In this document: in pieces, positions 1-64,000 of the stretch
How the letters are laid out: the number at the start of each line of letters is the position of its first letter
Position numbering within the stretch: the first letter of the stretch is position 1
DNA from: an uncultured delta proteobacterium
Lineage (GTDB): Bacteria > Desulfobacterota > Syntrophia > Syntrophales > UBA8958
Direction of reading: 5' to 3'
Assembly: GCA_903885795.1 (NCBI GenBank)
Contig: CAISJV010000052.1
Span: 4,592 to 68,591, forward strand
Length of the DNA stretch: 64,000 nt
Made by a program: the position numbers and the translations under genes
The notes under the pieces: model-generated
What the model was told of the DNA's origin: nothing
Databases searched by the model: none
What the model saw: the letters and a program-made list of their open reading frames with translations, nothing else

Positions 1-281
1 ACATTCTTCCCAATGCCATGACCTCCATCCTTGTGGCAGCGACACTGGGAGTGGCAGGAGCGATTCTCACGGAATCGGCGCTGAGCTTTTTGGGAATTGG
101 CGTCCAACCGCCGACGCCGAGCTGGGGCAATATCCTGACGGCAGGGAAGGATAACATCGACATCGCCTGGTGGCTGTCCCTTTATCCCGGCCTGGCCATC
201 CTGATCACCGTGCTGGGCTATAACCTTCTGGGAGAAGGCATTCGGGATGCCCTTGATCCACGGCTCCGCGGGGGCAGATAA
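1..281 (+). CDS. ABC di/oligopeptide-type transporter permease, C-terminal fragment (gene starts upstream of window)
   Basis: The frame is open from the window edge. ...ILPNAMTSILVAATLG...LGIGVQPPTPSWGNIL...YPGLAILITVLGYNLLGEGIRDALDPRL matches the conserved C-terminus of DppC/OppC-family permeases. Confidence 0.85.
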   Translation, partial: ILPNAMTSILVAATLGVAGAILTESALSFLGIGVQPPTPSWGNILTAGKDNIDIAWWLSLYPGLAILITVLGYNLLGEGIRDALDPRLRGGR

Positions 282-370
282 CCAAGTCGCCTTCAAGTGG
301 ATAACGAGGCGGCAAGGAGGAGACGACGAAGCCAACAAATTTAGCCGCATGCAGGCGACTTTGTACACCA

Positions 371-410
371 ATAAAAAAGGCCCCTGATACCAGGAGCCTC
401 TTTTATTTTG
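371..410. terminator. Possible bidirectional intrinsic terminator between convergent genes
   Basis: Imperfect hairpin GGCCCCTG-atac-CAGGAGCC (one mismatch). An A-run precedes it and TCTTTTATTTT follows it. Confidence 0.5.
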
Positions 411-430
411 AGCTAAAGATGGGAAGGTTT

Positions 431-667
431 TTACTTCTTGTCAGGAGCCGGAGCCTTATCGTCGGCCTTCACGTCAGCCTTAGGTGCCTTCTTAGCCTTC
501 TTAGCCTTCTTAGCCTTCTTTTCCTTTGCAGGGGCCTTCACGTCAGCCTTGTCCGCCTTTACGGCAGGCTCAGCAGCTGGCTTTGCGGCCGGAGCCTGGG
601 CGAATGCCAAACCGGACACGGAAAGTGCGAAAAGGATCGAAACGATGATCGAGAGCAGTTTCTTCAT
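431..667 (-). CDS. Small secreted Lys/Ala/Pro-rich low-complexity protein (78 aa)
   Basis: ATG at 667 with GGAGG about 11 nt upstream. Signal peptide MKKLLSIIVSILFALSVSGLAFA-QA. The mature part is AKPAAEPAVKADKADVKAPAKEKKAKKAKKAKKAPKADVKADDKAPAPDKK. Confidence 0.7.
   Translation of the reverse strand: MKKLLSIIVSILFALSVSGLAFAQAPAAKPAAEPAVKADKADVKAPAKEKKAKKAKKAKKAPKADVKADDKAPAPDKK
486..520. repeat. 9-bp in-frame tandem repeat (gccttctta, ~3.9 copies) encoding (KKA)n
   Basis: Direct reading gives gccttcttagccttcttagccttcttagccttctt, inside the small secreted protein gene. Confidence 0.9.
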
Positions 668-805
668 TTGTGGTGTCACCTCCTTTCATTTTTTCTCTAT
701 GCAGTAACAAGAAGCATGCCAGAAACGATTTTATTATAAACGCTAATAATACCGAATTGTTGCAAGGAAAGGGTCATAAAGATTTTTTCTACACCCCCTA
801 ATGCT

Positions 806-842
806 GGGGAAATATTCCCCTTTTTATGAGGAAATATTCCCG
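806..842. promoter_or_regulatory. Two copies of palindromic GGAAATATTCC motif (candidate transcription-factor site)
   Basis: ggggaaatattcccc (806-820) and aggaaatattccc (830-842). They lie 140-175 nt upstream of the minus-strand small secreted protein gene. A third copy is at 1664-1676. Confidence 0.35.
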
Positions 843-864
843 TCGATGGGGCCTTCAAGGATAT

Positions 865-1545
865 TTATGGCGGCGGGGAATGCTTGTCTTTCAGGAAATT
901 GTGCAACTTGTCACGAAAAAAATAGGCAATAATGACGGAACCAATGCTGATGGCCGCAAGAACCCAGAGCGCGCCGTGCTGATTGTATCGTAAACAGTTG
1001 CCGCTGACGGAAAGCATGGCTGTTCCCAGGAGGCGGCCGACGGTGGAAACGACAAGAAACAACCGCGTCCGCATGTGGCTCAATCCCATGATATAACAGA
1101 GGGCGTCCTTGGGAAATCCGGGAATTAGAAACAGGATAAAGGTGACAAGCGTTCCTTTATGTTCCATGAAGTAGTCGTATTTCTGAAGGATCGCCGGACT
1201 GACGGCCTTTTCCACGAAAGACAGTCCCAGCCAGCGCGCCAAGGCAAAAGCGAGCCAGGAACCGATGGTCAGCCCTATGGTAGAATACAGCGTCCCCAGG
1301 ACAGACCCGTAGAGGTACCCGCCGATGAATCCTGTCGCCTCTCCGGGAACGGGGGCGAAGAGAACCTGGAGGATCTGGAGGCCGATAAAGACGACTACCG
1401 ACAGGGCCCCGAAGGAATTGACAAATTCAATAGCCTTTTTCCGGTCCGTGAAGAATTGAATAAGATCGTAATGGATAAAGAGCCAGGTCCCGCCACCGAA
1501 GAAAATGGCCAGACAGATAATTTTTAATATGGTGCTTCTTTTCAT
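865..1545 (-). CDS. TVP38/TMEM64 (DedA/SNARE-associated) family membrane protein
   Basis: Multi-pass hydrophobic protein with a ...LFAPVPGEATGFIGGYLYG... and ...IPGFPKDALCYIMGLSHM... signature. The ATG at 1545 has AGGAAAG upstream. The longer ORF start at 1593 is possible. Confidence 0.8.
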   Translation of the reverse strand: MKRSTILKIICLAIFFGGGTWLFIHYDLIQFFTDRKKAIEFVNSFGALSVVVFIGLQILQVLFAPVPGEATGFIGGYLYGSVLGTLYSTIGLTIGSWLAFALARWLGLSFVEKAVSPAILQKYDYFMEHKGTLVTFILFLIPGFPKDALCYIMGLSHMRTRLFLVVSTVGRLLGTAMLSVSGNCLRYNQHGALWVLAAISIGSVIIAYFFRDKLHNFLKDKHSPPP

Positions 1546-1663
1546 GGATCGAGCTTTCCTTTGCATCGCCTGCTGCTCCTCTGGAAGAATCAATAATCCT
1601 CAGCGGCGGGGGGATCATACGTAAGAAAGACTATGACCGTCAAGGACAAAGTATGGACAGACT

Positions 1664-1676
1664 GGGAAATATTTCC
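1664..1676. promoter_or_regulatory. Third copy of GGAAATAT(T)TCC palindrome, upstream of the DedA-family gene
   Basis: gggaaatatttcc has a perfect palindromic core GGAAAT/ATTTCC. It lies ~120 nt upstream of the 1545 start. Confidence 0.35.
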
Positions 1677-1717
1677 GCCTCTGGAGGACATCTAACAGGC
1701 AATAGCGGGACTATTTT

Positions 1718-2407
1718 TTAATAACTAAATAAATCAGGGTAGTTGGTAAATACACCATCAACTCCCATATCCTGCATCCGTTTCAGATCTTCCCCGGTAT
1801 TCACGGTATAGACAAAGAATTTCAGCCCCCGGCGATGGGCGTTGGCGACAAACCTCCTGTTGACAATATTTATCCCGGCGTGAACGGCGTAAGCCCCTAT
1901 TTTCTCGGCAAACCGGACGTTGCGCCAAGGGACGCCGGAGACAAGGGCGCCGATCCTGATTTCGGGATTGATGGCCTTGAAATGGAGCAATTCCTTGTGG
2001 TTAAAAGAGGAAACAATAAACTGTTCCGCCGCCATCCGACGCTCTGTGACCGCGGCGGCGATAAGGGCGGAGACCGAAGCTGCGGTTTCCGGCCCTTTCA
2101 ATTCGATATTGATCCCGGCACGATCACGGATCAAATCAAAAACTTCCCTAAGCAATGGTATCTTTTGCCCCTTTCCGGCGTCAAGGCTGCGGAGATAAGA
2201 AAGGTCTTTGTCCATAACGAATCCCGTGCCGTTGGTGGTCCTCTCTAGGCGGTCATCGTGGATGACCACCAGTTCTCCCTCCACGGCATAGACATCCAAT
2301 TCGATCCATCGCGCCCCCATCGTCAGGGCCAGCTCAAAGGCCGAGAGGGTGTTCTCCGGTTCATAACCGCTCGCCCCGCGGTGGGCAAAAATCAGAAATC
2401 CTTTCAT
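1718..2407 (-). CDS. Glycerophosphodiester phosphodiesterase
   Basis: MKGFLIFAHRGASGYEPENTLSAFELAL...WIELDVY...LVVIHDDRLERTTNG is the GDPD (GlpQ/UgpQ) signature. I prefer the ATG at 2407 over the TTG at 2443. Confidence 0.9.
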   Translation of the reverse strand: MKGFLIFAHRGASGYEPENTLSAFELALTMGARWIELDVYAVEGELVVIHDDRLERTTNGTGFVMDKDLSYLRSLDAGKGQKIPLLREVFDLIRDRAGINIELKGPETAASVSALIAAAVTERRMAAEQFIVSSFNHKELLHFKAINPEIRIGALVSGVPWRNVRFAEKIGAYAVHAGINIVNRRFVANAHRRGLKFFVYTVNTGEDLKRMQDMGVDGVFTNYPDLFSY

Positions 2408-2477
2408 ATTATAAAATCGCCTGACGCTCCTAACAAATGACAATTTTCAGTGGAAAGAGGCTTCCATCTACATCATG

Positions 2478-3017
2478 CTATAACGATTTCCTCCACACCA
2501 GGGAGAGGCTGCCGGGAAAAAAGAAATCATCAATAGTTCCGATATGATTTCCCGCCATAGCGGTGTAGAATTGCCAAGCTGTTTCCCGGTAGCGGGGATT
2601 GCTAGACCAGATTATTTCCTTGCAACCGGCTGTTCTTGCCTTATGAAAGACTTCGGTAATCAGCACCTTGCCCAATCCCTGCCCACGGTAATCGGGAGAA
2701 ATGAAGGCCGTCAGAAGTCCTACCGCCTTGGCGTCCGCGGCGGATCGGTACGGGGAAAAATGGGCGTCGAGACTGCCGAATCCCATCACGCCTGCCGGAG
2801 GCCCCCCTGCACGTTCTCGGGCCACAATATAGACATCATCATGGGCATCCCCCCCTATGCTTGTCCGCATCCGCTCTTTGGTGCCCCGTACCTCTTCTTC
2901 CCTGACCTGACCCTGTTCGGACATCCACCACCTCAGGGTAGGATCAAGCAATTCAATGTCCTCCTCTTTCAAGTCATCGACAGAAAATAACTTCTCCTCT
3001 TTTCGAAAATAAGTCAT
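2478..3017 (-). CDS. GNAT family N-acetyltransferase
   Basis: Acetyl-CoA motif ...ISPDYRGQGLGKVLITEVFHKARTAGCKEI... The ATG at 3017 is preceded by GAGGAGAG. The ORF-track start at 3029 is TTG. Confidence 0.8.
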   Translation of the reverse strand: MTYFRKEEKLFSVDDLKEEDIELLDPTLRWWMSEQGQVREEEVRGTKERMRTSIGGDAHDDVYIVARERAGGPPAGVMGFGSLDAHFSPYRSAADAKAVGLLTAFISPDYRGQGLGKVLITEVFHKARTAGCKEIIWSSNPRYRETAWQFYTAMAGNHIGTIDDFFFPGSLSLVWRKSL

Positions 3018-3135
3018 AACTCTCCTCAACCCTGCTTATCGATTATGGAGGACATTCTACCAGAGGAAGTCGGATATTTCCACCCATATGTATTTGGGCA
3101 GAGGCTTTGCTATATGGCTATGTGATGCGTAAGTA

Positions 3136-3324
3136 TTAAGAGCTTGTCCGTAAATAATCCTTACCGGCTCGCATCCCATCTTCACGTCATCTTTCCCCGT
3201 GTCTCAATCGTAAAATCCTCGACGTAGCGCTGCTACGCCTACGGTTTTACTCAATCGACCCAGATAAATCTGACATAAAGCTGGGCGCGATCCCAGGCAA
3301 AGTTATTTACGGACAAGCTCTTAA
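3136..3324. repeat. 189-bp palindromic hairpin element A (perfect 22-bp terminal inverted repeats)
   Basis: ttaagagcttgtccgtaaataa at 3136-3157 is the exact reverse complement of 3303-3324. The interior has nested stems (gtaaaa/ttttac; cgtagc-gct-gctacg). The core TCCTCGACGTA...TACGCCT is shared with elements B and D. Confidence 0.85.
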
Positions 3325-3330
3325 ATTTGG

Positions 3331-4041
3331 TCAGGCGAAGAGGAGGAGAATCCGGGCGAGTTCCTCCGGGGCCGTCTGCATGGGGTGGTGGCCGGTTTTT
3401 ATTTCATAAAATGGCCAACCGGCAGCGCGAACCCGGTCGGCGGTTTGAATGATTCCCTGGTGCTGGGGGCCGGCGTCCCCCTTGGCGGTGCAATAAATAT
3501 AGGCCCTGGGTATGCTCCGGGCGCGGGGATTGGCGAGGGTCAGCGGTTCAAACATGGTCCTGGCAGGATGATCGGCGAAACGGGGATCTCCCTTGGGTTC
3601 CGGGGGTGGATAGCGCCAGCCGTCACCCTCGGCTTTGACGTATTGAGAAAGTAATTCTGCAATATCGTGTGGATAAAGATTTATGACGGCCTGGCCGTCC
3701 TCCGGAATCAGGGCGTCCAGATAGACGAGCTGTCTGATCCGCTCGGGGATTTTCTCCGCCACCCCGGTGACAACGGCGCCGCCGTAACTGTGGCCAACCA
3801 GAATGACGTCCCGCAGGTCTTCGTAGGTAAAAACACCAATAATATCAGCAATATGAGTACTAATACCTATGCCGGGACCAAGGAGATGGGCCCGCTCTCC
3901 CAGCCCGGTCAGGGTTGGCGTATAGACTATATGCCCGGCCTGACGCAGCATGGCAGGGATGGGCGTCCAAATCCAGCCTCCTGCCGTCGCGCCGTGGACA
4001 AGCACGTAAGTTGATGTTTTATCAATTTTTTGCATTGGCAT
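3331..4041 (-). CDS. Alpha/beta-fold hydrolase (esterase-like)
   Basis: MPMQKIDKTSTYVLVHGATAGGWIW... with nucleophile elbow LVGHSYGG. The start ATG at 4041 overlaps the upstream stop (TAATG). The 135-aa upstream extension in the ORF track is Gly/Arg-rich and overlaps the MBL gene. Confidence 0.85.
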   Translation of the reverse strand: MPMQKIDKTSTYVLVHGATAGGWIWTPIPAMLRQAGHIVYTPTLTGLGERAHLLGPGIGISTHIADIIGVFTYEDLRDVILVGHSYGGAVVTGVAEKIPERIRQLVYLDALIPEDGQAVINLYPHDIAELLSQYVKAEGDGWRYPPPEPKGDPRFADHPARTMFEPLTLANPRARSIPRAYIYCTAKGDAGPQHQGIIQTADRVRAAGWPFYEIKTGHHPMQTAPEELARILLLFA

Positions 4042-4901
4042 TAGTCTGCGAATTTCCCTTCCGGCCCCATGCCGCGAAAAGGGTCTGGGGTGACCGTATC
4101 TGTCATCTTCAGAACCGAACGGATCAGGTTTTCCGTCGTGTACTGGCCATTTGTCATCTGGGCGAAGAGGTGCTCGCCCCCGAAGATGTTCTGGACGATT
4201 TCCTCCACGCTGCGCCCCTGTTGATGGAACCCCTGCGCCTTTACCGCCAGCTCCTGCAAGTAGCGGATGTTGGCCTCCAGGGCCTCCCGCCCGTCTTCCA
4301 CGATCCTTCCGATGGAGGTAAACAAAGTAAACTGGGAGGGCATTGCCACCAGAATCTGTGCCAATGAGCTGATTGTTTCCCCCATGTCTTCTTCCGGTCT
4401 GATGAACTTGGGATTTTCCCTGGCAAAGATATCCCCGGAGAAACACCAGCCCCGCTCCCTTTCCAGCAAAACAATGTGCCCTGCCGAGTGACCCGGTGTC
4501 GCCAGGACGTCGAAGGCGTGATGGTCGGTCCGGATGAATGGCGGAATCGGTTTTGCTGTCGAAGGCGCCGGATACCCCCAGACCATTTCCTGATAGGGAT
4601 AGAGGAATGGCTTCTGCCCAATAATAGAAATGGACTCGGGCGGCGCATAGATAGAAACCTGAAACTGCTTCTGGATCAGGGCATTGCCACCGACATGATC
4701 CTCATGAAAATGGGTGTTGACCACCAGATCAAATTTTTTGCCCTTCAGGAAGGAGACCAGCTCTGCGGCTGTATAGTCGCAGCCTGTATCGATAAGGAGT
4801 CCATCGACGAGATATGCGGCTACCCAGTAGAGGGGCTTGCCATCCGACTCGCGGCTTAGCTTGATCTGGGTGATGCCTTCATATTCGATAATCTCAATCA
4901 T
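4041..4901 (-). CDS. MBL-fold metallo-hydrolase
   Basis: HFHEDHVGGN (HxHxDH) metallo-beta-lactamase motif and later ATPGHSAGH. Confidence 0.85.
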   Translation of the reverse strand: MIEIIEYEGITQIKLSRESDGKPLYWVAAYLVDGLLIDTGCDYTAAELVSFLKGKKFDLVVNTHFHEDHVGGNALIQKQFQVSIYAPPESISIIGQKPFLYPYQEMVWGYPAPSTAKPIPPFIRTDHHAFDVLATPGHSAGHIVLLERERGWCFSGDIFARENPKFIRPEEDMGETISSLAQILVAMPSQFTLFTSIGRIVEDGREALEANIRYLQELAVKAQGFHQQGRSVEEIVQNIFGGEHLFAQMTNGQYTTENLIRSVLKMTDTVTPDPFRGMGPEGKFAD

Positions 4902-4938
4902 ATAAACTTATTTCGTTATGCATTTACTTCCTTAACGT

Positions 4939-4973
4939 CCATCCCCACCCTCCCCTTGAATGAGAGGGAAAGG
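4939..4973. repeat. CCATCCCC REP-like hairpin (copy E1)
   Basis: ccatccccaccctccccttgaatgagagggaaagg. It is homologous to copies at 8394, 9947 and 24819. Confidence 0.75.
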
Positions 4974-5122
4974 CAACCTTTTCAAGTGCGCCTCATTTAT
5001 GCCACATTTAAGGAGGACTGATCGCCCAGTTATACCGGGCGCTGAACTGCCGGAAGGCTAACCTTTCGTCGCTCTACTGTCAAGGAAGAACCGGCGCCTC
5101 CCACAGAAAGCGGGAAAAGAAG

Positions 5123-5167
5123 TTGACAGGAACGAGACTTTTCATTAGGAGACAGCGTTCCTGTCAA
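5123..5167. promoter_or_regulatory. Perfect 12-bp inverted repeat TTGACAGGAACG-N21-CGTTCCTGTCAA (candidate operator or leader hairpin)
   Basis: Read directly from the sequence. It ends 35 nt upstream of the ATG at 5202. Confidence 0.45.
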
Positions 5168-5201
5168 AACAAATTCAAGGAGATTGCTAAGGAGATTATT
5201 T

Positions 5202-6197
5202 ATGTTCAAAACAGCCATTACTGAAATGTTTGGCATTAAATATCCCATCATCTGCGGGGCCATGATGTGGCTATGCAAGCCCCGGTTCTGCGCCGCCGTC
5301 TCCAATGCCGGCGGGATGGGCAACCTGACGGCGGGAAATTATGAAACGGAAGCTGACTTCCGCACGGCCATCGGGGAAACGCGGAAACTTACGAATAAAC
5401 CATTCATGGTAAATATTACCCTCCTGCCCTCGGTCCGGATTACCCCGGAGCATCACAAGATGTACATCCGGGTCTGTACCGAGGAAAAGGTTGCGGGGAT
5501 CGAGTTTTCCGGCACTCCCGTAGACAAGGTGGCCGGCATGGCGGCAATTGAAGCCCTCAAGGGGGCGGGAGTCAAGCTCTTTCATAAGGTTGGGTCCGTC
5601 CGTCATGCCCTCCATGCCGAAAAGGTCGGTTACGACGGCATTTACGCGGCCGGCATCGAAGAGGGCGGTCATCCCCTCGACGACGATGTCACCACCATGG
5701 TCCTGACGCCCCGGATTGCAGAATCAGTAAAAATACCCGTAGTCACCGTGGGTGGCATTGCCGATGGCCGTACCCTGGCGGCGGCGCTGGTGTTAGGGGC
5801 CCAAGGGGTCATGATGGCCAGCCGGTTTGTGGCCACCCGGGAGTGCGAGGTACATGAAAACATCAAGCAGGAGCTGATCCGGCGGCAGGAGTACGAGACG
5901 GTCATCTACGGGAAATCCCTGGGTCTGCAAGGTCGGGGCCTGAAAACGAAAGTACTGGAAGAGGTTTGCGCCATCGAGAAGCGGGGCGGCGGTTTTGAAG
6001 AACTCATTCCCCTTCTTTCCGGCCAGAAGGTCAAGCAGGCATGGGAAACGGGGGACGTGGATTACGCTCCCCTCATGGTCGGACAGTCCATCGGGTTAAT
6101 CAGGGATATCCCCACCTGCGGGGAACTCCTTGACAGGATGGCGGCAGAGGCGGTAGTGCATATCGAGAAGGCAAAGAAAATGATCCGGGAGGGTTAA
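5202..6197 (+). CDS. NAD(P)H-dependent flavin oxidoreductase (nitronate monooxygenase / FabK-like enoyl reductase family)
   Basis: FGIKYPIICGAMMW...NAGGMG... and ...IPVVTVGGIADGRTLAAALVLGAQGVMMASRF are typical of the NMO/FabK TIM-barrel family. AAGGAG lies 7 nt before the ATG at 5202. Confidence 0.85.
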   Translation: MFKTAITEMFGIKYPIICGAMMWLCKPRFCAAVSNAGGMGNLTAGNYETEADFRTAIGETRKLTNKPFMVNITLLPSVRITPEHHKMYIRVCTEEKVAGIEFSGTPVDKVAGMAAIEALKGAGVKLFHKVGSVRHALHAEKVGYDGIYAAGIEEGGHPLDDDVTTMVLTPRIAESVKIPVVTVGGIADGRTLAAALVLGAQGVMMASRFVATRECEVHENIKQELIRRQEYETVIYGKSLGLQGRGLKTKVLEEVCAIEKRGGGFEELIPLLSGQKVKQAWETGDVDYAPLMVGQSIGLIRDIPTCGELLDRMAAEAVVHIEKAKKMIREG

Positions 6198-6205
6198 AGG
6201 AAGAC

Positions 6206-6382
6206 ATGGCTAAGCAGATATACAGTGGCAGCACTGACAAGAGGATCATCGGGATGAAAATTTTCAATGGGGAGTTGGTAGAAGAAGACTTGAAGGACTA
6301 TCTGGATAGCCTCCCCGATGTCTCCGCTAATGCGGATACGGTTACCGTCGTCATGGAAAAGAAGGATAGTCCCGTTTCATAA
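6206..6382 (+). CDS. Small hypothetical protein (58 aa; below ORF-track cutoff)
   Basis: Hand translation gives MAKQIYSGSTDKRIIGMKIFNGELVEEDLKDYLDSLPDVSANADTVTVVMEKKDSPVS*. A purine-rich AAAGGAAG lies just upstream. The ORF fills the gap between the flanking same-strand genes. Confidence 0.5.
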   Translation: MAKQIYSGSTDKRIIGMKIFNGELVEEDLKDYLDSLPDVSANADTVTVVMEKKDSPVS

Positions 6383-6388
6383 GAAGAT

Positions 6389-7165
6389 ATGTTTATCGAT
6401 TCCCACGCCCACCTGGAAATGAGAGAGTTCGACCGTGATCGGGATGATGTAGTACGCAGGGCTACAGAGGGGTGTATCGACTATATCGTTACGGTGGGGA
6501 CAACTCCCAGGGAATGCCTCAAGGCGGTGGAGATTGCCCGCACCCATCCCTCCGTCTACGCTGCCGTCGGCATCCATCCTCACGACACGAAAGGCATCGA
6601 CGATCAGACCTATGTTTTACTGAAAAAACTGGCCAGAGAAGAGAAGGTAGTGGCCTACGGGGAGATTGGCCTGGATTTCTTCCGCAATCTGTCGCCACCG
6701 GAGATCCAGACCCGGCGTTTTGAAGAACAGCTTGACATTGCCACCGACCTGGGCTTGCCGGTGATTATTCATGACCGGGAGGCCCATCACCAGACCGTTG
6801 CCATCCTGAAGGGCTGGAAAGGATCGACGGGAGGCGTCATCCACTGTTTTTCCGGCGATGCGGCAATGGCAATGACCTGCCTGGGAATGGGCTTTTACGT
6901 TTCTATCGCCGGTCCCGTGACCTATGCCAAATCAGACCGGCTATGGGAGGTCGTCCGTCAGGTACCCCTGGACCGGCTTCTGATCGAAACAGATGCCCCC
7001 TATCTGACGCCCCATCCCCACCGGGGCAAGCGAAACGAACCTGCGTATGTTGCCTTCACAGCAAATAAGGTAGCGGAACTGAAGGGTTTATCCGTCCCGG
7101 AAGTGGGGCGGGCGACTGCGGATAATGCGATTAAACTGTTTGGAATTCCAAGGAAATCGGCTTAA
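6389..7165 (+). CDS. tatD: TatD family metal-dependent hydrolase/DNase
   Basis: MFIDSHAHLE..., ...GEIGLDF..., ...VIIHDREAH..., ...GVIHCFSG..., ...LLIETDAPYL are the TatD signature blocks. Confidence 0.9.
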   Translation: MFIDSHAHLEMREFDRDRDDVVRRATEGCIDYIVTVGTTPRECLKAVEIARTHPSVYAAVGIHPHDTKGIDDQTYVLLKKLAREEKVVAYGEIGLDFFRNLSPPEIQTRRFEEQLDIATDLGLPVIIHDREAHHQTVAILKGWKGSTGGVIHCFSGDAAMAMTCLGMGFYVSIAGPVTYAKSDRLWEVVRQVPLDRLLIETDAPYLTPHPHRGKRNEPAYVAFTANKVAELKGLSVPEVGRATADNAIKLFGIPRKSA

Positions 7166-7167
7166 TT

Positions 7168-8058
7168 ATGATGGGTGAACTTTTATATTTTGCCTATGGC
7201 TCCAATCTGAACGCGACAGATCTGAGCCACTGGTGTGAAGAGAGAGGTCATTTTTATCCCCTCGGAGAAAAGGTGGCAAACGCCTATCTGCCCGACACCC
7301 GTTTGATTGTCAATTATTCCTCATCTTTCCGGCGGGGCGGTATCCTGAATATCAAGTACCAGCTTGGGCAGGCGGCCCCGGGAGCGCTTTTCCGCGTCCT
7401 TCCCGGTGGATGGAATGTTCTCGATGCCAAGGGTGATACAGAGCATATGTACAAGCATCTAAACATCGTAGCCCTGACCGATGACGGCCGGGAACATGTC
7501 GCTGTCGCCTATCAGATTGACGCCTCCAAAACCTCCAAAACCTTTGTACCTCCTCATCCTGATTATCTCCGCATCGTCAGGGAGGGAATGGCGGCCCACA
7601 AGATCGATGAACGGATGCTCGCCTCAGTGACGGAGGGGAAGGAACCGGACTTCTACATTGAGCATCTCTTTGCTTACGGAACCCTGATGAGCGGCTGTCC
7701 CCGTCACTATCTATTGGCCGCCTGGGCCGATCTGGACTCGCGAGTAGAGGCCCAGGTGCATGGGTTGCTCTACAACAGCTGGAAGGGCTTCCCTTGTATG
7801 ATCCCGGATGTAACGGGTCGCCAGATCGTAAATGGCGAGCTCTATACATTGAAAGATCCGAAAAAAGCCTTTGAATTCCTTGATATTGTTGAAACAGCCA
7901 GACGTTACGCAACAACAGGGGCCTTCTTCCGCAGGGCGATCATTCAGACAAGGAGGGCCGATGGGGCGCCTTGCCTTGCCTGGACCTATTTCGTGGATAT
8001 GAGCGTCGAAGGAATGCCCCACATACCATCGGGAAACTGGCGGGCCGTGATCGCCTAA
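7168..8058 (+). CDS. Tandem gamma-glutamylcyclotransferase-fold protein (GGCT-like + AIG2/GGACT-like domains)
   Basis: The N-terminal half has the YFAYGSNL motif. The C-terminal half has the LFAYGTLMSG and ...NGELYTL...D.VE motifs. Confidence 0.7.
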   Translation: MMGELLYFAYGSNLNATDLSHWCEERGHFYPLGEKVANAYLPDTRLIVNYSSSFRRGGILNIKYQLGQAAPGALFRVLPGGWNVLDAKGDTEHMYKHLNIVALTDDGREHVAVAYQIDASKTSKTFVPPHPDYLRIVREGMAAHKIDERMLASVTEGKEPDFYIEHLFAYGTLMSGCPRHYLLAAWADLDSRVEAQVHGLLYNSWKGFPCMIPDVTGRQIVNGELYTLKDPKKAFEFLDIVETARRYATTGAFFRRAIIQTRRADGAPCLAWTYFVDMSVEGMPHIPSGNWRAVIA

Positions 8059-8154
8059 AAAATCCTTGCTTTTCCAGGGATAGATTCATTAGGATTGCGC
8101 GACACCTTTTGTGGCCGGGACCGATGCTTTATGTATCGTGGTCGTGTCCGCGAG

Positions 8155-8235
8155 TGTTTGACAGGGGCGCCGATAAGGCTGAGAAGATACCCTTTGAACC
8201 TGACCTGGGTAATGCCAGCGTAGGGAGTGGCAGAA
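8155..8235 (+). promoter_or_regulatory. TPP (THI-box) riboswitch aptamer
   Basis: ggggcgcc...ggCTGAGAagatACCCTTTGAACCTGAcCTGGgTAATgCCAGCGTAGGGAgtg carries the universally conserved CUGAGA and ACCUGA..CUGG.UAAU.CCAGCGUAGGGA blocks. It lies upstream of the thi genes. Confidence 0.9.
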
Positions 8236-8253
8236 AGATGATCAATATTTTTC

Positions 8254-8290
8254 AGGGGCCATATCCCGGTGGGGTATGGCCCCTTTATAT
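8254..8290 (+). terminator. Riboswitch expression-platform intrinsic terminator
   Basis: A 14-bp stem, AGGGGCCATATCCC-ggt-GGGGTATGGCCCCT, is followed by TTATATT. Confidence 0.75.
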
Positions 8291-8335
8291 TAATAATGGG
8301 GCTCTCATGACGGAGTCCCGTCATAAAGGGGGATG

Positions 8336-8377
8336 AAAGCGAAGCTTAGTGTTCATAAAGCGAAGCTTAGTGTCTAT
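8336..8377. repeat. 21-bp tandem duplication (2 copies)
   Basis: aaagcgaagcttagtgttcat / aaagcgaagcttagtgtctat, lying between the riboswitch terminator and thiN. Confidence 0.85.
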
Positions 8378-8393
8378 AGAATGACTGTGCAAG

Positions 8394-8428
8394 CCATCCC
8401 CTACCCTCCTCTTGAAGGAGAGGGAGAG
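8394..8428. repeat. CCATCCCC REP-like hairpin (copy E2)
   Basis: ccatcccctaccctcctcttgaaggagagggagag. It contains the spurious TTG start of the ORF-track thiN ORF. Confidence 0.75.
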
Positions 8429-8474
8429 CATAACGCAGTTGATTTATGAACATAAGAAGGTATTTTCAGGAGTA

Positions 8475-9131
8475 ATGGCGAAGGAAACCATTGTAATTAT
8501 TGCAGGTTCCGCTATCGAGGACATGGAGTTTCTCCGGCAGCGAATCGAAGCGGCAGCCCCGACGGCCGTTCTATGCGCCGACGGCGGGGCTCGTTATGCC
8601 CGTGCCCTCGGTATTATCCCCGACCTGATCATCGGGGACATGGATTCTCTGGAAGACGATTTGTTGCGGCATTTTGAAGAAAAAGGGGCTGCCGTTGCCC
8701 CTTATCCAGTCCGGAAGGACGAAACGGATACCCAGTTAGCCCTCACACGGGCGATGGCGATGAATCCCCAGGAAATCCTTATTTTTGGGGCGCTGGGGAA
8801 ACGCCTGGATCATACCCTGGCCAATCTCGGCCTTCTGATGATCGGTCTGGAAAAGGGCGTTCCCATAAAACTTCTCGATGAAGATTGTGAAGTCTTTGTC
8901 ATGGCGGGTGCAGCAACCGTCAGCGGGGAAAGGGGACAGACTGTATCCATCTTTCCCTGGGGAGGGGAAGCCCGTCATATTACCCTGGAAGGCTTCGAAT
9001 ATCCACTGGAAGATGCGACCATGATTCTGGCCCGTCCCTATGGGATCAGCAACCGGTTGACGGCGGAGGAGGGGCGGATCAAGGTCGATGAGGGCTGTTT
9101 ACTTGTGATTCACTATTTGAGTACACGATAA
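8475..9131 (+). CDS. thiN: Thiamine pyrophosphokinase
   Basis: ...CADGGA..., ...IGDMDS..., ...KDETDTQLAL..., ...GALGKRLDH... are TPK motifs. I prefer the ATG at 8475 (MAKETIVII), with AGGAG just upstream. Confidence 0.85.
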   Translation: MAKETIVIIAGSAIEDMEFLRQRIEAAAPTAVLCADGGARYARALGIIPDLIIGDMDSLEDDLLRHFEEKGAAVAPYPVRKDETDTQLALTRAMAMNPQEILIFGALGKRLDHTLANLGLLMIGLEKGVPIKLLDEDCEVFVMAGAATVSGERGQTVSIFPWGGEARHITLEGFEYPLEDATMILARPYGISNRLTAEEGRIKVDEGCLLVIHYLSTR

Positions 9132-9141
9132 GGAGTAAGTT

Positions 9142-9987
9142 TTGAATAATATAAAGAGAGTATTAACAATAGCCGGTTCCGATTCCGGCGGCGGCGCTGG
9201 AATCCAGGCGGATCTGAAGACTATCACCGTCCTGGGAGGATTTGGCATGAGCGTGATCACAGCCCTGACGGCCCAGAATACCATTGGTGTCCATGCCATC
9301 CACGAGGTGCCGCCAGCGTTTATCGCCGCCCAGTTTGACGCCGTTGCGACGGACATCGGTATTGACGCCGCCAAGACGGGGATGCTCGCCTCTCCGGCGA
9401 TCATGATGATCGTTGTGGAAAAGATCAGGCAATATGACATAAAAATACTTGTTGTCGACCCGGTCATGGTTGCCAAGGGAGGGGCGGCCCTCATGGATCC
9501 CAGGGCTCGCGATGTCTTGATCAAGGAGCTGTTGCCCCTGGCCCTGGTGGCAACGCCGAATATCCCGGAGGCAGAGATTCTCACCGATGTGATCATTGCT
9601 TCGGTGTCCGACATGAAGGCGGCGGCTAAAATCATTTATGATCTGGGCGTCCCGAATGTGATCGTCAAAGGAGGTCACCTCCTTGGGGCCGCGGTGGATG
9701 TCCTGTATGACGGACGGGATTTTTATGAATTCCCCTTTGAACGGATCAAGACGAGGGACACCCACGGGACGGGATGTACCTTCTCCGCCGCCCTCGCCAC
9801 GGTCCTTGCCAAAGGCATAACGATGCAGGAGGCTGTCGCCGAAGCGGAAGCTTACATGGCGGCTGCCATTCGTCACGCCCTGCGTCTCGGCGCCGGGCAT
9901 GGTCCCACTAATCATCTGGCGTATCTTTATGAAAAGACAAATCAACCCATCCCCGCCCTGACCCTCGGAGGGGAGGGAGAAATTTAG
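9142..9987 (+). CDS. thiD: Hydroxymethylpyrimidine/phosphomethylpyrimidine kinase
   Basis: VLTIAGSDSGGGAGIQADLKT..., ...VVDPVMVAKGG..., ...HGTGCTFSAA... The start is TTG with AAGGAG 6 nt upstream. The last ~13 codons run through REP copy E4. Confidence 0.9.
   Translation: MNNIKRVLTIAGSDSGGGAGIQADLKTITVLGGFGMSVITALTAQNTIGVHAIHEVPPAFIAAQFDAVATDIGIDAAKTGMLASPAIMMIVVEKIRQYDIKILVVDPVMVAKGGAALMDPRARDVLIKELLPLALVATPNIPEAEILTDVIIASVSDMKAAAKIIYDLGVPNVIVKGGHLLGAAVDVLYDGRDFYEFPFERIKTRDTHGTGCTFSAALATVLAKGITMQEAVAEAEAYMAAAIRHALRLGAGHGPTNHLAYLYEKTNQPIPALTLGGEGEI
9947..9979. repeat. CCATCCCC REP-like hairpin (copy E4) inside the 3' end of thiD
   Basis: ccatccccgccctgaccctcggaggggagggag encodes the ...PIPALTLGGEGEI* tail. 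Confidence 0.7.
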
Positions 9988-10026
9988 TTTTTGCGAGAAC
10001 GTCACAATTGGAGAGGTAGAGGAAAT

Positions 10027-11310
10027 ATGATGACTCAAATAGAACAAGCGCAACAAGGCGTTATCACCGAGGAAATGAAGATCTGCGCGGGACAGGAGGG
10101 GCGCGACCCCGAATTTATCCGCGCCGGGGTGGCGGACGGAACCATCGTTGTCATCCGTAATAACGGACACGGAAAGATCCCGCCTATAGCCATCGGCAAG
10201 GGCCTGCGGACCAAGATCAACGCCAATATCGGGACCTCCAAAGACCGGGTGGATGTGCAGGAAGAGCTTGAAAAGGTGCGGGTCTGCGCCGCCGCCGGGG
10301 CAGACACGATCATGGATCTTTCCACGGGAGGCGATATCCGGGCTATCCGTCAGGCCATCGTTGCGGCGTCGCCCCTGATAATTGGCACTGTCCCCATTTA
10401 TCAGGCGGCAGTGCGCCTGCTCGCTCAGGGCAAAGCTATTGTGGAGATGACCGCCGACGACATGTTTCAAGTAATCGAGGAAAACGGCCAGGATGGCGTG
10501 GATTTCATCACCGTCCACTGCGGGGTGACCCGGCGCAGCGTCGCCGCCGTCGAGGCCCAGGGCCGCCTGCTGGGAATCGTCAGCCGGGGAGGTTCCTTTA
10601 CCGCCCACTGGATGGCCTGCAATGACAAGGAAAACCCCCTGTATGAACAATACGACCGCCTGCTGGAGATTGCCCGGAAATACGAGATGGTTCTGAGCCT
10701 GGGAGACGGCCTGCGGCCGGGATGCCTTGCCGATGCCACGGACCGGGGGCAGATCCAGGAACTGATCCTGCTGGGGGAACTGGCAAAAAGGGCAAAGGAC
10801 CGGGGCGTCCAGGTAATGATCGAAGGGCCGGGGCACGTTCCCCTCAAGGATATTGAAAGCAACATCCTGCTACAGAAAAGAATCTGTGAAGGGGCCCCTT
10901 TCTACGTCCTCGGGCCGCTGCCGACGGACATCGCTCCGGGCTACGATCATCTCACTTCCGCCATCGGCGGCGCCATTGCCGGGGCGGCCGGGGCGGATTA
11001 TCTCTGCTACGTCACCCCGGCCGAACATCTCCGCCTGCCAACCCTGGCGGACGTCCGGGAAGGGGTCATTGCCTCCAAAATCGCGGCTCATATCGCCGAT
11101 TTAGCCAAGGGACTGCCGGGGGCGATGGACAAGGACCGGCGCATGGCGTCGTACCGGAAAGAATTCAACTGGCAGGGGCAGGTGGATGTATCCATCGATC
11201 CGGAACGAGCGGCGGAGCTCCTGGAAAAGAGCGCCAGCGCCAATGAAGAAGGCTGCACCATGTGCGGCGACTTGTGCGCTATTAAAATCGGCAAGATGAA
11301 AAATTCCTGA
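10027..11310 (+). CDS. thiC: Phosphomethylpyrimidine synthase (radical SAM)
   Basis: MMTQIEQAQQGVITEEMK..., ...TKINANIGTS..., ...DTIMDLSTGG..., and the C-terminal CTMCGDLC cluster motif. This is the short anaerobe-type ThiC. Confidence 0.95.
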   Translation: MMTQIEQAQQGVITEEMKICAGQEGRDPEFIRAGVADGTIVVIRNNGHGKIPPIAIGKGLRTKINANIGTSKDRVDVQEELEKVRVCAAAGADTIMDLSTGGDIRAIRQAIVAASPLIIGTVPIYQAAVRLLAQGKAIVEMTADDMFQVIEENGQDGVDFITVHCGVTRRSVAAVEAQGRLLGIVSRGGSFTAHWMACNDKENPLYEQYDRLLEIARKYEMVLSLGDGLRPGCLADATDRGQIQELILLGELAKRAKDRGVQVMIEGPGHVPLKDIESNILLQKRICEGAPFYVLGPLPTDIAPGYDHLTSAIGGAIAGAAGADYLCYVTPAEHLRLPTLADVREGVIASKIAAHIADLAKGLPGAMDKDRRMASYRKEFNWQGQVDVSIDPERAAELLEKSASANEEGCTMCGDLCAIKIGKMKNS

Positions 11311-11346
11311 CGGACAACCATCTCGAATGAACAAATGGAGGGCTCG

Positions 11347-11544
11347 ATGATTCAAAGTATGTGGGCGTTCGTCGTTGTCTCGGTAATTTTCTGGGCTGTT
11401 TTTTTTCTTCGGCCTCCCTTAACAGTGGAAAATGTAATTATGGGAGGTGTACCCTTAGCGTTTGTCCTGTTCTTCGGATACCGGTTCTGGAGGGCGAAAA
11501 AGGAGAACCCCCAGGCTTTGCCTGGTGATCACGATGACTACTGA
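11347..11544 (+). CDS. Small two-TM membrane protein (65 aa)
   Basis: MIQSMWAFVVVSVIFWAVFFL...GGVPLAFVLFFGYRFW... GGAGG lies 5 nt before the ATG at 11347. The ORF-track start at 11335 is also possible. Confidence 0.55.
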   Translation: MIQSMWAFVVVSVIFWAVFFLRPPLTVENVIMGGVPLAFVLFFGYRFWRAKKENPQALPGDHDDY

Positions 11545-11669
11545 TTCCGTTTCTAAATCAAAGCGCTATCTTCGTTGGCATCGGCAATCGGCTCCTCGAC
11601 GTATGAAAAATACGCCTCCGTCGCCTCTGCCTTGCCGCCTTGATTTCATCTTTGATTTAGAAACGGAAT
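11544..11669. repeat. 126-bp palindromic hairpin element B (perfect 20-bp terminal inverted repeats)
   Basis: attccgtttctaaatcaaag (11544-11563) is the exact reverse complement of 11650-11669. The central hairpin is GACGTAT-gaaaa-ATACGCCTC. It is homologous to element C (23772-23860). Confidence 0.9.
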
Positions 11670-11706
11670 GACATACTATCAGAGAAATGGCAGGGAGCGA
11701 TCCGTG

Positions 11707-13089
11707 ATGACGGCGACGATACCTGATAGCTTGACGGGGATGGGTCAAGGAGCACTCCATGTTGTGCGGACCCTGCGCAACGCCGGCCATGAAGCGTTTT
11801 TCGTCGGGGGCTGTGTTCGGGATCTTCTCCTGGGTGAGGTCCCTGATGATTACGATATTGTAACTTCCGCCCACCCGGATGTGGTTCAGACGCTCTTTCC
11901 CCGCACTTATCCCGTGGGGGTCAGTTTCGGTGTGATCCTCGTCAGCGAGGGCGACTTTCTCTATGAAGTGGCCACTTATCGGAAAGAGGCGGAATACACG
12001 GATGGCCGCCATCCCTCCCAGGTATCCTTCGCCACGGCGAAAGAGGACGTTTACCGACGCGACTTTACCGTCAACGGTCTCCTCATGGATCCCGAAACTG
12101 GGGAGGCTGTCGATTATGTAGGCGGTGTAGCGGATATTGAAAGACGGGTGATCAGGACCGTCGGCAATCCGGAAGAAAGATTTGCCGAAGATCACCTGCG
12201 GATGCTCCGGGCCGTCCGTTTTGCCGCCAATCTCGGTTTTCTCATCGACGTGGAAACATTAGGGGCGATCAAACAGCATTCGGCGGACATTGCCAGGGTC
12301 AGCGCCGAACGGATACGGGAGGAAATGACCCGGATTCTCATCGGTCCCGGCCCCCGTCAAGGCATGGAATTGTTGCAGGCTACGGGACTATTGTCGCAAC
12401 TCCTTCCCGAAATCGAGGCTTTACGGGGGGTCAGCCAGCCGCCCCAGTTTCATCCCGAGGGGGACGTCTGGGAGCATACACTGACCATGCTCGCCCTGCT
12501 GCCCCTTGAAGAAAGACGGCATGATACGGAGGCCGGTGGCCGGTTGGCCTGGGCGGTCCTCCTTCATGATGCCGGCAAACCGGCAACACGCACGGAGAGT
12601 GAGACGGGGGTTCATTTCTATGGTCATGTGCAAAAGGGGGTAGAGATCGCCGCCGCAATCATGAGGCGTTTGAAGTTTTCCAAGGCGGATTTCGACGTTG
12701 TTCTGGCCCTCACCGAGAACCACATGCGTTTCATGCATGTTCAGGATATGCGGTCCAATACGGTGAAGAAGTTCCTGAGAATGCCCGATTTCGATCTCCA
12801 TCTGGCTCTCCACCGCCTCGATTGTCTGGGGAGCCACGGCCATCTCGACAATGACTTATTCTGCAGGGGAAAGCTCAAAGAACTGACGACGGAGGACCTG
12901 CGTCCCCCCCGGCTTATGACGGGCCACGATCTGCTCGCCCTTGGTTTCCAGCCCGGACCGCTGGTCAGGGAGATTCTGAACGCCCTTGAAGACGCCCAGC
13001 TCAACGGTGAGATTGCCACCGCCCAGGAAGCGCAGCAGCTTGTTATTTCCCGTTTTTTGCCAGGATCTGCCGTAAACGGTCATGAATGA
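11707..13089 (+). CDS. cca: CCA-adding tRNA nucleotidyltransferase with HD domain
   Basis: ...AFFVGGCVRDLLLG...DYDIVT..., ...RDFTVNGL..., ...LLHDAGKP... The start is uncertain. The ATG at 11668 lies inside repeat B, and the ATG at 11707 has GGGAG upstream. Confidence 0.85.
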   Translation: MTATIPDSLTGMGQGALHVVRTLRNAGHEAFFVGGCVRDLLLGEVPDDYDIVTSAHPDVVQTLFPRTYPVGVSFGVILVSEGDFLYEVATYRKEAEYTDGRHPSQVSFATAKEDVYRRDFTVNGLLMDPETGEAVDYVGGVADIERRVIRTVGNPEERFAEDHLRMLRAVRFAANLGFLIDVETLGAIKQHSADIARVSAERIREEMTRILIGPGPRQGMELLQATGLLSQLLPEIEALRGVSQPPQFHPEGDVWEHTLTMLALLPLEERRHDTEAGGRLAWAVLLHDAGKPATRTESETGVHFYGHVQKGVEIAAAIMRRLKFSKADFDVVLALTENHMRFMHVQDMRSNTVKKFLRMPDFDLHLALHRLDCLGSHGHLDNDLFCRGKLKELTTEDLRPPRLMTGHDLLALGFQPGPLVREILNALEDAQLNGEIATAQEAQQLVISRFLPGSAVNGHE

Positions 13090-13450
13090 GCTGTGAGGCG
13101 ATATTGCTGCCCCCCATGCCGACCAAAATTGACACGTCGGTCTTGTCTTTTTCCTTGAACTCCACCTCGAAGGTAACCTTTTCACCTTGAAGCGTGGCGA
13201 TTATGCTCGCTTTGCCGATTTTAACCTGTTTTTCGTTGGTTACGGCCTTCATGTCCTTGAGGGTGTCGTCGATTCCCTTGCAGACCGTATCGAAAGAATA
13301 AGGGTACGAGCCAATCATGTAACCGCTGGAACGAACAAATTGCCCGTCCTGCACGCCCATAGATTTTCCTCCGACCACGACGCCCCCTTCACAGCCCGCC
13401 AGCAGCCCGATGATGAAGATCAAGGTGATGATAGAAATAGCTTTTTTCAT
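13043..13450 (-). CDS. Lipoprotein of unknown function
   Basis: Strong RBS GGAGGAGG. Lipobox MKKAISIITLIFIIGLLAG-C. The 3' end overlaps the cca 3' end by 47 nt. Confidence 0.75.
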   Translation of the reverse strand: MKKAISIITLIFIIGLLAGCEGGVVVGGKSMGVQDGQFVRSSGYMIGSYPYSFDTVCKGIDDTLKDMKAVTNEKQVKIGKASIIATLQGEKVTFEVEFKEKDKTDVSILVGMGGSNIASQLIHDRLRQILAKNGK

Positions 13451-13469
13451 TTTTCCTCCTCCTAATTTT

Positions 13470-14327
13470 TTACCGGAAGTACGCCATGTACTGAAAAAGC
13501 TGGTAAAATGCCGACAGGGCCGCCCAGATCAACAGACCGGCGGTTCCGAAGATGCAGACATTTCCCAGGATGCGATGAAATGATGTTTCCTTGTGCCGAT
13601 CCTCGTAACCGAGAATGAACGCCGCTGCAATTCCCATAACCAGGCCGCCTCCGTGTGCCCAGTTGTTGATTCCCGGTATGAGGAGGCCGAAGAGGACAAG
13701 GCCAACGACCCAGCCCATGGCCTGACGGTACATTGCATCCCCGTAAAAACCGCCCCGGCTCTTGGCGAAGTAGAGAATGGCCCCGATGAGGCCGCAGATG
13801 CTCGCCGAAGCACCGATGGTGAAGGGAATCCCTGCCAGATAGGAAAGGAAAAAGCCGGCGACTCCCGTCACGGTATAGATGACGGCGAAACGATGAACGC
13901 CGAATTCGGCAACTACAAAGGGCCCCAATTGATTGAGGGCCATCATGTTGAAGAAGATGTGGAGAATGCCGCCGTGGAGAAAGGAGGCGGTGATCAGGGT
14001 CCACCAGCGATGAAACTGGGTAATCGGCAGAGATCCCGTGGCCCCCAGTAAGAACAGACTGCTTTCCGAGGGGGAAAAGAGCAGTAAGGGGTTCATGGTA
14101 ATGCCTATTCCGGCGGGATTGATGAGGATGGACAGGAGATAAAAGGCGACATTAGCGTAAATGATCAGCCGGACGAGATCGAGATTGCCCCCTGTCCAGC
14201 GGCTCAGGAAAGAATTGCGCCAGCGCGATCCCGGATTGGCAATGCCGCAATAGGGACATGCCTGCTCATCGAGACTGATCAGCTTGCGGCAATTGGGACA
14301 AAGGCCGGAGGTTCTTGGGGAAGCCAT
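13470..14327 (-). CDS. Rhomboid family intramembrane serine protease with N-terminal zinc ribbon
   Basis: CPNCRK...CPYCG, then ...WWTLITASFLHGGILHIFFNMMAL... and the catalytic GASASICGLIGA and ...AHGGGLVMG. Confidence 0.85.
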   Translation of the reverse strand: MASPRTSGLCPNCRKLISLDEQACPYCGIANPGSRWRNSFLSRWTGGNLDLVRLIIYANVAFYLLSILINPAGIGITMNPLLLFSPSESSLFLLGATGSLPITQFHRWWTLITASFLHGGILHIFFNMMALNQLGPFVVAEFGVHRFAVIYTVTGVAGFFLSYLAGIPFTIGASASICGLIGAILYFAKSRGGFYGDAMYRQAMGWVVGLVLFGLLIPGINNWAHGGGLVMGIAAAFILGYEDRHKETSFHRILGNVCIFGTAGLLIWAALSAFYQLFQYMAYFR

Positions 14328-14328
14328 G

Positions 14329-15498
14329 TTACACCTTGGTAAAAAAGTACTTCATGACTACAGGAATGGCCACCAGCGTGCCGACGGAGGTGGTCAGATT
14401 AACGAATGCCACCAGGATCAATAACCTGGTAATCTTGTTGCGTAAAAATCCCCGTACCGAGCTGATGTCGTCCTTCAGGGCCAGGAAATCCCGGACCTGG
14501 GGCTTGCGCAGAGTCGCCTCGACAAGACCGGCGATCCAGCCCGTGGCAATCAGCGGGTGAATCGTAGCAATGGGGGCCGACAGGGCGGAGGCAAGAATCG
14601 TCAAGGGATGGGCCAGCATGATCAGGGCGCCGACGCCGGCGCAGGCAGCCGTGATGGCCGACCACATGATGATCATGTCCACGCTTGCCTTGCCGCCGGA
14701 GTAAAAGAAGCCGGCAATGAACATCAAGACGATAACGGCGGAAAATCCCCAGCCGGCGTATCGTGTCCAGAGTCCCGGCGGCGGTATCTGGTTGATGGCC
14801 TCCATGTCCACAAAATGGCCGATGTGCGTTTTGATGCCCGGTACATGCCCGGCGCCGACGATAGCGACAATCTTCTGTCCAGCGGCGTGGCTGATGGTAT
14901 GGGACAGGTACTCGTCCCGTTCATCGATGAGGGTTGTCTTTAAGGACGGGAGCTTTTCCCCGAAGGTCTGGAGGGCCACTTCGAGGACGTCCTGCTGATT
15001 GAGCTTTTCTATCTCTTCTTCCGTAATGTCTTCGGTGTAGAAAAGGGAGACGATCATCTCGGGGAGAACCCGGATCTTTGTCCAGAAGCCCATCTTCCGC
15101 CAGGCCCGCAGGAGGGTGACCCGGATTTCCCGGTCCGCCAGGACGATGACCGCCCCCACTTCCTCCGCCTTGGCAACGGCCCTGATCATTTCCTCGCCGG
15201 GAGTAATGCCGAACTTTTCGGCGATCTTCTTCTGGAAAGAGGCCAAGAGCAACTGAAACAGGAGGACGGAGGTCCGTTTCTCCCTGATCACCTTGACAAT
15301 ATTCATTTCCTGCCATTTATCACGCTGCTTGATAGCCTCGTAGCGTGATTTGCAGAGTTCTACGCAGACGGCGTCAGGATGTTCTGTGGCGATAACCGCC
15401 TCGGCCAACTCGGCGCTCTCCCGGGAAACATGGGCGACGCCGACGAGAATCAATTCTTTGCCTTCATAAGTAAGGCGGTGTATATTGGGATTGTCCAA
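14329..15498 (-). CDS. TraB/GumN family protein
   Basis: ...KELILVGVAHVSRESAELAE... and ...AIVGAGHVPG... with C-terminal TM helices. The start is TTG. Confidence 0.8.
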   Translation of the reverse strand: MDNPNIHRLTYEGKELILVGVAHVSRESAELAEAVIATEHPDAVCVELCKSRYEAIKQRDKWQEMNIVKVIREKRTSVLLFQLLLASFQKKIAEKFGITPGEEMIRAVAKAEEVGAVIVLADREIRVTLLRAWRKMGFWTKIRVLPEMIVSLFYTEDITEEEIEKLNQQDVLEVALQTFGEKLPSLKTTLIDERDEYLSHTISHAAGQKIVAIVGAGHVPGIKTHIGHFVDMEAINQIPPPGLWTRYAGWGFSAVIVLMFIAGFFYSGGKASVDMIIMWSAITAACAGVGALIMLAHPLTILASALSAPIATIHPLIATGWIAGLVEATLRKPQVRDFLALKDDISSVRGFLRNKITRLLILVAFVNLTTSVGTLVAIPVVMKYFFTKV

Positions 15499-15573
15499 AG
15501 TATTGTACTCCGATAACTATTGACTTGATGACGGGTCATTAGCAATAATCGCCGGGATTGTAAAGGGAAACAA

Positions 15574-15600
15574 CAAATAGGGGGATAAGACCCCTATTTG
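15574..15600. promoter_or_regulatory. Perfect 10-bp stem hairpin/palindrome CAAATAGGGG-gataaga-CCCCTATTTG
   Basis: Read directly from the sequence. It ends 7 nt before the first in-frame ATG of the RumA-like gene, in the traB/rumA divergent region. Confidence 0.4.
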
Positions 15601-15607
15601 TCCATGG

Positions 15608-16990
15608 ATGATTTGCATGAATATTACAGAGAAAGTTTCCCTCCTTAGGGAGGGGATGATCATTCCCGTTGTCATCAATGATATCGCTTTTGGCGGCGAG
15701 GGAGTGGGCCGCTATCAAAATCAGGCCATCTTTGTCCCCTATACCGCCCCGGAGGACGAGGTATTGGCGAAGGTCACTGAGGTTAAGAAGCGGCATGCCC
15801 ACGGAATAATACACGAACTTGTCAAGTATTCTCCGTTGCGTATTGCCCCCCGGTGCTCTCATTTCACCCAGTGCGGAGGCTGCGACTATCAGCATCTTTC
15901 CTATCCGGACCAATTGGCGATCAAAAAGACGCAGGTAGTGGAGGCCTTCCGGCGTATCGGCTGCTTTCCCGACCCGCCGGTAGCGGACGTGATCGCGTCG
16001 CCTCGGCCCTTTAAATACCGGGGGAAGGCGGATTTCTGGATCGGGAAGCGGGACGGGCAGGATGGGGTGGCCGGTTTTCTCCGTTCGAAAAGCCGGGACA
16101 TTGTTGATGCAGGTCGCTGTGAAATAATTGCCGAATCTCTTAATCAGGCCCTTCAGGGGCTTCATGAGCAGGTGCGGGAATCCCCTGTCACCGTCAGCAG
16201 ACGGCAAGTTACGGCCTGGTCCTGGGGGAGGGAGATCGGGGCGGATATCCCGGCTGCAGCTCTGAATTATCCCGTGTTGGAAGAGGCGCTTCGCAGTCGG
16301 TCGTTAACCCCGGACCTTTCCCATGCTACCGCCGACGGTGTCGCTTTCATTGACCTTCTGGACCTCTGGCCCGTTCATGCCGACACCGCCGGCGACCTCG
16401 TCTTTTGTGGTGCTGTTGTCCACAGGATTGTCAAGGGTAGGACATTTCTAGTTCCGGCCCAAGGGTTTTTTCAGGCCAATCTCTATCTGCTGGAGCAACT
16501 GGTGGATGCCGTCGTCGCGATGTGCGCCCTGACAGGCCGGGAGTCGGTTCTCGACGCCTACTGCGGATCGGGATTATTCTCCATGTTCTTAGCCCCCGCC
16601 GCCCGCCGGATCTTCGGCATCGAGCTATGGGGGAAAGCAATAACCTGTGCCCGGGAAAACTTAGAGCGGGCGGGTCATGACAACGCCGACTTCATTATCG
16701 GCGATGCGGGGGAAGTTATGCAAAGCCAATTTGTTGCCAGACGGCAATTTCTTGATGTCCTGGTCCTCGACCCGCCCCGTACAGGTTGTCCCAACAAAGT
16801 ACTCACATCTGTCAATAGGCTGAGGCCCAAACGGATTGTTTATGTTTCCTGCAATCCCGCCACCCAGGCCCGGGATTGCCGTTTTCTTGCCAATCATGGC
16901 TACACACTGCATGACCTGCAAGCCTTCGACATGTTTCCCCAGACCAGTCATATAGAAGTTGTCGCCCTCCTCCTGTTACAAGAAAAATGA
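15608..16990 (+). CDS. TRAM-domain 23S rRNA (uracil-5-)-methyltransferase (RumA/RlmD family)
   Basis: TRAM domain (...VVINDIAFGGEGVGRY..AIFVPYTAP.E), Fe-S Cys cluster (C..F.QCGGC), SAM fold (...LDAYCGSGLFS...), catalytic ...VYVSCNPAT. The start may be the ATG at 15617. Confidence 0.85.
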   Translation: MICMNITEKVSLLREGMIIPVVINDIAFGGEGVGRYQNQAIFVPYTAPEDEVLAKVTEVKKRHAHGIIHELVKYSPLRIAPRCSHFTQCGGCDYQHLSYPDQLAIKKTQVVEAFRRIGCFPDPPVADVIASPRPFKYRGKADFWIGKRDGQDGVAGFLRSKSRDIVDAGRCEIIAESLNQALQGLHEQVRESPVTVSRRQVTAWSWGREIGADIPAAALNYPVLEEALRSRSLTPDLSHATADGVAFIDLLDLWPVHADTAGDLVFCGAVVHRIVKGRTFLVPAQGFFQANLYLLEQLVDAVVAMCALTGRESVLDAYCGSGLFSMFLAPAARRIFGIELWGKAITCARENLERAGHDNADFIIGDAGEVMQSQFVARRQFLDVLVLDPPRTGCPNKVLTSVNRLRPKRIVYVSCNPATQARDCRFLANHGYTLHDLQAFDMFPQTSHIEVVALLLLQEK

Positions 16991-17116
16991 TTGGTAAAAC
17001 CACAAAACCGATGTTATCTACTCAACAGATGCACATTTCCAGAATTACCGAAAAAATGGCATCGCCATTTTTATAATCCGCTGAAGACGTGTTCTTGTTT
17101 TAACGAATGATTATGA

Positions 17117-18730
17117 GTGCATATGGTCATGATTAAAGCTTTTCTCCTCCTCTGCGCCGGGATAACCCTGTTCCTTTTCGGCATGATGAAGCTCAGCGCC
17201 GGGATACAGAGTCTTTTTACCGCCCGGATCAGGGATTACATCAAGTACGCCGTCCAGCGCCCTTTTTTCGGACTGCTCACGGGGGTGGCGGCAACGGTCC
17301 TCTTTCAGAGCAGCTCTGCAACTACGGTGATCGCTGTGGGGATGGTCAGCGCCGGACTGATCAGCTTTTATCATTCCCTGGCCATTGTTCTTGGCGCCGA
17401 CCTCGGAACGACTGTTATCGTCCAGCTCGTCGTCTGGAAGATTACCGACGCCTCGCCCCTGTTTATTATCATGGGCGGGATTCTCTGGTTTACTGGAAAG
17501 GAAAAGTGGCAGGGAATAGGTGAATCGATCTTCTATTTCGGTCTCCTTTTTTTTGGCTTGAACCTCGTGGGCACTGCAACATTGCCCTTGAAGAATCATC
17601 CGGAAATCGTGGGGTTTTTCCGTGACTCACAGCATCCCCTGACGGGGTTTGCCCTGTCCGTTCTCTTTACTGCCCTCGTGCATGCCTCGGCCATACCGAT
17701 CAGCATTCTCGCCATCCTCGCCCAGCAGGATCTCATCAGTCTCGAAAACGCCCTGCCCATGGTGATTGGGGCCAATGTCGGGACCACCGTCACGGCCCTC
17801 ATGGCCGGGATGGTATCCGGTATCGGCGGGAAGCGGGCCGCCGTCTCACATTTCTTCTTCAAGGCGGTGGGGGCCGTAATCTGTATGGCCGCGCTGCCTG
17901 CTCTGATGAATATGCTCAGGAACCTCTCGCCTAACGTAGCGCAGCAGATTGCCCTGGGACATTTACTCTTTAATCTCATCATCGTGATCCTGTTCTTTCC
18001 CTTTATCCGCAATGTTGCCCATCTTATTAAGAAAATTATCCCCGGCACGGAGGAGGTGCTGCCCCTCTGGCCGGAGTTCTTAAGAGAAGACGTCCTCGCA
18101 GAACCAGCGGCGGCCCTGGAAACCGTCGAGAAGGAATTGGCGCGTGAGATCCTGCTGGCGGAAAAAATGTTCGCCCTTGCTGCTCCCCTCCTGCATGCCT
18201 ACCACGAAGGCCGGAGAAGAGACGTCCTCTATATAGAGATGGTTGCCAATCATCTCCGTCACGAAATTGTCGAATATCTGAGGAAAATCTCCTTCAACGA
18301 GCTGACCGAAACCTTTTCCCAGAAGCTCTTTGCCTACACGGCCATGGCGGACGATATCGAACGGATGGGTAACCATATTGTCAGTTTCGTTGATCTTTCC
18401 CGGGAAAAATACTACCGGAAAATCGAGTTCACCAGGTCTGCCGAGGAGGAGTTAGGGGATATTGAGAAGCAGGTTGCCGCCAATATAGCCGATGCGGGGT
18501 CATTGATCCGGAAACAAGATGGGGACAGAACGGCGGATGTATACCGCCGGGAAAATGATATTGACAATGCCGTCAAGGAGGCGCGGGAAAAGCATTTGGT
18601 AAGGTTTCATAAACGCCTCTGTCCGGCTGAGGCCGGGCCGATTTTTATCGAGATGCTCATCCATCTGGAGCGGATCTCCGATCATTGCCAGAATATCGCC
18701 GAACATGTCGAAGACCTGCCGGTGAAATGA
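17117..18730 (+). CDS. Na+/phosphate cotransporter family protein with PhoU-like C-terminal domain
   Basis: ...GITLFLFGM..., ...LLTGVAATVLFQSSSATT..., the repeated ...GANVGTTVTA..., and a C-terminal helical ...ERISDHCQNIAE. Confidence 0.85.
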   Translation: MHMVMIKAFLLLCAGITLFLFGMMKLSAGIQSLFTARIRDYIKYAVQRPFFGLLTGVAATVLFQSSSATTVIAVGMVSAGLISFYHSLAIVLGADLGTTVIVQLVVWKITDASPLFIIMGGILWFTGKEKWQGIGESIFYFGLLFFGLNLVGTATLPLKNHPEIVGFFRDSQHPLTGFALSVLFTALVHASAIPISILAILAQQDLISLENALPMVIGANVGTTVTALMAGMVSGIGGKRAAVSHFFFKAVGAVICMAALPALMNMLRNLSPNVAQQIALGHLLFNLIIVILFFPFIRNVAHLIKKIIPGTEEVLPLWPEFLREDVLAEPAAALETVEKELAREILLAEKMFALAAPLLHAYHEGRRRDVLYIEMVANHLRHEIVEYLRKISFNELTETFSQKLFAYTAMADDIERMGNHIVSFVDLSREKYYRKIEFTRSAEEELGDIEKQVAANIADAGSLIRKQDGDRTADVYRRENDIDNAVKEAREKHLVRFHKRLCPAEAGPIFIEMLIHLERISDHCQNIAEHVEDLPVK

Positions 18731-18860
18731 AGCGACTTGACCTGTTCAAAGGAAAGATGCTATTTCACCCAACAGGATCGTGTCCCGGACAAATTGCAAG
18801 ATTAACGTATTTGCGAAAATTAACTACCCAACAGTAGATGCCCAATGAAAGGAGACAATA

Positions 18861-19379
18861 ATGAAAGATCGTTTGAACGCCCTCGATGTTGCCCTTAATA
18901 ACGAAATGAGAGAGCACGAGTTTTACCTGAAGAACGCGGAGCGGACAAAAAACCCCGTCGGCAAGGCCATGTTCCAGCAGATCGCCGCAGATGAACTGGA
19001 GCATTACGAACGGCTCAAGCAGCTTCACGAAAACTGGGCCAAAGACAAGAAGTGGCCCGATACGGTCCCCCTGAAGGTCAAGGAAACTATTGTTAAAGAT
19101 ATCCTGAAGGATGTCATTAAGAAGGCGGCCAACGCCCCGGCGGGGGACTCCGATGATCTGAAGGCCTTGGAGGAGGCCATTGATTTCGAGGGACAGGGGG
19201 CGACCTACTATGCCCGGCTTCGTGACGATGTTACAGATCCCAAGGAAAAGGCATTTTTTGAGCTATTGGCCAATATTGAGCATGAACACTACGTTTCCCT
19301 AAAAGATACGGAAGAATACATGAAGGATCCGGCCTCCTGGTATCGGAAGGCGGAGAGGTCGGGTCTCGACGGGGCATAA
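18861..19379 (+). CDS. Ferritin-like / rubrerythrin-family diiron protein (no rubredoxin domain)
   Basis: Two E..Ex2H-type motifs (...NEMREHEFY...DELEHYERL... and ...EGQGATYY...NIEHEHY...). AAAGGAG RBS. Confidence 0.7.
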   Translation: MKDRLNALDVALNNEMREHEFYLKNAERTKNPVGKAMFQQIAADELEHYERLKQLHENWAKDKKWPDTVPLKVKETIVKDILKDVIKKAANAPAGDSDDLKALEEAIDFEGQGATYYARLRDDVTDPKEKAFFELLANIEHEHYVSLKDTEEYMKDPASWYRKAERSGLDGA

Positions 19380-19387
19380 ACAAAGCT

Positions 19388-20794
19388 TTACAACCTTTTT
19401 ACCCGGAGCATATTAGTCTTTCCCGCGCCGGTAACGGGGTGCCCCACCGTCATGACCACCAAGTCGCCGGGGGCGACCGCTCCACTGCCCAAGGCCGCCA
19501 GGGCGGCCCGCTCGATCAGGTCATCTGTTCCCCGGGACGCCCTGATTTGTATGGGGAGGCAACCCCAAACCAGGGCCAGGCGGCGGAGAGTTTCCTCGTT
19601 GGGGGTGAGGGCCACGATCGGCTGACGGGGACGGAAACGGGAGATGTTCAGGGCGGTCAACCCCGACTGTGTATGGGCGACGATGGCCCGGGCATCCAGG
19701 TGATCGGCGAGGATGCAGGAGGCATGGGCCACCGAATCGGGGATATCCCGCCGGGGCGTCTTTTTCAGGTAGTCGTTATGGGGAAAGTTTCCCTCCGCCA
19801 CCAGGGAAAGTCTGTTCATGAACTGGACAGCCTCGACCGGGTACCGCCCCGAGGCTGTCTCTTCGGAGAGCATAATCGCATCGGCGCCATCGAGAATTGC
19901 ATTTACCACATCCGTCACCTCGGCCCGGGTAGGGCGGGGGGAGTCCACCATAGATCGCAACATCTGTGTGGCCGTAATGACTGGTTTCCCTGCGGTATTG
20001 GCCATGTGGATGAGTCTTTTCTGAACCAGGGGAACTTCTTCGAGGGGAATCTCAACGCCCAGATCCCCCCGGGCCACCATGATTCCGTCGGCAGCGGCGA
20101 CGATCTCTTCAATGTTCACCAGCGCCTCATGCCGCTCGATCTTGGCGATAATCAGTGTTTGTTTGCCCCGTTCCGCAATCAATTCACGGACCTCTCTTAT
20201 CTCCTCGGCACTTTTCACGAAGGACAGGGCCACATAATCCACCCCGGCTTCCAGGCCAAAAAGAAGATCCACCCGGTCCTTCGCCGTAAAGGCAGGCGCC
20301 CGGATCGTCCCCGTGGGGAGGTTGATCCCTTTGTGAGAGGTGAGGAGGCCGCCGGTAATGACGGTACAGGTAATATCCGTGCCATCCGTTTCTTCCACAA
20401 CCAGTTCCATTAGTCCGTCCGCTAACATGATTCGGTCCCCTTTGTGTACCTCCCGGGCCAGTTCGGGGTAGGTCACGGAGACCTCTTCACCGCCCTGGGC
20501 AACGGAACGAGCGGTAAGGGTGAACGAACGCCCTGCCTCCAGGCGGATTCCCGGCTCGGGAACTGCACCGACACGGATCTTTGGCCCCGCCAGATCCTGA
20601 AGGATGGCCACCGTCCGTCCCTGCCGGCGGGCTGCGGCGCGAATCCGGCGGATGAGGGTTTTATGTTCCCCGTGCGTACCGTGGGAAAAGTTCAGGCGGG
20701 CCACATCCATTCCGGCGGTAATCAGGGCGTCCAGTACCTTGGGAGCCGCGCTCGTCGGCCCGATGGTGGCAATTATCTTCGTGCGACGCATCAT
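19388..20794 (-). CDS. pyk: Pyruvate kinase
   Basis: MRRTKIIATIGPTS..., ...ARLNFSHG..., ...MVARGDLGVEIP..., ...TQMLRSM... Confidence 0.95.
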   Translation of the reverse strand: MMRRTKIIATIGPTSAAPKVLDALITAGMDVARLNFSHGTHGEHKTLIRRIRAAARRQGRTVAILQDLAGPKIRVGAVPEPGIRLEAGRSFTLTARSVAQGGEEVSVTYPELAREVHKGDRIMLADGLMELVVEETDGTDITCTVITGGLLTSHKGINLPTGTIRAPAFTAKDRVDLLFGLEAGVDYVALSFVKSAEEIREVRELIAERGKQTLIIAKIERHEALVNIEEIVAAADGIMVARGDLGVEIPLEEVPLVQKRLIHMANTAGKPVITATQMLRSMVDSPRPTRAEVTDVVNAILDGADAIMLSEETASGRYPVEAVQFMNRLSLVAEGNFPHNDYLKKTPRRDIPDSVAHASCILADHLDARAIVAHTQSGLTALNISRFRPRQPIVALTPNEETLRRLALVWGCLPIQIRASRGTDDLIERAALAALGSGAVAPGDLVVMTVGHPVTGAGKTNMLRVKRL

Positions 20795-20818
20795 TTGTAA
20801 TACCTGTAAGTAAAGGAT

Positions 20819-21637
20819 TTACCGCGGCAAGTTTGCCGTCAGATAATCAAGGGTCATGGGAAGATCTAATTTGAGTCGCTGGATGAACTGGATGCCGATC
20901 TGTACGCGTTCAGTCCGACATTCATGGAGATGACCGCCGTACTTGCGATCGTTCGTGAGAAAATGCAGATGAAAGCCGGGGAAATTAAGGGCGCGGATAA
21001 ATTTCGGTGTATAAAAACCGGCTAAAACGCCGTTGATGTTTTCGTATTCGAAGACGGGACGGTTTTTTTCGTCTTCCACAAGGGGTTGATAATTATCCTG
21101 CCTGGCGACAGACCAGACCTTCACTTGCTTGAACAAGCCGTCGATGCGAATCGCATAGAGCATGTTATCCGAGGGAAGCAGGCGATTTAGAATGGCATTG
21201 AAAGCATTGAAATCGAGAGTCCCCTCTATTTCTTCCACAACAGAAGGGCTATAGAAGGTCACACATGCAAAGGGGGTCTGAACCTGATCATCCACGGGAT
21301 AAGTCTTTCCGTCGGCGTGCAATTGATAGATGACGCTATCCAGCATAACCATTTCCCCATCCAGATTATTGAAGGTGCCCAGACCGAAATCACCATGCTT
21401 CCTCAAATCCCCGAGAGTAGTGCTTTCTTCGTAAAAACCCTTCAGCATGGCATTAACCGGCGCGGAGAGATAGACCGAATTTGTGCCCCGCTCATCTTTC
21501 AAATACTGAACCAGGGCTTTTTCGGTGAGTTGGGAAAGGGAGTGGCCTGATTGCCGGGCAACGTTAAGAAGATCTCCGGCTAGGGGCCGAGGGATTGAAA
21601 TATTCAGATTTTCATAGTTATTGCGACGATCCGGCAT
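20819..21637 (-). CDS. Alpha-acetolactate decarboxylase with N-terminal ribbon-helix-helix-like extension
   Basis: ...HGDFGLGTFNNLDGEMVML..., ...MLYAIRIDGLFKQVK..., ...GFHLHFLT.D...GGH are ALDC blocks. The N-terminal ~45 aa (LNISIPRPLAGDLLNVARQSGHSLSQLTEKALVQYLKD) has a CopG/Arc-like beta-alpha-alpha pattern. GGGGAGGGA RBS. Confidence 0.85.
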   Translation of the reverse strand: MPDRRNNYENLNISIPRPLAGDLLNVARQSGHSLSQLTEKALVQYLKDERGTNSVYLSAPVNAMLKGFYEESTTLGDLRKHGDFGLGTFNNLDGEMVMLDSVIYQLHADGKTYPVDDQVQTPFACVTFYSPSVVEEIEGTLDFNAFNAILNRLLPSDNMLYAIRIDGLFKQVKVWSVARQDNYQPLVEDEKNRPVFEYENINGVLAGFYTPKFIRALNFPGFHLHFLTNDRKYGGHLHECRTERVQIGIQFIQRLKLDLPMTLDYLTANLPR

Positions 21638-21683
21638 GATTTCCCTCCCCTTGACCCGAGCTGAATACAAAATCCGGTTGATG

Positions 21684-23696
21684 TCAAGATAATATATTAT
21701 CTTCCATGGCCATCGTCAGTTCGTGCCAACGGTCGTAGGACTGTTCGATTTCTTTCTCCAGATCTTTGAGGTCCCGGTGGATTTGCTTGATTCTCTCCGG
21801 GTCCCGGTGGCTGAGGGGATCGCAGAGAAACGATTCACCTTCCGCCTTCCTGCCTTCCAGGGCGGCAATGCTCTTTTCTATGGCATGTAGTTCTTTTTTC
21901 AGTCCCTGATTGATCCTGGCCAGGCGATTGCGCTCTTCCGCATCCCGGCGCTTGTCTTCCCTGGTCTTATATGCACTTTTCCCTTCGGACAGGATGGCAT
22001 CCGGTGAGGGTCCGTTCTGCCCTGCCGCTGCCCTTCTCTCCTCTGCCAATGATTGCCGCTTCTCGATAAAATAGGAATAATTGCCCGGATATTCAATACA
22101 TTCGCCGTCCTTCAGTTCAAAGACGCGATTGACGAGGTGGTCAAGGAAATAACGGTCATGGGATACGAGGACGACGGTTCCCTGGTAGGAAATCAAGGCT
22201 TTCTGAAAAATATCTTTGGTTTTGAAATCCAGGTGATTGGTAGGTTCGTCGAGGATTAAGAGGTTTGTCTCCTGAAGCAGGATCTTAAGCAGGGCCAGCC
22301 GCGACTTTTCCCCTCCCGAGAGGACGGATACGGGTTTGTGAATGTCATCGCCGGAAAAGAGAAAGGCCCCGAGGAGGTTGCGTCTTTCCCGATCATTGCT
22401 CCGGGAGACGACCTCCATCGTTTCTTCCCATACCGTCCGTTCATAACGAAGATTTTCCGCGCTTTCTTGGGAAAAGAAGGCCATGTGCACATTGAGACCG
22501 GAGCGGATTTCCCCTGCCGAAGGCGCCTCCACGTGGCCGAGAATCCGTGACAGCGTCGATTTACCCGATCCGTTGACGCCGACAAGGGCTACCCGCTCTC
22601 CCCGCTGGAGAGAGAAGCTGACCTCCCGGAAAATCTCCTGGGCTCCGTAAGATTTGGCAAGCTTACTGACCAGTAGGACCTCTTTGCCGCTTTTCGGCCC
22701 GGTGGGGAAACGGATCTTAACCGTTTTACCATGTCCTTCGGCCTGGAGGGGGGCAAATTTTTCAAGCATCCGGATTCGGCTCTGAACCTGTTTGGCTTTG
22801 GTGGCCTTGAAGCGGAACCTTTCAATGAATTCCTCGGTCTTTTTGATCTCCCCCTGCTGGAGGAGCCGTTCTTTTTCCAAAGCGGCAAGGCGCTTTTCCT
22901 TCTCCAAGAGATAATAGGAGTAGTTTCCTTTGTACAGAGCCAAACGACCCTGGGAAATTTCCGCAATGGTTGTCGCCATCTTGTCAAGGAAAAAGCGATC
23001 GTGGGCGACGGTGATCAGGGTCCCGGGATAGTCTTTCAAATAGCTTTCCAGCCACTCCATGCTTTCCGTATCGAGATGGTTCGTCGGTTCATCAAGGAGC
23101 ATGATGTCGGGTTGAGACAGGAGAATGACGGCCAGGAGAATGCGCATCTTCCATCCTCCGGAAAACTCATCGCACTGTTTGAGGAAATCGTGTTCCCCGA
23201 ATCCGAACCCCTTGAGAACCTGTTTGGCCCTCGCCTCAAAGGCGTATCCCTCCTTTGCCTGATAGACGGCAACGATCCGGTCATATTCCCGCAGGAGTTT
23301 TTCGCGTCTCCCTCCGATCTCTGATAGCTCTTCCCCTTCCTTTTCCTCATCCGGGGGGCCGTCCGGCAGCGCGGCGATGAGTTTTTCGCAATCGCACATC
23401 CCCGTTTCCAAAGCGGTCAGACCACAACGGTTTTTCAGATATTCCATGAGGGGAACAGGTTCGATTTCCACGAGATCCTGGGGAAGATAGGCGATGGTCC
23501 TGTTTTTCCGGTCCGGGATATCGATCGCCCCCCCGTCCAGCTCCACCAGGCCGAGGATTGCCTTCAAGAGGGTGGTCTTCCCGGCGCCGTTGTCGCCCAC
23601 CAGACCAATCCGGCTCCGTTCCGTAATTGGCCAGGTCCAGTCCTCAAAGAGGGTCCTCTCACCGAAGGCCAGGCTGATATTTCTCAGATAGATCAA
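21684..23696 (-). CDS. ABC-F family ATPase (two ABC domains, C-terminal coiled coil)
   Basis: Two Walker A motifs (GDNGAGKTT, GVNGSGKST), two LSGG signatures and a charged C-terminal helix. I prefer the TTG start at 23696 with GAGGAG upstream. The ORF-track extension to 23840 reads through repeat C. Confidence 0.85.
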   Translation of the reverse strand: MIYLRNISLAFGERTLFEDWTWPITERSRIGLVGDNGAGKTTLLKAILGLVELDGGAIDIPDRKNRTIAYLPQDLVEIEPVPLMEYLKNRCGLTALETGMCDCEKLIAALPDGPPDEEKEGEELSEIGGRREKLLREYDRIVAVYQAKEGYAFEARAKQVLKGFGFGEHDFLKQCDEFSGGWKMRILLAVILLSQPDIMLLDEPTNHLDTESMEWLESYLKDYPGTLITVAHDRFFLDKMATTIAEISQGRLALYKGNYSYYLLEKEKRLAALEKERLLQQGEIKKTEEFIERFRFKATKAKQVQSRIRMLEKFAPLQAEGHGKTVKIRFPTGPKSGKEVLLVSKLAKSYGAQEIFREVSFSLQRGERVALVGVNGSGKSTLSRILGHVEAPSAGEIRSGLNVHMAFFSQESAENLRYERTVWEETMEVVSRSNDRERRNLLGAFLFSGDDIHKPVSVLSGGEKSRLALLKILLQETNLLILDEPTNHLDFKTKDIFQKALISYQGTVVLVSHDRYFLDHLVNRVFELKDGECIEYPGNYSYFIEKRQSLAEERRAAAGQNGPSPDAILSEGKSAYKTREDKRRDAEERNRLARINQGLKKELHAIEKSIAALEGRKAEGESFLCDPLSHRDPERIKQIHRDLKDLEKEIEQSYDRWHELTMAMEDNILS

Positions 23697-23771
23697 AGCC
23701 AGTTGCTCCTCATAAAACGTCCTGTGTAAAATTGCCGATCGTATACAATGATTATCTCCCCCTGACAAGTT

Positions 23772-23860
23772 ATTCCAATCCTTAATCAAAGCACTATCGT
23801 CGTTGGCATCGTCATCGGCTCCTCGCCGTCTTGATATCATCTTTGATTAAGAACCGGAAT
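23772..23860. repeat. 89-bp palindromic hairpin element C (short homolog of element B)
   Basis: The arms attccaatccttaatcaaag / ctttgattaagaaccggaat pair at 17/20. The core cactatcgtcgttggcatcgtcatcggctcctcg aligns to element B, and the central hairpin is deleted. Confidence 0.85.
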
Positions 23861-23896
23861 TATGAATCCGGGCGTGGACGGAACTGCAAATTCACA

Positions 23897-23925
23897 TTGA
23901 CACCCCGCCTTTCGTTGTTTAAGAT
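23897..23925 (+). promoter_or_regulatory. Sigma70-like promoter for the substrate-binding protein gene
   Basis: TTGACA-17 nt-TAAGAT, about 45 nt upstream of the ATG at 23971. Confidence 0.4.
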
Positions 23926-23970
23926 GCCTCAGATTTCACATCCACCAATATGATTGAAGGAGAACAGCTT

Positions 23971-24771
23971 ATGAAGAGATCGTTTGTCAGTTTATGCATC
24001 ACCTTTATGCTCATCCTGTGCTTTGCCGCCACGGCCTCGGCAGGTCCCACCATCGATAAGATCTTGAAAAACAAAGAACTTGTCATTGGCACCTCTGCCT
24101 CTTACCCGCCCCTGTCGTACAAGACTAAAAACGGTACGGTGTTAGGTCTTGACATCGATTTGGCTTCGGCTATGGCCTCGGCTATGGGGGTCAAGCTGCG
24201 GATAGAAGTCATTCCCTTTGATGAGCTTATTCCCGCCCTTGAAAAAGGGAAAATCGACATGATCCTGTCCTGCATGACCATTACCCCGGACCGTAACCTC
24301 CGCATCGCCTATGTGGGTCCTTACTTCCTTTCCGGTCAGGCTATCCTGACAACCAAGGAAATTGCCTTAAACATAAACGGTCCGGCGGATGTAAACAATC
24401 CGAATTTCAGCATCGCCGTGCCCCGGGGAACGACGACGGAGCGAATTGCCAAGAAATTGCTTCCCTTGGCAAAGCTGGTGGTTGTCAAATCCAACGATGA
24501 GGCGCTGGATCTCCTGAAATCAAAGTCCGTCAAGGCCATGATGTCGGATTATCCCTATGTTGTGGTCGAGGCCTTCCGTTACAAAGAAAAGGGTTTTGTC
24601 GCTAATCAGCCTTTCAGCGCCGAACCCATAGGCATCGGCGTACGCCAGGACGACCCCCTCCTGGCTAACTGGATTGGGAATTTTCTGAACATGCTCAAAG
24701 GCGACGGGCTCCTCAACCTCCTCACCCAGCGCTGGGTCAACGATTCCTCATGGATCGCCGATCTTCCCTAG
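23971..24771 (+). CDS. Amino-acid ABC transporter substrate-binding protein (family 3 SBP)
   Basis: Signal peptide MKRSFVSLCITFMLILCFAATASA. ...LVIGTSASYPPLSY..., ...GLDIDLA..., ...IDMILSCMTITPDR... GAAGGAG RBS. Confidence 0.85.
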   Translation: MKRSFVSLCITFMLILCFAATASAGPTIDKILKNKELVIGTSASYPPLSYKTKNGTVLGLDIDLASAMASAMGVKLRIEVIPFDELIPALEKGKIDMILSCMTITPDRNLRIAYVGPYFLSGQAILTTKEIALNINGPADVNNPNFSIAVPRGTTTERIAKKLLPLAKLVVVKSNDEALDLLKSKSVKAMMSDYPYVVVEAFRYKEKGFVANQPFSAEPIGIGVRQDDPLLANWIGNFLNMLKGDGLLNLLTQRWVNDSSWIADLP

Positions 24772-24818
24772 AATTGATTTGTAAAGCAGATTTTGACGCG
24801 GATGGGATAAACATTTTT

Positions 24819-24867
24819 CCATCCCTCTCATTCCCTTCCCCTTGGGGAGAGGGAATGAGGGGGATGG
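24819..24867. repeat. CCATCCC REP-like long hairpin (copy E3)
   Basis: ccatccctctcattcccttccccttggggagagggaatgagggggatgg forms a ~20-bp near-perfect stem. Confidence 0.8.
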
Positions 24868-24934
24868 GGTAATATGACGAAGCATAAGTAATCCTTAATG
24901 AAAGCGGGCCAATATTTCATTGCGGGGGGCGTCC

Positions 24935-25333
24935 ATGAAAAAACGAGCAATTACCACCCGCGGTGTTCCGGCCATTGGACCCTATTCATCCGCCGTTGTA
25001 GCGGGGCCTTTTGTCTTTGTCTCCGGACAGATTCCCCTTGTGGCGGAAACAGGACAGCTTGTTGACGGCGATATTCGGGCTGCGACCGAACAGGCCATGA
25101 AGAACATGGAAACCGTCTTGGCATCGGCAGGTCTAACGATGGAACACGTAGTTAAAACAACGATTTATCTTGCAGACATGGCCGATTTCCCCGCTGTGAA
25201 TGAGGTCTATGGCCGCTATTTCAAGACTGATTTCCCGGCTCGGGCCACCGTCCAGGTCGCCGCCCTGCCCCGGGGGGCAAAGATCGAAATCGACGCCATC
25301 GCCTTTAAAGTTCGATGTCCGATGGGATCCTGA
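24935..25333 (+). CDS. ridA: RidA/YjgF family reactive enamine/imine deaminase
   Basis: ...AIGPYSSAV..., ...FVSGQIPL..., ...TIYLADMADF..VNEVY..YF....PARATVQVAALPRGAKIEIDAIA. Confidence 0.9.
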   Translation: MKKRAITTRGVPAIGPYSSAVVAGPFVFVSGQIPLVAETGQLVDGDIRAATEQAMKNMETVLASAGLTMEHVVKTTIYLADMADFPAVNEVYGRYFKTDFPARATVQVAALPRGAKIEIDAIAFKVRCPMGS

Positions 25334-25338
25334 AGATA

Positions 25339-25626
25339 ATGCGGATTTGTTTCAACTGTGGGCAGGGCATCAACGTAGCGGGAAAGATAGGCCGAAGAGA
25401 GGTCTGCTCCGGCTGTGGAAAGGGTCCCCATGTCTGCCGGAACTGCCACTTCTACGACCCCCAAGCATACAATGCCTGTCATGAACCCCAGGCGGAAAGG
25501 GTGCTCGACAAGGACCGGAGTAACTTCTGTGAGTATTTTTCCTTCCGGGATGACGCACTGCCGGAGATGGGTCGGCCTCCAGTCGTGCCTTCGGCAAAAG
25601 AAAAGCTGTCGGCACTGTTCAAATAG
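25339..25626 (+). CDS. Cys-rich zinc-ribbon protein of unknown function
   Basis: MRICFNCGQ...CSGCGKGPHVCRNCHFYDP..YNACHEP... The start is uncertain; the ATG at 25315 would overlap ridA by 19 nt. Confidence 0.55.
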   Translation: MRICFNCGQGINVAGKIGRREVCSGCGKGPHVCRNCHFYDPQAYNACHEPQAERVLDKDRSNFCEYFSFRDDALPEMGRPPVVPSAKEKLSALFK

Positions 25627-26353
25627 TGGTTTCCGGCAGGGGCTGGACCCACTTTTTCTTGTCTCCATCATAGAACCACTTGTCCGTGAAGCCGCGACGC
25701 CTGATGAAGGTGGGGTTCCTTGACCAGGAAATCATATCCTCGTATGCCTGATGAAGTTTTCTGAATATTTCTGAGTCTCCCCCTACATCGGGATGATGGA
25801 CCTTGGCCTGCTGGCGAAAGGAGTTCTTGATGAGCTGTTTCAGCGCCGGGGAAAAGAGATCGGAACGTTCGAGGTTCAGAATCAGGAGCGTCGTTTTTTT
25901 TACGGAAGAAAAAGTGGTAATAATCGGTTTGACTGATGTGAGGGGCTTGTAATTGCGCACCGCTTGCTCCAGGACGTGTTGTGAAGCCAGAAAGCGCTTG
26001 TTGGTTCTCCTCTTTTCCGCCCACCACCGCTCACCCAGGATGTCGGCCATGCGGCTGAAATCGTCGGCCGGTTTTTTACCCGGCGAGCGAGGATACAGAA
26101 AGCTGAATATCTCCGAGGACCCATAGGGCAGAATATCCATCATGATCAGGGTTTCGGAGAAGGAAAAGGTTCCGCAACGGGTATTCAGCACCTCAACGAG
26201 GCCCATCCGGGCGTCGAGTCTCAAGCGGAGCTTCTGGCGGCATTCCACTGAACAATAGCGACGTCTTCCCATATTTTCCGTGGTTCCGCAGGACAGACAG
26301 CGGTATCTGATCCTTTTGTGTTCGTGGGGAATGAGGGCGGTTGCTTCGATCAT
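25619..26353 (-). CDS. Zinc-ribbon / J-domain (DnaJ-like) protein
   Basis: N-terminal YRCLSCG...YCSVEC. C-terminal J-domain core ...FRQQAKVHHPDVGGDSEIFRKLHQAYEDM.. with the HPD motif. Confidence 0.7.
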   Translation of the reverse strand: MIEATALIPHEHKRIRYRCLSCGTTENMGRRRYCSVECRQKLRLRLDARMGLVEVLNTRCGTFSFSETLIMMDILPYGSSEIFSFLYPRSPGKKPADDFSRMADILGERWWAEKRRTNKRFLASQHVLEQAVRNYKPLTSVKPIITTFSSVKKTTLLILNLERSDLFSPALKQLIKNSFRQQAKVHHPDVGGDSEIFRKLHQAYEDMISWSRNPTFIRRRGFTDKWFYDGDKKKWVQPLPETTI

Positions 26354-26641
26354 CTGCTCATCGTATCACAAATCAGCCTTCCTTCAACCAGCGAATGATT
26401 CTGGTCGTCAGACTGGCGTATATTTTTCTTGACGGGACAAATAGCAGTGGATATCAAACACTTATCCTTATCAGGGAGGATTGCCTTCTTATTCATGATC
26501 GCTCTTTTAGGTGTTTTTTTATTGCCAAGGTTTATGCCCCAAGGATTGCCGACTGTCAACAGGAAAGCTTTGTTAAAAAGAAGAAATGTGATAGATTGAG
26601 AGCCAGTTTCAAGTCTTGGGAAAGGGGGGCTCAATAATAAT

Positions 26642-27028
26642 ATGTTCCAGATTGCATCATATGAAACGTACGAGGATGGCCATGTAATTATCGAAGAGGG
26701 AGGTTATGGGGACTGGATCTATCAGATCGATGAAGGGGCCATCGAGATTTCCAAAATTATTGATGGTAAAAAGGTGGTCATTGATGTCCTGCACGAAGGG
26801 GAGATCCTGGGCGAGCTGGCCTATATCACCAAAATGCCCCGGACTGCCACCGCTACAGCTGTTGGCCGGACGGTGATCGGGATCATCGACCGCAATTTCT
26901 TCGATCACGAGTTCAATAAGCTTCCTGCCGATTTCCAGCAGATTTTCAAGGCCGTCGCCTTGCGCCTCAAACGAACGACTGAGGTAATTGCCAACGCAAA
27001 AGTGGGCGGAAATCAGGACGATCATTGA
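26642..27028 (+). CDS. Stand-alone cyclic-nucleotide-binding domain protein (128 aa)
   Basis: ...IIEEGGYGDWIYQIDEGAIEISK...GEILGELAYI...PRTATATAV is the cNMP-binding beta-barrel signature. No DNA-binding domain is present. Confidence 0.75.
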   Translation: MFQIASYETYEDGHVIIEEGGYGDWIYQIDEGAIEISKIIDGKKVVIDVLHEGEILGELAYITKMPRTATATAVGRTVIGIIDRNFFDHEFNKLPADFQQIFKAVALRLKRTTEVIANAKVGGNQDDH

Positions 27029-27057
27029 TCCGTGGCGTTAAATTTTTAGCTTAACAT

Positions 27058-27861
27058 ATGGCATACGTGCGAAGTATAGGAGGGATTGTGAGCAAGGAAG
27101 ACATCAGAAATTACGCCATGAATTTAGGGGCTGATGCGGTCGGCTTCGCTGCGATTGAGGATTATCAATCGAAAAAATCGCCGGACCCCAAGATGATCCT
27201 ACCAACGGTAAAATCCCTGGTAGTGATAGCATACCGGGAACTTGACGGTTCCGTGGAGAGCGCAAACAGCCGGACCTGCATGTCCGGGCGGATGGCCATT
27301 ATGGAGCTTTCCCAGAAAAACATTTATCTTACGGGCCGCTACGTGGAGGACAAGTACCATGTCAAAACGGCGCCGGTCCTCCTCTCCTATCCCCTCGACA
27401 TGGGACCGGGGGTCATGGGACTGATCGGGGACTTATCGCTCCGTCATGCCGCCGTCGCCGCCGGCCTGGGAGTCTTCGGCCGGAACAACCTCGTCCTCCA
27501 TCCCCGCTTCGGGAGCCGGATTCTCTTCACGGCCCTGCTGACGGAACTGGACCTTCCCTCCGATCCCCCAGTGACCGAAGAAATCTGCAACGACTGCGGT
27601 CTCTGTGTCGATAACTGCCCTGCCAAGGCCCTGGAGGTGGAAGGTCAAACGGATGCCATGAAGTGTCTGCGCAACTCCCAGCCCTGGGGCATCGGGGGAG
27701 CCATCGGCTTTATTCTTAAATTTACAAAGGCCCCGCCGGAAAAGCAAAAGGAAATGCTCATGGACCCCCAGTTCCTGAAACTTTACCAAGCCTCGTTTAT
27801 CGGCTTCCAGTACGACTGTTTCAATTGCATGGCCAGTTGCCCCGCCGGGAGTCGGCTGTGA
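27058..27861 (+). CDS. 4Fe-4S dicluster protein, epoxyqueuosine reductase (QueG)/reductive-dehalogenase-like fold
   Basis: ...GADAVGFA..., CNDCGLCVDNCP and ...CFNCMASCP ferredoxin motifs. The functional assignment is tentative. Confidence 0.6.
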   Translation: MAYVRSIGGIVSKEDIRNYAMNLGADAVGFAAIEDYQSKKSPDPKMILPTVKSLVVIAYRELDGSVESANSRTCMSGRMAIMELSQKNIYLTGRYVEDKYHVKTAPVLLSYPLDMGPGVMGLIGDLSLRHAAVAAGLGVFGRNNLVLHPRFGSRILFTALLTELDLPSDPPVTEEICNDCGLCVDNCPAKALEVEGQTDAMKCLRNSQPWGIGGAIGFILKFTKAPPEKQKEMLMDPQFLKLYQASFIGFQYDCFNCMASCPAGSRL

Positions 27862-27874
27862 GCACAGGGAATAA

Positions 27875-28927
27875 TCAGGCGATGGTCACCTCCGGACAGA
27901 GATAGACGTCCTGAATGGCCCGAAGGATTGCGGCGCCTTCTTTCATGGGGCGCTGGAAGGCCTTGCGGCCGGAGATGAGGCCCATGCCTCCGGCCCGCTT
28001 GTTGATGACCGCCGTCCGCACCGCTTCGGCAAGGTCGTTTTCCCCTTCCGAGGCCCCACCAGAATTGATCAGCCCCGCCCGGCCCAGATAACAGTTGATA
28101 ACCTGGTAGCGGGTCAGATCGATGGGATGGGCTGTCGCCAGCTCGGAATAGACCCGTGGATCGGTTTTCCCGAATTTGACCGCCGGATAGCCGCCATTGC
28201 AATCCGGTTGTTTCTGTTTGACGATGTCGGCCTGGATCGTGGCCGCCAGGTGATTGGCCTGTCCGGTCAGGTCCGCCGCGGTGTGGTAATCCTTCCCGTC
28301 CTTGATGAAGGCGGGATTGCGGAGGTAGGCCCAGAGAACTGTGGCCATACCTAATTCGTGTGCCAGGGAAAAGGCCGAGGAGATCTCCCGAAGCTGCCGG
28401 CTGCTCTCCTCGGAGCCAAAATAGATGGTCGCCCCGATGGCAGCGGCCCCCATGTCGAAACACTGCTTCACGTTGGCAAAGAGAAATTCATCGTACTTGG
28501 GAGGATAGACAAGGAGATCGTTGTGGTTGATCTTCACGATAAAGGGAATCCGGTGGGCGTACTTTCTCGACACCGCCCCCAGGACGCCGAGGGTCGAGGC
28601 GACGGCGCTGCATCCTCCCTCGATGGCGAGCTTCACGATATTTTCCGGATCGAAGTAGATGGGATTCGGGGCAAAAGAAGCGGCGGCGCTGTGCTCAATC
28701 CCCTGATCCACAGGGAGGATGGACAGGTAGCCCGTGCCGGCGAGGCGGCCGTGATCGAAAAGAAGCTGCATGTTCCGCAGCACATTGACCGGCCTGTCCG
28801 TGGGAATAAAGATCCTCTCGATGAAGTCCGGACCAGGAAGATGCAGATTTTCCTTGGGGAAAATACACTGATGATTGAGCAGCCCTTCGGCGTCTTTACC
28901 CAACAAATTCAAGATTTTTGCGTACAT
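27875..28927 (-). CDS. fbaB: Class I fructose-bisphosphate aldolase (FbaB/DhnA type)
   Basis: Collinear with my recollection of E. coli FbaB over the full 350 aa (...[21 protein letters not shown]..., ...[20 protein letters not shown]..., ...LINSGGA..., ...[18 protein letters not shown]). Confidence 0.95.
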
Positions 28928-28972
28928 GTTCTATCTCCTTTCGATAACGAATTAAATCTGCCTTGGGATCGC

Positions 28973-29290
28973 TCATATCAAAACGTCCTCTAAGGTTACG
29001 TTTTGGTAAAAGGGAGATACCTGCATCAATGGATGTTGCCATTCGTCTTCCGTCTGAATAATAACACTGATGATTTCTCCTGATTGCAGTGACAGTTCGT
29101 AGAGCTCATCATACAGAGGTAATTTATCCCGTTCGGAAATTTTTTCGTTCAAGACAATCATGATATCCCAATCAGAATCAGATTTATCGTCTCCACGTGA
29201 TCGCGAACCATAAAGATACAATCTGGCCTTGGGGTACCTTGTATGGACTGATGTCTTTATCGCGTTTAGTAACGCAGATTTATTCATCAT
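28973..29290 (-). CDS. Nucleotidyltransferase-domain protein (MNT-type, minimal Pol-beta fold)
   Basis: ...LYLYGSRSRGDDKSDSDWDIMIVL... is the GS-X9-DxD NTase motif. No adjacent HEPN partner is present. Confidence 0.75.
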   Translation of the reverse strand: MMNKSALLNAIKTSVHTRYPKARLYLYGSRSRGDDKSDSDWDIMIVLNEKISERDKLPLYDELYELSLQSGEIISVIIQTEDEWQHPLMQVSPFYQNVTLEDVLI

Positions 29291-29413
29291 GAGACCTTTA
29301 AAATTGCCATATAATACGAATAGTTAAACATAAAAATAATTCTCGCTCCCGAGAGCGTAGCTCAAATCTAACCACCCTGTCGCGCCCATGTTAGGTAGAT
29401 AAACGGGGGATGT

Positions 29414-29447
29414 CAAGCAGGAATATGTGCCACTTGCTTGTTTTTCT
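29414..29447 (+). terminator. Terminator-like hairpin in the dapF upstream region
   Basis: CAAGCAG-12 nt loop-CTTGCTTG followed by TTTTTCT, 125 nt upstream of dapF. No plus-strand gene lies upstream of it. Confidence 0.3.
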
Positions 29448-29572
29448 GATGGTTATCGTTAAGGCGAGATGGGGATGAAAAAGGCAGGCAGCGTCAGGGT
29501 ATTTTTTTGCTTCACCTTTTTGACAAGATCGTTTAAGGAGGAAGATATTAATTCAAGAGGGACAAAAAAAGC

Positions 29573-30406
29573 ATGATTGAATTCTACAAGATGAGCGGCA
29601 GCGGCAATGATTTCATCCTCATTGACAACCGGCAGCGCCAGGTGGAGGCGGCCATCGGCGTCATGTCCGTTGTGGACTTCGTGCAGGCGGTCTGCACACC
29701 CAAGATCTCCGTCGGGGCCGACGGGCTGATCCTGATCCAGGAGTCGGCAAAGGCCGATTTCGGTTGGCGTTTTTTCAACGCCGACGGCTCGGAAGTGGAG
29801 ATGTGCGGCAACGGCGGCCGTTGCGCCGCCCGCTTTGCCTTTCTCAATGGCATTGCCGGGGAGAAGTTGTCTTTCGAAACAGTCGCCGGGATCATTGACG
29901 CCGAAGTGAAGGGAGATACGGTAAAGCTCAGGCTGACAGACCCTTTCGACTTGCGAACCGACGAGACAATCGCTATCGACGGCCGGGATTATGCCGTCAA
30001 CAGCATCAACACCGGCGTTCCCCACGTTGTCTTTTATGTGGAGGACCTGGATGCTTTTGATGTGTTTTACATCGGCAGGAACATCCGCCACCACGATAAT
30101 TACCAGCCCCGGGGGACCAATGCGAACTTTGTCAAATCCCTGGACCGTCGCAATATGATAGTGCGGACCTACGAGCGGGGAGTGGAAGACGAGACCCTGG
30201 CCTGCGGCACCGGTTCCGTAGCATCGGTCCTCATTTCTGCGGCGAAGGGGCTGGTGGACTCCCCTGTTGCTGTCCAGGTAAAAAGCGGTGAGAAATTAAA
30301 TATATATTTTGAAAAAACATCCGCGGGGTTTGAAAAAATTTACCTTGAAGGTAAAGCGAAAGTTGTCAATGAAGGGCGTCTTTGGGACGAAGCCTACAAC
30401 AAATAA
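29573..30406 (+). CDS. dapF: Diaminopimelate epimerase
   Basis: ...FYKMSGSGNDFILID..., ...NADGSEVEMCGNGGRC..., ...ETLACGTGS... include both catalytic Cys motifs. Confidence 0.95.
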   Translation: MIEFYKMSGSGNDFILIDNRQRQVEAAIGVMSVVDFVQAVCTPKISVGADGLILIQESAKADFGWRFFNADGSEVEMCGNGGRCAARFAFLNGIAGEKLSFETVAGIIDAEVKGDTVKLRLTDPFDLRTDETIAIDGRDYAVNSINTGVPHVVFYVEDLDAFDVFYIGRNIRHHDNYQPRGTNANFVKSLDRRNMIVRTYERGVEDETLACGTGSVASVLISAAKGLVDSPVAVQVKSGEKLNIYFEKTSAGFEKIYLEGKAKVVNEGRLWDEAYNK

Positions 30407-30419
30407 AAGGAGTGAGACT

Positions 30420-31589
30420 GTGCAAATTGCCGACCGTTTGACGAAAATTCCCCCCTATCTGTTTATGGAGTTGAGAAAGAAGATCGCCAAGGCCAGGGCC
30501 GAAGGCGTCGATGTAATTAGTCTGGCCATCGGCGATCCCGTTGAAGCGACACCAAAAACGATAATTGATGAGCTGTGCCGAACGGCATACGATCCGGCCA
30601 ACCACCGCTACCCTACGGACGAGGAAAAAGGGATGCTCTCCTTTCGCCAGGAGGTGGCCCGGTGGTACCAGGACCGTTACGGCGTGACCCTGGACCCGGG
30701 AAGTGAGATCCTGGGGCTCATCGGTTCAAAAGAGGGCTGCCACCACTTTATTTTAGCCCGCATCAATCCCGGCGATATTGTCCTCATGACCGATCCCGGC
30801 TACCCGGCCTACCGGTCCAGTATCCTCATGGGGGGAGGGGAGCCGTACAATGTTCCCATCCTCGCTAAAAATGACTATCTTCCCGTTTTATCGGATATTC
30901 CGACAGACATCGCTAAAAATGCCCGGGGCATGTTTCTCAATTATCCCAACAATCCCACGGGGGCCTGCGCCACAAAGGAATTTCTCAATGATCTGGTCGC
31001 CTTCGCGAAGCAGTACGATATCGCCGTCTGTTATGACAATCCCTACAGCGAAATCCTCTTTACCGGCCAGGAGCGCATCAGCTTCCTCATGGCGCCGGGT
31101 GCCAAGGACGTCGGCGTTGAGCTGAATTCCCTGTCCAAACCCTTCAACATGTGCGGCTGGCGGCTGGGGATGGCCTGCGGCAACACCGATCTGATTGCCG
31201 CCATCAGCAAGGTGAAGGAAAACACCGATTCGGGCATCTTCAACCCCATCCAGTTTGCCGGTATCCATGCCCTGAAGGAAGAGAGTTCATCAATCGATCA
31301 CATGATCGAGGTGTATGGCAAGCGCCGGGAGCTGGTCCTGGCAACCCTCAAGAAGATTGGCATCTTTTTCACACCCCCGAAGGGAACCTTCTACCTCTGG
31401 GTCCCCGTGCCGGAAGGAATGACCTCGCTGGAATTCACGAATCGCCTGTTTGACAAAACGGCCATCGTCGTGGCAGCGGGAACGGCTTACGGTAAATACG
31501 GGGAGGGCTACGTACGAATTTCCCTCACCGTGCCCGACGACCGCCTGGCCGAAGCCATGACACGGATCGAAAAGGAATTCGCCCGCTAA
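30420..31589 (+). CDS. dapL: LL-diaminopimelate aminotransferase-type class I PLP aminotransferase
   Basis: GTG start with AAAGGAG upstream. ...IPPYLFMEL..., ...NYPNNPTGA..., ...SLSKPFNMCGWRLG... (PLP lysine). Adjacency to dapF supports the call. The ORF-track 5' extension overlaps dapF. Confidence 0.75.
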   Translation: MQIADRLTKIPPYLFMELRKKIAKARAEGVDVISLAIGDPVEATPKTIIDELCRTAYDPANHRYPTDEEKGMLSFRQEVARWYQDRYGVTLDPGSEILGLIGSKEGCHHFILARINPGDIVLMTDPGYPAYRSSILMGGGEPYNVPILAKNDYLPVLSDIPTDIAKNARGMFLNYPNNPTGACATKEFLNDLVAFAKQYDIAVCYDNPYSEILFTGQERISFLMAPGAKDVGVELNSLSKPFNMCGWRLGMACGNTDLIAAISKVKENTDSGIFNPIQFAGIHALKEESSSIDHMIEVYGKRRELVLATLKKIGIFFTPPKGTFYLWVPVPEGMTSLEFTNRLFDKTAIVVAAGTAYGKYGEGYVRISLTVPDDRLAEAMTRIEKEFAR

Positions 31590-31632
31590 CTGGCAGGCTG
31601 CTATGGAAGAAAATGTAAGTGTTTATGCAGCA

Positions 31633-31653
31633 TTTCCCGGATCAACCGGGAAA
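31633..31653. terminator. Hairpin between convergent dapL and radical SAM genes
   Basis: TTTCCCGG-atcaa-CCGGGAAA. There is no clear U-tract. Confidence 0.3.
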
Positions 31654-31692
31654 GTTCCCTCCTTGTGGGCGGTTTCATTTGGATTCTTCGAT

Positions 31693-33327
31693 TCATTTAC
31701 ACTTTTCCTTCGCTCTCACCCGTTCTTGGAAGCGCTTGAGCAGAAGATCTTCCTGTAATTGATCTTTCCCTTTGTATTCAAAGTAGAATTCATTTTCCAC
31801 CTCCTGAATCGTTTCGAGATAGTTCGACCGGGCAACTTCCCTTACCACCATTCTTTGGGCCAGTCTATTTTCAAATCTCTGAAACACTGGCATGAGTTTT
31901 CTGTGTTTTCCGAAAATCCTGACAGTATCAGTTAAAGAGGTGGCCGCCATATTAAATTCCATAATCTTCTTCTGGAGGGTGGATGGTTTCATGTATTTGG
32001 GGTAGAATATTACAAATTCACCATTACAGTAATCGATTACTGCCCGTCCAAAACGGGCAAATTCATCCCAGAGAAAATAGCGGTGTGCAGGCATAAACTG
32101 ATCCGGTGATTCGGGCATCTGACTTAATGGAGAAACTCTCCATTTTTCTATTCCAGTCTCGTTGATAAATCGATGAATTCTCTCGAACGTATCTAAATCG
32201 TCTGTGTCATATCCCACAATAAAGAGGCCAGTTATTGCAAACCCATGTTCATGAAATATATTCATGGCCTTTTTAATAGTATCGTAAGATATCTTCTTCT
32301 TGAAATCATTCAGAGTCTGGTCAGTCAGGGACTCGATCCCGACTGACAGACTGCATACGCCTGCTTCCCGCATAACCGCGAGCAGCTTGCGATCTTCGCA
32401 GATATCAGCCCGCACCAGAACGGTCGCCTTTATAGGTGTTGCGTTTTTGGCGAGAGCCTCGAAAAACACATGTGACTTTTTGTCAAAGGGAAGAGCCGCC
32501 GTCGGATCTTCGAACATTACCCTGCGAATGTTTGATCTCGCAACGTACTCTTGGAGATACGCCAAGGCACTTTCGATGCTGCGCCGTCGATAGTTATTGC
32601 CCTGCGAATGGCGGGATGTGGGGCAAAAAGAACAGTTGTAAGGGCATCCTCTCGTACCTTGGAACATAAGCATCGGAAGCATCTTTTTACTCATGATCCA
32701 GGCTAGAGGAAGGTGTCTAAAAATAAACCCCTGAACAGTCTCATCATAGCCGACAACCAAAGAAAGATCGGGTATATTATCAAAAAATTCACAGACTTGA
32801 TTTTTCTTGAGATAGTCATTGAAGATATCGTCGGTAGCATGCCCCTCCGATTCAAGGGCCTTTAACAGTTGGAGGAAGGCCCCTTCAGATTCGCCCCGCA
32901 GTGTGTAATCGAAAACCGGAGAAAGGTGTGAGTCGCCGCCGAATGAGATATGCTCTCCACCAAGCACCGTAACTATCTGGCGGCCAAGCTTTTCAGCTTC
33001 CCTCTTGACAGCTATTGCAATTTCCTCGGCCCTGGTAATTGCAGCACTCTTACAGGAAAAGCCGACCACATCGAACGCCTGGGCAAGATCTTGAGGTGAC
33101 ACACGAAGGCCTAGTTCTTCGTTGAATAGTCGGACAAAATATCCTGCCTGCCGGGTTACGGAAGCTACCTGCAAAGGCCCATACCGCTGCGTCCAGAGAG
33201 CACCGGCGAGGCAGAATAAGCGCTTGGCCGGAACAACAATGGCAATACGAAGATTTGGAAGAAAAACCTTATTCATTCCGAGCCAGTCCATTCCGGTGAA
33301 AAACTCACGTCTAATCTTCGCATACAC
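31693..33327 (-). CDS. B12-binding-domain radical SAM protein (class B)
   Basis: N-terminal Rossmann-like B12-binding region (...DVVGFSCKSA...VTVLGGEH...). Radical SAM motif GTRGCPYNCSFCPT. The start may be M18 (33276). Confidence 0.8.
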   Translation of the reverse strand: MYAKIRREFFTGMDWLGMNKVFLPNLRIAIVVPAKRLFCLAGALWTQRYGPLQVASVTRQAGYFVRLFNEELGLRVSPQDLAQAFDVVGFSCKSAAITRAEEIAIAVKREAEKLGRQIVTVLGGEHISFGGDSHLSPVFDYTLRGESEGAFLQLLKALESEGHATDDIFNDYLKKNQVCEFFDNIPDLSLVVGYDETVQGFIFRHLPLAWIMSKKMLPMLMFQGTRGCPYNCSFCPTSRHSQGNNYRRRSIESALAYLQEYVARSNIRRVMFEDPTAALPFDKKSHVFFEALAKNATPIKATVLVRADICEDRKLLAVMREAGVCSLSVGIESLTDQTLNDFKKKISYDTIKKAMNIFHEHGFAITGLFIVGYDTDDLDTFERIHRFINETGIEKWRVSPLSQMPESPDQFMPAHRYFLWDEFARFGRAVIDYCNGEFVIFYPKYMKPSTLQKKIMEFNMAATSLTDTVRIFGKHRKLMPVFQRFENRLAQRMVVREVARSNYLETIQEVENEFYFEYKGKDQLQEDLLLKRFQERVRAKEKCK

Positions 33328-33655
33328 TTTCCCGTCTGTTCCGCCTCCAGAACCATGAACCGCTTCTGATCCTCATTCCACTGGCGGCGATCTTTTCCCC
33401 GATTTTCTGCCTATGGGGATTCCATACATCAATCAACAAAGACCACCATACCTCGCCGTCAAAATCATCACGCCGCCGGAACAGAAGGTAGCAAACTGTT
33501 CCATGTCTCCTCGATTCCAACATGAATGTCCTTCTCTTAATGCCTTTTCCCCTCTCTCCTACCTGTCCGCCAAATCGGGCGTGAACCGTATTGGATATCC
33601 CAATTGGTTTGTGCAGTCGGTACCGGATGCACAACTTCCGGTCCGCAGTTCACGA

Positions 33656-34630
33656 TTAGTAATGGCGTTCACATAGCACCCGCAGCCATTGCAGACATTT
33701 AGGCTTCCCTATTTTAATCAAAGGCTTCTTTGGGTCCGCGAAACACCCGGTGAATGGAAATACCTTTAGAGAATAAATTAGGTTTGACATAGATAAACGA
33801 TCATATTGAACCTGTACACTAAGATAGCGGGCGTATTTATTATAAATGTCGACCTCCTTAACTAGCATATGGGGCGGTAAAGCGGACAGATCGGTTTTGG
33901 GGCTCTCCTCGCAGTTCAGGTTTTGACTATGCAGCCGGATGACATAATGTTTATCTTCTGTCTCAAGGATCGCTTTCCAGCGCCACAAACCCGCCGGCAC
34001 AAAGGATGCCCCTTTCGTTTCTTCCAGCAGATTCATGAACTTGTCTTTTATTCTTTTTTTAAAATCTATTCTGCTCAGAACCATCAGCAGAATATGAACC
34101 GTAAGGACTAGGTACGTTATCAAGGCGACATGGAATCTTTCCGGCCCGAACCGCTCGGGAAATAAAAGTTTCAGAAACATGACAATAATCCCGAGTATCA
34201 ATATGAAGGAAAAAGCGAAATCAAATTCGAAAAGAATATCGGTAGCCACCCGGTCTTTTTTAGGCCACCATAGGGAAGTACCAAAGGGATTTAAAATATC
34301 TACCAGGAGATGAACTATTGTACCCAATAAACACCAGAACCAAAGTGTTAAAACAGAATCAGCCGGTTGCAGCCCGACAAGAAACTTGAAAAGGAAAGAC
34401 CCTCCGTAGATGATTAAGGATAGTAGAAAAGAAAATGCAGGGGCCAGCAATAGCGAGTGTGTATAGGTCCGGTGCTTATCCAGATATCCAATGGTCCCGG
34501 GGCCACCGTGAACCAGATCGATATCCGGCAGCAAACTGCCACCGACGGCAGCCGCCAGGATATACCCGTCAAACGGTTGAAAGCTTAACCCGATGATGCT
34601 TCCCATCAGGATATGATCGAATATGATCAT
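33656..34630 (-). CDS. Membrane-bound metal-dependent hydrolase (YdjM/DUF457-like) with extra C-terminal soluble domain
   Basis: MIIFDHILMG..., ...LLPDIDL..., ...HRTYTHSLL... and 5-6 TM segments. A ~130-aa C-terminal region has no motif I recognise. Confidence 0.65.
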   Translation of the reverse strand: MIIFDHILMGSIIGLSFQPFDGYILAAAVGGSLLPDIDLVHGGPGTIGYLDKHRTYTHSLLLAPAFSFLLSLIIYGGSFLFKFLVGLQPADSVLTLWFWCLLGTIVHLLVDILNPFGTSLWWPKKDRVATDILFEFDFAFSFILILGIIVMFLKLLFPERFGPERFHVALITYLVLTVHILLMVLSRIDFKKRIKDKFMNLLEETKGASFVPAGLWRWKAILETEDKHYVIRLHSQNLNCEESPKTDLSALPPHMLVKEVDIYNKYARYLSVQVQYDRLSMSNLIYSLKVFPFTGCFADPKKPLIKIGKPKCLQWLRVLCERHY

Positions 34631-34893
34631 TCTAGTATACCCCTACCATTAATTTTTCTGGCTTTATTTAAGCTCGTTTACGGTTCGCTCAAATTCACCG
34701 ATGTCCTCCTCAAAACCCATTTCTTCAAAAAAAGATCTTGCCATGGTTAAAAAAACTCATTGGCTTTTTACAATCACGCTCCGTTAACGGCTTTTGGGCT
34801 CGGAGAGCCTTTTTCATGGTGGAAGCATATGAAGTCGCTTTAGTTGCCCTACTATTCCCATGAAGGGGGAAAGCAAATCTGAAGACATTCATC

Positions 34894-37800
34894 CTATTGA
34901 AACTTCACTAAAGCCTCCCTAGCCCTATTCAAAAATGGGCCGGCATTGCATTTCTCAAATACCTCCACAGATCTAAAAATACACTGACGGCCTTTCTGAG
35001 TTTGCCCTTTTAACCTGTACAAGAACCCCAAATCAAAATAAGTCTCTCCCAGAAGGTTTTTGGCACCGATCTCTTGCGCCATCTCGATTGCCTTCAGAAA
35101 ATGGGATTCCGCCTTTTTGAAAGCAAAAGGAAGGGTTTTAATCAGGAATCCAAAGTTTTTTAGCAGGAACGAAAGGCCGGAATTTTTATTCTCTCCTGCT
35201 CCCGGGACAAGCTGGGTATAAATCTGCCCCAGGATGTGTTTGCAGACCACATAACGGTACTTCAGTCCGCAATCGTGATATTCCCGTGTGACTTCCTCTA
35301 TCATTGCCACGCCATTTTCTAGGTCCCCGTTAATGACCGTGATTATTCCCGAATACAACTTGGCTACCGTACCATGAGGAAATGAATGACATGTGTCTGT
35401 CAATACTGTCAATTCATCAAGAATTTTTTGTGCGTCCTGGTATTTACCTGCAGCGACACACGACATTCCCCATATCGTTGTTGCTGTGATTTTTATCAAA
35501 GGGTCCAAAGCAAAGTGGTAAGATTTCTTTATGTTATCTATCGCAGACAGAAAATCACCGGAGACAAGGTCGGAAAACGTAAGGCAGAGATAACCATCGG
35601 ACAGGCATTCACTTCGTAAGTGCATTTTTGCGAACTCAAGGATCCTTTCCCCTATTTCCTTGGACTCAACAACATCTCCCCTGAAATAGCGGGCGAACCC
35701 GATATAGAAAGAGATATGTCGAAAGAAATCCGGATCGGTTTTATATGATTCAAGCTCCTGTGCCTTCCTGCCGCATTCAATTGCCTCGTCCAGCATGCCA
35801 AGGTCAGCGTAGCACCAAGGGAGGAAAGTATACGCAGAAGCTATGACCTTTTCGTTGCCGATCTGCTCGCCTATTTCGAGGGCCTTCCTTAAATAACTTA
35901 GCGCTTCGGGCAGCTTATTGCTCCAGTTCATGGCTGCCCCGATCCGCGCATAGAACATACCCGACCTCTCTCCATCTCCCAGAGAGATGACCATAGACTC
36001 ATGATCTTTCAGCAAGTCTATGAGCTCATAGAAATGGCAACGGCGGTAAAAAATAACAGCCCATTGGATGAGTATGTCGACTAGGAGGGCAGTTTCCTCC
36101 TTGGAACGTTCGGAAATACCTTTAACGATATTAAAGGCTTCTTTATAATGCTGGTGGGCTTCGTCCAGGGCGTACCGGGCAAGGCTCTTCTCGGCCGACT
36201 TTACGAGGTATTCAACTGCCTTTGTACCGGATGGACCATTCTTGTAATGAAAAGCCAGAGACTCGTAGAAGTCAGAGAGCCTTTCCTGGAATAATTCCTC
36301 CATTACCCGACCGGTTTTTTCATGTATCCTCTGTCGCTCTTTTTTAAGCAGCTCATTATATACCACTTCCTGAGTAATCACATGCTTGAAGATGTATTCC
36401 AGGTTGGGCTCAACCGCTTTGGTCTGTATAAGATCCATCCGCTCCAGCCCTGAGAGGCTCTCGTCAATGTGCTCTTTGAGCTCCGTGGTACGCTTCAGTA
36501 TATCATACGGGAAAGACCTTCCGATTACCGAAGCCTCTTGAAGGATCTTCTTGGTGAATGGTTCTAATCGGTCAAGGCGCGCCGAAATCACCCCCTGCAC
36601 GGTAGGAGGAATGTTTTCCGTCAATATGGGTTTGTCCACGCACCATTTGCCGTTCCTTTTCACCAGGGCATTTGTTTCGAGAAGAGATACAACGATTTCC
36701 TCGATGTAAAAGGGGTTTCCTTCCATCTTACTCAGGACGTAATTCTTTAGTTCAGCAGGAATGTCCTTTGATTTCAGAATGGACTCCACCATTTTCTGTG
36801 CATCTTCAGGTTTAAGGTCCTTGAGCACGATCTCTTGAGTTTTACCAGTAAATGTGCTGAAGGCTGGGCGGGATACGCATAAAAACAAAGCTGGATGCTG
36901 ATGGCCAAAGATAATGCTCTTCAACAGCTCGATTGAGGAGGGATCGGCCCAATGGAGGTCCTCTATGCAGATTATAGTCGGCCCTCTCCGGCACAGATTA
37001 GCAATTATCTCATTTACGGCCTCGTATAGCCCTGCTTTCCGCGATTCGGGGCTAATCCGATCAAATTCTGGATGCTGGATGGAATAGAGACTTGACACAT
37101 AAGGGACAATATCCTCTTTCGCCCCCATCAGCGATCTTATCGAGAATACCACCTTGTTTTTAATGTTTTCTAGCAGATCACCCTCTTTAATATTCCATGC
37201 ACGACTCAGCAGGTCCGTCAATGGGTAATAGGTTGTGTTTTGGGTATATGTGTAACAATGCCCTTCAAACCACTGGATTTCGTGTGGGATCAGGGATGAC
37301 TTAAACTCCTCAACAAGACGGCTTTTGCCTGTTCCGACATCGCCAATTATCGAGATGATTGAACCCTTCCCCTTTTTGAGCTTTTCAACAGCGTCCGACA
37401 ATTGAGCCATTTCCGAATCACGGCCGATCAAGGCCGCCCTGAATTCTGGCTTCCCGTGTGTTTTTACCGGCTCTTTTTTAGCGGACAGAACCCTGTAAAT
37501 CTGCACCGTCTCTGTTTTGCCTTTGAGAATTGTTGGCTCAAACTTTTCGAAATCGAAGTATCCTTCCGTTTGCCTGTGAGTTTCCGGCCCTACAACAATT
37601 TGGTCCGCTTTAGCCATAGCCGCAAGCCGGGAAGCAACGTTGATTGCATCGCCGAGGACACCGTGGGTACCGTGTTTTAGGCTGACTCCACCTGTAACGA
37701 CAGGGCCGGTGTTGATGCCTGTATGCATTGCAAACGGCTGCCCGTTATTTTCAACAGGGGACTTTAAACCTTTTATTAATTCATGTATCTCTAAGGCGGC

Positions 37801-38160
37801 TTTGATTGCCCTTACAGGATCATCCTCATGGGACTCAATTGCACCGAAAAGAGCCATCGTTCCATCCCCGATAAACTTTTCAACGAAACCACCGTACTTT
37901 ACAACTAAACGGGCAGTCTCTCCGAAAATTCCGGTCATTATTGCCTTTAGTTCTTCAGGGTCGAGTTTTTCGGACAAAGATGTATAGCCGGAAAGGTCGC
38001 AAAACAATGCCGTTACAAATTTGCGCTTGCCTTCTGCTACAGGATGGGAGGCGGCTTTTTCCTGGACGGATAGATCTGTAAAACTTCTACCGCAATGATC
38101 ACAGAAATTTGCCGAATCCCGATTTTCGAATTTACACCCCGGGCATAGCACCATCTTCAC
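34894..38160 (-). CDS. Zinc-ribbon / class III adenylate-guanylate cyclase / AAA(STAND) ATPase / TPR multidomain protein (1088 aa)
   Basis: CPGCKFEN...FCDHCG. Cyclase core FVTALFCDLSGYTSL...KFIGDGTMALFG...GDAINVASRL. P-loop GDVGTGKSRL. The long C-terminal region is TPR-like helical repeats. The start is GTG. Confidence 0.85.
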   Translation of the reverse strand: MKMVLCPGCKFENRDSANFCDHCGRSFTDLSVQEKAASHPVAEGKRKFVTALFCDLSGYTSLSEKLDPEELKAIMTGIFGETARLVVKYGGFVEKFIGDGTMALFGAIESHEDDPVRAIKAALEIHELIKGLKSPVENNGQPFAMHTGINTGPVVTGGVSLKHGTHGVLGDAINVASRLAAMAKADQIVVGPETHRQTEGYFDFEKFEPTILKGKTETVQIYRVLSAKKEPVKTHGKPEFRAALIGRDSEMAQLSDAVEKLKKGKGSIISIIGDVGTGKSRLVEEFKSSLIPHEIQWFEGHCYTYTQNTTYYPLTDLLSRAWNIKEGDLLENIKNKVVFSIRSLMGAKEDIVPYVSSLYSIQHPEFDRISPESRKAGLYEAVNEIIANLCRRGPTIICIEDLHWADPSSIELLKSIIFGHQHPALFLCVSRPAFSTFTGKTQEIVLKDLKPEDAQKMVESILKSKDIPAELKNYVLSKMEGNPFYIEEIVVSLLETNALVKRNGKWCVDKPILTENIPPTVQGVISARLDRLEPFTKKILQEASVIGRSFPYDILKRTTELKEHIDESLSGLERMDLIQTKAVEPNLEYIFKHVITQEVVYNELLKKERQRIHEKTGRVMEELFQERLSDFYESLAFHYKNGPSGTKAVEYLVKSAEKSLARYALDEAHQHYKEAFNIVKGISERSKEETALLVDILIQWAVIFYRRCHFYELIDLLKDHESMVISLGDGERSGMFYARIGAAMNWSNKLPEALSYLRKALEIGEQIGNEKVIASAYTFLPWCYADLGMLDEAIECGRKAQELESYKTDPDFFRHISFYIGFARYFRGDVVESKEIGERILEFAKMHLRSECLSDGYLCLTFSDLVSGDFLSAIDNIKKSYHFALDPLIKITATTIWGMSCVAAGKYQDAQKILDELTVLTDTCHSFPHGTVAKLYSGIITVINGDLENGVAMIEEVTREYHDCGLKYRYVVCKHILGQIYTQLVPGAGENKNSGLSFLLKNFGFLIKTLPFAFKKAESHFLKAIEMAQEIGAKNLLGETYFDLGFLYRLKGQTQKGRQCIFRSVEVFEKCNAGPFLNRAREALVKFQ

Positions 38161-38447
38161 CGACCGGTTCAGATTTGAAAAGCTGTTTTAATCCCGCGGC
38201 AATTGAACATAACCACTTCTTTGCCACAATGCCTGCATTGAGGGCAAATCGATGCCCAGAATGGCTCTATTTAGTCACCGGAGTAATAATTTGGCAAATA
38301 ATTATTTTTAAATTATGTGTTTGATACACGCCGGACGACGTAAAATATTAATAGACAAATTGTCAAGGATATTTTACATTACTAAACAGATCACACTATA
38401 AAAAGCAGTTAGTAAGGAAGATATTAAAATGATCAGGAGCTTATATT

Positions 38448-39137
38448 ATGGATGACGCAGATTCGCCAAGCAGGCCGCTGAAAACCCCAAACCCCAAACT
38501 GGTTGACTATCACAGATTGAAGAACGAAATGCTCACTGGTGACCTGCTGCAATGGAAGAAAGATGCTTGTTCAAGGTGGGTTTACCGTGGGCTAATTGGT
38601 TCACAAGTTGACCATTCATCCCTGATCATCCGTTTTAAAGAGTATGAAAATGCCGTTAGTCAAATTGAAACTTATGAAAAGAGCTCAAATCCCACAAGAA
38701 GAGACATCTACAATATGGAAGAAACTTGGATAAAAGGCGCGCACCTGGATCTGCTGTCCCACTTGCTGGAGGGATATGATGGAGAAGTCTGGCTTTACCG
38801 ACTGAAGGACGATTGGAGTCCCGGCGAAAGAAAGAAGATAGGAATAGCGCTCCTTGAACACGTGGGAACGCCTTTTGATGCGTGGTCAGTGCTAAAGAAT
38901 TTCATTTTTAATATTTGTCGACGTTTTATCACGAATATCCGATTCCGCCATGATTGGAGGGTAGAGGAGCGCAGACTTTTTTGTTCCGAGTATTGCTATC
39001 TGGCATATAAGTCCGCGAGGGGAGACCTTATCGTCGATAAAGATTTAGAGATTGTGTTTAGAGGACCACCTCATCCCATGGACCTCCCCAAACTCGGAAT
39101 TTTTATGGAACCAATAAAATTATATCCTTCAAAATAG
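38448..39137 (+). CDS. Hypothetical protein, possible permuted papain-fold (YiiX / peptidase C92-like) amidase
   Basis: GDLLQW...GSQVDHSSLII (His block) precedes ...RLFCSEYCYLAYK (Cys block), which is the permuted order. Assignment is from motif memory only. Confidence 0.4.
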   Translation: MDDADSPSRPLKTPNPKLVDYHRLKNEMLTGDLLQWKKDACSRWVYRGLIGSQVDHSSLIIRFKEYENAVSQIETYEKSSNPTRRDIYNMEETWIKGAHLDLLSHLLEGYDGEVWLYRLKDDWSPGERKKIGIALLEHVGTPFDAWSVLKNFIFNICRRFITNIRFRHDWRVEERRLFCSEYCYLAYKSARGDLIVDKDLEIVFRGPPHPMDLPKLGIFMEPIKLYPSK

Positions 39138-39152
39138 CAGATGGTAATTCCC

Positions 39153-40628
39153 TTACCTGGCTTCCATGATTTTCTTATAAATGGCCGTCGTCAGTGCTTC
39201 CGGCTCCGTGTCCAGTCCCTCCCAGAGCGCTTTCCGGCAATCTTTGTAGGCCTTTATGGCTTCCCCTTGCATATGTCTGTTCGAGTAAAGTGTCATCAGC
39301 CGCTGGTAAACCTGCTCTGAAAGGGGATCGATTTGAATGATCTTTTTGTAACATTCGATGGCTATCTTTGAGGTGCCGCGTTTTTCCTGGATGCCGGCTA
39401 TCCTGAATAAAAGATTGATATAAAGTTTTCGCAATTCTTCTCTCTTTGCATCAATCCACGAAGTGTAAAGCTCTTCGGAAAGGAAATCGCCCTTATAAAG
39501 ATCCAGGGCGTTGTTGTAAAGGAAAAGAGCCGCCTCCGTGTCTCCCTCCCTTTCCTTCTTTTCACCTCGTCGGCAAAATGACAAAAAATCATCGAGATCG
39601 GTTTTGCATAATTCCTCATCCAGATACATTACATTAGCCTTGAGGTAGACGTATGAGGATCCAAAGGCCTTGTCCATTTCAGGCTCCAATACTTTTCTCA
39701 AGCGGTGCAGGGTTATCTTGAGATTCCTTTCTCCTGATTGAGCTGTGACCTCCGGCCAGAGAGCCTCTATGATCTGATCTTTAGGCACCTGACGCGACCC
39801 ATAGGTGACAATGGCCTTTAAGAGAAACTTGGGCAGGTGGCCGCCCCACTCTCTTTCTTCCATGACAGTCAGGCCGCGATAGAGGCGAAACCCCCCTAAG
39901 GTCTCTATGTTTATCCGGCAAAGACCGGAACGATATATCGCTTGTCTGACTTTCATCGCCTTCCTTAAAGCCTTTGCGTCTTTAGGGTCCCCAGAGCTCG
40001 CATTATTATTCTGAAGATCGAAGTCGGGAGGTAACTGGAAAGGTTCATCCTTTTCCTGTTTCCCGGCCCCCTCTTTCTTTGTGAGCCGAGGCAGCATGGA
40101 TTGAAGGTATGAGAAGGCTTGAGACAGTTGACGGTTTTTTCTGTCCAGCTCCGCTAACATTTTTGCTTCGGAGGTACGCATCCTCTGACTGAGTATCCGT
40201 GCCATTGCATAGCCGATAGAAGGGCATTGATGAATCAGCCCATCCAGGGCTTCCCGGGTCATTTCCAACAACCGCACCGATGAACCCGTGCGCACGCTTG
40301 CGCTGCGCGACCTGTCGGGAGTGAGCAGGCACATCTCGCCCACATAATCGCCGGGATCACAAATGTTCACCAATTGCTCATCGGGAGTGCCCAGGGCTTT
40401 GATGATTTCCAACTGCCCCTCTAGGATAATGTAGAACCGGTCGCCGTGATCTCCCTCACGAAAGAGGATTGTATCCTCGGGAAATACAAGTTGCCGCAGG
40501 ACAGCTATCAAATTTTTTATTTCACGTTTCGGAAGCGGGGACAGTAATGGGTTTTGGGAAATTAACTTTTCGTACATTACACTACGGCGCCGGTTGAGAT
40601 GTATCACTTTGGTCATTCCTCCCGCCAT
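39153..40628 (-). CDS. cNMP-binding domain + SARP/BTAD (winged-helix + TPR-like) transcriptional regulator
   Basis: ...FPEDTILFREGDHGDRFYIILEGQLEI...GEMCLL...RSASV... (cNMP domain). Then ...IETLGGFRLYRG...EALWPE...NLKITLHRLRKVLE... (OmpR/SARP wHTH) and ...YKGDFL....W....RE.L...Y... (BTAD). The start is uncertain (40628 or 40577). The ORF-track 5' extension is rejected. Confidence 0.75.
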   Translation of the reverse strand: MAGGMTKVIHLNRRRSVMYEKLISQNPLLSPLPKREIKNLIAVLRQLVFPEDTILFREGDHGDRFYIILEGQLEIIKALGTPDEQLVNICDPGDYVGEMCLLTPDRSRSASVRTGSSVRLLEMTREALDGLIHQCPSIGYAMARILSQRMRTSEAKMLAELDRKNRQLSQAFSYLQSMLPRLTKKEGAGKQEKDEPFQLPPDFDLQNNNASSGDPKDAKALRKAMKVRQAIYRSGLCRINIETLGGFRLYRGLTVMEEREWGGHLPKFLLKAIVTYGSRQVPKDQIIEALWPEVTAQSGERNLKITLHRLRKVLEPEMDKAFGSSYVYLKANVMYLDEELCKTDLDDFLSFCRRGEKKEREGDTEAALFLYNNALDLYKGDFLSEELYTSWIDAKREELRKLYINLLFRIAGIQEKRGTSKIAIECYKKIIQIDPLSEQVYQRLMTLYSNRHMQGEAIKAYKDCRKALWEGLDTEPEALTTAIYKKIMEAR

Positions 40629-41016
40629 CTTCTTGTCCCACCGCGTGTGGAATCGTAAGACATGAAATCTCCTGTTTACATGCGTAAACATACCATAATT
40701 TGCATCAGTGGAAAGATTTTTTTTCTTCGCAGATGATCGCAAAGGCATGGTTATCTGAACGGTGCTTTCGGTGCAAATATGTTCCCGTTTTTGCAGCAAG
40801 GTATTTTTTGAAAGCATGCCGGGCCTGCTCGCCGTTTCCAAATCGAAATCTGTAGCAAGCCCTCCGTACCGCTGCCAAAAGGGATAAATAAATATTTTCC
40901 GCCACTCCCATTTTGGCCTGTACGTTAATCTGCAATATCATCAAATAGTTAACATCGCATAAGTATTTTGTTCGCCCGTTTTTAGAGTAACCATTTATTA
41001 ACCTTGGCTATGTTAC

Positions 41017-41067
41017 TTCCTCTCCGCAGGCAGATGAACGGCGCCTTCTCCTGCAGGCAAAGAGGAA
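41017..41067. promoter_or_regulatory. Nested inverted/direct repeat region upstream of small-protein gene P1
   Basis: TTCCTCT...AGAGGAA encloses GCAGG...CCTGC. It can also be read as direct repeats TCTCCGCAGGCA / TCTCCTGCAGGCA about 27 nt apart. Confidence 0.3.
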
Positions 41068-41118
41068 CTAACCCGCAATAGGGGTTTGGGGAAAAGTAAT
41101 CTCAGATAAACACTTTAA

Positions 41119-41492
41119 ATCTATCCATGGGAGGGACACAATGCTTACACATGACAATGTTGCCAAAAAAAAGACGGAAGTTTTTAATAAGATTGAAGAC
41201 GCAGCGAGAAGAGGCGATGTTCAGAGAGTTGTTTACGCTGTCGAAACCCTGAAAGACATCGAAAAACAAAGCAGAAGGCTTGATAGCTCTCAAAAATATC
41301 GCATAGACGCCGGATTTGTTCTCTGATTTCCGCAGTTCCTCGCGGATTCACGGCGGGAACCAATTCGACGACACAATTGCTTCAAGGTGCTGTCAAACGG
41401 GGTCGGAGTAGCGCCACCCGACCCCACCTCCTAAAAAAATAGGAGGGGCGCCTAAATCGGGAAGAATTGGAGGTAATAAGGAGGGATATAAC
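41119..41492 (+). repeat. Segmental duplication copy 1 (RBS + P1 gene + ~165-nt conserved 3' flank)
   Basis: Aligns end to end with 41818-42187. I counted about 10 percent nt divergence in the CDS and about 7 percent in the first 99 nt of the flank. Confidence 0.9.
41141..41326 (+). CDS. Small helical protein P1 (61 aa), novel paralog family
   Basis: GGGAGGG RBS. MLTHDNVAKKKTEVFNKIEDAARRGDVQRVVYAVETLKDIEKQSRRLDSSQKYRIDAGFVL. It is 87 percent identical to P3, with 9 synonymous codon differences. Confidence 0.75.
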   Translation: MLTHDNVAKKKTEVFNKIEDAARRGDVQRVVYAVETLKDIEKQSRRLDSSQKYRIDAGFVL

Positions 41493-41636
41493 CTGCCAAG
41501 TGTTAAGTCTCTTCGCACGAACCGAATAAAGGCTTTTTTTATGCGAAGCGATTCAGGACTGACGGGCTTTGGTGCGGACGCTTCAGAGGACTGTTAATCA
41601 GAAAAAACATCCAACACATGAAAGGGAGGGGACAAA

Positions 41637-41804
41637 ATGGAGAAACTTTTACAAGCAAAAATGGATGCTCTTAAAAAGATTGAAGAAGCGGTGAAAAGAG
41701 GGGACTCCCAATCGGTCATTCACAACGCAAGGACGATTGAGAGCGTTGAAAGGAAGTGTAGGCAGATGGAAAATGAGGAGGTTGTCAGGTGGGGAGTTTC
41801 TTGA
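41637..41804 (+). CDS. Small helical protein P2 (55 aa; below ORF-track cutoff), divergent paralog of P1/P3
   Basis: Hand translation gives MEKLLQAKMDALKKIEEAVKRGDSQSVIHNARTIESVERKCRQMENEEVVRWGVS*. RBS AAGGGAGGGG. It aligns with P1/P3 (KKIE-A-RGD-Q-V...TI...E...). Confidence 0.65.
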   Translation: MEKLLQAKMDALKKIEEAVKRGDSQSVIHNARTIESVERKCRQMENEEVVRWGVS

Positions 41805-41817
41805 AAATGCACGAAAG

Positions 41818-42187
41818 ATCTATTCACAGGAGGGATACAATGCTTTCACATGACAATATTGCCCAAAAGAAGACGGAAGTTTTTAAAAAGATTGAAGACG
41901 CGGCAAGAAGGGGCGACGTGCAGAGAGTTGTTTATGCCGTCGAAACCATAAAAGACATCGAAAAACAAAGCAGAAGGCTTGATAACGCTCAAAAATACGA
42001 CATAGACGCCGGATTTGTTCTCTGATTTCCGCAGTTCCTGGCGGATTCACGGCGGGAACCAATTCGACGACACAATTGTATCGCGGTGTTGTCAAACGGG
42101 GTCGGGGTAGCGCCACCCGACCCCACCTCCTAAAAAAGGTGATCGCCCAAATCAGGAAGAGTTGGGGATGATGAGGAAAGATATAAC
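41818..42187 (+). repeat. Segmental duplication copy 2 (RBS + P3 gene + conserved 3' flank)
   Basis: See copy 1. Confidence 0.9.
41840..42025 (+). CDS. Small helical protein P3 (61 aa)
   Basis: AGGAGGGA RBS. MLSHDNIAQKKTEVFKKIEDAARRGDVQRVVYAVETIKDIEKQSRRLDNAQKYDIDAGFVL. It starts 35 nt after P2. The ORF-track start at 41789 overlaps P2. Confidence 0.75.
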   Translation: MLSHDNIAQKKTEVFKKIEDAARRGDVQRVVYAVETIKDIEKQSRRLDNAQKYDIDAGFVL

Positions 42188-42248
42188 GGGGACATTAATG
42201 ATCAATCAAGCCACAAAACAAACGACACGGAAATGAAGGAGAGTCGCA

Positions 42249-42752
42249 ATGTTTGTTCAGGAGCTTTATGGAGCGGATGATTTACAGGATGGGCGCTTGT
42301 TGGATGAAATCTACGATTTCTGGGACCAGCAGGATAAGCGGGCAATTTGGCTGCGTTTTGGATGTTTTCGGCTTCCTAAAAAGGAAGATTATGAAAATAT
42401 ATTTCGTCGGGCCATGATGGTGGTAGTTGTAAGGGACGAATCTGGAAAATTGATCGGTTATTCGGAGGGATGCCGGTGCAGGGACAATGAACGGCACGTG
42501 GAATTGGGGCTGGCCGTCGATAAGGAATATCGGCGCAACGGCGTGGCTATGGAAATGGTGATGACAATGTGTCGGGAATGTTCACACCAGGGCATTGAGA
42601 AGGCAGAGGCTTACATCATGCCTGAAAACCTGACTATGACGGCCCTCGTAAGAAAAATCATGAATATCCTGCCGGTTCGGCTAAAATTCGAGGACGGCAG
42701 TTTTCACGCCCTCATCGATCCAAAGAAGGCCCCAGCGCCGATCGCGTCTTGA
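42249..42752 (+). CDS. GNAT family acetyltransferase (167 aa)
   Basis: ...VELGLAVDKEYRRNGVAMEMVMTMCRECSHQGIEKAEAYIMPEN... is the acetyl-CoA binding core. AAGGAGAG RBS. Confidence 0.7.
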   Translation: MFVQELYGADDLQDGRLLDEIYDFWDQQDKRAIWLRFGCFRLPKKEDYENIFRRAMMVVVVRDESGKLIGYSEGCRCRDNERHVELGLAVDKEYRRNGVAMEMVMTMCRECSHQGIEKAEAYIMPENLTMTALVRKIMNILPVRLKFEDGSFHALIDPKKAPAPIAS

Positions 42753-42987
42753 GGCGTCTGGTCGGACATCAGCGTAGTCGCGCAGTTAAAAATTACTGCA
42801 GGGGTTCATCATTTCTATTCCCTAAGAAACAAGAAGTTGCGCGTAACATAACCACCCAGAAAAATCACCCTTCCAAAGTTGTATTTTTTACCTGTTGTCA
42901 TCAAAATAGTATAGAATCCGTTGAAGTGATATGGAAAGAGCTATTCTCCTTCCATGATGCACAGTCCTTCCACCCATCGAAAAAACT

Positions 42988-43024
42988 CGCCCTAACCCCA
43001 GCCCTCTTCCTGCGGGAGAGGAGA
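42988..43024. repeat. REP-like hairpin (copy E5, divergent)
   Basis: cgccctaaccccagccctcttcctgcgggagaggag. Confidence 0.5.
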
Positions 43025-43078
43025 TTTTGGAACTTTCGAGAACACGTCAAATAACGAAATTTATTGACAAGTGCCGAT

Positions 43079-43110
43079 TTAACAACCCCTGGAATTTTAT
43101 TGGTTGACAA
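43079..43110. promoter_or_regulatory. Candidate BirA operator (bioO)
   Basis: TTAACAACC-N14-GGTTGACAA. The half-sites are 7/9 complementary. The geometry and sequence resemble the TTGTAAACC-N14/15-GGTTTACAA type BirA sites. It overlaps the -35 box. Confidence 0.55.
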
Positions 43111-43132
43111 TCCGGCTCATTTCCACTATGAA
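43104..43132 (+). promoter_or_regulatory. Sigma70-like bioB promoter
   Basis: TTGACA-17 nt-TATGAA. It is near-identical (-35, 14/17 of the spacer, TAT) to the module at 49195-49223. Confidence 0.5.
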
Positions 43133-43160
43133 CCTCCCCGTTCCGGGGAGGTTTTTTATT
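43131..43160 (+). terminator. Terminator-like hairpin overlapping the bioB -10 box, SD and start codon
   Basis: AACCTCCCC-gttcc-GGGGAGGTT followed by TTTTATT. The 3' arm contains the bioB SD (GGGGAGG). Confidence 0.5.
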
Positions 43161-44208
43161 GGCGATCATTGAACAACTAAAGAACAAGTCCATAAAAAAC
43201 AAGGGGCTTGGCGAGGGAGACGCCTGGCGGCTCTGTGAAGAGGGGAGTCTGAATCCCTTCGGCCTCATGGCGGCGGCCTCAGAGATTCGCGATCACTTCC
43301 GGGGGAAGGCGATCTCCTTTTGCGGAATCGTCAACGCCAAATCCGGGAGATGTTCGGAAGACTGCGCCTTCTGTGCCCAGTCTGGTCACTACAAAACAAA
43401 GATTCAGGCCTACCCCCTCAAAAAGGCTAATGATATCATTGCGGCGGCGCAACAGGCCAGGTCCGCAGGGGCGGAAATGTTCGGCGTCGTCACCAGCGGC
43501 AAGGGAATCAAGTCTAAAAAGGAATGGGCGGAAATATTCAGGGCCATTGAAGGCATCCGCAGCTTGGGCGTCATGCCCTGCGCCTCCCTGGGCATCATTT
43601 CCGGGGAACGGGCAAGGTCATTGAAAGACGCCGGCCTTTTCCGCTATCACCACAATCTCGAAACCTCCCGGAGCTATTTCCCAAATATTTGTACGACCCA
43701 CGAATATGACGAAGATGTGGAGACGGTCCGCACCGCTATCAATGCCGGGCTTTCCGTATGCTCCGGGGGCCTGATCGGGCTGGGAGAAGGGATGAGCCAC
43801 CGGATTGAACTGGCTCTTACCTTGAGGGAACTGGGTGTCGATTCCGTTCCGATCAATATCCTCAATCCGATCAAGGGAACCCCGTTGGGTGGACGGCCGC
43901 CGCTGCCCCCCCTGGAAATTCTCATTACGATTGCCGTCTTTCGCTTTCTCCTTCCCGACCGGGACATCAGGCTCTGCGGCGGCAAAGAAAAATCGCTGCG
44001 CCAGTTGCTGCCCCTGGCAGTGGTTGCCGGTTGTAACGCCTTCATGACCGGCCATTACCTGACCACGCCGGGAAGAGACCCCGAACTCGATGTGGAGATG
44101 ATCAGGGATCTGGGGTTCATGCCGACGCGGGAACCCCAGCATGTCTGTAAGTGTTCGGCAGGTTGTCATCTGGAGGATAAGGAAATTGAAAAAGATACCT
44201 GTTCTTAA
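43159..44208 (+). CDS. bioB: Biotin synthase
   Basis: Radical SAM CSEDCAFCAQS, ...GVVTSG..., ...YHHNLETS... The start is TTG. Confidence 0.9.
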   Translation: MAIIEQLKNKSIKNKGLGEGDAWRLCEEGSLNPFGLMAAASEIRDHFRGKAISFCGIVNAKSGRCSEDCAFCAQSGHYKTKIQAYPLKKANDIIAAAQQARSAGAEMFGVVTSGKGIKSKKEWAEIFRAIEGIRSLGVMPCASLGIISGERARSLKDAGLFRYHHNLETSRSYFPNICTTHEYDEDVETVRTAINAGLSVCSGGLIGLGEGMSHRIELALTLRELGVDSVPINILNPIKGTPLGGRPPLPPLEILITIAVFRFLLPDRDIRLCGGKEKSLRQLLPLAVVAGCNAFMTGHYLTTPGRDPELDVEMIRDLGFMPTREPQHVCKCSAGCHLEDKEIEKDTCS

Positions 44209-45181
44209 GACGGCAGAGCTGATTCTGAATCATTTGAAGCTGGCTCAGGGGAAATGGATTTCCGGTGAGGCCCTGAGCTGTCAGCTTCAGGTGAGCCGCA
44301 CCGCCGTCTGGAAGCATATCTGCGCCCTGAAAACGGAGGGATACCAAATCGATTCTGCAACGCGGAGGGGGTATCTTCTGCGCGAGATCCCCGACCTGCT
44401 CCGGCCCCAGGAACTCCGGGAAGGATTGAAAACCGTCTGCATCGGCCAGGGGGAAATCCGGTATTTCGAACGAACGGACTCCACAAACCTGCGGGCCAAG
44501 GCCATGGCGGCCGACGGCGCTCCCGAGGGAACCCTGGTCATTGCCGAGGAACAGACCCAGGGCCGGGGCAGACGGGGAAGGAACTGGTTTTCACCGCCCG
44601 GCGCGGGCATCTATCTGTCCCTGATTATGCGGCCCGACATCCTGCCCCAGGAGGCACCCCGCTTTGCCCTGCTGACCGCTGCGGCTGTCGCCGAGGCCGT
44701 CCGGGAAATCACCGCGCTGGAGACAAGGATCAAGTGGCCGAATGACATTCTGGTCGGCGGCAGAAAGCTGGGGGGGATACTGACCGAGGTCAGCATGGAA
44801 ATGGATAAAGTGGAGTATATGATCGTCGGTCTGGGCCTCAATGTCAACCTTGCCCGGGAGGCCTTTCCCTCTGACCTTCAGGAAATTGGAACGAGCATCC
44901 AGATGGAGATGGGCCGGCACTTGCACAGGCTTCCCCTGGTGAGGCGTATTATCGAGAGGTTTGAAGAAACATACCAGGGGTATCAACGGCACGGGTTTGC
45001 CCCGATTCGCAAGCGCTGGCAGGACTTTACGGATATGATCGGGCGGACGGTGGAGGTGGATACCATGGGACGCCGGTTGACCGGGGAGGTGCTGGATTTT
45101 GATGAAGACGGATACCTGGTGGTCCGGGAGCATAACGGAGTCCCGGTGCGACTTTTCTCCGGCGACGTGAGCTTTATTTGA
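44186..45181 (+). CDS. birA: Bifunctional biotin-[acetyl-CoA-carboxylase] ligase / biotin operon repressor
   Basis: N-terminal wHTH (...WISGEALSCQLQVSRTAVWKHICALKTEGYQI...). Ligase core ...QTQGRGRRGRNWFSP.G.G... and ...KWPNDIL..GRKLGGIL.E. TTG start with GGAGGA upstream. It overlaps bioB by 23 nt. Confidence 0.9.
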   Translation: MKKIPVLKTAELILNHLKLAQGKWISGEALSCQLQVSRTAVWKHICALKTEGYQIDSATRRGYLLREIPDLLRPQELREGLKTVCIGQGEIRYFERTDSTNLRAKAMAADGAPEGTLVIAEEQTQGRGRRGRNWFSPPGAGIYLSLIMRPDILPQEAPRFALLTAAAVAEAVREITALETRIKWPNDILVGGRKLGGILTEVSMEMDKVEYMIVGLGLNVNLAREAFPSDLQEIGTSIQMEMGRHLHRLPLVRRIIERFEETYQGYQRHGFAPIRKRWQDFTDMIGRTVEVDTMGRRLTGEVLDFDEDGYLVVREHNGVPVRLFSGDVSFI

Positions 45182-45261
45182 CGATTGAAAATTGAAAACC
45201 GTTTTTTCGATTTTTTCCGTGATCAACTTGCTTGACAGGCAAAAGGTAAAGAGGGAGTGGG

Positions 45262-45804
45262 ATGTTGAGAAAAGACAAGGAAACTTCGCTGCGCGGGATG
45301 GCCTATGCCTCCATGTTCGGGGCCTTGACGGCAGCGGGGGCCTATATAATGATCCCTTTGCCCCCGGTACCCATTACCATGCAGACCTTCTTCGTGTCCC
45401 TGGCCGGCGCCCTGCTGGGGGGATACCTGGGGGCGATGAGCCAGGTGGTCTACATCCTTCTCGGCGTAATCGGCCTCCCCGTTTTTGCCGGCGGTAAGGC
45501 AGGGGCAGGGGTCTTGTTAGGACCGACGGGGGGATACCTGATCGGATTCGTCGTCGGAGCTTATGTCATCGGCAGGATGGTCTCCCTCAAGAAGCGCGCC
45601 GGTTTTCTATGGCTGCTCCTCGCCATGCTGGTTGGTCATATCTTTATTTACGTCCTCGGCATTGCCCAGTTGATGGTTGTGGCGAAACTGGATCTTGCCA
45701 AGGCAATTGCCGTGGGTCTGGTGCCGACCATTCCCGGAGGCATCGTGAAGATTGTCGCGGCGGCGCTGATCTGCCTCAAGGTGAGAGACCATATGAAACT
45801 TTAA
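45262..45804 (+). CDS. bioY: Biotin transporter S-component
   Basis: ...ALTAAGAYI.IPL.PVPITMQTFFV.LAG.LLG..., ...GPTGGYLIGF... are BioY signatures. Confidence 0.9.
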   Translation: MLRKDKETSLRGMAYASMFGALTAAGAYIMIPLPPVPITMQTFFVSLAGALLGGYLGAMSQVVYILLGVIGLPVFAGGKAGAGVLLGPTGGYLIGFVVGAYVIGRMVSLKKRAGFLWLLLAMLVGHIFIYVLGIAQLMVVAKLDLAKAIAVGLVPTIPGGIVKIVAAALICLKVRDHMKL

Positions 45805-45830
45805 TGAATTCTTATTTCGCGGGAATGACA

Positions 45831-45866
45831 GGATTTTTAACTTTTTGCGAATGCGTCAACTTTGAT
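45831..45866 (+). repeat. Conserved ~35-nt intergenic motif (copy 1) upstream of the ecfA RBS
   Basis: ggatttttaactttttgcgaatgcgtcaactttgat aligns with the reverse complement of 60252-60290 (ctatattttgactttttacgggttcatcaagattga). Both are followed by TAAAG + SD + start. Confidence 0.6.
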
Positions 45867-45885
45867 ATTAAAGAAGGTTATTTCT

Positions 45886-46746
45886 ATGATCACATTTAAA
45901 GACGTCTCCTATCAATACAGCGAAAAGACGCCTCCCGTTCTGGAAAGCATGGATCTCCAGATTCCGGATGGTCAGTATGTGGCCCTGATCGGCCCCAACG
46001 GCTGCGGCAAGACCACCCTGATCAAACATCTCAATGCACTCCTGATTCCTTCCCGGGGCGAGGTCCGGATCAACGGTATGAATACGCGCGAGACGTCCTG
46101 TCATCGGGATATCCGCTGTGTGGTCGGGATGGTCTTTCAGAATCCCGACCACCAGATTGTGGGGATGTCGGTGGAGGAGGATGTCGCTTTCGGTCTGGAG
46201 AATCTGGCCGTGCCGTCGCAAGAGATTTCCCCCCTTGTCCGGAACGCCCTGTACCGGGTCGGGATGGAGGGTTTTGAAAAACGCGCTCCCTTTAGCCTCT
46301 CGGGCGGGGAAAAAAGACTCGCCTCTATTGCGGGCGTCCTGATCATGAATCCCCGGTATCTGGCTTTAGACGAACCCACGGCCTATCTTGATCCGGCGGG
46401 AAGGCGGCGAATTCTCGGGATGATCAGGCAGCTTCACCGGGAGGGGATGGGCATTATCCATGTCACCCACGACATCGGAGAGGTCGCCGATGCCGACCGG
46501 ATTATCGTGATGGAACGGGGAGCAATCATTATGGATGGTTCTCCCGCCGAGGTTTGCGCCTTCCTCATTTCCCGGGATAATCCGGGTCTGGAAGCGCCGA
46601 CTATGGCCGCTTTGATGGCGAAACTCAAAGAGTCGGGATGGGACTTGCCGACGAATATCATTTCCGTGGAGGACGCCCACAAAGAAATCCATTCCTGCCT
46701 GACACGAACGGCAGGAAATCAACAAATGGAGCACGGAAGAATTTAA
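45886..46746 (+). CDS. ecfA: Energy-coupling factor transporter ATPase (BioM/CbiO type)
   Basis: Walker A GPNGCGKTT, LSGGEKRL, Walker B YLALDEPTAYLD. Confidence 0.9.
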   Translation: MITFKDVSYQYSEKTPPVLESMDLQIPDGQYVALIGPNGCGKTTLIKHLNALLIPSRGEVRINGMNTRETSCHRDIRCVVGMVFQNPDHQIVGMSVEEDVAFGLENLAVPSQEISPLVRNALYRVGMEGFEKRAPFSLSGGEKRLASIAGVLIMNPRYLALDEPTAYLDPAGRRRILGMIRQLHREGMGIIHVTHDIGEVADADRIIVMERGAIIMDGSPAEVCAFLISRDNPGLEAPTMAALMAKLKESGWDLPTNIISVEDAHKEIHSCLTRTAGNQQMEHGRI

Positions 46747-47546
46747 TGCAAAACTTCAACTTTGGTCAGTTTACCGCCGATGCTTCCCCCCTTCGGCATG
46801 TCGATCCCCGGGTGAAGATCCTTGCAGGGGCTGTCCTCAGCATCCTGATCTTTCAGGCTACGCCCGGCGAGATCGTTATGATCAGCTTGTTTATGGGGCT
46901 GGTAATTCTGATTTCCAGGGTGAGTCTACAAGAGATCGGCAGGGCACTGAAACCGATTGCCGTTTTTGCCGCGCTGCTGTTCCTGCTCCATCTTTTCTTT
47001 ACTGAAGGTCGGGATATTGTTTCCATACCCCTGCTGCCGGTGCGAATTACCTACGAAGGCCTTGAAAACGGCTTTCTCGTCGTCTGGCAGTTTGCCGCCC
47101 TGGTCACCGCCGGAGCCCTGTTGACCATGACCACCCCGCCCTCGACGCTGGTGGCGGCCTTGGAAAAGCTCCTCAGACCATTGAAAATATTGCGGGTTCC
47201 CACCCAGGACCTGGCTGTTATGGTTTCCATGGCCCTGCGTTTTGTCCCGACTTTTTCGGAAGAGTACAACCGGATGAAAACGGCGCGCATTGCCCGGGGG
47301 GGCGATCTGAAAGGAAAAGGTTTGTTCCGTAAGCTGAAGACGGCCATTTCCATTGTTGTGCCACTTATCCTCAGCGCTTTCCGCAGGGCCGATGATCTGG
47401 CCGCGGCCATGGAGGCCAGGGGTTACGCCCGGGGGCCGAGAACAACCCTCAAAGAACTTCGCATGACCAGGATAGATTTCGCCGCCTTGGCGGTGATGGT
47501 CTCTTTCACAGGTTTAACCGTGATGATCAGATTCATGGATTTTTAA
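46746..47546 (+). CDS. ecfT: Energy-coupling factor transporter transmembrane T-component (BioN/CbiQ type)
   Basis: The ATG overlaps the ecfA stop (TAATG). ...HVDPRVKIL..., ...ARIARGGD..., ...MEARGY... are CbiQ/EcfT motifs. Confidence 0.85.
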   Translation: MQNFNFGQFTADASPLRHVDPRVKILAGAVLSILIFQATPGEIVMISLFMGLVILISRVSLQEIGRALKPIAVFAALLFLLHLFFTEGRDIVSIPLLPVRITYEGLENGFLVVWQFAALVTAGALLTMTTPPSTLVAALEKLLRPLKILRVPTQDLAVMVSMALRFVPTFSEEYNRMKTARIARGGDLKGKGLFRKLKTAISIVVPLILSAFRRADDLAAAMEARGYARGPRTTLKELRMTRIDFAALAVMVSFTGLTVMIRFMDF

Positions 47547-49103
47547 TGCTAACGGGGAAACTTCATAGATCTGCCCGCCTTTAATGACCATTTTCGGATC
47601 CCGGCAGGTCTCGATCCTGACCAAGGGATTCGCACTCAAGACAACCATATCGGCAAGCTTGCCTTTGTCGATCGTCCCGATTTTATCCTCCCTCCGGAGA
47701 ATCTTTGCGTTGTTGATCGTGGCGCACCGGAGCACCTCCTGATTGGAAAAGCCTATCCTTCCGAGCATTTCCATCTCTCGCCATAGCGTTCCATGATAAA
47801 CATAGGGGATACCGGCATCAGTTCCACAGCCGATCACAATCCCGGCCTCTTTCATCTTTAGTAAATTCTTCGGACCATACAGCAGGACATGAAAATAAAA
47901 ATCCGGTTTGGCCATAAATTTGCCGTTTTTATACAAATTGCCGCATCCATATTCCCTGTAATATTGAAGAGCCTCGACATTCTTTTTATGTATCGCCGGT
48001 TCGATATAATGGTCTGGCGTCGAGTCGAGGAACTGCCGCCGGATGGACAATTCACGGTCAATGAAGTCATTCCGGTATTCTTCCGGGATCTTGTCAAAGG
48101 CCTCCGGTGCGGCAAGCATCTGAGCAATGCCCATTGTAGGCACGATGGCAATTTTCTTCTCCGCCATCTCCGCAATTTCCCGATCTGTCAACGACGCATC
48201 GCCAAGGGAATGCTCCATGGAATTGATCCCGTATTTAAGGGCCCGGTCAAACCCGAATTTCGTATGGATGTGACCGGCAACGGGGAGGTTGTTCCGCCGG
48301 GCAAATTCAAAAATTACCTGTAATTCCTCTTCACTGTAAACGGGTATCTCGCCTTTTCCGCACAGCAGGGATTTGTTGTCCATGGTAAGTTTGAGGAAAG
48401 AAGCGCCGTTTTCGAGGCTCCCCTGCATCTTTTCTTTCAGCTCCGGGATGCTCTTAAACCATAAACTGGGATTCCCAGTAAAAGCCATGGCAATTCCGGA
48501 AAAGGCGCTGACGTCGGCAGGATCGAGATCCGGATGCCCGCCATAAACATTCGTAAAGGCATTACAAAAGACAACTCTCGGTCCCGCCAATTCCCCTTTT
48601 TCAATCAATTCAAGGTTTTTATGCAGTAATTTCGGCAGGGCGCCCATGTCCCGGATGGTCGTCACGCCCTGGGAGAGTTGCTGGACATAATTTCTTTTGA
48701 CCTGGCCGAGCATCGTGGGAACGCCAAAGGGGTTGAATTCCGCCTCGCTGGACAGGGTTGAATGGCAATGGGCATCAATCAAACCCGGGATCAGGTATTG
48801 ATTTTTCATATCAATAACGAGGGAGCCTTCCCGGGGCGAAGGAATCCGGTCCGATATGGATTCAATCAGCCCGTTACGGATCGCAATGGTCCGGTCGTGA
48901 TGGACCACCCCCTGAATCACATCGACGATGTTGCAGTGGATCAGCTCCATTGATTTACCCTCGCCGGCGCCGATCGGTTTGTATTTTGGTACCGTCATGC
49001 AGCCGGTCATGGTAGGGAGGGAAAGACAAAGGGCCGATACCGCCGTCAATCGCAGCAGTCCTCTTCTCGTCATCGTCCGGGATTCATTCTGGTCCATGGT
49101 CAT
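47514..49103 (-). CDS. Amidohydrolase-family metallohydrolase, Tat/lipoprotein signal
   Basis: N-terminal TRRGLLRL...LPTMTGC. ...LIPGLIDAHCHS... is the HxH metal motif. The 3' end overlaps ecfT by 33 nt. Confidence 0.8.
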   Translation of the reverse strand: MTMDQNESRTMTRRGLLRLTAVSALCLSLPTMTGCMTVPKYKPIGAGEGKSMELIHCNIVDVIQGVVHHDRTIAIRNGLIESISDRIPSPREGSLVIDMKNQYLIPGLIDAHCHSTLSSEAEFNPFGVPTMLGQVKRNYVQQLSQGVTTIRDMGALPKLLHKNLELIEKGELAGPRVVFCNAFTNVYGGHPDLDPADVSAFSGIAMAFTGNPSLWFKSIPELKEKMQGSLENGASFLKLTMDNKSLLCGKGEIPVYSEEELQVIFEFARRNNLPVAGHIHTKFGFDRALKYGINSMEHSLGDASLTDREIAEMAEKKIAIVPTMGIAQMLAAPEAFDKIPEEYRNDFIDRELSIRRQFLDSTPDHYIEPAIHKKNVEALQYYREYGCGNLYKNGKFMAKPDFYFHVLLYGPKNLLKMKEAGIVIGCGTDAGIPYVYHGTLWREMEMLGRIGFSNQEVLRCATINNAKILRREDKIGTIDKGKLADMVVLSANPLVRIETCRDPKMVIKGGQIYEVSPLALKIHESDHHG

Positions 49104-49194
49104 TTACCCCCTTCAACGATTCGGCATTTATTTATCACGCTTCGCCCTCGCTGTACAGGGCGTTTGCAGTGAACGCGTAATGAGGAGGTCTCCA

Positions 49195-49223
49195 TTGACA
49201 CACCCGCTCATTTCCACTATATT
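49195..49223 (+). promoter_or_regulatory. Sigma70-like promoter module (twin of the bioB promoter)
   Basis: TTGACA-cacccgctcatttccac-TATATT. The ATG at 49233 lies only 9 nt after the -10 box, so the mRNA may be leaderless. Confidence 0.45.
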
Positions 49224-49232
49224 CGCGATCCT

Positions 49233-49874
49233 ATGAAAAAACGACACGACATGGCAAAGGGGGAAGGCATCGGGAAACAATCCTGGAAACCCGGGAATGT
49301 GCTTTCGCCCGTACCGGTGGTGCTGGTTAGTTGCGGCGGGACAAAGGGATGGCAGCCGAACATGATCACCATTGCCTGGGCGGGAAGCGTGTGCAGTGAT
49401 CCGCCCATGCTGTCGATTTCCGTCCGTCCGGAGCGATATTCCTATGAAATCATTCAAGATACCCTTGAATTTGTGGTAAATGTCCCTTCCCTGATCCAGG
49501 CTAAGGCGACGGACTGGTGCGGAATGGTTTCCGGGCGCACTGTTGACAAGTTTGCCGTAACGGGGTTGACACCGGCTGCGGCCTTGAAAGTGGGTTGTCC
49601 GATCGTCCTGGAATGCCCCCTCAACATCGAATGCCGGGTGCAGCAGTCACTAAACCTTGGTTCCCACACGATGTTTGTGGCCGAGGTGATTGCCGTGCAG
49701 GTTTCTTCAAAACTGTTGGATGCGAAGGGACTCCTCCGCCTGGAAAAAGGCGGCTTGCTGGCATTTGCCCACGGTCAATATTTCGCCCTTGGTCGCTGTC
49801 TGGGCCGCTTCGGCTATTCCATCCAGAAACGTCCCAGCCCGGTCCGCCGCTCAGCACCCCCTAAAAGGGGCTGA
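49233..49874 (+). CDS. Flavin reductase-like (FMN-binding split-barrel) protein
   Basis: ...PVPVVLVSCGG....NMITIAWAG...S.PPML.ISVRP.RYSYE.I... is typical of the flavin reductase domain. Confidence 0.8.
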   Translation: MKKRHDMAKGEGIGKQSWKPGNVLSPVPVVLVSCGGTKGWQPNMITIAWAGSVCSDPPMLSISVRPERYSYEIIQDTLEFVVNVPSLIQAKATDWCGMVSGRTVDKFAVTGLTPAAALKVGCPIVLECPLNIECRVQQSLNLGSHTMFVAEVIAVQVSSKLLDAKGLLRLEKGGLLAFAHGQYFALGRCLGRFGYSIQKRPSPVRRSAPPKRG

Positions 49875-49928
49875 CCGAGGTTTGCCAACACAAAGGGAAA
49901 TGAAAGCTAAGCTTAATGTTCATGAACG

Positions 49929-50603
49929 ATGAAAATAGATGATCCCATGATTGTTCCCACACTCCCACATGGGGACGATGGTTATTTTAACACCAGGCGG
50001 GTACTGATCCTGTTCGCCCATCCCCGTTTTGAAAAGTCCCGGGTTAACCGGGCCCTCCTCAGTGCTTTACCCGTGTCTGACGCCATAACGCTTCACGATC
50101 TGTACGAACTGTATCCCGACTACAATATCGATGTCGAAGCGGAAAAGCAATTGCTCCTCACCCATGATATCGTGATCTGGCATCACCCTTTCTACATGTA
50201 CAGCGCCCCGGCTATCCTGAAGCAGTGGATGGATCTGGTGCTGGAATACGGATGGGCCCATGGGGAGGGAGGGGATTTCCTGAAAAATAAAACGGCTTTC
50301 AACGTCATCACGACGGGCGGGACGAGGGAGGCCTATCGTAGCGACGGATTCAACCGCTTTACGATCCGGGAATTCCTCTGCACTTTTGAACAAACGGCGC
50401 GCTTGTGCAAAATGACCTATCTCCCCCCCTTCGCCGTCCAGGGAACCTACCGCTTAACCAATGAGGAACTCGCCCGCCATGCCGCGGACTACGGCTTCCT
50501 CTTGCAGCAATTATCGGTGGGCGCTAACGGTCGCGAAGAAATGGAGCAGTTCAGCTTCCTTAATGACTGGATTGCGACCAGACAAAGGATCCAGACGCCA
50601 TGA
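49929..50603 (+). CDS. kefG: KefG/KefF-type NAD(P)H quinone oxidoreductase (K+ efflux ancillary protein)
   Basis: ...VLILFAHPRFEKSRVNRALL..., ...LHDLYELYPDYNIDV..E..LL..HD.IVW.HP.YMYS.PA.LK.W.D.VL are collinear with my recollection of E. coli KefG. Confidence 0.8.
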   Translation: MKIDDPMIVPTLPHGDDGYFNTRRVLILFAHPRFEKSRVNRALLSALPVSDAITLHDLYELYPDYNIDVEAEKQLLLTHDIVIWHHPFYMYSAPAILKQWMDLVLEYGWAHGEGGDFLKNKTAFNVITTGGTREAYRSDGFNRFTIREFLCTFEQTARLCKMTYLPPFAVQGTYRLTNEELARHAADYGFLLQQLSVGANGREEMEQFSFLNDWIATRQRIQTP

Positions 50604-52459
50604 CCGAAGGATTTTTGTTCCAGGCCCTCGTCTATCTGACCGCGGCCATTGTCTGCGTACCCATCGCCAAGCGCCTGGGTATGGGCTCGGTCCTGGGTTA
50701 CCTGTTGGCGGGTATCGTCATTGGACCCTACGCCCTCGGCTTTATCGGCAGAGAAGGTCAGAATATCATGCACTTCGCCGAGTTCGGCGTTGTCATGATG
50801 CTCTTTTTAATCGGCCTCGAACTGGAGCCTTCTCATTTCTGGGGGATGCGTCATCGTATCCTTGGCATGGGATCTGCCCAGATTATCATTACGTCACTGG
50901 TCCTATGTGCCGGGATGATGCTGCTCGACTTCAACTGGAAGACGGCCCTTGCTTCCAGCCTTGCCTTGGCCATGTCTTCGACGGCAATTGTGCTGCAATC
51001 CCTGAAAGAGAAGGGCCTCGGGGATACAACGGCGGGAAAGAGTTCTTTTGCCGTCCTCCTTTTTCAGGATATCACCGTGATCCCCATCCTCGCCCTGCTG
51101 CCCCTGCTGGCCGTATCCACGGGCCACGATACGGGGGGTCAGGGCAAGGCGATCCTGGAAGGATTGCCGGGATGGCTGCAGACGGCGGCAGTTCTTGGCG
51201 CCGGAGGGTCAGTCGTTCTGGCCGGGCGTTTTGTTGTCGTGCCCTTTCTGCGGGTGGTGGCCAGGACCCATTTGCGGGAACTCCTCACCGCCGCCGCCCT
51301 GCTGATCGTGATTTCGACCGCCTTCCTGATGCAACTGGTCGGGCTGAGTCCGGCCCTGGGGACCTTTCTGGCCGGGGTTGTTCTTGCCAACAGTGAATTC
51401 CGCCATGAACTGGAAAGCGATATCGAACCCTTCAAAGGCTTGCTTCTCGGTCTGTTCTTCATCGCCGTCGGGGCCTCCATAAACTTCAAACTCCTTATTG
51501 ACTCACCGCTGCAGATCATTTCCCCGGTTTTCGCCGTTATTACCATTAAAACCATTGTCCTCATCGGAACGGGAAGGCTCTTCAAAATAACCTTTGACCA
51601 GAACCTCATTTTTGCCCTGGGTTTATCCCAGGTCGGAGAATTCGCCTTTGTCCTTTTTGGTTTCATGCATCAACTACAGATCATGCCGGACCACCTTACG
51701 GATATAATGATGGCCGTCACCGCCTTCAGCATGACCACTACGCCGCTGCTGCTTTTCATCAGTGAGCGATTTATCCTCCACCGTTTCGGAACCCTGGAGG
51801 CGGAGGCAAAGGAAGCGGACATAATCGATGTCCAGCACCCGGTAATTATCGCCGGGTTCGGCGATTTCGGAAGCACGATCGGACGTTTCCTCCGGGCCAA
51901 CGGGATTGCAGCGACCATCCTCGATAATGATTCCGATCGCGTCGATCTGCTGAGAAAGATGGGCTTCAAGGTTTTCTACGGGGACGCCGCCCGGCCCGAT
52001 ATCCTCAAATCAGCAGGGGCGGACGCCGCCCGTGTTCTTATTACCGCCGTATCAGATCCGTCCACCAACTATGATCTCGTCAAGAAAATACAAAAACACT
52101 ATCCCCATCTAACCATTATGGTCAGAACAAAAGACCGGCAGGACGCCTACGAAATTCTCGATATGGGTGTAAAAGACGTGTACCGGGAATCCCTCGACAC
52201 CTCAATCCGTCTGGGGGTCGATGTCCTGGTTAAATTGGGATACCGGCGCTACTCTGCTACCCGGGCTGGACAAAACTTCCTGAAATATGATGAAGCGGCG
52301 CTACTCAAGCTGGCCACGCACCGGCATGATGAAAAGTCATATATCTACAATGCGAGAGAACAAATCATGCTGGAGGAACAGCTCCTCGCCAACGACCGGG
52401 AAGTGAACCCGACCATCAATGACCACGCCTGGGAAAGTGATCTGCGTAAGGAACAATAG
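50600..52459 (+). CDS. kefC: Glutathione-regulated K+ efflux system protein (CPA2 antiporter with KTN/RCK domain)
   Basis: ...GSVLGYLLAGIVIGP..., ...EFGVVMMLFLIGLELEP..., C-terminal ...VIIAGFGDFG... is a Rossmann/KTN domain. The ATGA start overlaps kefG. Confidence 0.9.
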   Translation: MTEGFLFQALVYLTAAIVCVPIAKRLGMGSVLGYLLAGIVIGPYALGFIGREGQNIMHFAEFGVVMMLFLIGLELEPSHFWGMRHRILGMGSAQIIITSLVLCAGMMLLDFNWKTALASSLALAMSSTAIVLQSLKEKGLGDTTAGKSSFAVLLFQDITVIPILALLPLLAVSTGHDTGGQGKAILEGLPGWLQTAAVLGAGGSVVLAGRFVVVPFLRVVARTHLRELLTAAALLIVISTAFLMQLVGLSPALGTFLAGVVLANSEFRHELESDIEPFKGLLLGLFFIAVGASINFKLLIDSPLQIISPVFAVITIKTIVLIGTGRLFKITFDQNLIFALGLSQVGEFAFVLFGFMHQLQIMPDHLTDIMMAVTAFSMTTTPLLLFISERFILHRFGTLEAEAKEADIIDVQHPVIIAGFGDFGSTIGRFLRANGIAATILDNDSDRVDLLRKMGFKVFYGDAARPDILKSAGADAARVLITAVSDPSTNYDLVKKIQKHYPHLTIMVRTKDRQDAYEILDMGVKDVYRESLDTSIRLGVDVLVKLGYRRYSATRAGQNFLKYDEAALLKLATHRHDEKSYIYNAREQIMLEEQLLANDREVNPTINDHAWESDLRKEQ

Positions 52460-52488
52460 GATCAATTAAAAACAAGGTTGCCGCCGGA

Positions 52489-53688
52489 CTATTTTCTAAG
52501 CAGGCTTTTCAATTCAACGCCTGTCCAATCCTGAAAACCTGGGACTTTTAACCATATCTGCAAAGAATCCGGTACGGTAATGATTTGATATGCCGTGCGG
52601 ATACTGCCTCCGATAGGCCAAGTTGCACCGCCATCATTCATGGGAGTATCAAGGATCTCTTTCATTATCTCTAAATTGATTTTACCCTTGTTTTTATGTC
52701 CCAGGGCCAGCAGATTTTCCCGTCTGCGGACCGTTTCAAAACCGGCGTTGTCATGCAGCACAATTCCCCATGATGGGTCGGTAAAATGGTTGGTCGTTAC
52801 CAGCAGTCCTCCCGTGTCGCCGCTTCGCCGGCGATGTTCAAACGGCGCCCATTCATAGGAGATTCCCCGTGACTTGTCGGCCGCATTGATGATGAAGGCA
52901 AAGTCTGTTCTGGTTGTATTGAAAAAAGCATCTAACTGATCCATGCTGCCATAATCGTTAAGAGAAGCCAGCAGACTAACGATAGCCGGCACACGATTGG
53001 AATAACTAAGGGTGCCGCCGGAGGGAAGTCCGTTATTGAGTTGCAGATATATGCCTTCTGCATTCAATCCGGTAGTCGCGTAAATGACACCGGCAAAGGT
53101 AACGATCGCGTTGGGAATTCCTGAATCAGGATTGAAAACGGTTACGGTGAGAGTTTGTGCAAATTCAACATATTTCTCAAACCAATCATAATTCCTTCCC
53201 ACAATGAGGGGTTTATTTTTTGTATAGTCCCCCCAGGCAATGATTCCCGAGCATCCCGACATCGAGCCATAAACCTCAATAGCATTGAGCATAATTTGCT
53301 CGTCTAAGGAAAGCCCGGAAGTTTCCGCCATACCTGTAATAATATCTTTAAAACGCTGGGGATAAAACTGATACAAAGATATTGCGTTCTTTTTCATGGC
53401 ATCGGCAGAAAGGCCTTTGTGCTTTTGAAAATATTCCACAACGGCATTTTGATACAGGCTTTTTAATTCACCGCTTAACAGGTATCCATATTGACGCCCC
53501 ATCTGATGATAACTGCCATGGAGAGCCAGTATATTAATTTTTCCGCTCCGGTAATGGTTACCCCCTTCAAAGGATGAGATTAATTTTATCCCGGCTGATT
53601 CAGGTATAGGTTGTGCGTACAGACAATTAGTTGCAGAAATGAGCAGGATAAACAGGACAAGTAATATTCTATTCGGCATTGCATGCAT
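52489..53688 (-). CDS. Secreted peptidase C45 / acyl-CoA:6-APA acyltransferase-like Ntn hydrolase
   Basis: Signal peptide ...LLVLFILLISATNCLYA. ...GSMSGCSGIIAWGD...PLIVGRNYDW... carries the candidate nucleophile Cys. Confidence 0.65.
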   Translation of the reverse strand: MHAMPNRILLVLFILLISATNCLYAQPIPESAGIKLISSFEGGNHYRSGKINILALHGSYHQMGRQYGYLLSGELKSLYQNAVVEYFQKHKGLSADAMKKNAISLYQFYPQRFKDIITGMAETSGLSLDEQIMLNAIEVYGSMSGCSGIIAWGDYTKNKPLIVGRNYDWFEKYVEFAQTLTVTVFNPDSGIPNAIVTFAGVIYATTGLNAEGIYLQLNNGLPSGGTLSYSNRVPAIVSLLASLNDYGSMDQLDAFFNTTRTDFAFIINAADKSRGISYEWAPFEHRRRSGDTGGLLVTTNHFTDPSWGIVLHDNAGFETVRRRENLLALGHKNKGKINLEIMKEILDTPMNDGGATWPIGGSIRTAYQIITVPDSLQIWLKVPGFQDWTGVELKSLLRK

Positions 53689-53787
53689 AGAAATATCTCC
53701 TATTCAACAATCTATGGTGATGTTGCTCTTGATAACCTTACGGATCTTCCTGATCGTTTCCACTTTATTTCGGACATCCGCCAAAGG

Positions 53788-55650
53788 TTAATCGTCATGG
53801 ATGGAAAGCCTGTTCAGCGACACTGCCAGCATGGTTACATCGTCTGATACCGGTGCGCCCTGGGTGAAGCTGTCGATTGCCTCACGAATGCCTTGAATCA
53901 CCTCCCTGGCCGGTTTACCCTTCAGGTCGTTAAGCGCCCGCATAGTCCGGTCATCGCCGAAGAGTTCCTCACCGGCATTCATCGCTTCGGTGACGCCGTC
54001 AGTGTACAAGAACAGCATGTCCCCGGGCTGCATGACGATTTTTGAGGCGCAGTAGGGATATCCTTCCATTCCGCCCATGACCAGACTGGGCGAGACATCC
54101 AGAAACTCGAAATCATTCCCCCTGACTGAAAGAAGCGGCGGATTGTGGCCGGCGCTGATGTATTCCAAATCTCCCGTCTGCGGATCAAGGATCGCCATGA
54201 AAATGGTGACGAACATGGTTTCATCGTTTCCGCCGCACAACATGGTGTTGGTCTGCTGAAACACCTGTTCCAACGATGGGTTGAGTGTGGTCTGGTTACG
54301 AAGAATGGTCATGGTGATCACCATGAACAGAGCCGCAGGAACCCCTTTGCCCGACACATCGCCGATGCTGAAGCAAAGGCGACGGTCTTCCAGAACGAAG
54401 AAGTCGAAAAAGTCGCCCCCCACCTCCCGGGCCGGTTCCATGGTTGCATACAGATCCAGATGTTCTATATCGGGAAAGGGCGGGAAGATTCTGGGCAGCA
54501 TGCCGACCTGAATCTTGTGAGCCACACGCAAATCGCTTTCCACTCGCTCTTTCTCAATGGTGATACGCTGCAGGTCGATAATGTAAGCCTTGAGATCGTC
54601 CGTCATTTTGTTGAACGCCTCCGCCAGTTCCTGAATCTCGTCACCGGTGCGAATATCCATTACATGATTAAGATTGCCGGTACTGACGAAGCCGACCCCT
54701 TCTCGCAATACCCGTATCGGCTCCGTGATCTTTTGGGAAATCACGGCCACCAGAGCAAGCATGGCCGCCAGCATGCCGGCCATCAGCCACGCTATCTGCC
54801 GTATAAGTCTTTCCGGCCGTTCCATGAGCTCCGACTGCTCCATTTCAATGCCGAATGTCCAACCCGGCGTATTTGGGATGGGGTTGAAGATCGTAACCAC
54901 ACGCGTGCCGTCCGGCCGAGTAAAACTTCCCTGACCCGCCTCTCCCTTGATGATTCTTCTGCCGATCTCCTCCAATCCCTGATAGCCAACCTTCGCGGAG
55001 TGCATTATGTTGAGCTTCATGGGCAGGTCGGGATTGGGATGGGCCACGCACAAGCCCGTTCCGTCGGTAATCCAGCCGGCCCCGCTCTCACCGATGTTGA
55101 TCGTTTTCGCAATCCCCGATATTGTCTTTAACGTGACCGTTGCGGCGGCGATGCCTATCCGCTCACCTTGTTCATTGATCACGACGTTGGCGACGGCAAA
55201 CATGTTCTCGCCTGTCGAGTAGGAAAGGAGGGGATTGCTGATGGTATACTCCTGCCCCTGTTCCATGATCGCCTTCCAATAAGCCCGGTCGGCGATACTG
55301 CCCGTAGCACCCTTGGTGGTTATATAGCGCCCCGCAGCATCGGCAAAGAACACAACCTCGAAATCAGGATTGATGGCCTTCGCCTGCTTGATCAGCGATC
55401 TGCGAATGGCATCGTAATCGCCGGAGCGCATGAGATCGCTTCCGGCAATATTCTTCACTTCACTAAGATAACCCTGAATCAGTCGTCCCATTTCGGCCGA
55501 ACGGGCCTTGAGCACTTCCTGGGATAGATCTCTGGTCAGTGGGATAACAGTGTCCTTGATGTGGGCATAGGTTGTAACCCCTACGAAAATCATAAGCACG
55601 CCCAAAGTCAGTCCGAACCACATCAGCATCTTTGCGCGAATTGATTTCAT
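53788..55650 (-). CDS. dCache-HAMP-PP2C (SpoIIE-type) sensor serine phosphatase
   Basis: TM, then a periplasmic double-Cache-like region (...ADRAYWKA...), a second TM, HAMP (...GDEIQELAEAFNKM...), and PP2C (...REVGGDFFDF..., ...IGDVSGKG..., ...LYTDGVTEA..., ...SDDVTMLAV). The ATG at 55650 has GGGAGAAG upstream. Confidence 0.85.
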   Translation of the reverse strand: MKSIRAKMLMWFGLTLGVLMIFVGVTTYAHIKDTVIPLTRDLSQEVLKARSAEMGRLIQGYLSEVKNIAGSDLMRSGDYDAIRRSLIKQAKAINPDFEVVFFADAAGRYITTKGATGSIADRAYWKAIMEQGQEYTISNPLLSYSTGENMFAVANVVINEQGERIGIAAATVTLKTISGIAKTINIGESGAGWITDGTGLCVAHPNPDLPMKLNIMHSAKVGYQGLEEIGRRIIKGEAGQGSFTRPDGTRVVTIFNPIPNTPGWTFGIEMEQSELMERPERLIRQIAWLMAGMLAAMLALVAVISQKITEPIRVLREGVGFVSTGNLNHVMDIRTGDEIQELAEAFNKMTDDLKAYIIDLQRITIEKERVESDLRVAHKIQVGMLPRIFPPFPDIEHLDLYATMEPAREVGGDFFDFFVLEDRRLCFSIGDVSGKGVPAALFMVITMTILRNQTTLNPSLEQVFQQTNTMLCGGNDETMFVTIFMAILDPQTGDLEYISAGHNPPLLSVRGNDFEFLDVSPSLVMGGMEGYPYCASKIVMQPGDMLFLYTDGVTEAMNAGEELFGDDRTMRALNDLKGKPAREVIQGIREAIDSFTQGAPVSDDVTMLAVSLNRLSIHDD

Positions 55651-55892
55651 ATGCTTCTCCCTGAGGCCGAGTTTGATAGCATTTACAATATCTTTCTTCA
55701 AGAAAAAGAAGTGATGATAGATGGTCCATTTCATCATCAACATTATTAATTTCCTCCTGGCATTGAGCGACTGAACGGGATATTATTGCGATGCCTCGGG
55801 ATGAAGCGCCACAAGAATTTCAGCGGACGAAAAAAACGGTTGAGGCGTGAAGAAACAGCATCCTGAAGATAAACAATCAATGGAGGTGACTA

Positions 55893-56222
55893 ATGTCGAT
55901 GAATATGGTGGAACGGTTTGATGATGTCAGTGTGATCTGCAAGGCAAATATCTATTTTGACGGGAAGGTGATCAGTCATACGATTCTCTTCAAGGATGGC
56001 AAGAAAAAGACCGTGGGAGTGATCTTTCCCGGTTTATTTACCTTCAATACGGATGCACCGGAAAGAATGGAGATCATCGCCGGTAGTTGTCGAGCTAAGC
56101 AGTCCGGATCTGATCACTGGGCTCCCTACGGGCCCGGAACATTTTTTCTGGTACCGGGCAAGTCGTCATTTGAAATTGCCGTGGACGAAGGAGTTGCGGA
56201 ATATGTCTGCTCGTTCGAATAA
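55893..56222 (+). CDS. ppnP: Pyrimidine/purine nucleoside phosphorylase (UPF0345/PpnP)
   Basis: ...KANIYFDGKV.SHT..F.DG.KKT.GV..PG..TFNT...E.MEII.G......G...W..Y..G..F.VPG.S.FEI.V....YVC. Confidence 0.85.
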   Translation: MSMNMVERFDDVSVICKANIYFDGKVISHTILFKDGKKKTVGVIFPGLFTFNTDAPERMEIIAGSCRAKQSGSDHWAPYGPGTFFLVPGKSSFEIAVDEGVAEYVCSFE

Positions 56223-56514
56223 GGGAAGGTCCCTGGATTATCCCCTTTATGAGCGGATGAAGAAAAAGGCGCCCCAGGCGGCCAAATATTGGCTGATCGG
56301 GGATCGCCTCTTTCACGCCGGTCTGTTTCTGACCATGATGAGTATCCCGGCGTTGTTTTTTGCCTACACTCAGACAGGATTAAAGGGGATATTTATTTGG
56401 ATAATTGGGGCTTTGGCAGGATCGGTGGGAATTTTCGGATTTGGAATTTACTTCAAAAGGGAATCATATAAACTGGCCATCAAAGCCGGGATTGACATTA
56501 ATAAACTATCCTGA
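56203..56514 (+). CDS. Small two-TM membrane protein (103 aa)
   Basis: MSARSNKGRSLDYPLYERMKKK... followed by two hydrophobic helices. It overlaps the ppnP 3' end by 20 nt. The ORF-track upstream extension overlaps ppnP in another frame. Confidence 0.5.
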   Translation: MSARSNKGRSLDYPLYERMKKKAPQAAKYWLIGDRLFHAGLFLTMMSIPALFFAYTQTGLKGIFIWIIGALAGSVGIFGFGIYFKRESYKLAIKAGIDINKLS

Positions 56515-56520
56515 CGGGTA

Positions 56521-57291
56521 CTATATAGCCTCGATTTTTTTAATCATTTTCGTCAGGGCGGCGACATCGCCGCTGGAGAGTAACGTCTGAAGTTCATTGA
56601 AATTATTCCCGTATGAAGTCAGGAGTTTATCCGTATTGGGATTCCCGGCGATAAGATGGGCGTAGAGGTCAGGATGGGTGCTGATCCGGCTCAGATGATC
56701 GAGCCGTTCCCGGAAGACAGGTGTGGAAAAGCGTCGCAGCTCCTGAGGTGAGACGCCCGACCCGGCCATGGTTAGTCCCAGCATGACGGTGTTGAAGTGA
56801 TTCAAGCCCTGGACGAGAGCCATCATCTTGTCATGCCCCTCCGGCGTGGTCTCCACAAGGTTAGCCCCGTTCTTCTCCATGATGTCCTTCAACCAGGGCA
56901 GCCAGCGTTCTCCCCGAGCGGGGCAGACCGCGATGTTTTGGCCATCCAGAGAGGCAACGCGGGGTCCGAAGAGGGGATGGAGGCCGATGACCTCGGAAAC
57001 GGAGGCATCCAGCATGGCCCGGACGGGAGCCTCCTTCAGGGAGGTGAGGTCCATGAGGACTGATTCGCGGGGCATGCAGGGGCCTATCTTCCGGATTACT
57101 TGATCCGTCGCTTCTATGGGGACGCTTACGATGACCACCGGGCAATCCGCCGCCATCTGACGTGGGCCCGGGCCGCTACTACGGCCCGATATCTGTACGG
57201 AATAACCTTCCTGCTGAAAAAAGTAGGCAAACCACTTGCCCATCCCGCCCGTGCCGCCGATGATCCCGATCGGAAATCTATCTGATCTCAA
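56521..57291 (-). CDS. tyrA: Prephenate dehydrogenase
   Basis: ...IGIIGGTGGMGKWFA... (NAD fold), ...GLHPLFGP..., ...HDKMMALVQGLNH... Confidence 0.85.
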   Translation of the reverse strand: MRSDRFPIGIIGGTGGMGKWFAYFFQQEGYSVQISGRSSGPGPRQMAADCPVVIVSVPIEATDQVIRKIGPCMPRESVLMDLTSLKEAPVRAMLDASVSEVIGLHPLFGPRVASLDGQNIAVCPARGERWLPWLKDIMEKNGANLVETTPEGHDKMMALVQGLNHFNTVMLGLTMAGSGVSPQELRRFSTPVFRERLDHLSRISTHPDLYAHLIAGNPNTDKLLTSYGNNFNELQTLLSSGDVAALTKMIKKIEAI

Positions 57292-57343
57292 TTGAATTTA
57301 TACCTCGCTAATGGTTTTTTCTCCGATGAAAGAGCTAACATCC

Positions 57344-58420
57344 TCAGATTGCCGATGTTGCCGGAATCCTGGTAACGGCCCGCTGCCGCAGGAGATGATC
57401 GACCAGGACCAGGCAGACCATCGCTTCGCAGACGGGGAGAATCCGGGGAATGACGGACACGTCGTGCCTGCCTTCAATGGTCAGTTTTACGGGATTTCCG
57501 TTTATGTCTACCGTATGCTGCTCCTTAGCGATGGAGGGAATGGGCTTGCAGGCCGCCCGAATCACGAGATCCTGGCCGCTGGCGATCCCCGCCAGGATTC
57601 CTCCGGCATGATTGGCGGCAAATCCGGAAGGAAGGAGCGGGTCATTGCATTGCGAGCCCGTCATGCCCGCCGCGGCAAAACCGGCGCCGATCTCCACTCC
57701 TTTAACCGTACCGATACTCATGAGGGCTTTGGCCAGATCGGCGTCCAGTTTGTCAAAGACGGGGGCGCCGAGACCGGCAGGGCAGCCCTGCACTATTATC
57801 TCCACGATCCCTCCCAAGGTATCCCCCACCTTTTGGGCCTTCTTCAACGCCGCTTCCATTTTTATCGCCCCTACCGGGTCGGGGCAGTTAAAGCGATTCT
57901 GCCCCGCCTCCGTCATGATTCCGACTTCCGCTTTAACGCCGCCCAAGGCAATGGTATAGGCCCCGACCATGATTCCTTCCCAGGCGAGGACTTTCCTGGC
58001 GATGGCCCCGGCGGCGACCCGGGCGGCCGTTTCCCGTCCCGAAGCCCTTCCCCCACCCCAGTGATCCCGGATGCCGTATTTTTGCGCATAAGTATAATCC
58101 CCATGCCCCGGCCGGAAGACATTCCGGAGCGCATCGTAATCTTTGCTTCTGGTGTCGCGATTCCAGATGATGAGAGAGATGGGCGTTCCCGTCGTCTTTC
58201 CCTCAAAGACCCCCGAGAGGATCTCGACCCGGTCGCCCTCCTTTCGGGGAGATGACGCCTTAGTCTGGCCCGGTTTTCGCCGGTCCAATTCCGTTTGGAT
58301 ATCACCCTCCGTCAATTCCATAAGCGGTGGGCAGCCGTCAATGACCGCTCCGAGGGCGGGACCATGCGACTCCCCCCAGGTGGTGACCCGAAAAAGTACG
58401 CCCGTGGTATTTCCTGACAT
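57344..58420 (-). CDS. aroC: Chorismate synthase
   Basis: ...FRVTTWGESHG.ALG.VIDGCP..., ...RPGHGDYTY..KYG..., ...GGRASGRETA... Confidence 0.95.
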   Translation of the reverse strand: MSGNTTGVLFRVTTWGESHGPALGAVIDGCPPLMELTEGDIQTELDRRKPGQTKASSPRKEGDRVEILSGVFEGKTTGTPISLIIWNRDTRSKDYDALRNVFRPGHGDYTYAQKYGIRDHWGGGRASGRETAARVAAGAIARKVLAWEGIMVGAYTIALGGVKAEVGIMTEAGQNRFNCPDPVGAIKMEAALKKAQKVGDTLGGIVEIIVQGCPAGLGAPVFDKLDADLAKALMSIGTVKGVEIGAGFAAAGMTGSQCNDPLLPSGFAANHAGGILAGIASGQDLVIRAACKPIPSIAKEQHTVDINGNPVKLTIEGRHDVSVIPRILPVCEAMVCLVLVDHLLRQRAVTRIPATSAI

Positions 58421-58438
58421 ATTCTTCCTCTCCTGTTT

Positions 58439-58951
58439 CTACTCCGTCATGATTTCAGACGCAACTTCATCAACCGAGCGCCCGGTGGTATCTATGACCC
58501 GGTCGGCAACCAACCGATAGACAGGTTCCCGTTCTCTCAGCAAAAGATCAATCTCCGCGTCGCTATCCGTTCCGGAAAGGGAGGGACGTTGTTCATTACT
58601 CACCCCATCGTTCCTCAGACGTCCCGCGATGGTTGCCCCATCAGCCGTCAGCCAGAGGAAGAACCCGTTCCGTTTGAGTTCTTTCACGTTTTGCTGATCA
58701 AGGACGGCGCCGCCGCCCAAAGCGATTACACACCCTTTCCTCCCGGCAAGTTCCTCGACAGCACTTCTTTCCAGCGTGCGGAATGCCTCCCATCCCCCGT
58801 CGGCGACGATTTCCCGAATCGTTTTTCCTGAGCGCGCCTGTATCAAAGCGTCGGTATCGAAAAACGGGCGCTTTAACTTTTCTGCCACAATCCTGCCGAC
58901 CGCGGTCTTTCCACAGCCGCGATATCCCATCAAGATGATATTCATAATCAT
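58439..58951 (-). CDS. aroK: Shikimate kinase
   Basis: NIILMGYRGCGKTAVGR..., ...FFDTD..., ...IALGGGAV... Confidence 0.9.
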   Translation of the reverse strand: MIMNIILMGYRGCGKTAVGRIVAEKLKRPFFDTDALIQARSGKTIREIVADGGWEAFRTLERSAVEELAGRKGCVIALGGGAVLDQQNVKELKRNGFFLWLTADGATIAGRLRNDGVSNEQRPSLSGTDSDAEIDLLLREREPVYRLVADRVIDTTGRSVDEVASEIMTE

Positions 58952-60225
58952 TTATGGTACAGCTTATCCAGCTCTTTCCAGAAACCAGGGAAAGATTTAT
59001 CCACGCAAGTGGGGTTTTTTATTTTCATTCCCGGGACGGCCAAACCCAAAATGGCAAAGCTCATGGCAATCCGGTGATCGTTGTACGTATCAATTTCCGC
59101 GCCCCGGGGTTGCCCCCCGGTAATGATAAGGCTGTCCGGACGTTCTTCAACCTGTATCCCCGTTTTTCTCAGTTCCGTAGCCATGGCCGCAAGGCGGTCG
59201 CTTTCTTTCAGGCGCAGATGGACCACATTGGCGATGACCGTCCGTCCCGGTCGCAATGCGGAGAGAGCGGCCAGCGTGGGGACCATGTCGGGCATATTCT
59301 TGAGATCGAAGACAAGGTCTCCTCCGGGAAGAGGCCGGCCTGTGAGCTCAACCCCTTTTCCCTTCCGATTAACTATACAGCCTGCATCTTCCAGGAGGGA
59401 AAGGAAGCCGATATCACCCTGCAGGCTTTGGAGATGGACGTTTTCGACCCGGATCTTTCCCTGGCAGAGGGCGGCGGCCAGGAAAAAATAGGAAGCGCTG
59501 GAGACGTCGCCTTCAATCCGGCAGCTTATTCCCCGATAGCGCTGACCCCCTTTTACGCTGTAACGGTGTGGAATTGCTGCTTGCACTTCCATGCCAAATT
59601 CCTTCATGGCCGCGACGGTCATGTTGACATATGGCAGGGACGGGATGCGACCGGCCAATTCGATGTGCGTGTCGCCTGCGGCATAGGGGGCGGAGATCAG
59701 GAGGGCCGAGATGTACTGGCTGCTTTCGATGTCCCGGAGGATTACCGTTCCCCCCCGCAGCCCCGACGTCCGGATAAGAACGGGGGGATAGCCTTCCCGG
59801 TCGCGGCCCCGGGCATCAACGCCGAGTTTTCTCAGGGCCGCAAGAAGTGGTTCAAGGGGTCTTTCCCGCAGACGCTCGCTTCCCGTGAGGGTGAAAGTCC
59901 CCGGGCCGATGGCAACCAGGCCGGTCAGGATGCGCATAGCCGTGCCGTTGTTCCCCAGATAAAGCTCTTTGCCCGGATCGGCCAGGCGGCCTCCGGCACC
60001 GGCGATGTATAAATCCCCGTCGCGGCTGCTGATGTCCGCACCCAGAGATTTCAGGGCGGCGATGAGATAAGATGTGTCCTCCGACTCAAGAGGGTTGTGG
60101 AGGATGGATTCCCCGGCGGCAATGGCCGCCAGAATTATTGCCCGCTGTGTATGGCTCTTGGAGCCGGGCATGACTACCTCCGCCTCCAGGGGATGAGATA
60201 GCGGCTTAATTTCTATTGTTTCCAT
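58948..60225 (-). CDS. aroA: 3-phosphoshikimate 1-carboxyvinyltransferase (EPSP synthase)
   Basis: ...PGSKSHTQRA..., ...LYLGNNGTAMR..., ...DHRIAMSFA... I prefer the ATG at 60225 (GGTGA upstream) over the TTG at 60228. Confidence 0.95.
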   Translation of the reverse strand: METIEIKPLSHPLEAEVVMPGSKSHTQRAIILAAIAAGESILHNPLESEDTSYLIAALKSLGADISSRDGDLYIAGAGGRLADPGKELYLGNNGTAMRILTGLVAIGPGTFTLTGSERLRERPLEPLLAALRKLGVDARGRDREGYPPVLIRTSGLRGGTVILRDIESSQYISALLISAPYAAGDTHIELAGRIPSLPYVNMTVAAMKEFGMEVQAAIPHRYSVKGGQRYRGISCRIEGDVSSASYFFLAAALCQGKIRVENVHLQSLQGDIGFLSLLEDAGCIVNRKGKGVELTGRPLPGGDLVFDLKNMPDMVPTLAALSALRPGRTVIANVVHLRLKESDRLAAMATELRKTGIQVEERPDSLIITGGQPRGAEIDTYNDHRIAMSFAILGLAVPGMKIKNPTCVDKSFPGFWKELDKLYHK

Positions 60226-60251
60226 CAATTTTCACCTTTAATGGACATATT

Positions 60252-60290
60252 CAATCTTGATGAACCCGTAAAAAGTCAAAATATAGGCCA
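60252..60290 (-). repeat. Conserved ~35-nt intergenic motif (copy 2) upstream of the aroA RBS
   Basis: See 45831-45866. Confidence 0.6.
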
Positions 60291-60297
60291 TAATCGG

Positions 60298-60419
60298 CGG
60301 CTTCGTAAAAAACTCCGCAGGCAAAACGCGCAAAGCCTGAGTCATGAGGCGTACTTGGCGTACGCCGCAGTGACGAAGGATGCAGCACAACGCAGCATCC
60401 GGAGCTTTTTACGAAGCCG
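60298..60419. repeat. 122-bp palindromic hairpin element D inside the aro operon
   Basis: The terminal arms cggcttcgtaaaaaactccg / cggagctttttacgaagccg pair at 19/20. Three internal hairpins are present (CAGGC..GCCTG; GGCGTAC-ttggc-GTACGCC; GGATGC..GCATCC). It abuts the aroE stop codon. Confidence 0.85.
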
Positions 60420-61250
60420 TCAATCTTCAGGTTGTCCACCTTGGAGGGCAGCGAGGACGGTTTGCCGCATCGTGGCAAGGGGTGGTTCCCGGCCCGTCCA
60501 GATCCGGATCTGCTCTGCCCCCTGATGGACAAAGAGACCTACGCCGTTGATTGTCAGGCATCCCATTTCTTGCGCATCCCTGAGCAGCTTCGTTGTCAGG
60601 GGGTTGTAAACGGCATCCATGACATAGCGGAAGTTTGTCAGGATCTCCCTTTTCAGGGGCGATCTGTCTGTATTGGGGGCCATGCCGACGGGGGTGGTCT
60701 GGATCAAAGCTTCGGCCCGGAAGTCGTTCAGGGCGGCGAGTGGCAGGGATTGACTGTTAAAAGCGCGGGCCAGGGCTGCGCCCCGCTCTTGCGTACGGTT
60801 GAAGATTACCGGTAATCCTCCCTCCTGAAGGAGGCCGAAGACGGCAGCACGGGCCATCCCCCCAGCCCCGAGGACGGCAAAGGTTTTTCCCCTGATTTGC
60901 ACATAATCCTTCAGATCACGAACCAGTCCGATCCAGTCCGTGTTGTCCCCGATCAGCATGTCTTCCCGGTTGACGATCGTATTGACGGCGCCGATGGCCC
61001 GGGCGCTTGCGGCTATTTCGTCCAGGCTCCCGATGATCGCTTCTTTGAAGGGCAGGGTGATGCTTGCCCCTTCAATCCCCAACGATTTCATCATGGGGAC
61101 GATTTCGCCGGCGCTTTCCACCCGATAAGCCTCATACCGGGCCTCAATTCCCATCTCCTCGTAGGTGCTCCGGTGCATCCGGGGAGAGAGACTGTGACCG
61201 ACGGGATTGCCGAAAAGGGCAAAATGTTTTACCCGATCTTTTCTTTTCAA
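60420..61250 (-). CDS. aroE: Shikimate dehydrogenase
   Basis: ...LFGNPVGHSLSP.MH..., ...GASITLPFK..., ...AVNT..., ...VLGAGGMARA... Confidence 0.9.
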   Translation of the reverse strand: MKRKDRVKHFALFGNPVGHSLSPRMHRSTYEEMGIEARYEAYRVESAGEIVPMMKSLGIEGASITLPFKEAIIGSLDEIAASARAIGAVNTIVNREDMLIGDNTDWIGLVRDLKDYVQIRGKTFAVLGAGGMARAAVFGLLQEGGLPVIFNRTQERGAALARAFNSQSLPLAALNDFRAEALIQTTPVGMAPNTDRSPLKREILTNFRYVMDAVYNPLTTKLLRDAQEMGCLTINGVGLFVHQGAEQIRIWTGREPPLATMRQTVLAALQGGQPED

Positions 61251-61263
61251 ACGAAAATGTCCT

Positions 61264-61941
61264 TTATGATAGAATTCTCATGACTTGCTTCATTTCCTCG
61301 ACCGTCATCTGCCCCGGCGCCGACTCTTTTCCCTTCTCCAGGGCGGCAAAAGTGAGATGCGATCCCAGCAGGGGGGCCATGATCCGGCTGATTCGCCCCT
61401 CTTCTCCCATGGAGAATGCGATGATGTCCTGCCCTCTTTTCCGGGAGTAGGGGATCAGGGACAAAACGCGGAGATTGTCCTCGCTGCACCGGGCATGGGT
61501 TACTATCTTTACGATATCGCCGCCCTTTCCCCGGCAAGCGCCCCATATCCGACGCAAGGCGCCCTCCGTCGGGGTGACGTCAAAATCATGAAAAGAAACA
61601 ATGATTCTGGTGTGACATCCCTGCCCTGCTGCAGCATCAAGAACCCGCCGGGCCAGGCCATCATCCGTGGCGACTTCCATGTCCACGTATTCTGCCTTAA
61701 GGTGGACAGCCTCACAAAGAAGAAGAATCCGTTCTTCCTCCGTCCCGCGAAAAGCTCCCCCTTCCTCCCGCCGTCGGTTGGTAATGAGGATTGGGCCCGT
61801 TTTCGCTTTCACGAGGGCTGGCAGATCAAGATCGGCAATCAGGTCAATCCGCAATTCGAGCAGGTCGGCATGGAGGAAACCGGTGGTCATTTTTTCCAAG
61901 GCCGTTTCCATCGTTCCGGCCACCAGGGAAGCGCAAATCAC
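61264..61941 (-). CDS. aroD: Type I 3-dehydroquinate dehydratase
   Basis: ...DLLELRIDL..., ...IVSFHDF..TP..., ...DIVKIVT.A..., ...IAFSMGE.G..SR... Confidence 0.85.
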   Translation of the reverse strand: MICASLVAGTMETALEKMTTGFLHADLLELRIDLIADLDLPALVKAKTGPILITNRRREEGGAFRGTEEERILLLCEAVHLKAEYVDMEVATDDGLARRVLDAAAGQGCHTRIIVSFHDFDVTPTEGALRRIWGACRGKGGDIVKIVTHARCSEDNLRVLSLIPYSRKRGQDIIAFSMGEEGRISRIMAPLLGSHLTFAALEKGKESAPGQMTVEEMKQVMRILS

Positions 61942-63020
61942 ATCGTCTCCTCCCCCCGGGGATAGGAACCGAGGATCTTGAGAAAGGTAGCCCTGCCTTC
62001 AATATCCTGCAAACACAGCCTGACCTGTTCATCCTCCCGATGACCGGCAAAATCGGCAAAGAAAAGATATTCCCACATCCGGTCCCGCAGGGGATGGGAT
62101 TCGATCCGAAGCAGGTTGATCCGTTCCCGGGCAAAGATTTCCAGGGCCTGAAAAAGGGCGCCCGGGACATGGGGGGTTCCGAAGAGGATCGATGTCTTGT
62201 CCTGTCCCGTCCTTCCGGTTTTGCCCTTGCCGATGACCAGGAAGCGGGTGGTGTTGGCGGGATTGTCCTCGATATCCTCCGTCAGGATGGACAGGCCATG
62301 GATCGCTGCCAACAGGCTGCTCCCCACCGCCGCCCCCCCCTCCGGGTCGCGATGTGCCCGCGCTCCCGCTTCCGAGGTGCTGGTGGTCTCCAATTGTTCG
62401 GCCTGTGGCAGGTTATCCCTAAGCCAGTTCCGGCACTGGGCGAAGGCCTGAGGATGGGAATAGACCCTGCTGATCTCCTCCTTCCTTAAGCAATGAGACA
62501 TCAGGCACTGGGAAATCCGCAGGAATACTTCTGCCCGAATATCCAGGGATGTCGTAATCAATCTTCTAAGGGTATGCCCCACGGAACCTTCCGTCGAATT
62601 TTCGACCGGGACAATTCCCAGGGCGACATTTCCTCTCTCCAGGTGGTCAAATACCTGATCGATCGTTCCGGCGGGGGCCAGTTTCGCACTGTGACCGAAA
62701 TGGGCAAGGGCGGCCAAATGGCTGAATGATGCCTCCGGTCCCAAATAAGTTACCGTCAGGGGGCCCTGCAAGGCCCGGGAAGATGAAAAGATCTCCTGGA
62801 AAATATCCCTGACGGCGGCATCGTTCAGGGGCCCGGTATTGTGCTTGCGCAGAAAGTCAAAGACCCGTGATTCCTGGGCAGGACTGTAAACATCGACGCC
62901 CTCTGAACGCTTGACCTGACCGATTTCCACGGAGCGAGCCGCCCGTTCGTTGAGGAGCCGCAAAATGTTCTCGTCGAGTTCCCGGATGTCCGAGCGAAGT
63001 TGTTCGAGCGCTTTTTTCAT
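61938..63020 (-). CDS. pheA: Bifunctional chorismate mutase / prephenate dehydratase (P-protein)
   Basis: N-terminal CM helix (LR..I..LD..IL.LLNERA), PDT (...VTYLGPE.SFSH.AA...), C-terminal ACT (...TSILF...PGALF.AL..FA...INL..IESHP). Confidence 0.9.
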   Translation of the reverse strand: MKKALEQLRSDIRELDENILRLLNERAARSVEIGQVKRSEGVDVYSPAQESRVFDFLRKHNTGPLNDAAVRDIFQEIFSSSRALQGPLTVTYLGPEASFSHLAALAHFGHSAKLAPAGTIDQVFDHLERGNVALGIVPVENSTEGSVGHTLRRLITTSLDIRAEVFLRISQCLMSHCLRKEEISRVYSHPQAFAQCRNWLRDNLPQAEQLETTSTSEAGARAHRDPEGGAAVGSSLLAAIHGLSILTEDIEDNPANTTRFLVIGKGKTGRTGQDKTSILFGTPHVPGALFQALEIFARERINLLRIESHPLRDRMWEYLFFADFAGHREDEQVRLCLQDIEGRATFLKILGSYPRGEETM

Positions 63021-64000
63021 TATTGTTTCAGCCCTTCAATAATCTCTCTGATCGTGCTTTCCGGGACGCCACCGTTGACAAAGGGCATCCCGGGGTTTTT
63101 CAGGAGGACGAAGTGAACAACATTCCCCTCCTTTTTCTTGTCCCGCTGCATCCTGGCCAGGATGCCGTCGCTGCTCATACCTGCGGGCATGCGGACGGGA
63201 AGACCTGTCTTTTGGAGGAGACGGATGATCCGGTCCCGGTCGGCGGCCGGCAGGTATCCGAGCCGCTCCGAAAGGGTGAGGGCCGCCGCCATGCCGATGG
63301 AGACAGCCTCACCGTGCGGAATGGCGTATTCGGCTTCCGCTTCGATGCCATGTCCAAGGGTGTGACCGAAATTGAGGATTCTTCTCAAGCCATGCTCCTG
63401 CTCATCGATCTCGACGATTTTCTTCTTGATTTCACAGGTTCTCGTCACGATGGGAATGAGGGCGGCCAGATCGCCGTCAGGTTTCAATCCCGCCGCTTTT
63501 TCTTCGAGAAGCTCCAGGAGGCCGGGATCGTCGATAATGGCGCATTTTACTATTTCCGCCAGACCGTTTTTGAATTCATCGCCAGGCAGCGTCTTGAGGA
63601 AGGAGAGGTCTGCGAAGACTGCCTTGGGCTGATGAAAGGTCCCCAGCATATTTTTCGCTGCCGGCAGATCCACACCCGTCTTGCCGCCGATGCTGCTGTC
63701 CACCTGGGCCAAGAGGGTGGTGGGCAGGTGGATGTAGGGGATGCCACGCATAAAAATGGAGGCGACAAAACCCGTCAGATCACCCACCACGCCGCCGCCC
63801 AGGGCGATAAGTCCGGAGGTGCGGTCAGCGCCCCGGCGGAGCAGCTCTTCCGCGAGAGCGACGGCTGTAGACATGGTCTTTGATTTTTCTCCCGCGGGGA
63901 TAACAATCTCTTCCACAGGCAGTCCCATCTTTTTGAAAATGTCTATAACCCTCTGTCCATGAAGTGCGGAGACATTTGCATCGGCGATCAGAAAATATTT
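63020..64000 (-). CDS. aroB: 3-dehydroquinate synthase, 5'-truncated by window edge
   Basis: ...IPAGEKSKT..., ...LGGGVVGDLTGF.A...RGI.YIH.PTTLLAQVDSS.GGKT..., ...LNFGHT.GH.IE... The frame stays open to position 64000 (KYFLIADANVSALHG...). The stop overlaps the pheA start. Confidence 0.9.
   Translation of the reverse strand, partial: KYFLIADANVSALHGQRVIDIFKKMGLPVEEIVIPAGEKSKTMSTAVALAEELLRRGADRTSGLIALGGGVVGDLTGFVASIFMRGIPYIHLPTTLLAQVDSSIGGKTGVDLPAAKNMLGTFHQPKAVFADLSFLKTLPGDEFKNGLAEIVKCAIIDDPGLLELLEEKAAGLKPDGDLAALIPIVTRTCEIKKKIVEIDEQEHGLRRILNFGHTLGHGIEAEAEYAIPHGEAVSIGMAAALTLSERLGYLPAADRDRIIRLLQKTGLPVRMPAGMSSDGILARMQRDKKKEGNVVHFVLLKNPGMPFVNGGVPESTIREIIEGLKQ

What the first reader, a model, noticed from the sequence alone, without database searches (positions are those of the whole stretch)
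31590..43130. About 11.5-kb accessory stretch inserted between dapF-dapL and the biotin cluster
Everything between the dapL stop (31589) and the bioB promoter (~43100) is non-housekeeping. It includes a B12-radical SAM enzyme, a YdjM-like membrane hydrolase, a cyclase-STAND-TPR giant, a possible C92-like amidase, a cNMP-SARP regulator, three tiny paralogous proteins and a GNAT. By eye the DNA is clearly richer in A+T than the flanks; I did not compute GC. Intergenic gaps here are 220-400 bp, whereas flanking operons have overlapping or <30-bp junctions. No integrase, transposase or tRNA marks the borders. The right border carries a REP-like hairpin (42988-43024). This is the most likely place in the window for an uncharacterised system.
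Basis: partly seen in the sequence, partly recalled or inferred. Interest (0 to 1): 0.65.

Follow-up and report, generated by a model that had tools for sequence, protein, structure and literature searches.

The report
Variable island carrying a cAMP-to-SARP gene switch
The 11.5-kb stretch is a real, strain-variable insertion between dapL and the biotin operon of a Syntrophus-like bacterium, and its core looks like a self-contained cAMP relay (sensor-cyclase, then a rare cAMP-binding SARP activator) that switches on tiny helical proteins and an acetyltransferase of unknown target.

Summary
Window 31590 to about 43078 has GC 0.461, against 0.538 and 0.544 in the flanks. It is the lowest-GC 11.5-kb stretch of the window, and its GC3 is 0.51 against 0.64. 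A Syntrophus MAG with 98% identical DapL has dapL followed 84 bp later by bioB, which is an empty site. Other close relatives carry variant content at the same site. A six-gene block (YdjM, cyclase-STAND-TPR, C92-like amidase, cNMP-SARP, small protein, GNAT) recurs next to der in another genome. No integrase, tRNA or flanking repeat marks the borders, and the "REP-like" hairpin is single-copy and unremarkable.

The conserved logic is as follows. A class III adenylate cyclase is fused to a STAND ATPase and TPRs. A rare cNMP-binding-wHTH-BTAD (SARP) regulator sits nearby. There is one promoter with TAACC-N6-TAACC direct repeats at an 11-bp period. It is followed by sp1-sp2-sp3-GNAT, interspersed with a covarying RNA hairpin. 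In other genomes the same promoter, leader and GNAT are driven by about 1100-aa STAND-SARP fusions, with or without the small protein.

The regulatory chain is inferred from sequence only. The GNAT substrate is unknown; its nearest relatives are Pat-type protein acetyltransferases. I rate this a new variant of known kinds, of moderate interest.

The parts
31590..43078 (.). Accessory island (indel relative to the empty dapL|bioB site). The right edge is uncertain between 43078 and 43093.
   Evidence: Homology to the empty site in L010 ends at the dapL stop (31589). It resumes at the bioO operator, 43079-43094. GC is 0.461 against 0.54 in the flanks.
31693..33291 (-). B12-binding radical SAM enzyme (532 aa), function unassigned
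   Evidence: Pfam Radical_SAM 82.9 bits and B12-binding 33.2 bits. NCBIfam gives only sub-threshold hits. The best PDB match is AprD4, 6e-11. L115 has an 84% orthologue at the same site.
33311..33634 (-). Remnant of a second C92-like amidase gene (called as 70 aa, 33311-33523)
   Evidence: It contains the family motif DGEVWW..R..IG. tblastn matches the C92-like gene of L115 (40% over 46 aa, 6e-4).
33656..34630 (-). YdjM-family membrane hydrolase with a C-terminal extension of about 150 aa
   Evidence: Pfam YdjM 80.9 bits, residues 1-176. L109 has a 74% orthologue. The gene is absent from the L115 variant.
34894..38154 (-). Zinc-ribbon / class III adenylate cyclase / STAND (AAA_16) ATPase / TPR sensor protein (1086 aa)
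   Evidence: Pfam Guanylate_cyc 77.4 bits, AAA_16 75.9 bits, TPR_12 57.2 bits. It matches TIGR03903 'TOMM system kinase/cyclase fusion' at 261 bits, below that model's cutoff. The catalytic Asp (DLSGYT, GDG), Lys (EKFIGDG) and Asn/Arg (NVASR) align with Cya2 (2w01) and its E->K adenylate cyclase variant 6fht.
38448..39137 (+). Divergent permuted papain-like amidase (C92 / YiiX-YaeF family), transcribed divergently from the cyclase gene
   Evidence: Pfam PF05708 E=0.028. Homologues carry PF05708 on record. H56 and C179 are invariant. The family profile matches PDB 3kw0 at 1.5e-7. The AF2 model (pLDDT 79) matches only 3kw0 and 2if6 (YiiX). The cyclase-C92 pair is conserved in L109 and L115.
39153..40577 (-). 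cNMP-binding / wHTH / BTAD (SARP-type) transcriptional activator. It is 474 aa if it starts at MYEKL; the ORF is open up to 40841.
   Evidence: Pfam BTAD 84.7 bits, cNMP_binding 68.6 bits, Trans_reg_C weak. The AfsR model aligns residues 310-561. The PBC-like motif GEMCLL..RSASV is read from the translation. Full-length homologues start at residue 81 of the 554-aa call.
40987..41017 (+). SARP-box-like promoter. It has GTAACC-N5-TTAACC direct repeats (11-bp period, 40987-41003) followed by a -10-like element: TATGTT at 41009-41014 or GTTACT at 41012-41017.
   Evidence: It occurs once in the window and once per locus type in six independent contexts. Intergenic conservation begins exactly at this box.
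41141..41326 (+). sp1, 61-aa small protein
   Evidence: It has a Shine-Dalgarno sequence and a 61-codon frame kept without indels in five diverged copies. pN/pS is 0.25-0.38.
41399..41425 (+). Conserved RNA hairpin, copy 1. It lies within the conserved leader, about 41327-41440. The invariant GGTGYTGTCAAAC precedes it and CACCUCCU follows it.
   Evidence: Cells paired: 96%, against 60% or less in slid controls. Two pairs show compensatory changes, and there are two kinds of G-U intermediates. There is no Rfam match.
41637..41804 (+). sp2, 55-aa diverged paralogue of sp1/sp3
   Evidence: It is 36-42% identical to sp1/sp3 by tblastn. L096 has a 91% orthologue.
41840..42025 (+). sp3, 61-aa paralogue (87% identical to sp1)
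   Evidence: It lies in the 300-nt direct repeat 41119-41418 / 41818-42117, which is 90% identical.
42098..42124 (+). Conserved RNA hairpin, copy 2 (leader of GNAT)
   Evidence: Same evidence as copy 1.
42249..42752 (+). GNAT acetyltransferase (167 aa) of a narrow family
   Evidence: Pfam Acetyltransf_1 41.9 bits and Acetyltransf_3 37.3 bits. The RRNGVA acetyl-CoA motif is conserved. Only 11 clusters at 90% identity were found in 5.8 billion proteins. The family profile matches Sulfolobus Pat (3f8k) at 6e-10 and mycobacterial Pat at 1.7e-5. The AF2 model has pLDDT 81; top fold hits are PatZ, EctA, PPT acetyltransferases and Rv0998.
43079..43110 (+). bioO-like BirA operator at the right junction (flank, not island)
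   Evidence: L010 has TTGTCAACC-N14-GGTTGACAA directly after the dapL stop. In the window the left half-site is degenerate, TTAACAACC.

Best explanation
The stretch is a strain-variable, mosaic genomic islet sitting exactly between the dapL stop codon and the BirA operator of bioB in a Syntrophus-like (Syntrophales) genome. It carries no recognisable mobility genes.

Its functional core is a second-messenger relay that ends in transcription. The steps are:
1. The 1086-aa zinc-ribbon/class III cyclase/STAND-ATPase/TPR protein senses an unknown ligand or protein through its TPR/STAND part and makes cAMP (inferred).
2. The cNMP-binding/wHTH/BTAD regulator binds cAMP (inferred).
3. Acting as a SARP-type activator, it docks on the two TAACC repeats, spaced one helical turn apart, that replace a -35 element at 40987-41003 (inferred from conservation).
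4. This single promoter drives sp1-sp2-sp3-GNAT as one transcript. A conserved RNA stem-loop between the cistrons is followed by an anti-SD-like CACCUCCU. It probably sets the processing, stability or translation ratio between the small proteins and the GNAT (inferred).
5. The output is an acetyl-CoA-dependent N-acetyltransferase. Its nearest characterised relatives are Pat-type protein acetyltransferases. It is made together with lysine-rich 61-aa proteins, which I take to be its partner or substrate (weakly inferred).

The C92-like amidase is always divergent from the cyclase gene. It is probably part of the sensing sub-module, or it opposes the GNAT. YdjM and the B12-rSAM are looser passengers.

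In other genomes the same promoter-leader-GNAT cassette is driven by a single STAND-TPR-SARP fusion protein of about 1100 aa. The window's version is therefore the 'split' form, in which cAMP links the sensor to the DNA-binding module.
For: **Island**
- Composition differs from the flanks.
- L010 has an empty site.
- L115 has variant content at the same site, and L096 shares the right junction.
- The six-gene block lies next to der in L109, at 69-88% identity.
- L011 and L038 have other content after dapL.

**Cyclase**
- Domains were identified.
- Catalytic residues and the adenine-specifying Lys align with solved cyclases.

**Regulator**
- It has cNMP_binding and BTAD domains, and the AfsR model aligns with it.
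- Among 1.84 billion representatives, only about 6-7 clusters share the full architecture.
- Most relatives of its DBD-BTAD half are C-terminal domains of about 1100-aa STAND-TPR proteins.

**Promoter**
- The TAACC-N6-TAACC box occurs exactly once in each of six locus types, although their regulators are only about 45% identical.
- It always lies upstream of sp or GNAT, and intergenic conservation starts at the box.
- The geometry fits what is reported for SARPs: direct repeats overlapping the -35 region, close to the -10 (PMC10972967, PMC11301090).

**Operon**
- There is one box in the window.
- The 300-nt repeat begins 22 nt before the sp1 ATG and therefore excludes the promoter.
- No intrinsic terminator was found on the + strand between 41300 and 42250.

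**Small proteins are real genes**
- pN/pS is 0.25-0.38, and the 61-codon frame is kept.

**RNA hairpin**
- Covariation supports it.

**GNAT**
Against: - No step has been tested biochemically.
- The ligand of the cNMP domain (cAMP, cGMP or another nucleotide) and the stimulus of the STAND/TPR sensor are unknown.
- The -10 assignment is ambiguous: a 5-nt or an 8-nt gap from the second repeat.
- The cyclase and the cNMP-SARP were seen together in only two independent contexts (the window type and L109). L115 has the cyclase and C92 gene without an adjacent cNMP-SARP.
- The STAND/TPR part of the cyclase protein is not detectably orthologous to that of the STAND-SARP fusions (BLASTP E about 0.002, TPR only). 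'Fission' is therefore a functional analogy, not a demonstrated history.
- GNAT fold matches are generic. Small-molecule acetyltransferases score as well as Pat enzymes.
- The GNAT occurs without any sp gene in four locus types, so sp cannot be its obligate substrate.
- The hairpin alignment has only 8 sequences, which are related to one another.
Confidence: 0.55

Rival explanations
1. The island is a biological-conflict (anti-phage or abortive-infection-like) module. It would follow Pycsar-like logic with a transcriptional output: a STAND sensor detects an invader, its fused cyclase makes a cyclic nucleotide, and the cNMP-binding SARP induces a GNAT effector (toxin) together with small proteins that modulate or neutralise it.
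For: - The islet is low in GC and variably present, at a site that holds a VapBC-like pair in another relative.
- STAND NTPases with N-terminal effector domains are typical of defence sensors.
- PADLOC matches the cyclase to PycC models (E about 1e-12) and the cNMP domain to Pycsar effector models.
- One related GNAT locus sits beside an integrase fragment and a Gp49/HTH toxin-antitoxin pair (L111). Another is fused in an operon with an ARPP-1 protein (L113).
- The small genes are amplified to three copies.
Against: - The PADLOC hits are at domain level only, and no system-specific model matched.
- Pycsar effectors carry TM or TIR domains, not DNA-binding domains.
- The GNAT's closest sequence and fold matches are Pat, EctA and PPT-type enzymes. 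tRNA-acetylating toxins (TacT/AtaT) are not in the top 50 fold hits.
- The GNAT occurs without sp in several loci, so sp is not an obligate antitoxin.
- There was no match in phage-related or plasmid collections for the GNAT.
- Transcriptional induction is slow for an abortive response.
Confidence: 0.15
2. The island is a RiPP-type biosynthetic cluster. sp1-3 would be precursor peptides, the B12-rSAM and GNAT tailoring enzymes, the C92-like cysteine peptidase the leader protease, and the cyclase-STAND and SARP the pathway regulators.
For: - There are three tandem paralogous small ORFs with a conserved C-terminal IDAGFVL motif in sp1 and sp3.
- A B12-rSAM lies near sp-GNAT both here and in L090.
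- The cyclase-STAND protein's best NCBIfam hit is 'TOMM system kinase/cyclase fusion protein' (261 bits, below cutoff). The cNMP domain weakly hits 'bacteriocin-type transport-associated protein'.
- SARPs are classic cluster-situated activators (PMC10972967).
Against: - There is no transporter, cyclodehydratase or other core RiPP enzyme.
- The two rSAMs are only 25% identical, so they are not orthologues.
- B12-rSAM genes are numerous in such anaerobes (my own knowledge).
- The GNAT with the same promoter and leader occurs with no sp gene in L101, L108 and L111.
- sp is conserved along its whole length under purifying selection. It is charged and lysine-rich, and it lacks a Cys/Ser/Thr-rich or hypervariable core.
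- sp2 lacks the C-terminal motif.
Confidence: 0.12
3. sp and GNAT form a type II GNAT toxin-antitoxin pair (TacAT/AtaRT-like) that happens to lie next to unrelated signalling genes. On this view the island is a patchwork with no integrated function.
For: - A small gene lies upstream of a GNAT of about 165 aa, which is the layout of GNAT toxin-antitoxin modules (my own knowledge).
- The island is demonstrably mosaic: a C92 gene fragment, variant L115 content, and an sp copy-number difference in L005.
Against: - sp has no RHH/DUF1778 or any other Pfam match.
- A conserved structured spacer of about 225 nt separates sp and GNAT, rather than overlapping genes.
- The GNAT exists without sp in four locus types.
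- A dedicated SARP-type regulator with a conserved box accompanies the cassette in six contexts. This argues for integrated control rather than autoregulation by an antitoxin.
Confidence: 0.08
4. The region is ancestral and L010 has lost it. That would make it a deletion in the relative rather than an insertion here, with the low GC reflecting relaxed or different constraint.
For: - There are no mobility genes, target-site duplication or tRNA at the borders.
- At least two further lineages (L096/L104, L115/L116) carry island DNA at the same junctions.
Against: - The drop of 8 GC points and 13 GC3 points is confined to the block.
- The same block lies at a different locus (next to der) in L109.
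- More distant relatives have dapL followed by ychF-bioB or other genes, and never this block, in about 45 Syntrophales loci.
- In L010 the operator abuts the dapL stop cleanly.
- Even if the polarity of the event within the species group is a deletion, the block is still accessory.
Confidence: 0.1

Closest known systems
AfsR -> afsS of Streptomyces (large SARP with NB-ARC/TPR activating the adjacent gene for a 63-aa protein)
   Same: A SARP wHTH+BTAD module is coupled to a STAND-type NTPase/TPR sensor. In L090 and L111 the two are fused; in the window they are coupled through cAMP. It activates a neighbouring promoter that has direct repeats in place of a -35 element. The first product is a protein of about 60 aa with no enzymatic domain (PMC6988585, PMC11301090).
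   Different: - The domain order is reversed: the SARP module is C-terminal here.
- The host is a Desulfobacterota-type anaerobe, not an actinomycete.
- In the window the sensor sits on a separate protein with a cyclase output, and the regulator has a cNMP-binding input.
- sp has no detected similarity to any family.
- A GNAT is co-transcribed.
- I did not test homology between sp and AfsS.
Mycobacterial Pat (Rv0998/MSMEG_5458), a cAMP-activated protein lysine acetyltransferase
   Same: It links cAMP to a GNAT acetyltransferase. The window GNAT family profile matches Pat chains at 1.7e-5, and Rv0998 is among the best fold matches (TM 0.71). The NCBIfam Pat model hits both the cNMP domain of the regulator and the GNAT.
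   Different: In Pat the cNMP domain is fused to the GNAT and acts allosterically. Here the cNMP domain is on a transcription factor, so control would be transcriptional. The matches are weak, and the substrate is unknown.
Pycsar anti-phage systems (PycC cyclase + cNMP-binding effector)
   Same: A nucleotide cyclase and a cNMP-binding protein are encoded together in a variable island. PADLOC gives domain-level hits to both.
   Different: - The cyclase here is fused to a STAND ATPase and TPRs, and it has an adenine-type Lys.
- The 'effector' is a DNA-binding activator, not a TM or TIR killer.
- No system-level match was found.
Multidomain class III cyclase-ATPase-TPR proteins; NCBIfam TIGR03903 'TOMM system kinase/cyclase fusion protein'
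   Same: The cyclase, AAA_16 and helical-repeat core aligns over 660 residues (261 bits).
   Different: The score is far below the family cutoff (705). There is no kinase domain, and no TOMM genes are nearby.
YiiX/YaeF permuted papain-like amidases (Peptidase C92)
   Same: The fold and the invariant His and Cys are shared. PDB 3kw0 and 2if6 are the only fold matches.
   Different: The protein has about 60 extra residues (two insertions) and is very divergent: Pfam E=0.028, below threshold. The family has no established substrate.

Membership tests
Genomic island / accessory indel | Base composition and codon usage deviate from the flanks | tested here: met
   GC is 0.461 against 0.54. GC3 is 0.51 against 0.64 (p=3e-5). 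The lowest-GC stretch of the window coincides with the block.
Genomic island / accessory indel | Absent from the orthologous site of a close relative | tested here: met
   L010 (DapL 98%): dapL stop, then 84 bp, then bioB.
Genomic island / accessory indel | Integrase or transposase, tRNA target, or flanking direct repeats | tested here: not met
   No tRNA was found. No mobility domains were found. The junction alignment shows no duplication.
Genomic island / accessory indel | The same block is found in a different genomic context | tested here: met
   L109 has YdjM-cyclase-C92-cNMP-SARP-sp-GNAT beside der.
SARP-family transcriptional activators | OmpR-type winged-helix DNA-binding domain followed by BTAD | tested here: met
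   BTAD 84.7 bits (cutoff 22.1). Trans_reg_C E=5e-4. The AfsR model aligns residues 310-561 at 43.8 bits, far below its equivalog cutoff.
SARP-family transcriptional activators | Target promoter with direct repeats on one DNA face that overlap or replace the -35 element, a few bp upstream of the -10 | tested here: inconclusive
   TAACC-N6-TAACC (11-bp period) lies 5 or 8 nt upstream of a -10-like hexamer and is conserved in six locus types. Binding itself was not tested.
SARP-family transcriptional activators | N-terminal SARP module, actinobacterial host (as the family is classically described) | tested here: not met
   The SARP module is C-terminal, both here and in the roughly 1100-aa relatives. 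The host is Syntrophales. The classical description is taken from PMC10972967.
Class III adenylate cyclase | Two metal-binding Asp, an adenine-specifying Lys, and transition-state Asn and Arg | tested here: met
   The alignment to 2w01 and 6fht shows DLSGYT, EKFIGDG (Lys as in the E->K adenylate cyclase variant) and NVASR. Activity was not tested.
CRP/PKA-type cyclic-nucleotide-binding domain | Phosphate-binding cassette G-E ... R-[ST]-A | tested here: met
   cNMP_binding 68.6 bits. GEMCLLTPDRSRSASV is read from the translation. Ligand identity cannot be tested with these tools.
Pycsar | Stand-alone pyrimidine cyclase plus a cNMP-binding effector with a TM or TIR killing domain | tested here: not met
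   Only domain-level PADLOC hits were found. The cNMP protein carries wHTH+BTAD instead of a killing domain.
GNAT toxin-antitoxin (TacAT/AtaRT/KacAT) | An RHH/DUF1778 antitoxin gene abutting the toxin, with obligate co-occurrence | tested here: not met
   sp has no family match. The spacer is 223 nt. The GNAT is found without sp in L101, L108, L111 and L113.
RiPP biosynthetic cluster | A precursor peptide obligately linked to its core modifying enzyme, plus a protease or exporter | tested here: not met
   There is no exporter. The rSAMs here and in L090 are not orthologous (25% identity). The GNAT cassette exists without sp.
Peptidase C92 (YiiX/YaeF permuted papain-like) | Permuted His...Cys catalytic pair on the NlpC/P60-like fold | tested here: met
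   H56 and C179 are invariant. The profile matches 3kw0 at 1.5e-7. The only fold matches are 3kw0 and 2if6. The Pfam score is below threshold.
REP (repetitive extragenic palindrome) | The palindrome recurs at many intergenic sites | tested here: not met
   There is a single copy in 64 kb with up to 3 mismatches allowed. The folding z-score is -0.57.
Rfam cis-regulatory RNA | Match to a curated covariance model | tested here: not met
   No relevant hit was found in 40800-43200 even at E<=5.

The most novel reading that the evidence does not exclude
The block is a new kind of inducible conflict or dormancy system. A STAND/NLR-like sensor would signal through a diffusible cyclic nucleotide to a dedicated SARP transcription factor, which then switches on a GNAT effector and small modulator proteins. 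This would be Pycsar/CBASS-like second-messenger logic with a transcriptional rather than a direct killing output. A previously undescribed structured leader RNA would gate the effector.
Probability: 0.12. Interest if true: 0.8.

Novelty: new variant of a known kind. Interest (0 to 1): 0.5.

Why it matters
As an island, the finding is ordinary: a small, integrase-less indel at a variable site. Its content is less ordinary in three ways.

- **SARP regulation outside actinomycetes.** SARP-type activators are described almost only in actinomycete antibiotic regulation. Here a large family of reversed-order STAND-TPR-SARP proteins appears in uncultured anaerobes. So does a rare cNMP-binding offshoot, paired with a sensor-cyclase.
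- **A natural fused-versus-split comparison.** The same promoter-leader-GNAT cassette is driven either by a single fusion protein or by a split pair joined by cAMP. This shows how NLR/STAND sensing can be rewired through a second messenger. It also gives a compact, testable system of one promoter, one box and one output operon.
- **New parts with no known function.** These are a conserved, covarying leader RNA with no Rfam family, a new small-protein family, and a narrow GNAT family.

If the output proves to be regulated protein acetylation or a conflict effector, it would extend cAMP-acetylation coupling beyond mycobacterial Pat.

Tried and rejected
- **REP element at the right border:** rejected. 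The hairpin is single-copy and its fold is not significant.
- **Rfam families** in the sp/GNAT region: none found.
- **PADLOC defence models:** only generic cyclase and cNMP domain hits.
- **Plasmid origin:** the GNAT has no plasmid match. The regulator has only distant BTAD matches.
- **rSAM as part of the sp-GNAT module:** the L090 rSAM is only 25% identical, so the linkage is not supported. The rSAM's nearest solved relative is AprD4, at core-domain level only.
- **Domain fission by descent:** the idea was that the cyclase protein's STAND/TPR region is the detached sensor of the STAND-SARP fusions. BLASTP shows only weak TPR similarity, so descent is not supported.
- **Metagenome scan with the GNAT alignment:** it gave only 5 loci, mostly duplicates of ones already held. 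Covariation analysis therefore stayed at 8 sequences.
- **Literature searches:** searches for ARPP-1 and for the TOMM kinase/cyclase family gave nothing usable.
- **Target-site duplication or inverted repeats at the junctions:** none found.
- **Further SARP boxes in the window** (for example upstream of the cyclase, C92, YdjM or rSAM genes): none found.

Full report

Yes. A 1-kb composition profile shows GC of 0.42-0.49 from 32 to 43 kb, against 0.51-0.60 on either side. Measured over 31590-43075, GC is 0.461, against 0.538 (left flank) and 0.544 (right flank). The lowest-GC stretch of that length anywhere in the window begins at 31601. The six large island genes have GC3 of 0.46-0.56 (mean 0.51). 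Forty-four other long ORFs average 0.64 +/- 0.06 (Mann-Whitney p=3e-5).

There is no tRNA in the window and no integrase or transposase domain in the island.

**2. Is it an insertion?**

A scan of one genome per species with DapL returned about 45 Syntrophales loci. I mapped the window's proteins onto them.

- **Empty site.** The closest different lineage is L010, a Syntrophus sp. MAG (DapF 96%, DapL 98%, BioB 93%, BirA 96%). There the dapL stop is followed 84 bp later by the bioB start. Those 84 bp hold a BirA-operator-like palindrome (TTGTCAACC-N14-GGTTGACAA) and an SD-containing hairpin.
- **Junctions.** Pairwise alignment places the end of left homology at the dapL stop codon (31589). Homology returns at 43079-43094, inside the operator, whose left half-site is degenerate in the window. 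No duplication or inverted repeat flanks the block.
- **Variant at the same site.** L115/L116 (DapL 96%) carry dapL, then the rSAM (84%), the cyclase-STAND (96%), a much more divergent C92-like gene (63%) and an unrelated 109-aa gene. They have no YdjM.
- **Shared right junction.** L096/L104 share the window's right end, sp1-sp2-sp3-GNAT-bioB.
- **Other content after dapL.** L011 (DapL 92%) has a VapBC-like pair after dapL. L038 (87%) has ychF between dapL and bioB.
- **Same block elsewhere.** In L109 the block YdjM (74%), cyclase-STAND (88%), C92-like (88%), cNMP-SARP (82%), sp (69%), GNAT (81%) lies next to der, not bioB.

The stretch is therefore accessory, mosaic and mobile as sub-blocks, at a site that varies within the clade. 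The mechanism of movement is not visible.

The 'REP-like' hairpin (43002-43023) is unique in the window and folds no better than shuffled sequence.

**3. Anatomy of the sub-modules**

*(a) Sensor sub-module.* The 1086-aa protein has four parts: an N-terminal zinc ribbon, a class III cyclase domain, an AAA_16 STAND ATPase and TPRs.

- The cyclase domain aligns with Cya2 (2w01) and its engineered adenylate-cyclase variant (6fht). Both metal-binding Asp, the Asn/Arg pair, and Lys at the base-specifying position (EKFIGDG, like the E->K variant) are present. An active adenylate cyclase is the most likely reading.
- Its best curated family hit is the cyclase-ATPase core of 'TOMM system kinase/cyclase fusion protein', far below cutoff.
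- The 229-aa gene is transcribed divergently from it. I support this gene as a divergent C92/YiiX permuted papain-like amidase on four grounds: a weak Pfam hit, homologues that carry PF05708, invariant His56 and Cys179, and profile and fold matches to PDB 3kw0 and 2if6 only.
- The cyclase/C92 pair and its intergenic region are conserved in all three contexts.
- The 107-aa ORF at 33311-33634 is a leftover piece of a second C92-like gene.

*(b) Regulator.* The ORF at 39153-40841 encodes a cNMP-binding domain, a linker, an OmpR-type winged helix and a BTAD. This is a SARP module with a cyclic-nucleotide input. The cNMP-binding domain has the GE...RSA cassette.

- An exhaustive HMMER search of 1.84 billion representatives found only about 6-7 clusters with this full architecture. 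They are about 450-480 aa and start at the window's MYEKL, so the gene probably starts at 40577.
- Most of the top 150 hits are proteins of about 1100 aa in which the homologous wHTH-BTAD is C-terminal to a STAND ATPase and TPRs.
- Actinobacterial SARPs are described with the opposite domain order (PMC10972967).

*(c) Output cassette.* Homologues of the GNAT are few: 11 clusters at 57-95% identity. I examined their contexts and found six locus types that share the following features.

- **A SARP-type regulator upstream.** It is the cNMP type in the window and L109. It is the STAND-TPR-SARP fusion in L090 and L111. L101 and L108 have the same C-terminal wHTH-BTAD, but both loci are cut at a contig end, so the N-terminal architecture of those regulators is unknown.
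- **A promoter-like motif.** It reads GTAACC-N5-TTAACC, that is, TAACC repeated at an 11-bp period, followed by TATGTT or GTTACT. It occurs exactly once per locus. Sequence conservation of the intergenic region begins there. This is the geometry reported for SARP boxes: direct repeats on one face, overlapping the -35 region, close to the -10 (PMC10972967, PMC11301090).
- **A conserved leader.** Its core is the invariant GGTGYTGTCAAAC, a 9+1-bp GC-rich hairpin and CACCUCCU. The hairpin is 96% paired across 8 sequences, against 60% or less in slid controls. Two positions show compensatory changes, and two kinds of G-U intermediates point to RNA on the + strand. No Rfam family matches.
- **The GNAT.**

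*The small proteins.* In three locus types a 61-codon gene (sp) lies between the promoter and the leader. In the window it has been amplified to sp1, a diverged sp2 and sp3, through a 300-nt, 90%-identical direct repeat that includes the leader.

- The sp frames are under purifying selection (pN/pS 0.25-0.38) and have kept their length.
- They match no family.
- The window has only one SARP box, and no terminator was found between sp1 and the GNAT. The four genes are therefore most simply one operon.
- One metagenome contig (L005) has a single sp. This reflects either recombination between the repeats or assembly collapse.

*(d) Passengers.* The B12-rSAM has no specific family assignment; its nearest solved relative is AprD4. 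The YdjM-family membrane hydrolase is the other passenger. The rSAM beside sp-GNAT in L090 is not orthologous to the window's rSAM (25% identity).

**4. How it most likely works**

The following are shown by sequence:
- the parts themselves;
- their recurrence together;
- intact catalytic and binding motifs;
- a conserved promoter box;
- a covarying RNA hairpin.

The following chain is inferred. An unknown stimulus acts on the TPR/STAND part and activates the fused cyclase. cAMP then binds the cNMP-SARP. The activator occupies the TAACC repeats and recruits RNA polymerase to a promoter that lacks a -35 element. The sp1-sp2-sp3-GNAT transcript is made. The leader hairpins, with their anti-SD-like tail, tune the ratio of sp to GNAT expression.

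The fused STAND-SARP proteins driving the same cassette elsewhere make the window's two-protein version look like a 'split' design, with cAMP as the wire. The STAND/TPR parts are not detectably orthologous, however, so this is a functional parallel and not a demonstrated fission.

*The output.* The GNAT keeps the R-x-x-G-x-A acetyl-CoA motif. Its best sequence matches are Sulfolobus Pat (6e-10) and the cAMP-regulated mycobacterial Pat (1.7e-5). Fold matches are generic GNATs, led by PatZ, EctA, phosphinothricin acetyltransferases and Rv0998. I therefore favour an amine, probably protein, acetyltransferase, with the lysine-rich sp proteins as partners or substrates. The confidence is low, because the GNAT cassette also exists without sp.

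**5. Rivals**

- **Conflict or defence module with Pycsar-like logic.** It is suggested by the island context, the STAND sensor, neighbouring toxin-antitoxin and integrase remnants in related loci, and domain-level PADLOC hits. There is no system-level match and no toxin-type GNAT signal.
- **RiPP cluster.** It is suggested by the tandem small ORFs, the rSAM, the peptidase-like C92 and the TOMM-associated family name. It is weakened by the absence of an exporter, by the non-orthologous rSAMs, by GNAT cassettes without sp, and by whole-length conservation of sp.
- **GNAT toxin-antitoxin pair.** The defining features are not met.
- **Ancestral region lost in L010.** This cannot be excluded for polarity within the species group. 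It does not change the accessory status.

**6. Comparison with known systems, and novelty**

The module works most like AfsR -> afsS: a STAND-coupled SARP activating the adjacent gene for a protein of about 60 aa. It also resembles mycobacterial Pat, which couples cAMP to a GNAT. It is a member of neither. The domain order, host, input domain and output all differ.

The island as such is ordinary. The following appear undescribed in the libraries I could search:
- the cNMP-SARP architecture paired with a sensor-cyclase;
- the conserved box;
- the leader RNA;
- the sp and GNAT families.

My verdict is a new variant of known kinds, of moderate interest (0.5). There is a small chance (about 0.12) that it is a new type of second-messenger conflict system with a transcriptional output.

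Noticed in passing
window 8153-8243 (+): TPP riboswitch (RF00059, 64.6 bits, above the gathering score). It is the only Rfam family found in the window.
   Followed up: no
window 52489-53688 (-): A 399-aa gene with GC3 of 0.45, as low as the island genes, and no Pfam family on record. It is a second compositional outlier in the window.
   Followed up: no
window 43079-43158; L010 6004-6086: A BirA-operator-like palindrome (TTGTCAACC-N14-GGTTGACAA in L010; the left half is degenerate in the window). It is followed by a conserved hairpin plus T-run (43130-43154) that contains the bioB Shine-Dalgarno sequence. In the empty-site genome this hairpin would also serve as the dapL terminator.
   Followed up: partly
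L005 6519-7431 (metagenome ERZ27313108): An otherwise identical contig carries one sp gene (sp1 type) instead of three. This reflects either recombination between the 300-nt direct repeats in the population or assembly collapse.
   Followed up: partly
window 33311-33634 (-): The ORF between the rSAM and YdjM is a fragment of a second C92-like amidase gene (motif DGEVWW..R..IG). This is evidence of past rearrangement inside the island.
   Followed up: yes
L011 11943-12640; L038 11177-12208: Other Syntrophales have different genes after dapL. L011 has an RHH/PIN (VapBC-like) pair, and L038 has ychF before bioB. The dapL 3' flank is a variable site in the clade.
   Followed up: partly
L090 6308-9673; L111 1790-5146; P0039-P0181: There is a large family of proteins of about 1100 aa with STAND ATPase, TPR and a C-terminal wHTH-BTAD. 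This is the reverse of the order described for actinobacterial large SARPs. The family dominates the hits to the regulator's DNA-binding half in 1.84 billion representatives.
   Followed up: partly
window 41020-41050 and 41330-41360: A short similar segment (CCGCAG...GAT[G/T][A/C]ACGGC) lies both upstream and downstream of sp1. Loci without sp have one copy. The sp gene may have been gained or lost by recombination within the GNAT 5' leader.
   Followed up: no
L113 718-2342: In one metagenome the related GNAT (73% identical) is preceded at 57 nt by an ARPP-1 (PF20208) protein. There is no SARP box or leader hairpin, so the GNAT also circulates in a different operon type.
   Followed up: no
L101 2162-9927: In the L101 locus type the SARP-box/leader/GNAT cassette is followed in the same direction by a TpsB/TpsA two-partner-secretion pair (the TpsA is 1808 aa) and a FecR-like gene.
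   Followed up: no

Follow-up and report, generated by a model that had tools for sequence, protein, structure and literature searches.

A cyclic-nucleotide-binding SARP regulator beside a sensor cyclase: a plausible signaling pair for a small-peptide operon

The 64-kb stretch of Syntrophales DNA analyzed here (the window) encodes a class III nucleotide cyclase and, 993 nt away, a transcription factor that joins a cyclic-nucleotide (cNMP)-binding domain to a SARP unit. These are the single cyclase-domain gene and the single cNMP-binding gene of the whole window, and their separation agrees with the 1 kb given in a first-pass annotation. On balance, we favor reading them as a signaling pair built of known parts, in which the cyclase would supply a cNMP to the SARP regulator and the regulator would control a small-peptide operon, P1-P2-P3, perhaps including a GNAT gene. 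A circuit leading from cAMP through the SARP to the peptide operon is plausible. In such a circuit, the Zn-ribbon/cyclase/STAND/TPR protein would be a cytoplasmic sensor whose TPR and ATPase part responds to a cue, and the sensed cue would turn on its homodimeric class III cyclase, most likely making cAMP. The nucleotide would bind the regulator (474 aa) at its N-terminal domain, and a long CRP-like C-helix probably dimerizes that domain. This binding may free or re-orient the C-terminal SARP unit (winged helix and BTAD), allowing it to bind two GTAAC(C/T)T-like heptamers at 11-bp spacing and to activate, rather than repress, the divergent operon.

Table 1. Positions of the cyclase, the regulator and neighboring features in the window
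Feature	Position	Strand	Description
B12-binding radical SAM enzyme	31693..33327	-	Pfam Radical_SAM and B12-binding
YdjM-family membrane hydrolase-like protein	33656..34630	-	Pfam YdjM, 80.9 bits; downstream of cyclase, co-directional
Sensor cyclase	34894..38160	-	1088 aa; Zn ribbon, class III cyclase, AAA_16 STAND ATPase, TPR
C-terminal TPR region	34897..35952	-	about aa 737-1088; TPR_12 above cut-off
AAA_16 STAND-type P-loop ATPase	36910..37431	-	aa 244-417; Walker A GDVGTGKS (273-280), Walker B ICIED (397-401)
Cyclase homology domain	37507..38022	-	aa 47-218; Pfam and alignment to Cya2/6fht
Permuted papain-like amidase (Peptidase_C92/YiiX-like)	38448..39137	+	229 aa
cNMP-binding SARP regulator	39153..40577	-	474 aa; cNMP domain, long C-helix, disordered linker, winged helix, BTAD
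SARP unit	39168..39920	-	OmpR-type winged helix about aa 220-326; BTAD aa 326-470
Cyclic-nucleotide-binding domain and C-helix	40098..40577	-	aa 1-160
Candidate SARP operator	40987..41004	+	GTAACCA-N4-TTAACCT; heptamer starts 11 bp apart; 137 nt upstream of P1 ATG
P1	41141..41326	+	61 aa; strong Shine-Dalgarno sequence
P2	41637..41804	+	55 aa; paralogue of P1/P3, distinct C-terminal tail (...VVRWGVS)
P3	41840..42025	+	61 aa; 87% identical to P1
GNAT acetyltransferase	42249..42752	+	Pfam Acetyltransf_1, 41.9 bits; co-directional with P1-P3

Architecture of the regulator

Two domains of the regulator were detected directly by Pfam in the open reading frame 39153..40841(-), cNMP_binding with 68.6 bits (cut-off 27.5) and BTAD with 84.7 bits (cut-off 22.1). 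Trans_reg_C scored 20.4 bits, below its cut-off of 26.2. The winged helix was nevertheless confirmed by a profile of 35 homologues, which matched AfsR chain 8hvr_I over regulator positions 227-472 (E 1.9e-19), and by the AlphaFold model (pLDDT 82), whose C-terminal half Foldseek matched to the AfsR SARP unit (8k60, 8hvr; TM 0.77) and to EmbR. In this model, a disordered stretch of about 35 residues links the SARP unit to the sensor half. The three-part composition proposed earlier is thus borne out; the start assigned to it, 40628, lies too far upstream, and alignment with 34 homologues (A1) moves it to MYEK at 40577.

The family comprises about 90 clusters, all in Syntrophales, Syntrophobacteraceae or Desulfarculales metagenomes, and our literature search found no paper on it. 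The fusion of a cNMP-binding domain to a SARP unit is a new combination of domains that are themselves known.

The sensor cyclase

HMM searches agree with the first-pass assignment of a zinc ribbon, a class III cyclase, a STAND ATPase and TPR repeats. Guanylate_cyc (77.4 bits, cut-off 21.9, E 1.4e-21), AAA_16 (75.9 bits, cut-off 32.6) and TPR_12 (57.2 bits, cut-off 30.1) all exceeded their Pfam cut-offs, and the DZR zinc ribbon at aa 6-27 is a sub-threshold match. TPR_2, TPR_MalT and TPR_1 also fell below their cut-offs in the TPR region, which is presumed to be the sensor or protein-interaction part. The Walker motifs were read directly off the window protein. Translation was taken from GTG 38160; the database call, ATG 38154, gives 1086 aa.

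The nearest solved structure is that of Cya2 (2w01, E 1.2e-26). Alignment assigns Asp55 and Asp99 to metal binding, Lys95 and Gly167 to substrate specificity, and Asn174 and Arg178 to the transition state. When compared with orthologues for conservation, the window protein keeps both metal aspartates, the asparagine and the arginine. Lys95 aligns with Glu488 of Cya2 and matches the lysine of the E488K variant (6fht), a substitution that turns the guanylate cyclase Cya2 into an adenylate cyclase (PMC5995499). Because these catalytic residues are intact and lysine occupies the adenylate cyclase position, cAMP is the most likely product predicted from the substrate-specifying residues. The nucleotide may differ between systems, since the second specificity position in the window is Gly167, not Asp or Thr, the position of Lys95 is occupied by Glu in the paralogous cyclases of two related loci (L086 and L171), and the L171 protein lacks the catalytic Asn.

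A candidate operator and the small-protein genes

In the Syntrophales branch of the family, where regulators are 66-85% identical to that of the window, small-protein genes come after the regulator gene, behind GTAAC(C/T)T heptamers repeated at an interval of exactly 11 bp. The repeat was not found beside the 37-62% identical family members. In 14 loci, the interval from the regulator gene to the neighboring small gene contains GTAAC-N6-GTAAC, invariably in the orientation of that small gene; these loci are evolutionarily related and therefore do not count as 14 independent observations. The bases of the box form the sole contiguous invariant blocks of the alignment (A5), accompanied by three scattered invariant single columns, and a -10-like TTTAAT follows about 7-8 nt past the box in most loci. 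Exact matches number 23 in 1.80 Mb of loci, compared with 0.5 ± 0.7 in shuffles. The window copy carries one mismatch and has a weak -10 element; nowhere else in the 64 kb does the box match with one mismatch or fewer. We regard the repeat as a candidate SARP-type operator.

This conserved direct repeat upstream of P1 supports the earlier suggestion that P1-P3, perhaps with the GNAT gene, are an output. The helical N-terminal part of P1 is conserved and its C-terminal tail is variable (...YRIDAGFVL). Its homologues adjoin regulators in L087/L088, L005 and L111, and it has only 6 representative clusters among 1.84 billion proteins. P3 lies in one copy of a 300-nt repeat whose two copies (41119-41418 and 41818-42117) are 90% identical and start 699 nt from each other, P2 has a close homologue in P0257, and a GNAT homologue 81% identical occupies the equivalent position in L087/L088.

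The amidase-like C92 gene had been proposed as a second output, divergently transcribed. It is divergent from the cyclase and convergent with the regulator, and as a direct output it is unsupported, because a search upstream of it turned up no repeat site; no GTAAC box precedes the cyclase genes or the C92 genes. Pfam gives no match for the window protein itself, but PF05708 is matched by 12 of the 16 homologues aligned, and the alignment shows His56 and Cys179 to be invariant.

Linkage of cyclase and regulator and the source of the signal

A cyclase of this architecture was found within 3 kb of the regulator only in the subclade of the window, in four gene arrangements. In the window and in L087/L088 (cyclase 88% identical) the convergent C92 gene separates the two, and in L085 (59%) they are directly divergent. 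The other two arrangements contain paralogous cyclases: in L086 (28%) the cyclase lies directly upstream and co-directional, and in L171 (33%) a cNMP-binding histidine kinase stands between it and the regulator. The expected co-occurrence thus persists through rearrangement, but only one subclade shows it. Regulators at most 67% identical (L001-L008, L010, L011, L089, L174) have no such cyclase nearby, within flanks of up to 10 kb per side and less on short contigs, and none is present on the short contigs of the subclade members L172/173 and L175-177. The regulator can therefore do without an adjacent cyclase. As background, seven cyclase-domain matches occur in loci neither retrieved via the cyclase nor carrying a subclade regulator; the full set of loci amounts to about 1.8 Mb and is itself centered on cNMP-binding or BTAD genes. 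A database search returned more than 6500 homologues of the cyclase architecture. With a family this large, trans-acting cyclases are likely, and the "private" circuit of the first-pass annotation cannot be shown. No phosphodiesterase was seen in the island.

These observations leave room for a less probable but serious alternative, that the regulator is a cNMP-responsive SARP reading a cell-wide cAMP/cGMP pool fed by many cyclases, while the adjacent cyclase belongs to a separate module with the C92, B12 radical SAM and YdjM genes that adjoins the regulator in this lineage. The size of the cyclase family, the absence of an adjacent cyclase from most regulator homologues and the lack of a GTAAC box before the cyclase and C92 genes all fit a shared pool. 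The cyclase also travels with such genes in L085, L169 and L170, whether or not a SARP is present: C92 homologues adjoin its orthologues in L087, L085, L169 (two copies) and L170, radical SAM homologues do so in L085 (75%) and L169 (59%), and YdjM is kept in L085 (68%) and L087 (74%). Against a shared pool, cyclase and regulator stay adjacent through four rearrangements, and the cyclases concerned in L086 and L171 are non-orthologous. In addition, L169, which holds the nearest cyclase orthologue outside the window-type arrangement (65%) together with the radical SAM gene and both C92 copies, lacks the SARP and has two cNMP_binding+GerE (LuxR-type) regulators flanking the cyclase, which suggests that the module retains a reader of cNMP. 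In the favored reading, the neighboring cyclase would be the main signal source of the regulator.

The CRP/FNR superfamily includes sensors of haem, 2-oxoglutarate and halogenated phenols. On this basis, the N-terminal domain of the regulator could be a CRP/FNR-type fold that binds a ligand other than a cNMP, or nothing, making the proximity of the cyclase irrelevant. We consider this improbable. The phosphate-binding cassette is canonical (G80-E81...R91-S92-A93...R96; family pattern GE...R[ST]A..R), with Gly80 and Arg96 invariant and Glu81, Arg91 and Ala93 conserved in at least 90% of 35 homologues. The top profile matches are true cAMP/cGMP-binding domains of PKA, PKG and CRP (E about 1e-18 to 1e-33, with PKA at 1e-33), and Foldseek fits the modeled domain to the CRP/GlxR fold with an rmsd of about 2 Å.

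A Pycsar/Pucsar-like anti-phage system, in which infection would prompt the cyclase to make a cNMP for a cNMP-binding effector, is very unlikely. In its favor, defence systems often contain STAND NTPases, the GC content of the region is below that of its flanks, and PADLOC models match the cyclase domain (PycC, best E 6.6e-13) and the nucleotide-binding domain (PycTIR, 1.4e-12). Against it, these matches are weaker than the generic signaling ones (Guanylate_cyc, Cya2 and PKA, above), a transcription factor takes the place of a TIR or transmembrane killing domain as effector, the substrate suggested by Lys95 is a purine, and the other neighbors have no PADLOC match save a weak one to the radical SAM gene.

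Comparison with known systems

Like CRP, GlxR and Vfr, the regulator has an N-terminal cNMP domain with a canonical cassette followed by a long C-helix, and it is predicted to be a one-component, nucleotide-gated transcription factor. It differs in its output, which is a SARP unit beyond the disordered linker, not the CRP helix-turn-helix, and in its predicted target, a tandem direct repeat, not a palindrome.

With the actinobacterial SARPs (AfsR, EmbR, ActII-ORF4, DnrI, RedD) it shares the winged helix and BTAD, as well as a gene position beside genes probably under its control. The classical SARP site consists of heptamer repeats at 11-bp spacing near the -10 element, and the candidate operator has this layout close to a -10-like element, with GTAACYT in place of TCGAGXX. 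Among these proteins, AfsR contains TPR repeats, and EmbR an FHA domain. The premise that SARPs normally lack ligand or sensor domains is inaccurate, as AfsR carries a nucleotide-binding NLR/STAND-type ATPase region. The window regulator is distinct in having a cNMP-binding domain as sensor where AfsR has the NLR/STAND-type ATPase region and EmbR the FHA domain, in placing the SARP unit C-terminal to it, whereas that of AfsR and EmbR is N-terminal, and in its hosts, which are Thermodesulfobacteriota (Syntrophales and relatives), not Actinomycetota.

The mycobacterial multidomain adenylyl cyclases Rv0386, Rv1358 and Rv2488c combine a cyclase, an ATPase, TPR repeats and a LuxR helix-turn-helix. 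They resemble the window cyclase in the order of class III cyclase, STAND-type P-loop ATPase and TPR-like repeats, and in tying a cyclase to transcriptional output. They carry the helix-turn-helix in the cyclase polypeptide itself, an arrangement that implies no cNMP reader, whereas the window cyclase has an N-terminal Zn ribbon, lacks a DNA-binding domain and would be read by a separate transcription factor.

Two NCBIfam families take their names from an association with ribosomal-peptide clusters, a parallel to the peptide genes of the window. The best match of the cyclase is TIGR03903 (TOMM-system kinase/cyclase fusion; E 1.6e-77, spanning cyclase and ATPase), and the cNMP domain of the regulator matches TIGR03896 (cyc_nuc_ocin, cNMP-binding and bacteriocin-transport-associated; E 5.3e-9). 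Both scores are far under the family cut-offs (261 vs 706 and 36 vs 161), and the island has no kinase domain, cyclodehydratase or ABC transporter.

Synechocystis Cya2 is a guanylate cyclase of the membrane CHASE2 receptor type, unlike the cytoplasmic window protein with its Zn ribbon, STAND ATPase and TPR repeats, yet the two share Gly at the second specificity position, and the window protein carries the Lys of the E488K variant.

A SARP unit behind a cyclic-nucleotide sensor

The minus strand carries two large genes, the cyclase and the regulator, with a small plus-strand gene between them. In Pfam searches the regulator joins a cNMP-binding domain (PF00027, 68.6 bits against a cut-off of 27.5) to a BTAD domain (PF03704, 84.7 bits against 22.1). 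The winged helix proposed in the first-pass annotation is carried not by Pfam, where Trans_reg_C (PF00486) stayed below threshold (20.4 bits against 26.2), but by a match of the family profile to AfsR and by superposition of the structural model on AfsR and EmbR. A working definition of SARPs combines PF00486 with PF03704 (PMC10663231); structurally, the regulator has a BTAD domain with an OmpR-type winged helix directly N-terminal to it. The start codon first placed at 40628 gave way to MYEK at 40577 in the homologue alignment.

A profile built from 35 family members matched, over positions 4–147, the cAMP/cGMP-binding domains of PKA, PKG and CRP (E ~1e-18 to 1e-33) and, over positions 227–472, the SARP unit of AfsR (8hvr_I, AfsR residues 50–284, E 1.9e-19). 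In the AlphaFold model (mean pLDDT 82) a beta-roll domain leads into a 40-residue helix (119–160); after a disordered linker (163–196) come the winged helix and a helical bundle. Foldseek aligned the C-terminal half with AfsR (8k60, 8hvr; TM 0.77, rmsd ~3.7 Å) and EmbR, and the N-terminal half with the nucleotide-binding domains of CRP, GlxR and PKG at an rmsd of ~2 Å. Together, profile, model and structural search establish the regulator as a SARP-type unit behind a canonical cNMP sensor. It resembles CRP as a predicted nucleotide-gated one-component transcription factor but falls outside the CRP family, because its C-terminal half is a winged helix plus BTAD and lacks the CRP helix-turn-helix; the NCBIfam CRP match covers the nucleotide-binding domain only (52.8 against 266).

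SARPs are known from actinobacteria, where they activate antibiotic clusters, and cNMP-binding domains occur in fusions with many kinds of output. Among SARPs, AfsR has TPR repeats and EmbR an FHA domain. The regulator is SARP-like in its output fold and in the layout of its candidate site; it differs in carrying the SARP unit C-terminal to the sensor and in its non-actinobacterial lineage. The earlier view that SARPs lack sensor domains does not hold for large SARPs, since AfsR carries a nucleotide-binding NLR/STAND-type ATPase region. All parts of the regulator and cyclase are known domain types and the domain combination is new: our literature search found no description of a SARP or BTAD domain joined to a cyclic-nucleotide-binding domain.

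Around 90 clusters (90% identity) of 430–505 aa carry PF00027 and PF03704, and every named cluster comes from a metagenome-assembled genome of Syntrophales, Syntrophaceae, Syntrophobacteraceae or Thermodesulfobacteriota. Among 185,579 species-representative genomes, regulator matches of roughly full length were found at six loci: three belong to Syntrophobacteraceae, one each to Syntrophales and Desulfarculales, and the sixth is labelled only "uncultured delta proteobacterium". A metagenome scan with the regulator alignment returned mostly domain-only relatives among the matches listed. The SARP module is also found C-terminally in MalT-like STAND/TPR proteins. At L105 (939–8474), one of the loci fetched from related genomes and designated by L numbers, a 1114-aa protein begins with a MalT-like STAND ATPase and TPR region and ends in a SARP unit that shares 52% identity with that of the window regulator. 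After its gene come a small receiver-like gene and then the gene of a Zn-ribbon/cyclase/AAA/TPR protein of 1213 aa (38% identity to the window cyclase).

A cyclase with predicted adenine specificity

The domains first read from the sequence, Guanylate_cyc, AAA_16 and TPR_12 in the cyclase and cNMP_binding and BTAD in the regulator, all scored over their Pfam cut-offs. In the cyclase, Guanylate_cyc (PF00211) spans aa 47–218 (77.4 bits against 21.9) and AAA_16 aa 244–417 (75.9 against 32.6), with TPR_12 at 57.2 against 30.1 and a sub-threshold zinc ribbon at aa 6–27. The P-loop ATPase is followed by the repeat region, as in STAND NTPases with TPR, and its Walker A (GDVGTGKS, 273–280) and Walker B (ICIED, 397–401) motifs are intact.

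Among solved structures, the guanylate cyclase Cya2 of Synechocystis comes closest (2w01, E 1.2e-26; E488K fusion, 6fht). Alignment to Cya2 and CyaB places the metal-binding Asp55 and Asp99 and the transition-state Asn174 and Arg178. Adenine specificity is read from Lys plus Asp/Thr, and guanine specificity from Glu plus Cys/Ser/Gly. The window cyclase, for which this check had been suggested, has Gly167 at the second position, the same residue as Cya2, and Lys95 where Cya2 has Glu488. A single E488K change converts Cya2 to an adenylate cyclase (PMC5995499), and cAMP is therefore the best prediction for the product.

Relatives of like architecture number more than 6500, of which more than 100 are 46–50% identical over the full length; the window cyclase is thus an ordinary member of a large, uncharacterised family. 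To our knowledge, no cue has been identified for any of the thousands of members of this Zn-ribbon/cyclase/STAND/TPR family. Mycobacterial cyclase-ATPase-TPR-LuxR proteins also exist, and the window cyclase resembles them. The best NCBIfam match, the TOMM kinase/cyclase fusion TIGR03903, lies well below its cut-off (261.5 bits against 705.75) and begins at profile position 281, past the kinase domain; membership was rejected.

Linkage of cyclase and regulator

The 64 kb of the window hold only one cyclase-domain gene and one cNMP-binding gene, 993 nt apart. In the window subclade (NJ tree; regulator identity of 73% or more), the regulator has a cyclase of this architecture within 3 kb in four different arrangements. 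The convergent C92 (Peptidase_C92, amidase-like) gene separates the pair in the window and L087/L088 (cyclase 88% identical to that of the window); regulator and cyclase are directly divergent in L085 (59%); the cyclase is directly upstream and co-directional in L086 (28%); and a cNMP-binding histidine kinase separates the pair in L171 (33%).

The cyclases beside the regulators of L086 (3711–7079) and L171 (1441–5109) are paralogues, with identities of 27–28% in full-length alignment and of 28.5% and 32.9% in their best tblastn segments. Both have Glu at the Lys95 position, as in Cya2, and in L171 Val replaces the catalytic Asn, so their nucleotide or activity may differ. We looked for covariation of cyclase type (Lys/Glu) with the regulator's RSA/RTA motif and found none.

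Two further lineages of the subclade (L172/173 and L175–177) show no cyclase on their short contigs. The gene upstream of the L176 regulator was considered as a cyclase and rejected, having no similarity to cyclases. Near homologues with 37–67% identity (L001–L008, L010, L011, L089 and L174) we found no such cyclase within 10 kb on either side, or within less on short contigs; L008 has a weak, unrelated cyclase domain 7 kb from its regulator. The predicted co-occurrence is therefore only partial: in the DNA covered it appears in part of the subclade and is absent around these more distant homologues. As background, loci that were not fetched via a cyclase and have no subclade regulator gave seven cyclase-domain matches; the full locus set, of which they are a part, amounts to ~1.8 Mb and is biased towards cNMP-binding genes.

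In the reverse test, a 65% identical cyclase orthologue at L169 (cluster at 4301–13414) sits with two C92 genes and two cNMP_binding+GerE (LuxR-type) regulators, which flank a B12 radical SAM enzyme (59%). At L170 a C92 gene lies upstream of a cyclase orthologue (69%). C92, radical SAM and YdjM genes thus make up a module with which the cyclase travels. In the window, L087, L085 and L169, where there is enough context, this module keeps a cNMP-binding transcription factor whose DNA-binding domain varies, so that L169 and the window share a writer module and differ in the DNA-binding domain of the reader. An ECF sigma/anti-sigma pair comes next at L169.

From a comparative standpoint, this linkage speaks well for a functional connection between writer and reader; it gives no evidence for exclusivity. 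Of the private circuit first proposed, the link is supported and the privacy is not. A regulator that reads the global cNMP pool, with the cyclase part of a separate module, is in our judgement less likely; regulators occur apart from such a cyclase, but within the subclade the pair is found together in four arrangements.

A candidate operator before small-protein genes

Classical SARP sites are direct heptamer repeats with 11-bp spacing beside a −10 element. In a k-mer search for heptamers recurring at about one or two helical turns, GTAACCT-like repeats appeared in 12 of 15 regulator-to-small-gene intergenic regions, and the exact core GTAAC-N6-GTAAC, with starts 11 bp apart, in 11. Across all fetched loci, the exact box stands just downstream of the cNMP-SARP gene in 14, with the full consensus GTAAC(C/T)T-N4-GTAAC(C/T)T as a tandem heptamer. 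It always has the orientation of the small gene, 107–260 nt upstream of its start, and in most loci a −10-like TTTAAT follows ~7–8 nt past it. In alignment A5, GTAAC and TAAC are the contiguous invariant blocks; the other invariant positions are three isolated columns. Fetched loci totalling 1.80 Mb contain 23 copies of the exact pattern, where dinucleotide shuffles give 0.5 ± 0.7, and more copies adjoin SARP-only homologues (L104, L052). Since the 14 loci are related, we read the box as a phylogenetic footprint and not as 14 independent events.

The window box, conserved in L087, is the only match with at most one mismatch in 64 kb. Its layout is that of classical SARP sites, and P1–P3(–GNAT), already proposed as an output, are thus likely the direct output of the regulator. 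The amidase-like C92 gene, proposed as a second output, has no box before it. A relaxed search (KTWAC-N6-KTWAC) found no further site within the 31.6–43.1 kb island, and direct control of the cyclase, C92 and radical SAM genes is therefore not supported. Relative to L087/L088, the regulator–P1 intergenic region has a ~180-nt insertion (~40724–40905) between two conserved blocks.

Coordinates of the main features in the window and in loci from related genomes
Feature	Coordinates	Strand	Description
Cyclase	34894..38160	(-)	1088 aa from GTG; database version 1086 aa from ATG 38154
Regulator ORF	39153..40841	(-)	474 aa from MYEK, by alignment with 34 homologues
C92 gene	38448..39137	(+)	229 aa
P1	41141..41326	(+)	small protein
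P2	41637..41804	(+)	small protein
P3	41840..42025	(+)	small protein
GNAT	42249..42752	(+)	
Window box	40987-41004	(+)	GTAACCATTTATTAAC at 40987-41002; regulator–P1 intergenic, 137 nt before P1 ATG (139 nt from 41002)
Boxes in other loci	L001 11600; L005 11494; L085 11560; L086 8803; L090 1773; L100 668; L111 450; L171 9559; L172 3915; L173 3772; L174 6288; L175 1715; L176 2773; L177 1929		
Family A			P1–P3 in window; homologues in L087, L005, L111
Family B			MYQxKNYETVNMILRNP...; in L002, L085, L086, L100
Family C			MAIVCYICKKEV...FGxGFVGxCC, cysteine-rich; in L001, L085, L086, L090, L100, L171
Family B/C small genes	L002 11607-11936; L085 11814-12415, 12695-13303; L086 8933-9196, 9726-9926; L100 792-2600; L001 11852-12094; L090 1816-2106; L171 9815-9952		

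Small genes lacking annotation accompany the regulator more constantly, and we grouped them as families A, B and C. Those of families B and C lie downstream of regulator homologues, family B in up to five tandem copies (L100). A small B12-binding protein is often alongside, and the family B N-terminus is also fused to such proteins (L085 12695, L002 11997). A strong Shine-Dalgarno sequence precedes each of P1, P2 and P3, which share a conserved helical N-terminal part of ~45 residues, followed by variable C-terminal tails. Their family amounts to 6 representative clusters in 1.84 billion proteins; P1 and P2 had no Pfam or NCBIfam matches, and the family A, B and C proteins of other loci no NCBIfam matches.

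The P1 unit recurs ~700 bp downstream as P3, with P2 in between. A 300-nt stretch (41119–41418 and 41818–42117) is 90% identical and the following 44 nt (41449–41492 and 42144–42187) 80%. Within the repeat, ~170 nt are non-coding 3' sequence, in which two hairpins lie side by side at ~41399–41447. The fold of 41327–41500 has z = −2.96, and the P1 5' leader (41005–41140) is not unusually structured (z = −0.24). The hairpin region had no Rfam match, nor did Rfam match anything in 40500–42300 at E up to 1.

Proposed mechanism and alternatives

We propose that a cue would act on the TPR/STAND part of the cyclase, which would then make cAMP; cAMP would bind the N-terminal domain of the regulator, and the SARP unit would occupy the 11-bp-spaced heptamers and activate the small-peptide operon. 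On balance we consider this chain as a whole probable. It brings together the observed domain architecture, residues, fold, gene linkage and operator-like repeat with a predicted nucleotide, a presumed gating step and putative DNA binding, an expected positive sign of regulation, and a neighbouring cyclase that may be dedicated to the regulator. If confirmed, this would be the first SARP gated directly by a cyclic nucleotide, from anaerobic syntrophic Thermodesulfobacteriota, and would bring both cyclic nucleotides and syntrophic bacteria within the reach of SARP regulation. The reader, the candidate operator (two GTAACYT heptamers 11 bp apart) and the P1 promoter would make a reporter assay for the cue of the cyclase. 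The interest lies mainly in this defined reader, operator and target for probing a large STAND-cyclase family. The locus also points to small-protein families without annotation, conserved at the N-terminus and variable in the tail, which may be modified peptides; unless the peptide link is functional, the advance is incremental.

A more elaborate version, which we think unlikely, makes the island a peptide-pheromone loop through a cyclic nucleotide: matured P1–P3 would act on the TPR/STAND cyclase, and cAMP and the SARP would yield more peptide. P1–P3 could be read as a conserved leader-like N-terminus with hypervariable C-terminal tails, possibly matured by GNAT, the papain-like C92 amidase, the B12 radical SAM enzyme or YdjM. 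The case for a radical SAM enzyme acting on the peptides is weak, as the enzyme follows the cyclase and the peptides follow the regulator: L169, with cyclase and radical SAM enzyme, has no such peptides, and L001, L002 and L005, with peptides, have no such enzyme. Kaur et al. (2020) report CRP-like cNMP transcription factors near some peptide-processing systems and mention nothing closer. If true, the loop would give syntrophic bacteria a quorum-like positive feedback and would assign the first ligand to the Zn-ribbon/cyclase/STAND/TPR family.

For the proposed cAMP-gated regulator, a sensor domain that binds a ligand other than a cNMP is a quite improbable alternative; every residue of the phosphate-binding cassette (G80-E81...R91-S92-A93...R96) is either invariant in the regulator family or conserved at 90% or more. 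That the island is a Pycsar-like defence system is hardly credible: PADLOC gave PycC and PycTIR matches, but only generic, domain-level ones weaker than the signalling-domain matches, and the effector output is a transcription-factor module, not a TIR or transmembrane killing module.

Island context and other genes

In the whole window, Rfam matched only a TPP riboswitch (RF00059, 8153–8243(+), 64.6 bits against a gathering score of 54.3), which bears no relation to the cyclase–regulator pair, and no tRNAs were found. Two ORFs between real genes, 33311–33634(-) of 107 aa and 42749–43054(+) of 101 aa, have no family match and are probably not genes. The product of the 229-aa gene has no Peptidase_C92 (permuted papain-like amidase) match itself; PF05708 matched 12 of 16 homologues (best E 4e-8). 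His56 and Cys179 do not vary and would be the catalytic pair, for which a His before a Cys is expected.

The island (31600–43100) has 45–47% GC against 52–57% in the flanks. In the window, housekeeping genes border it on both sides: those for DapF and an aminotransferase to the left, BioB, BirA and BioY to the right. In L087/L088 the GNAT end of the island abuts a KH-domain (Der-like) gene fragment, and the island therefore lies in different contexts across related genomes.
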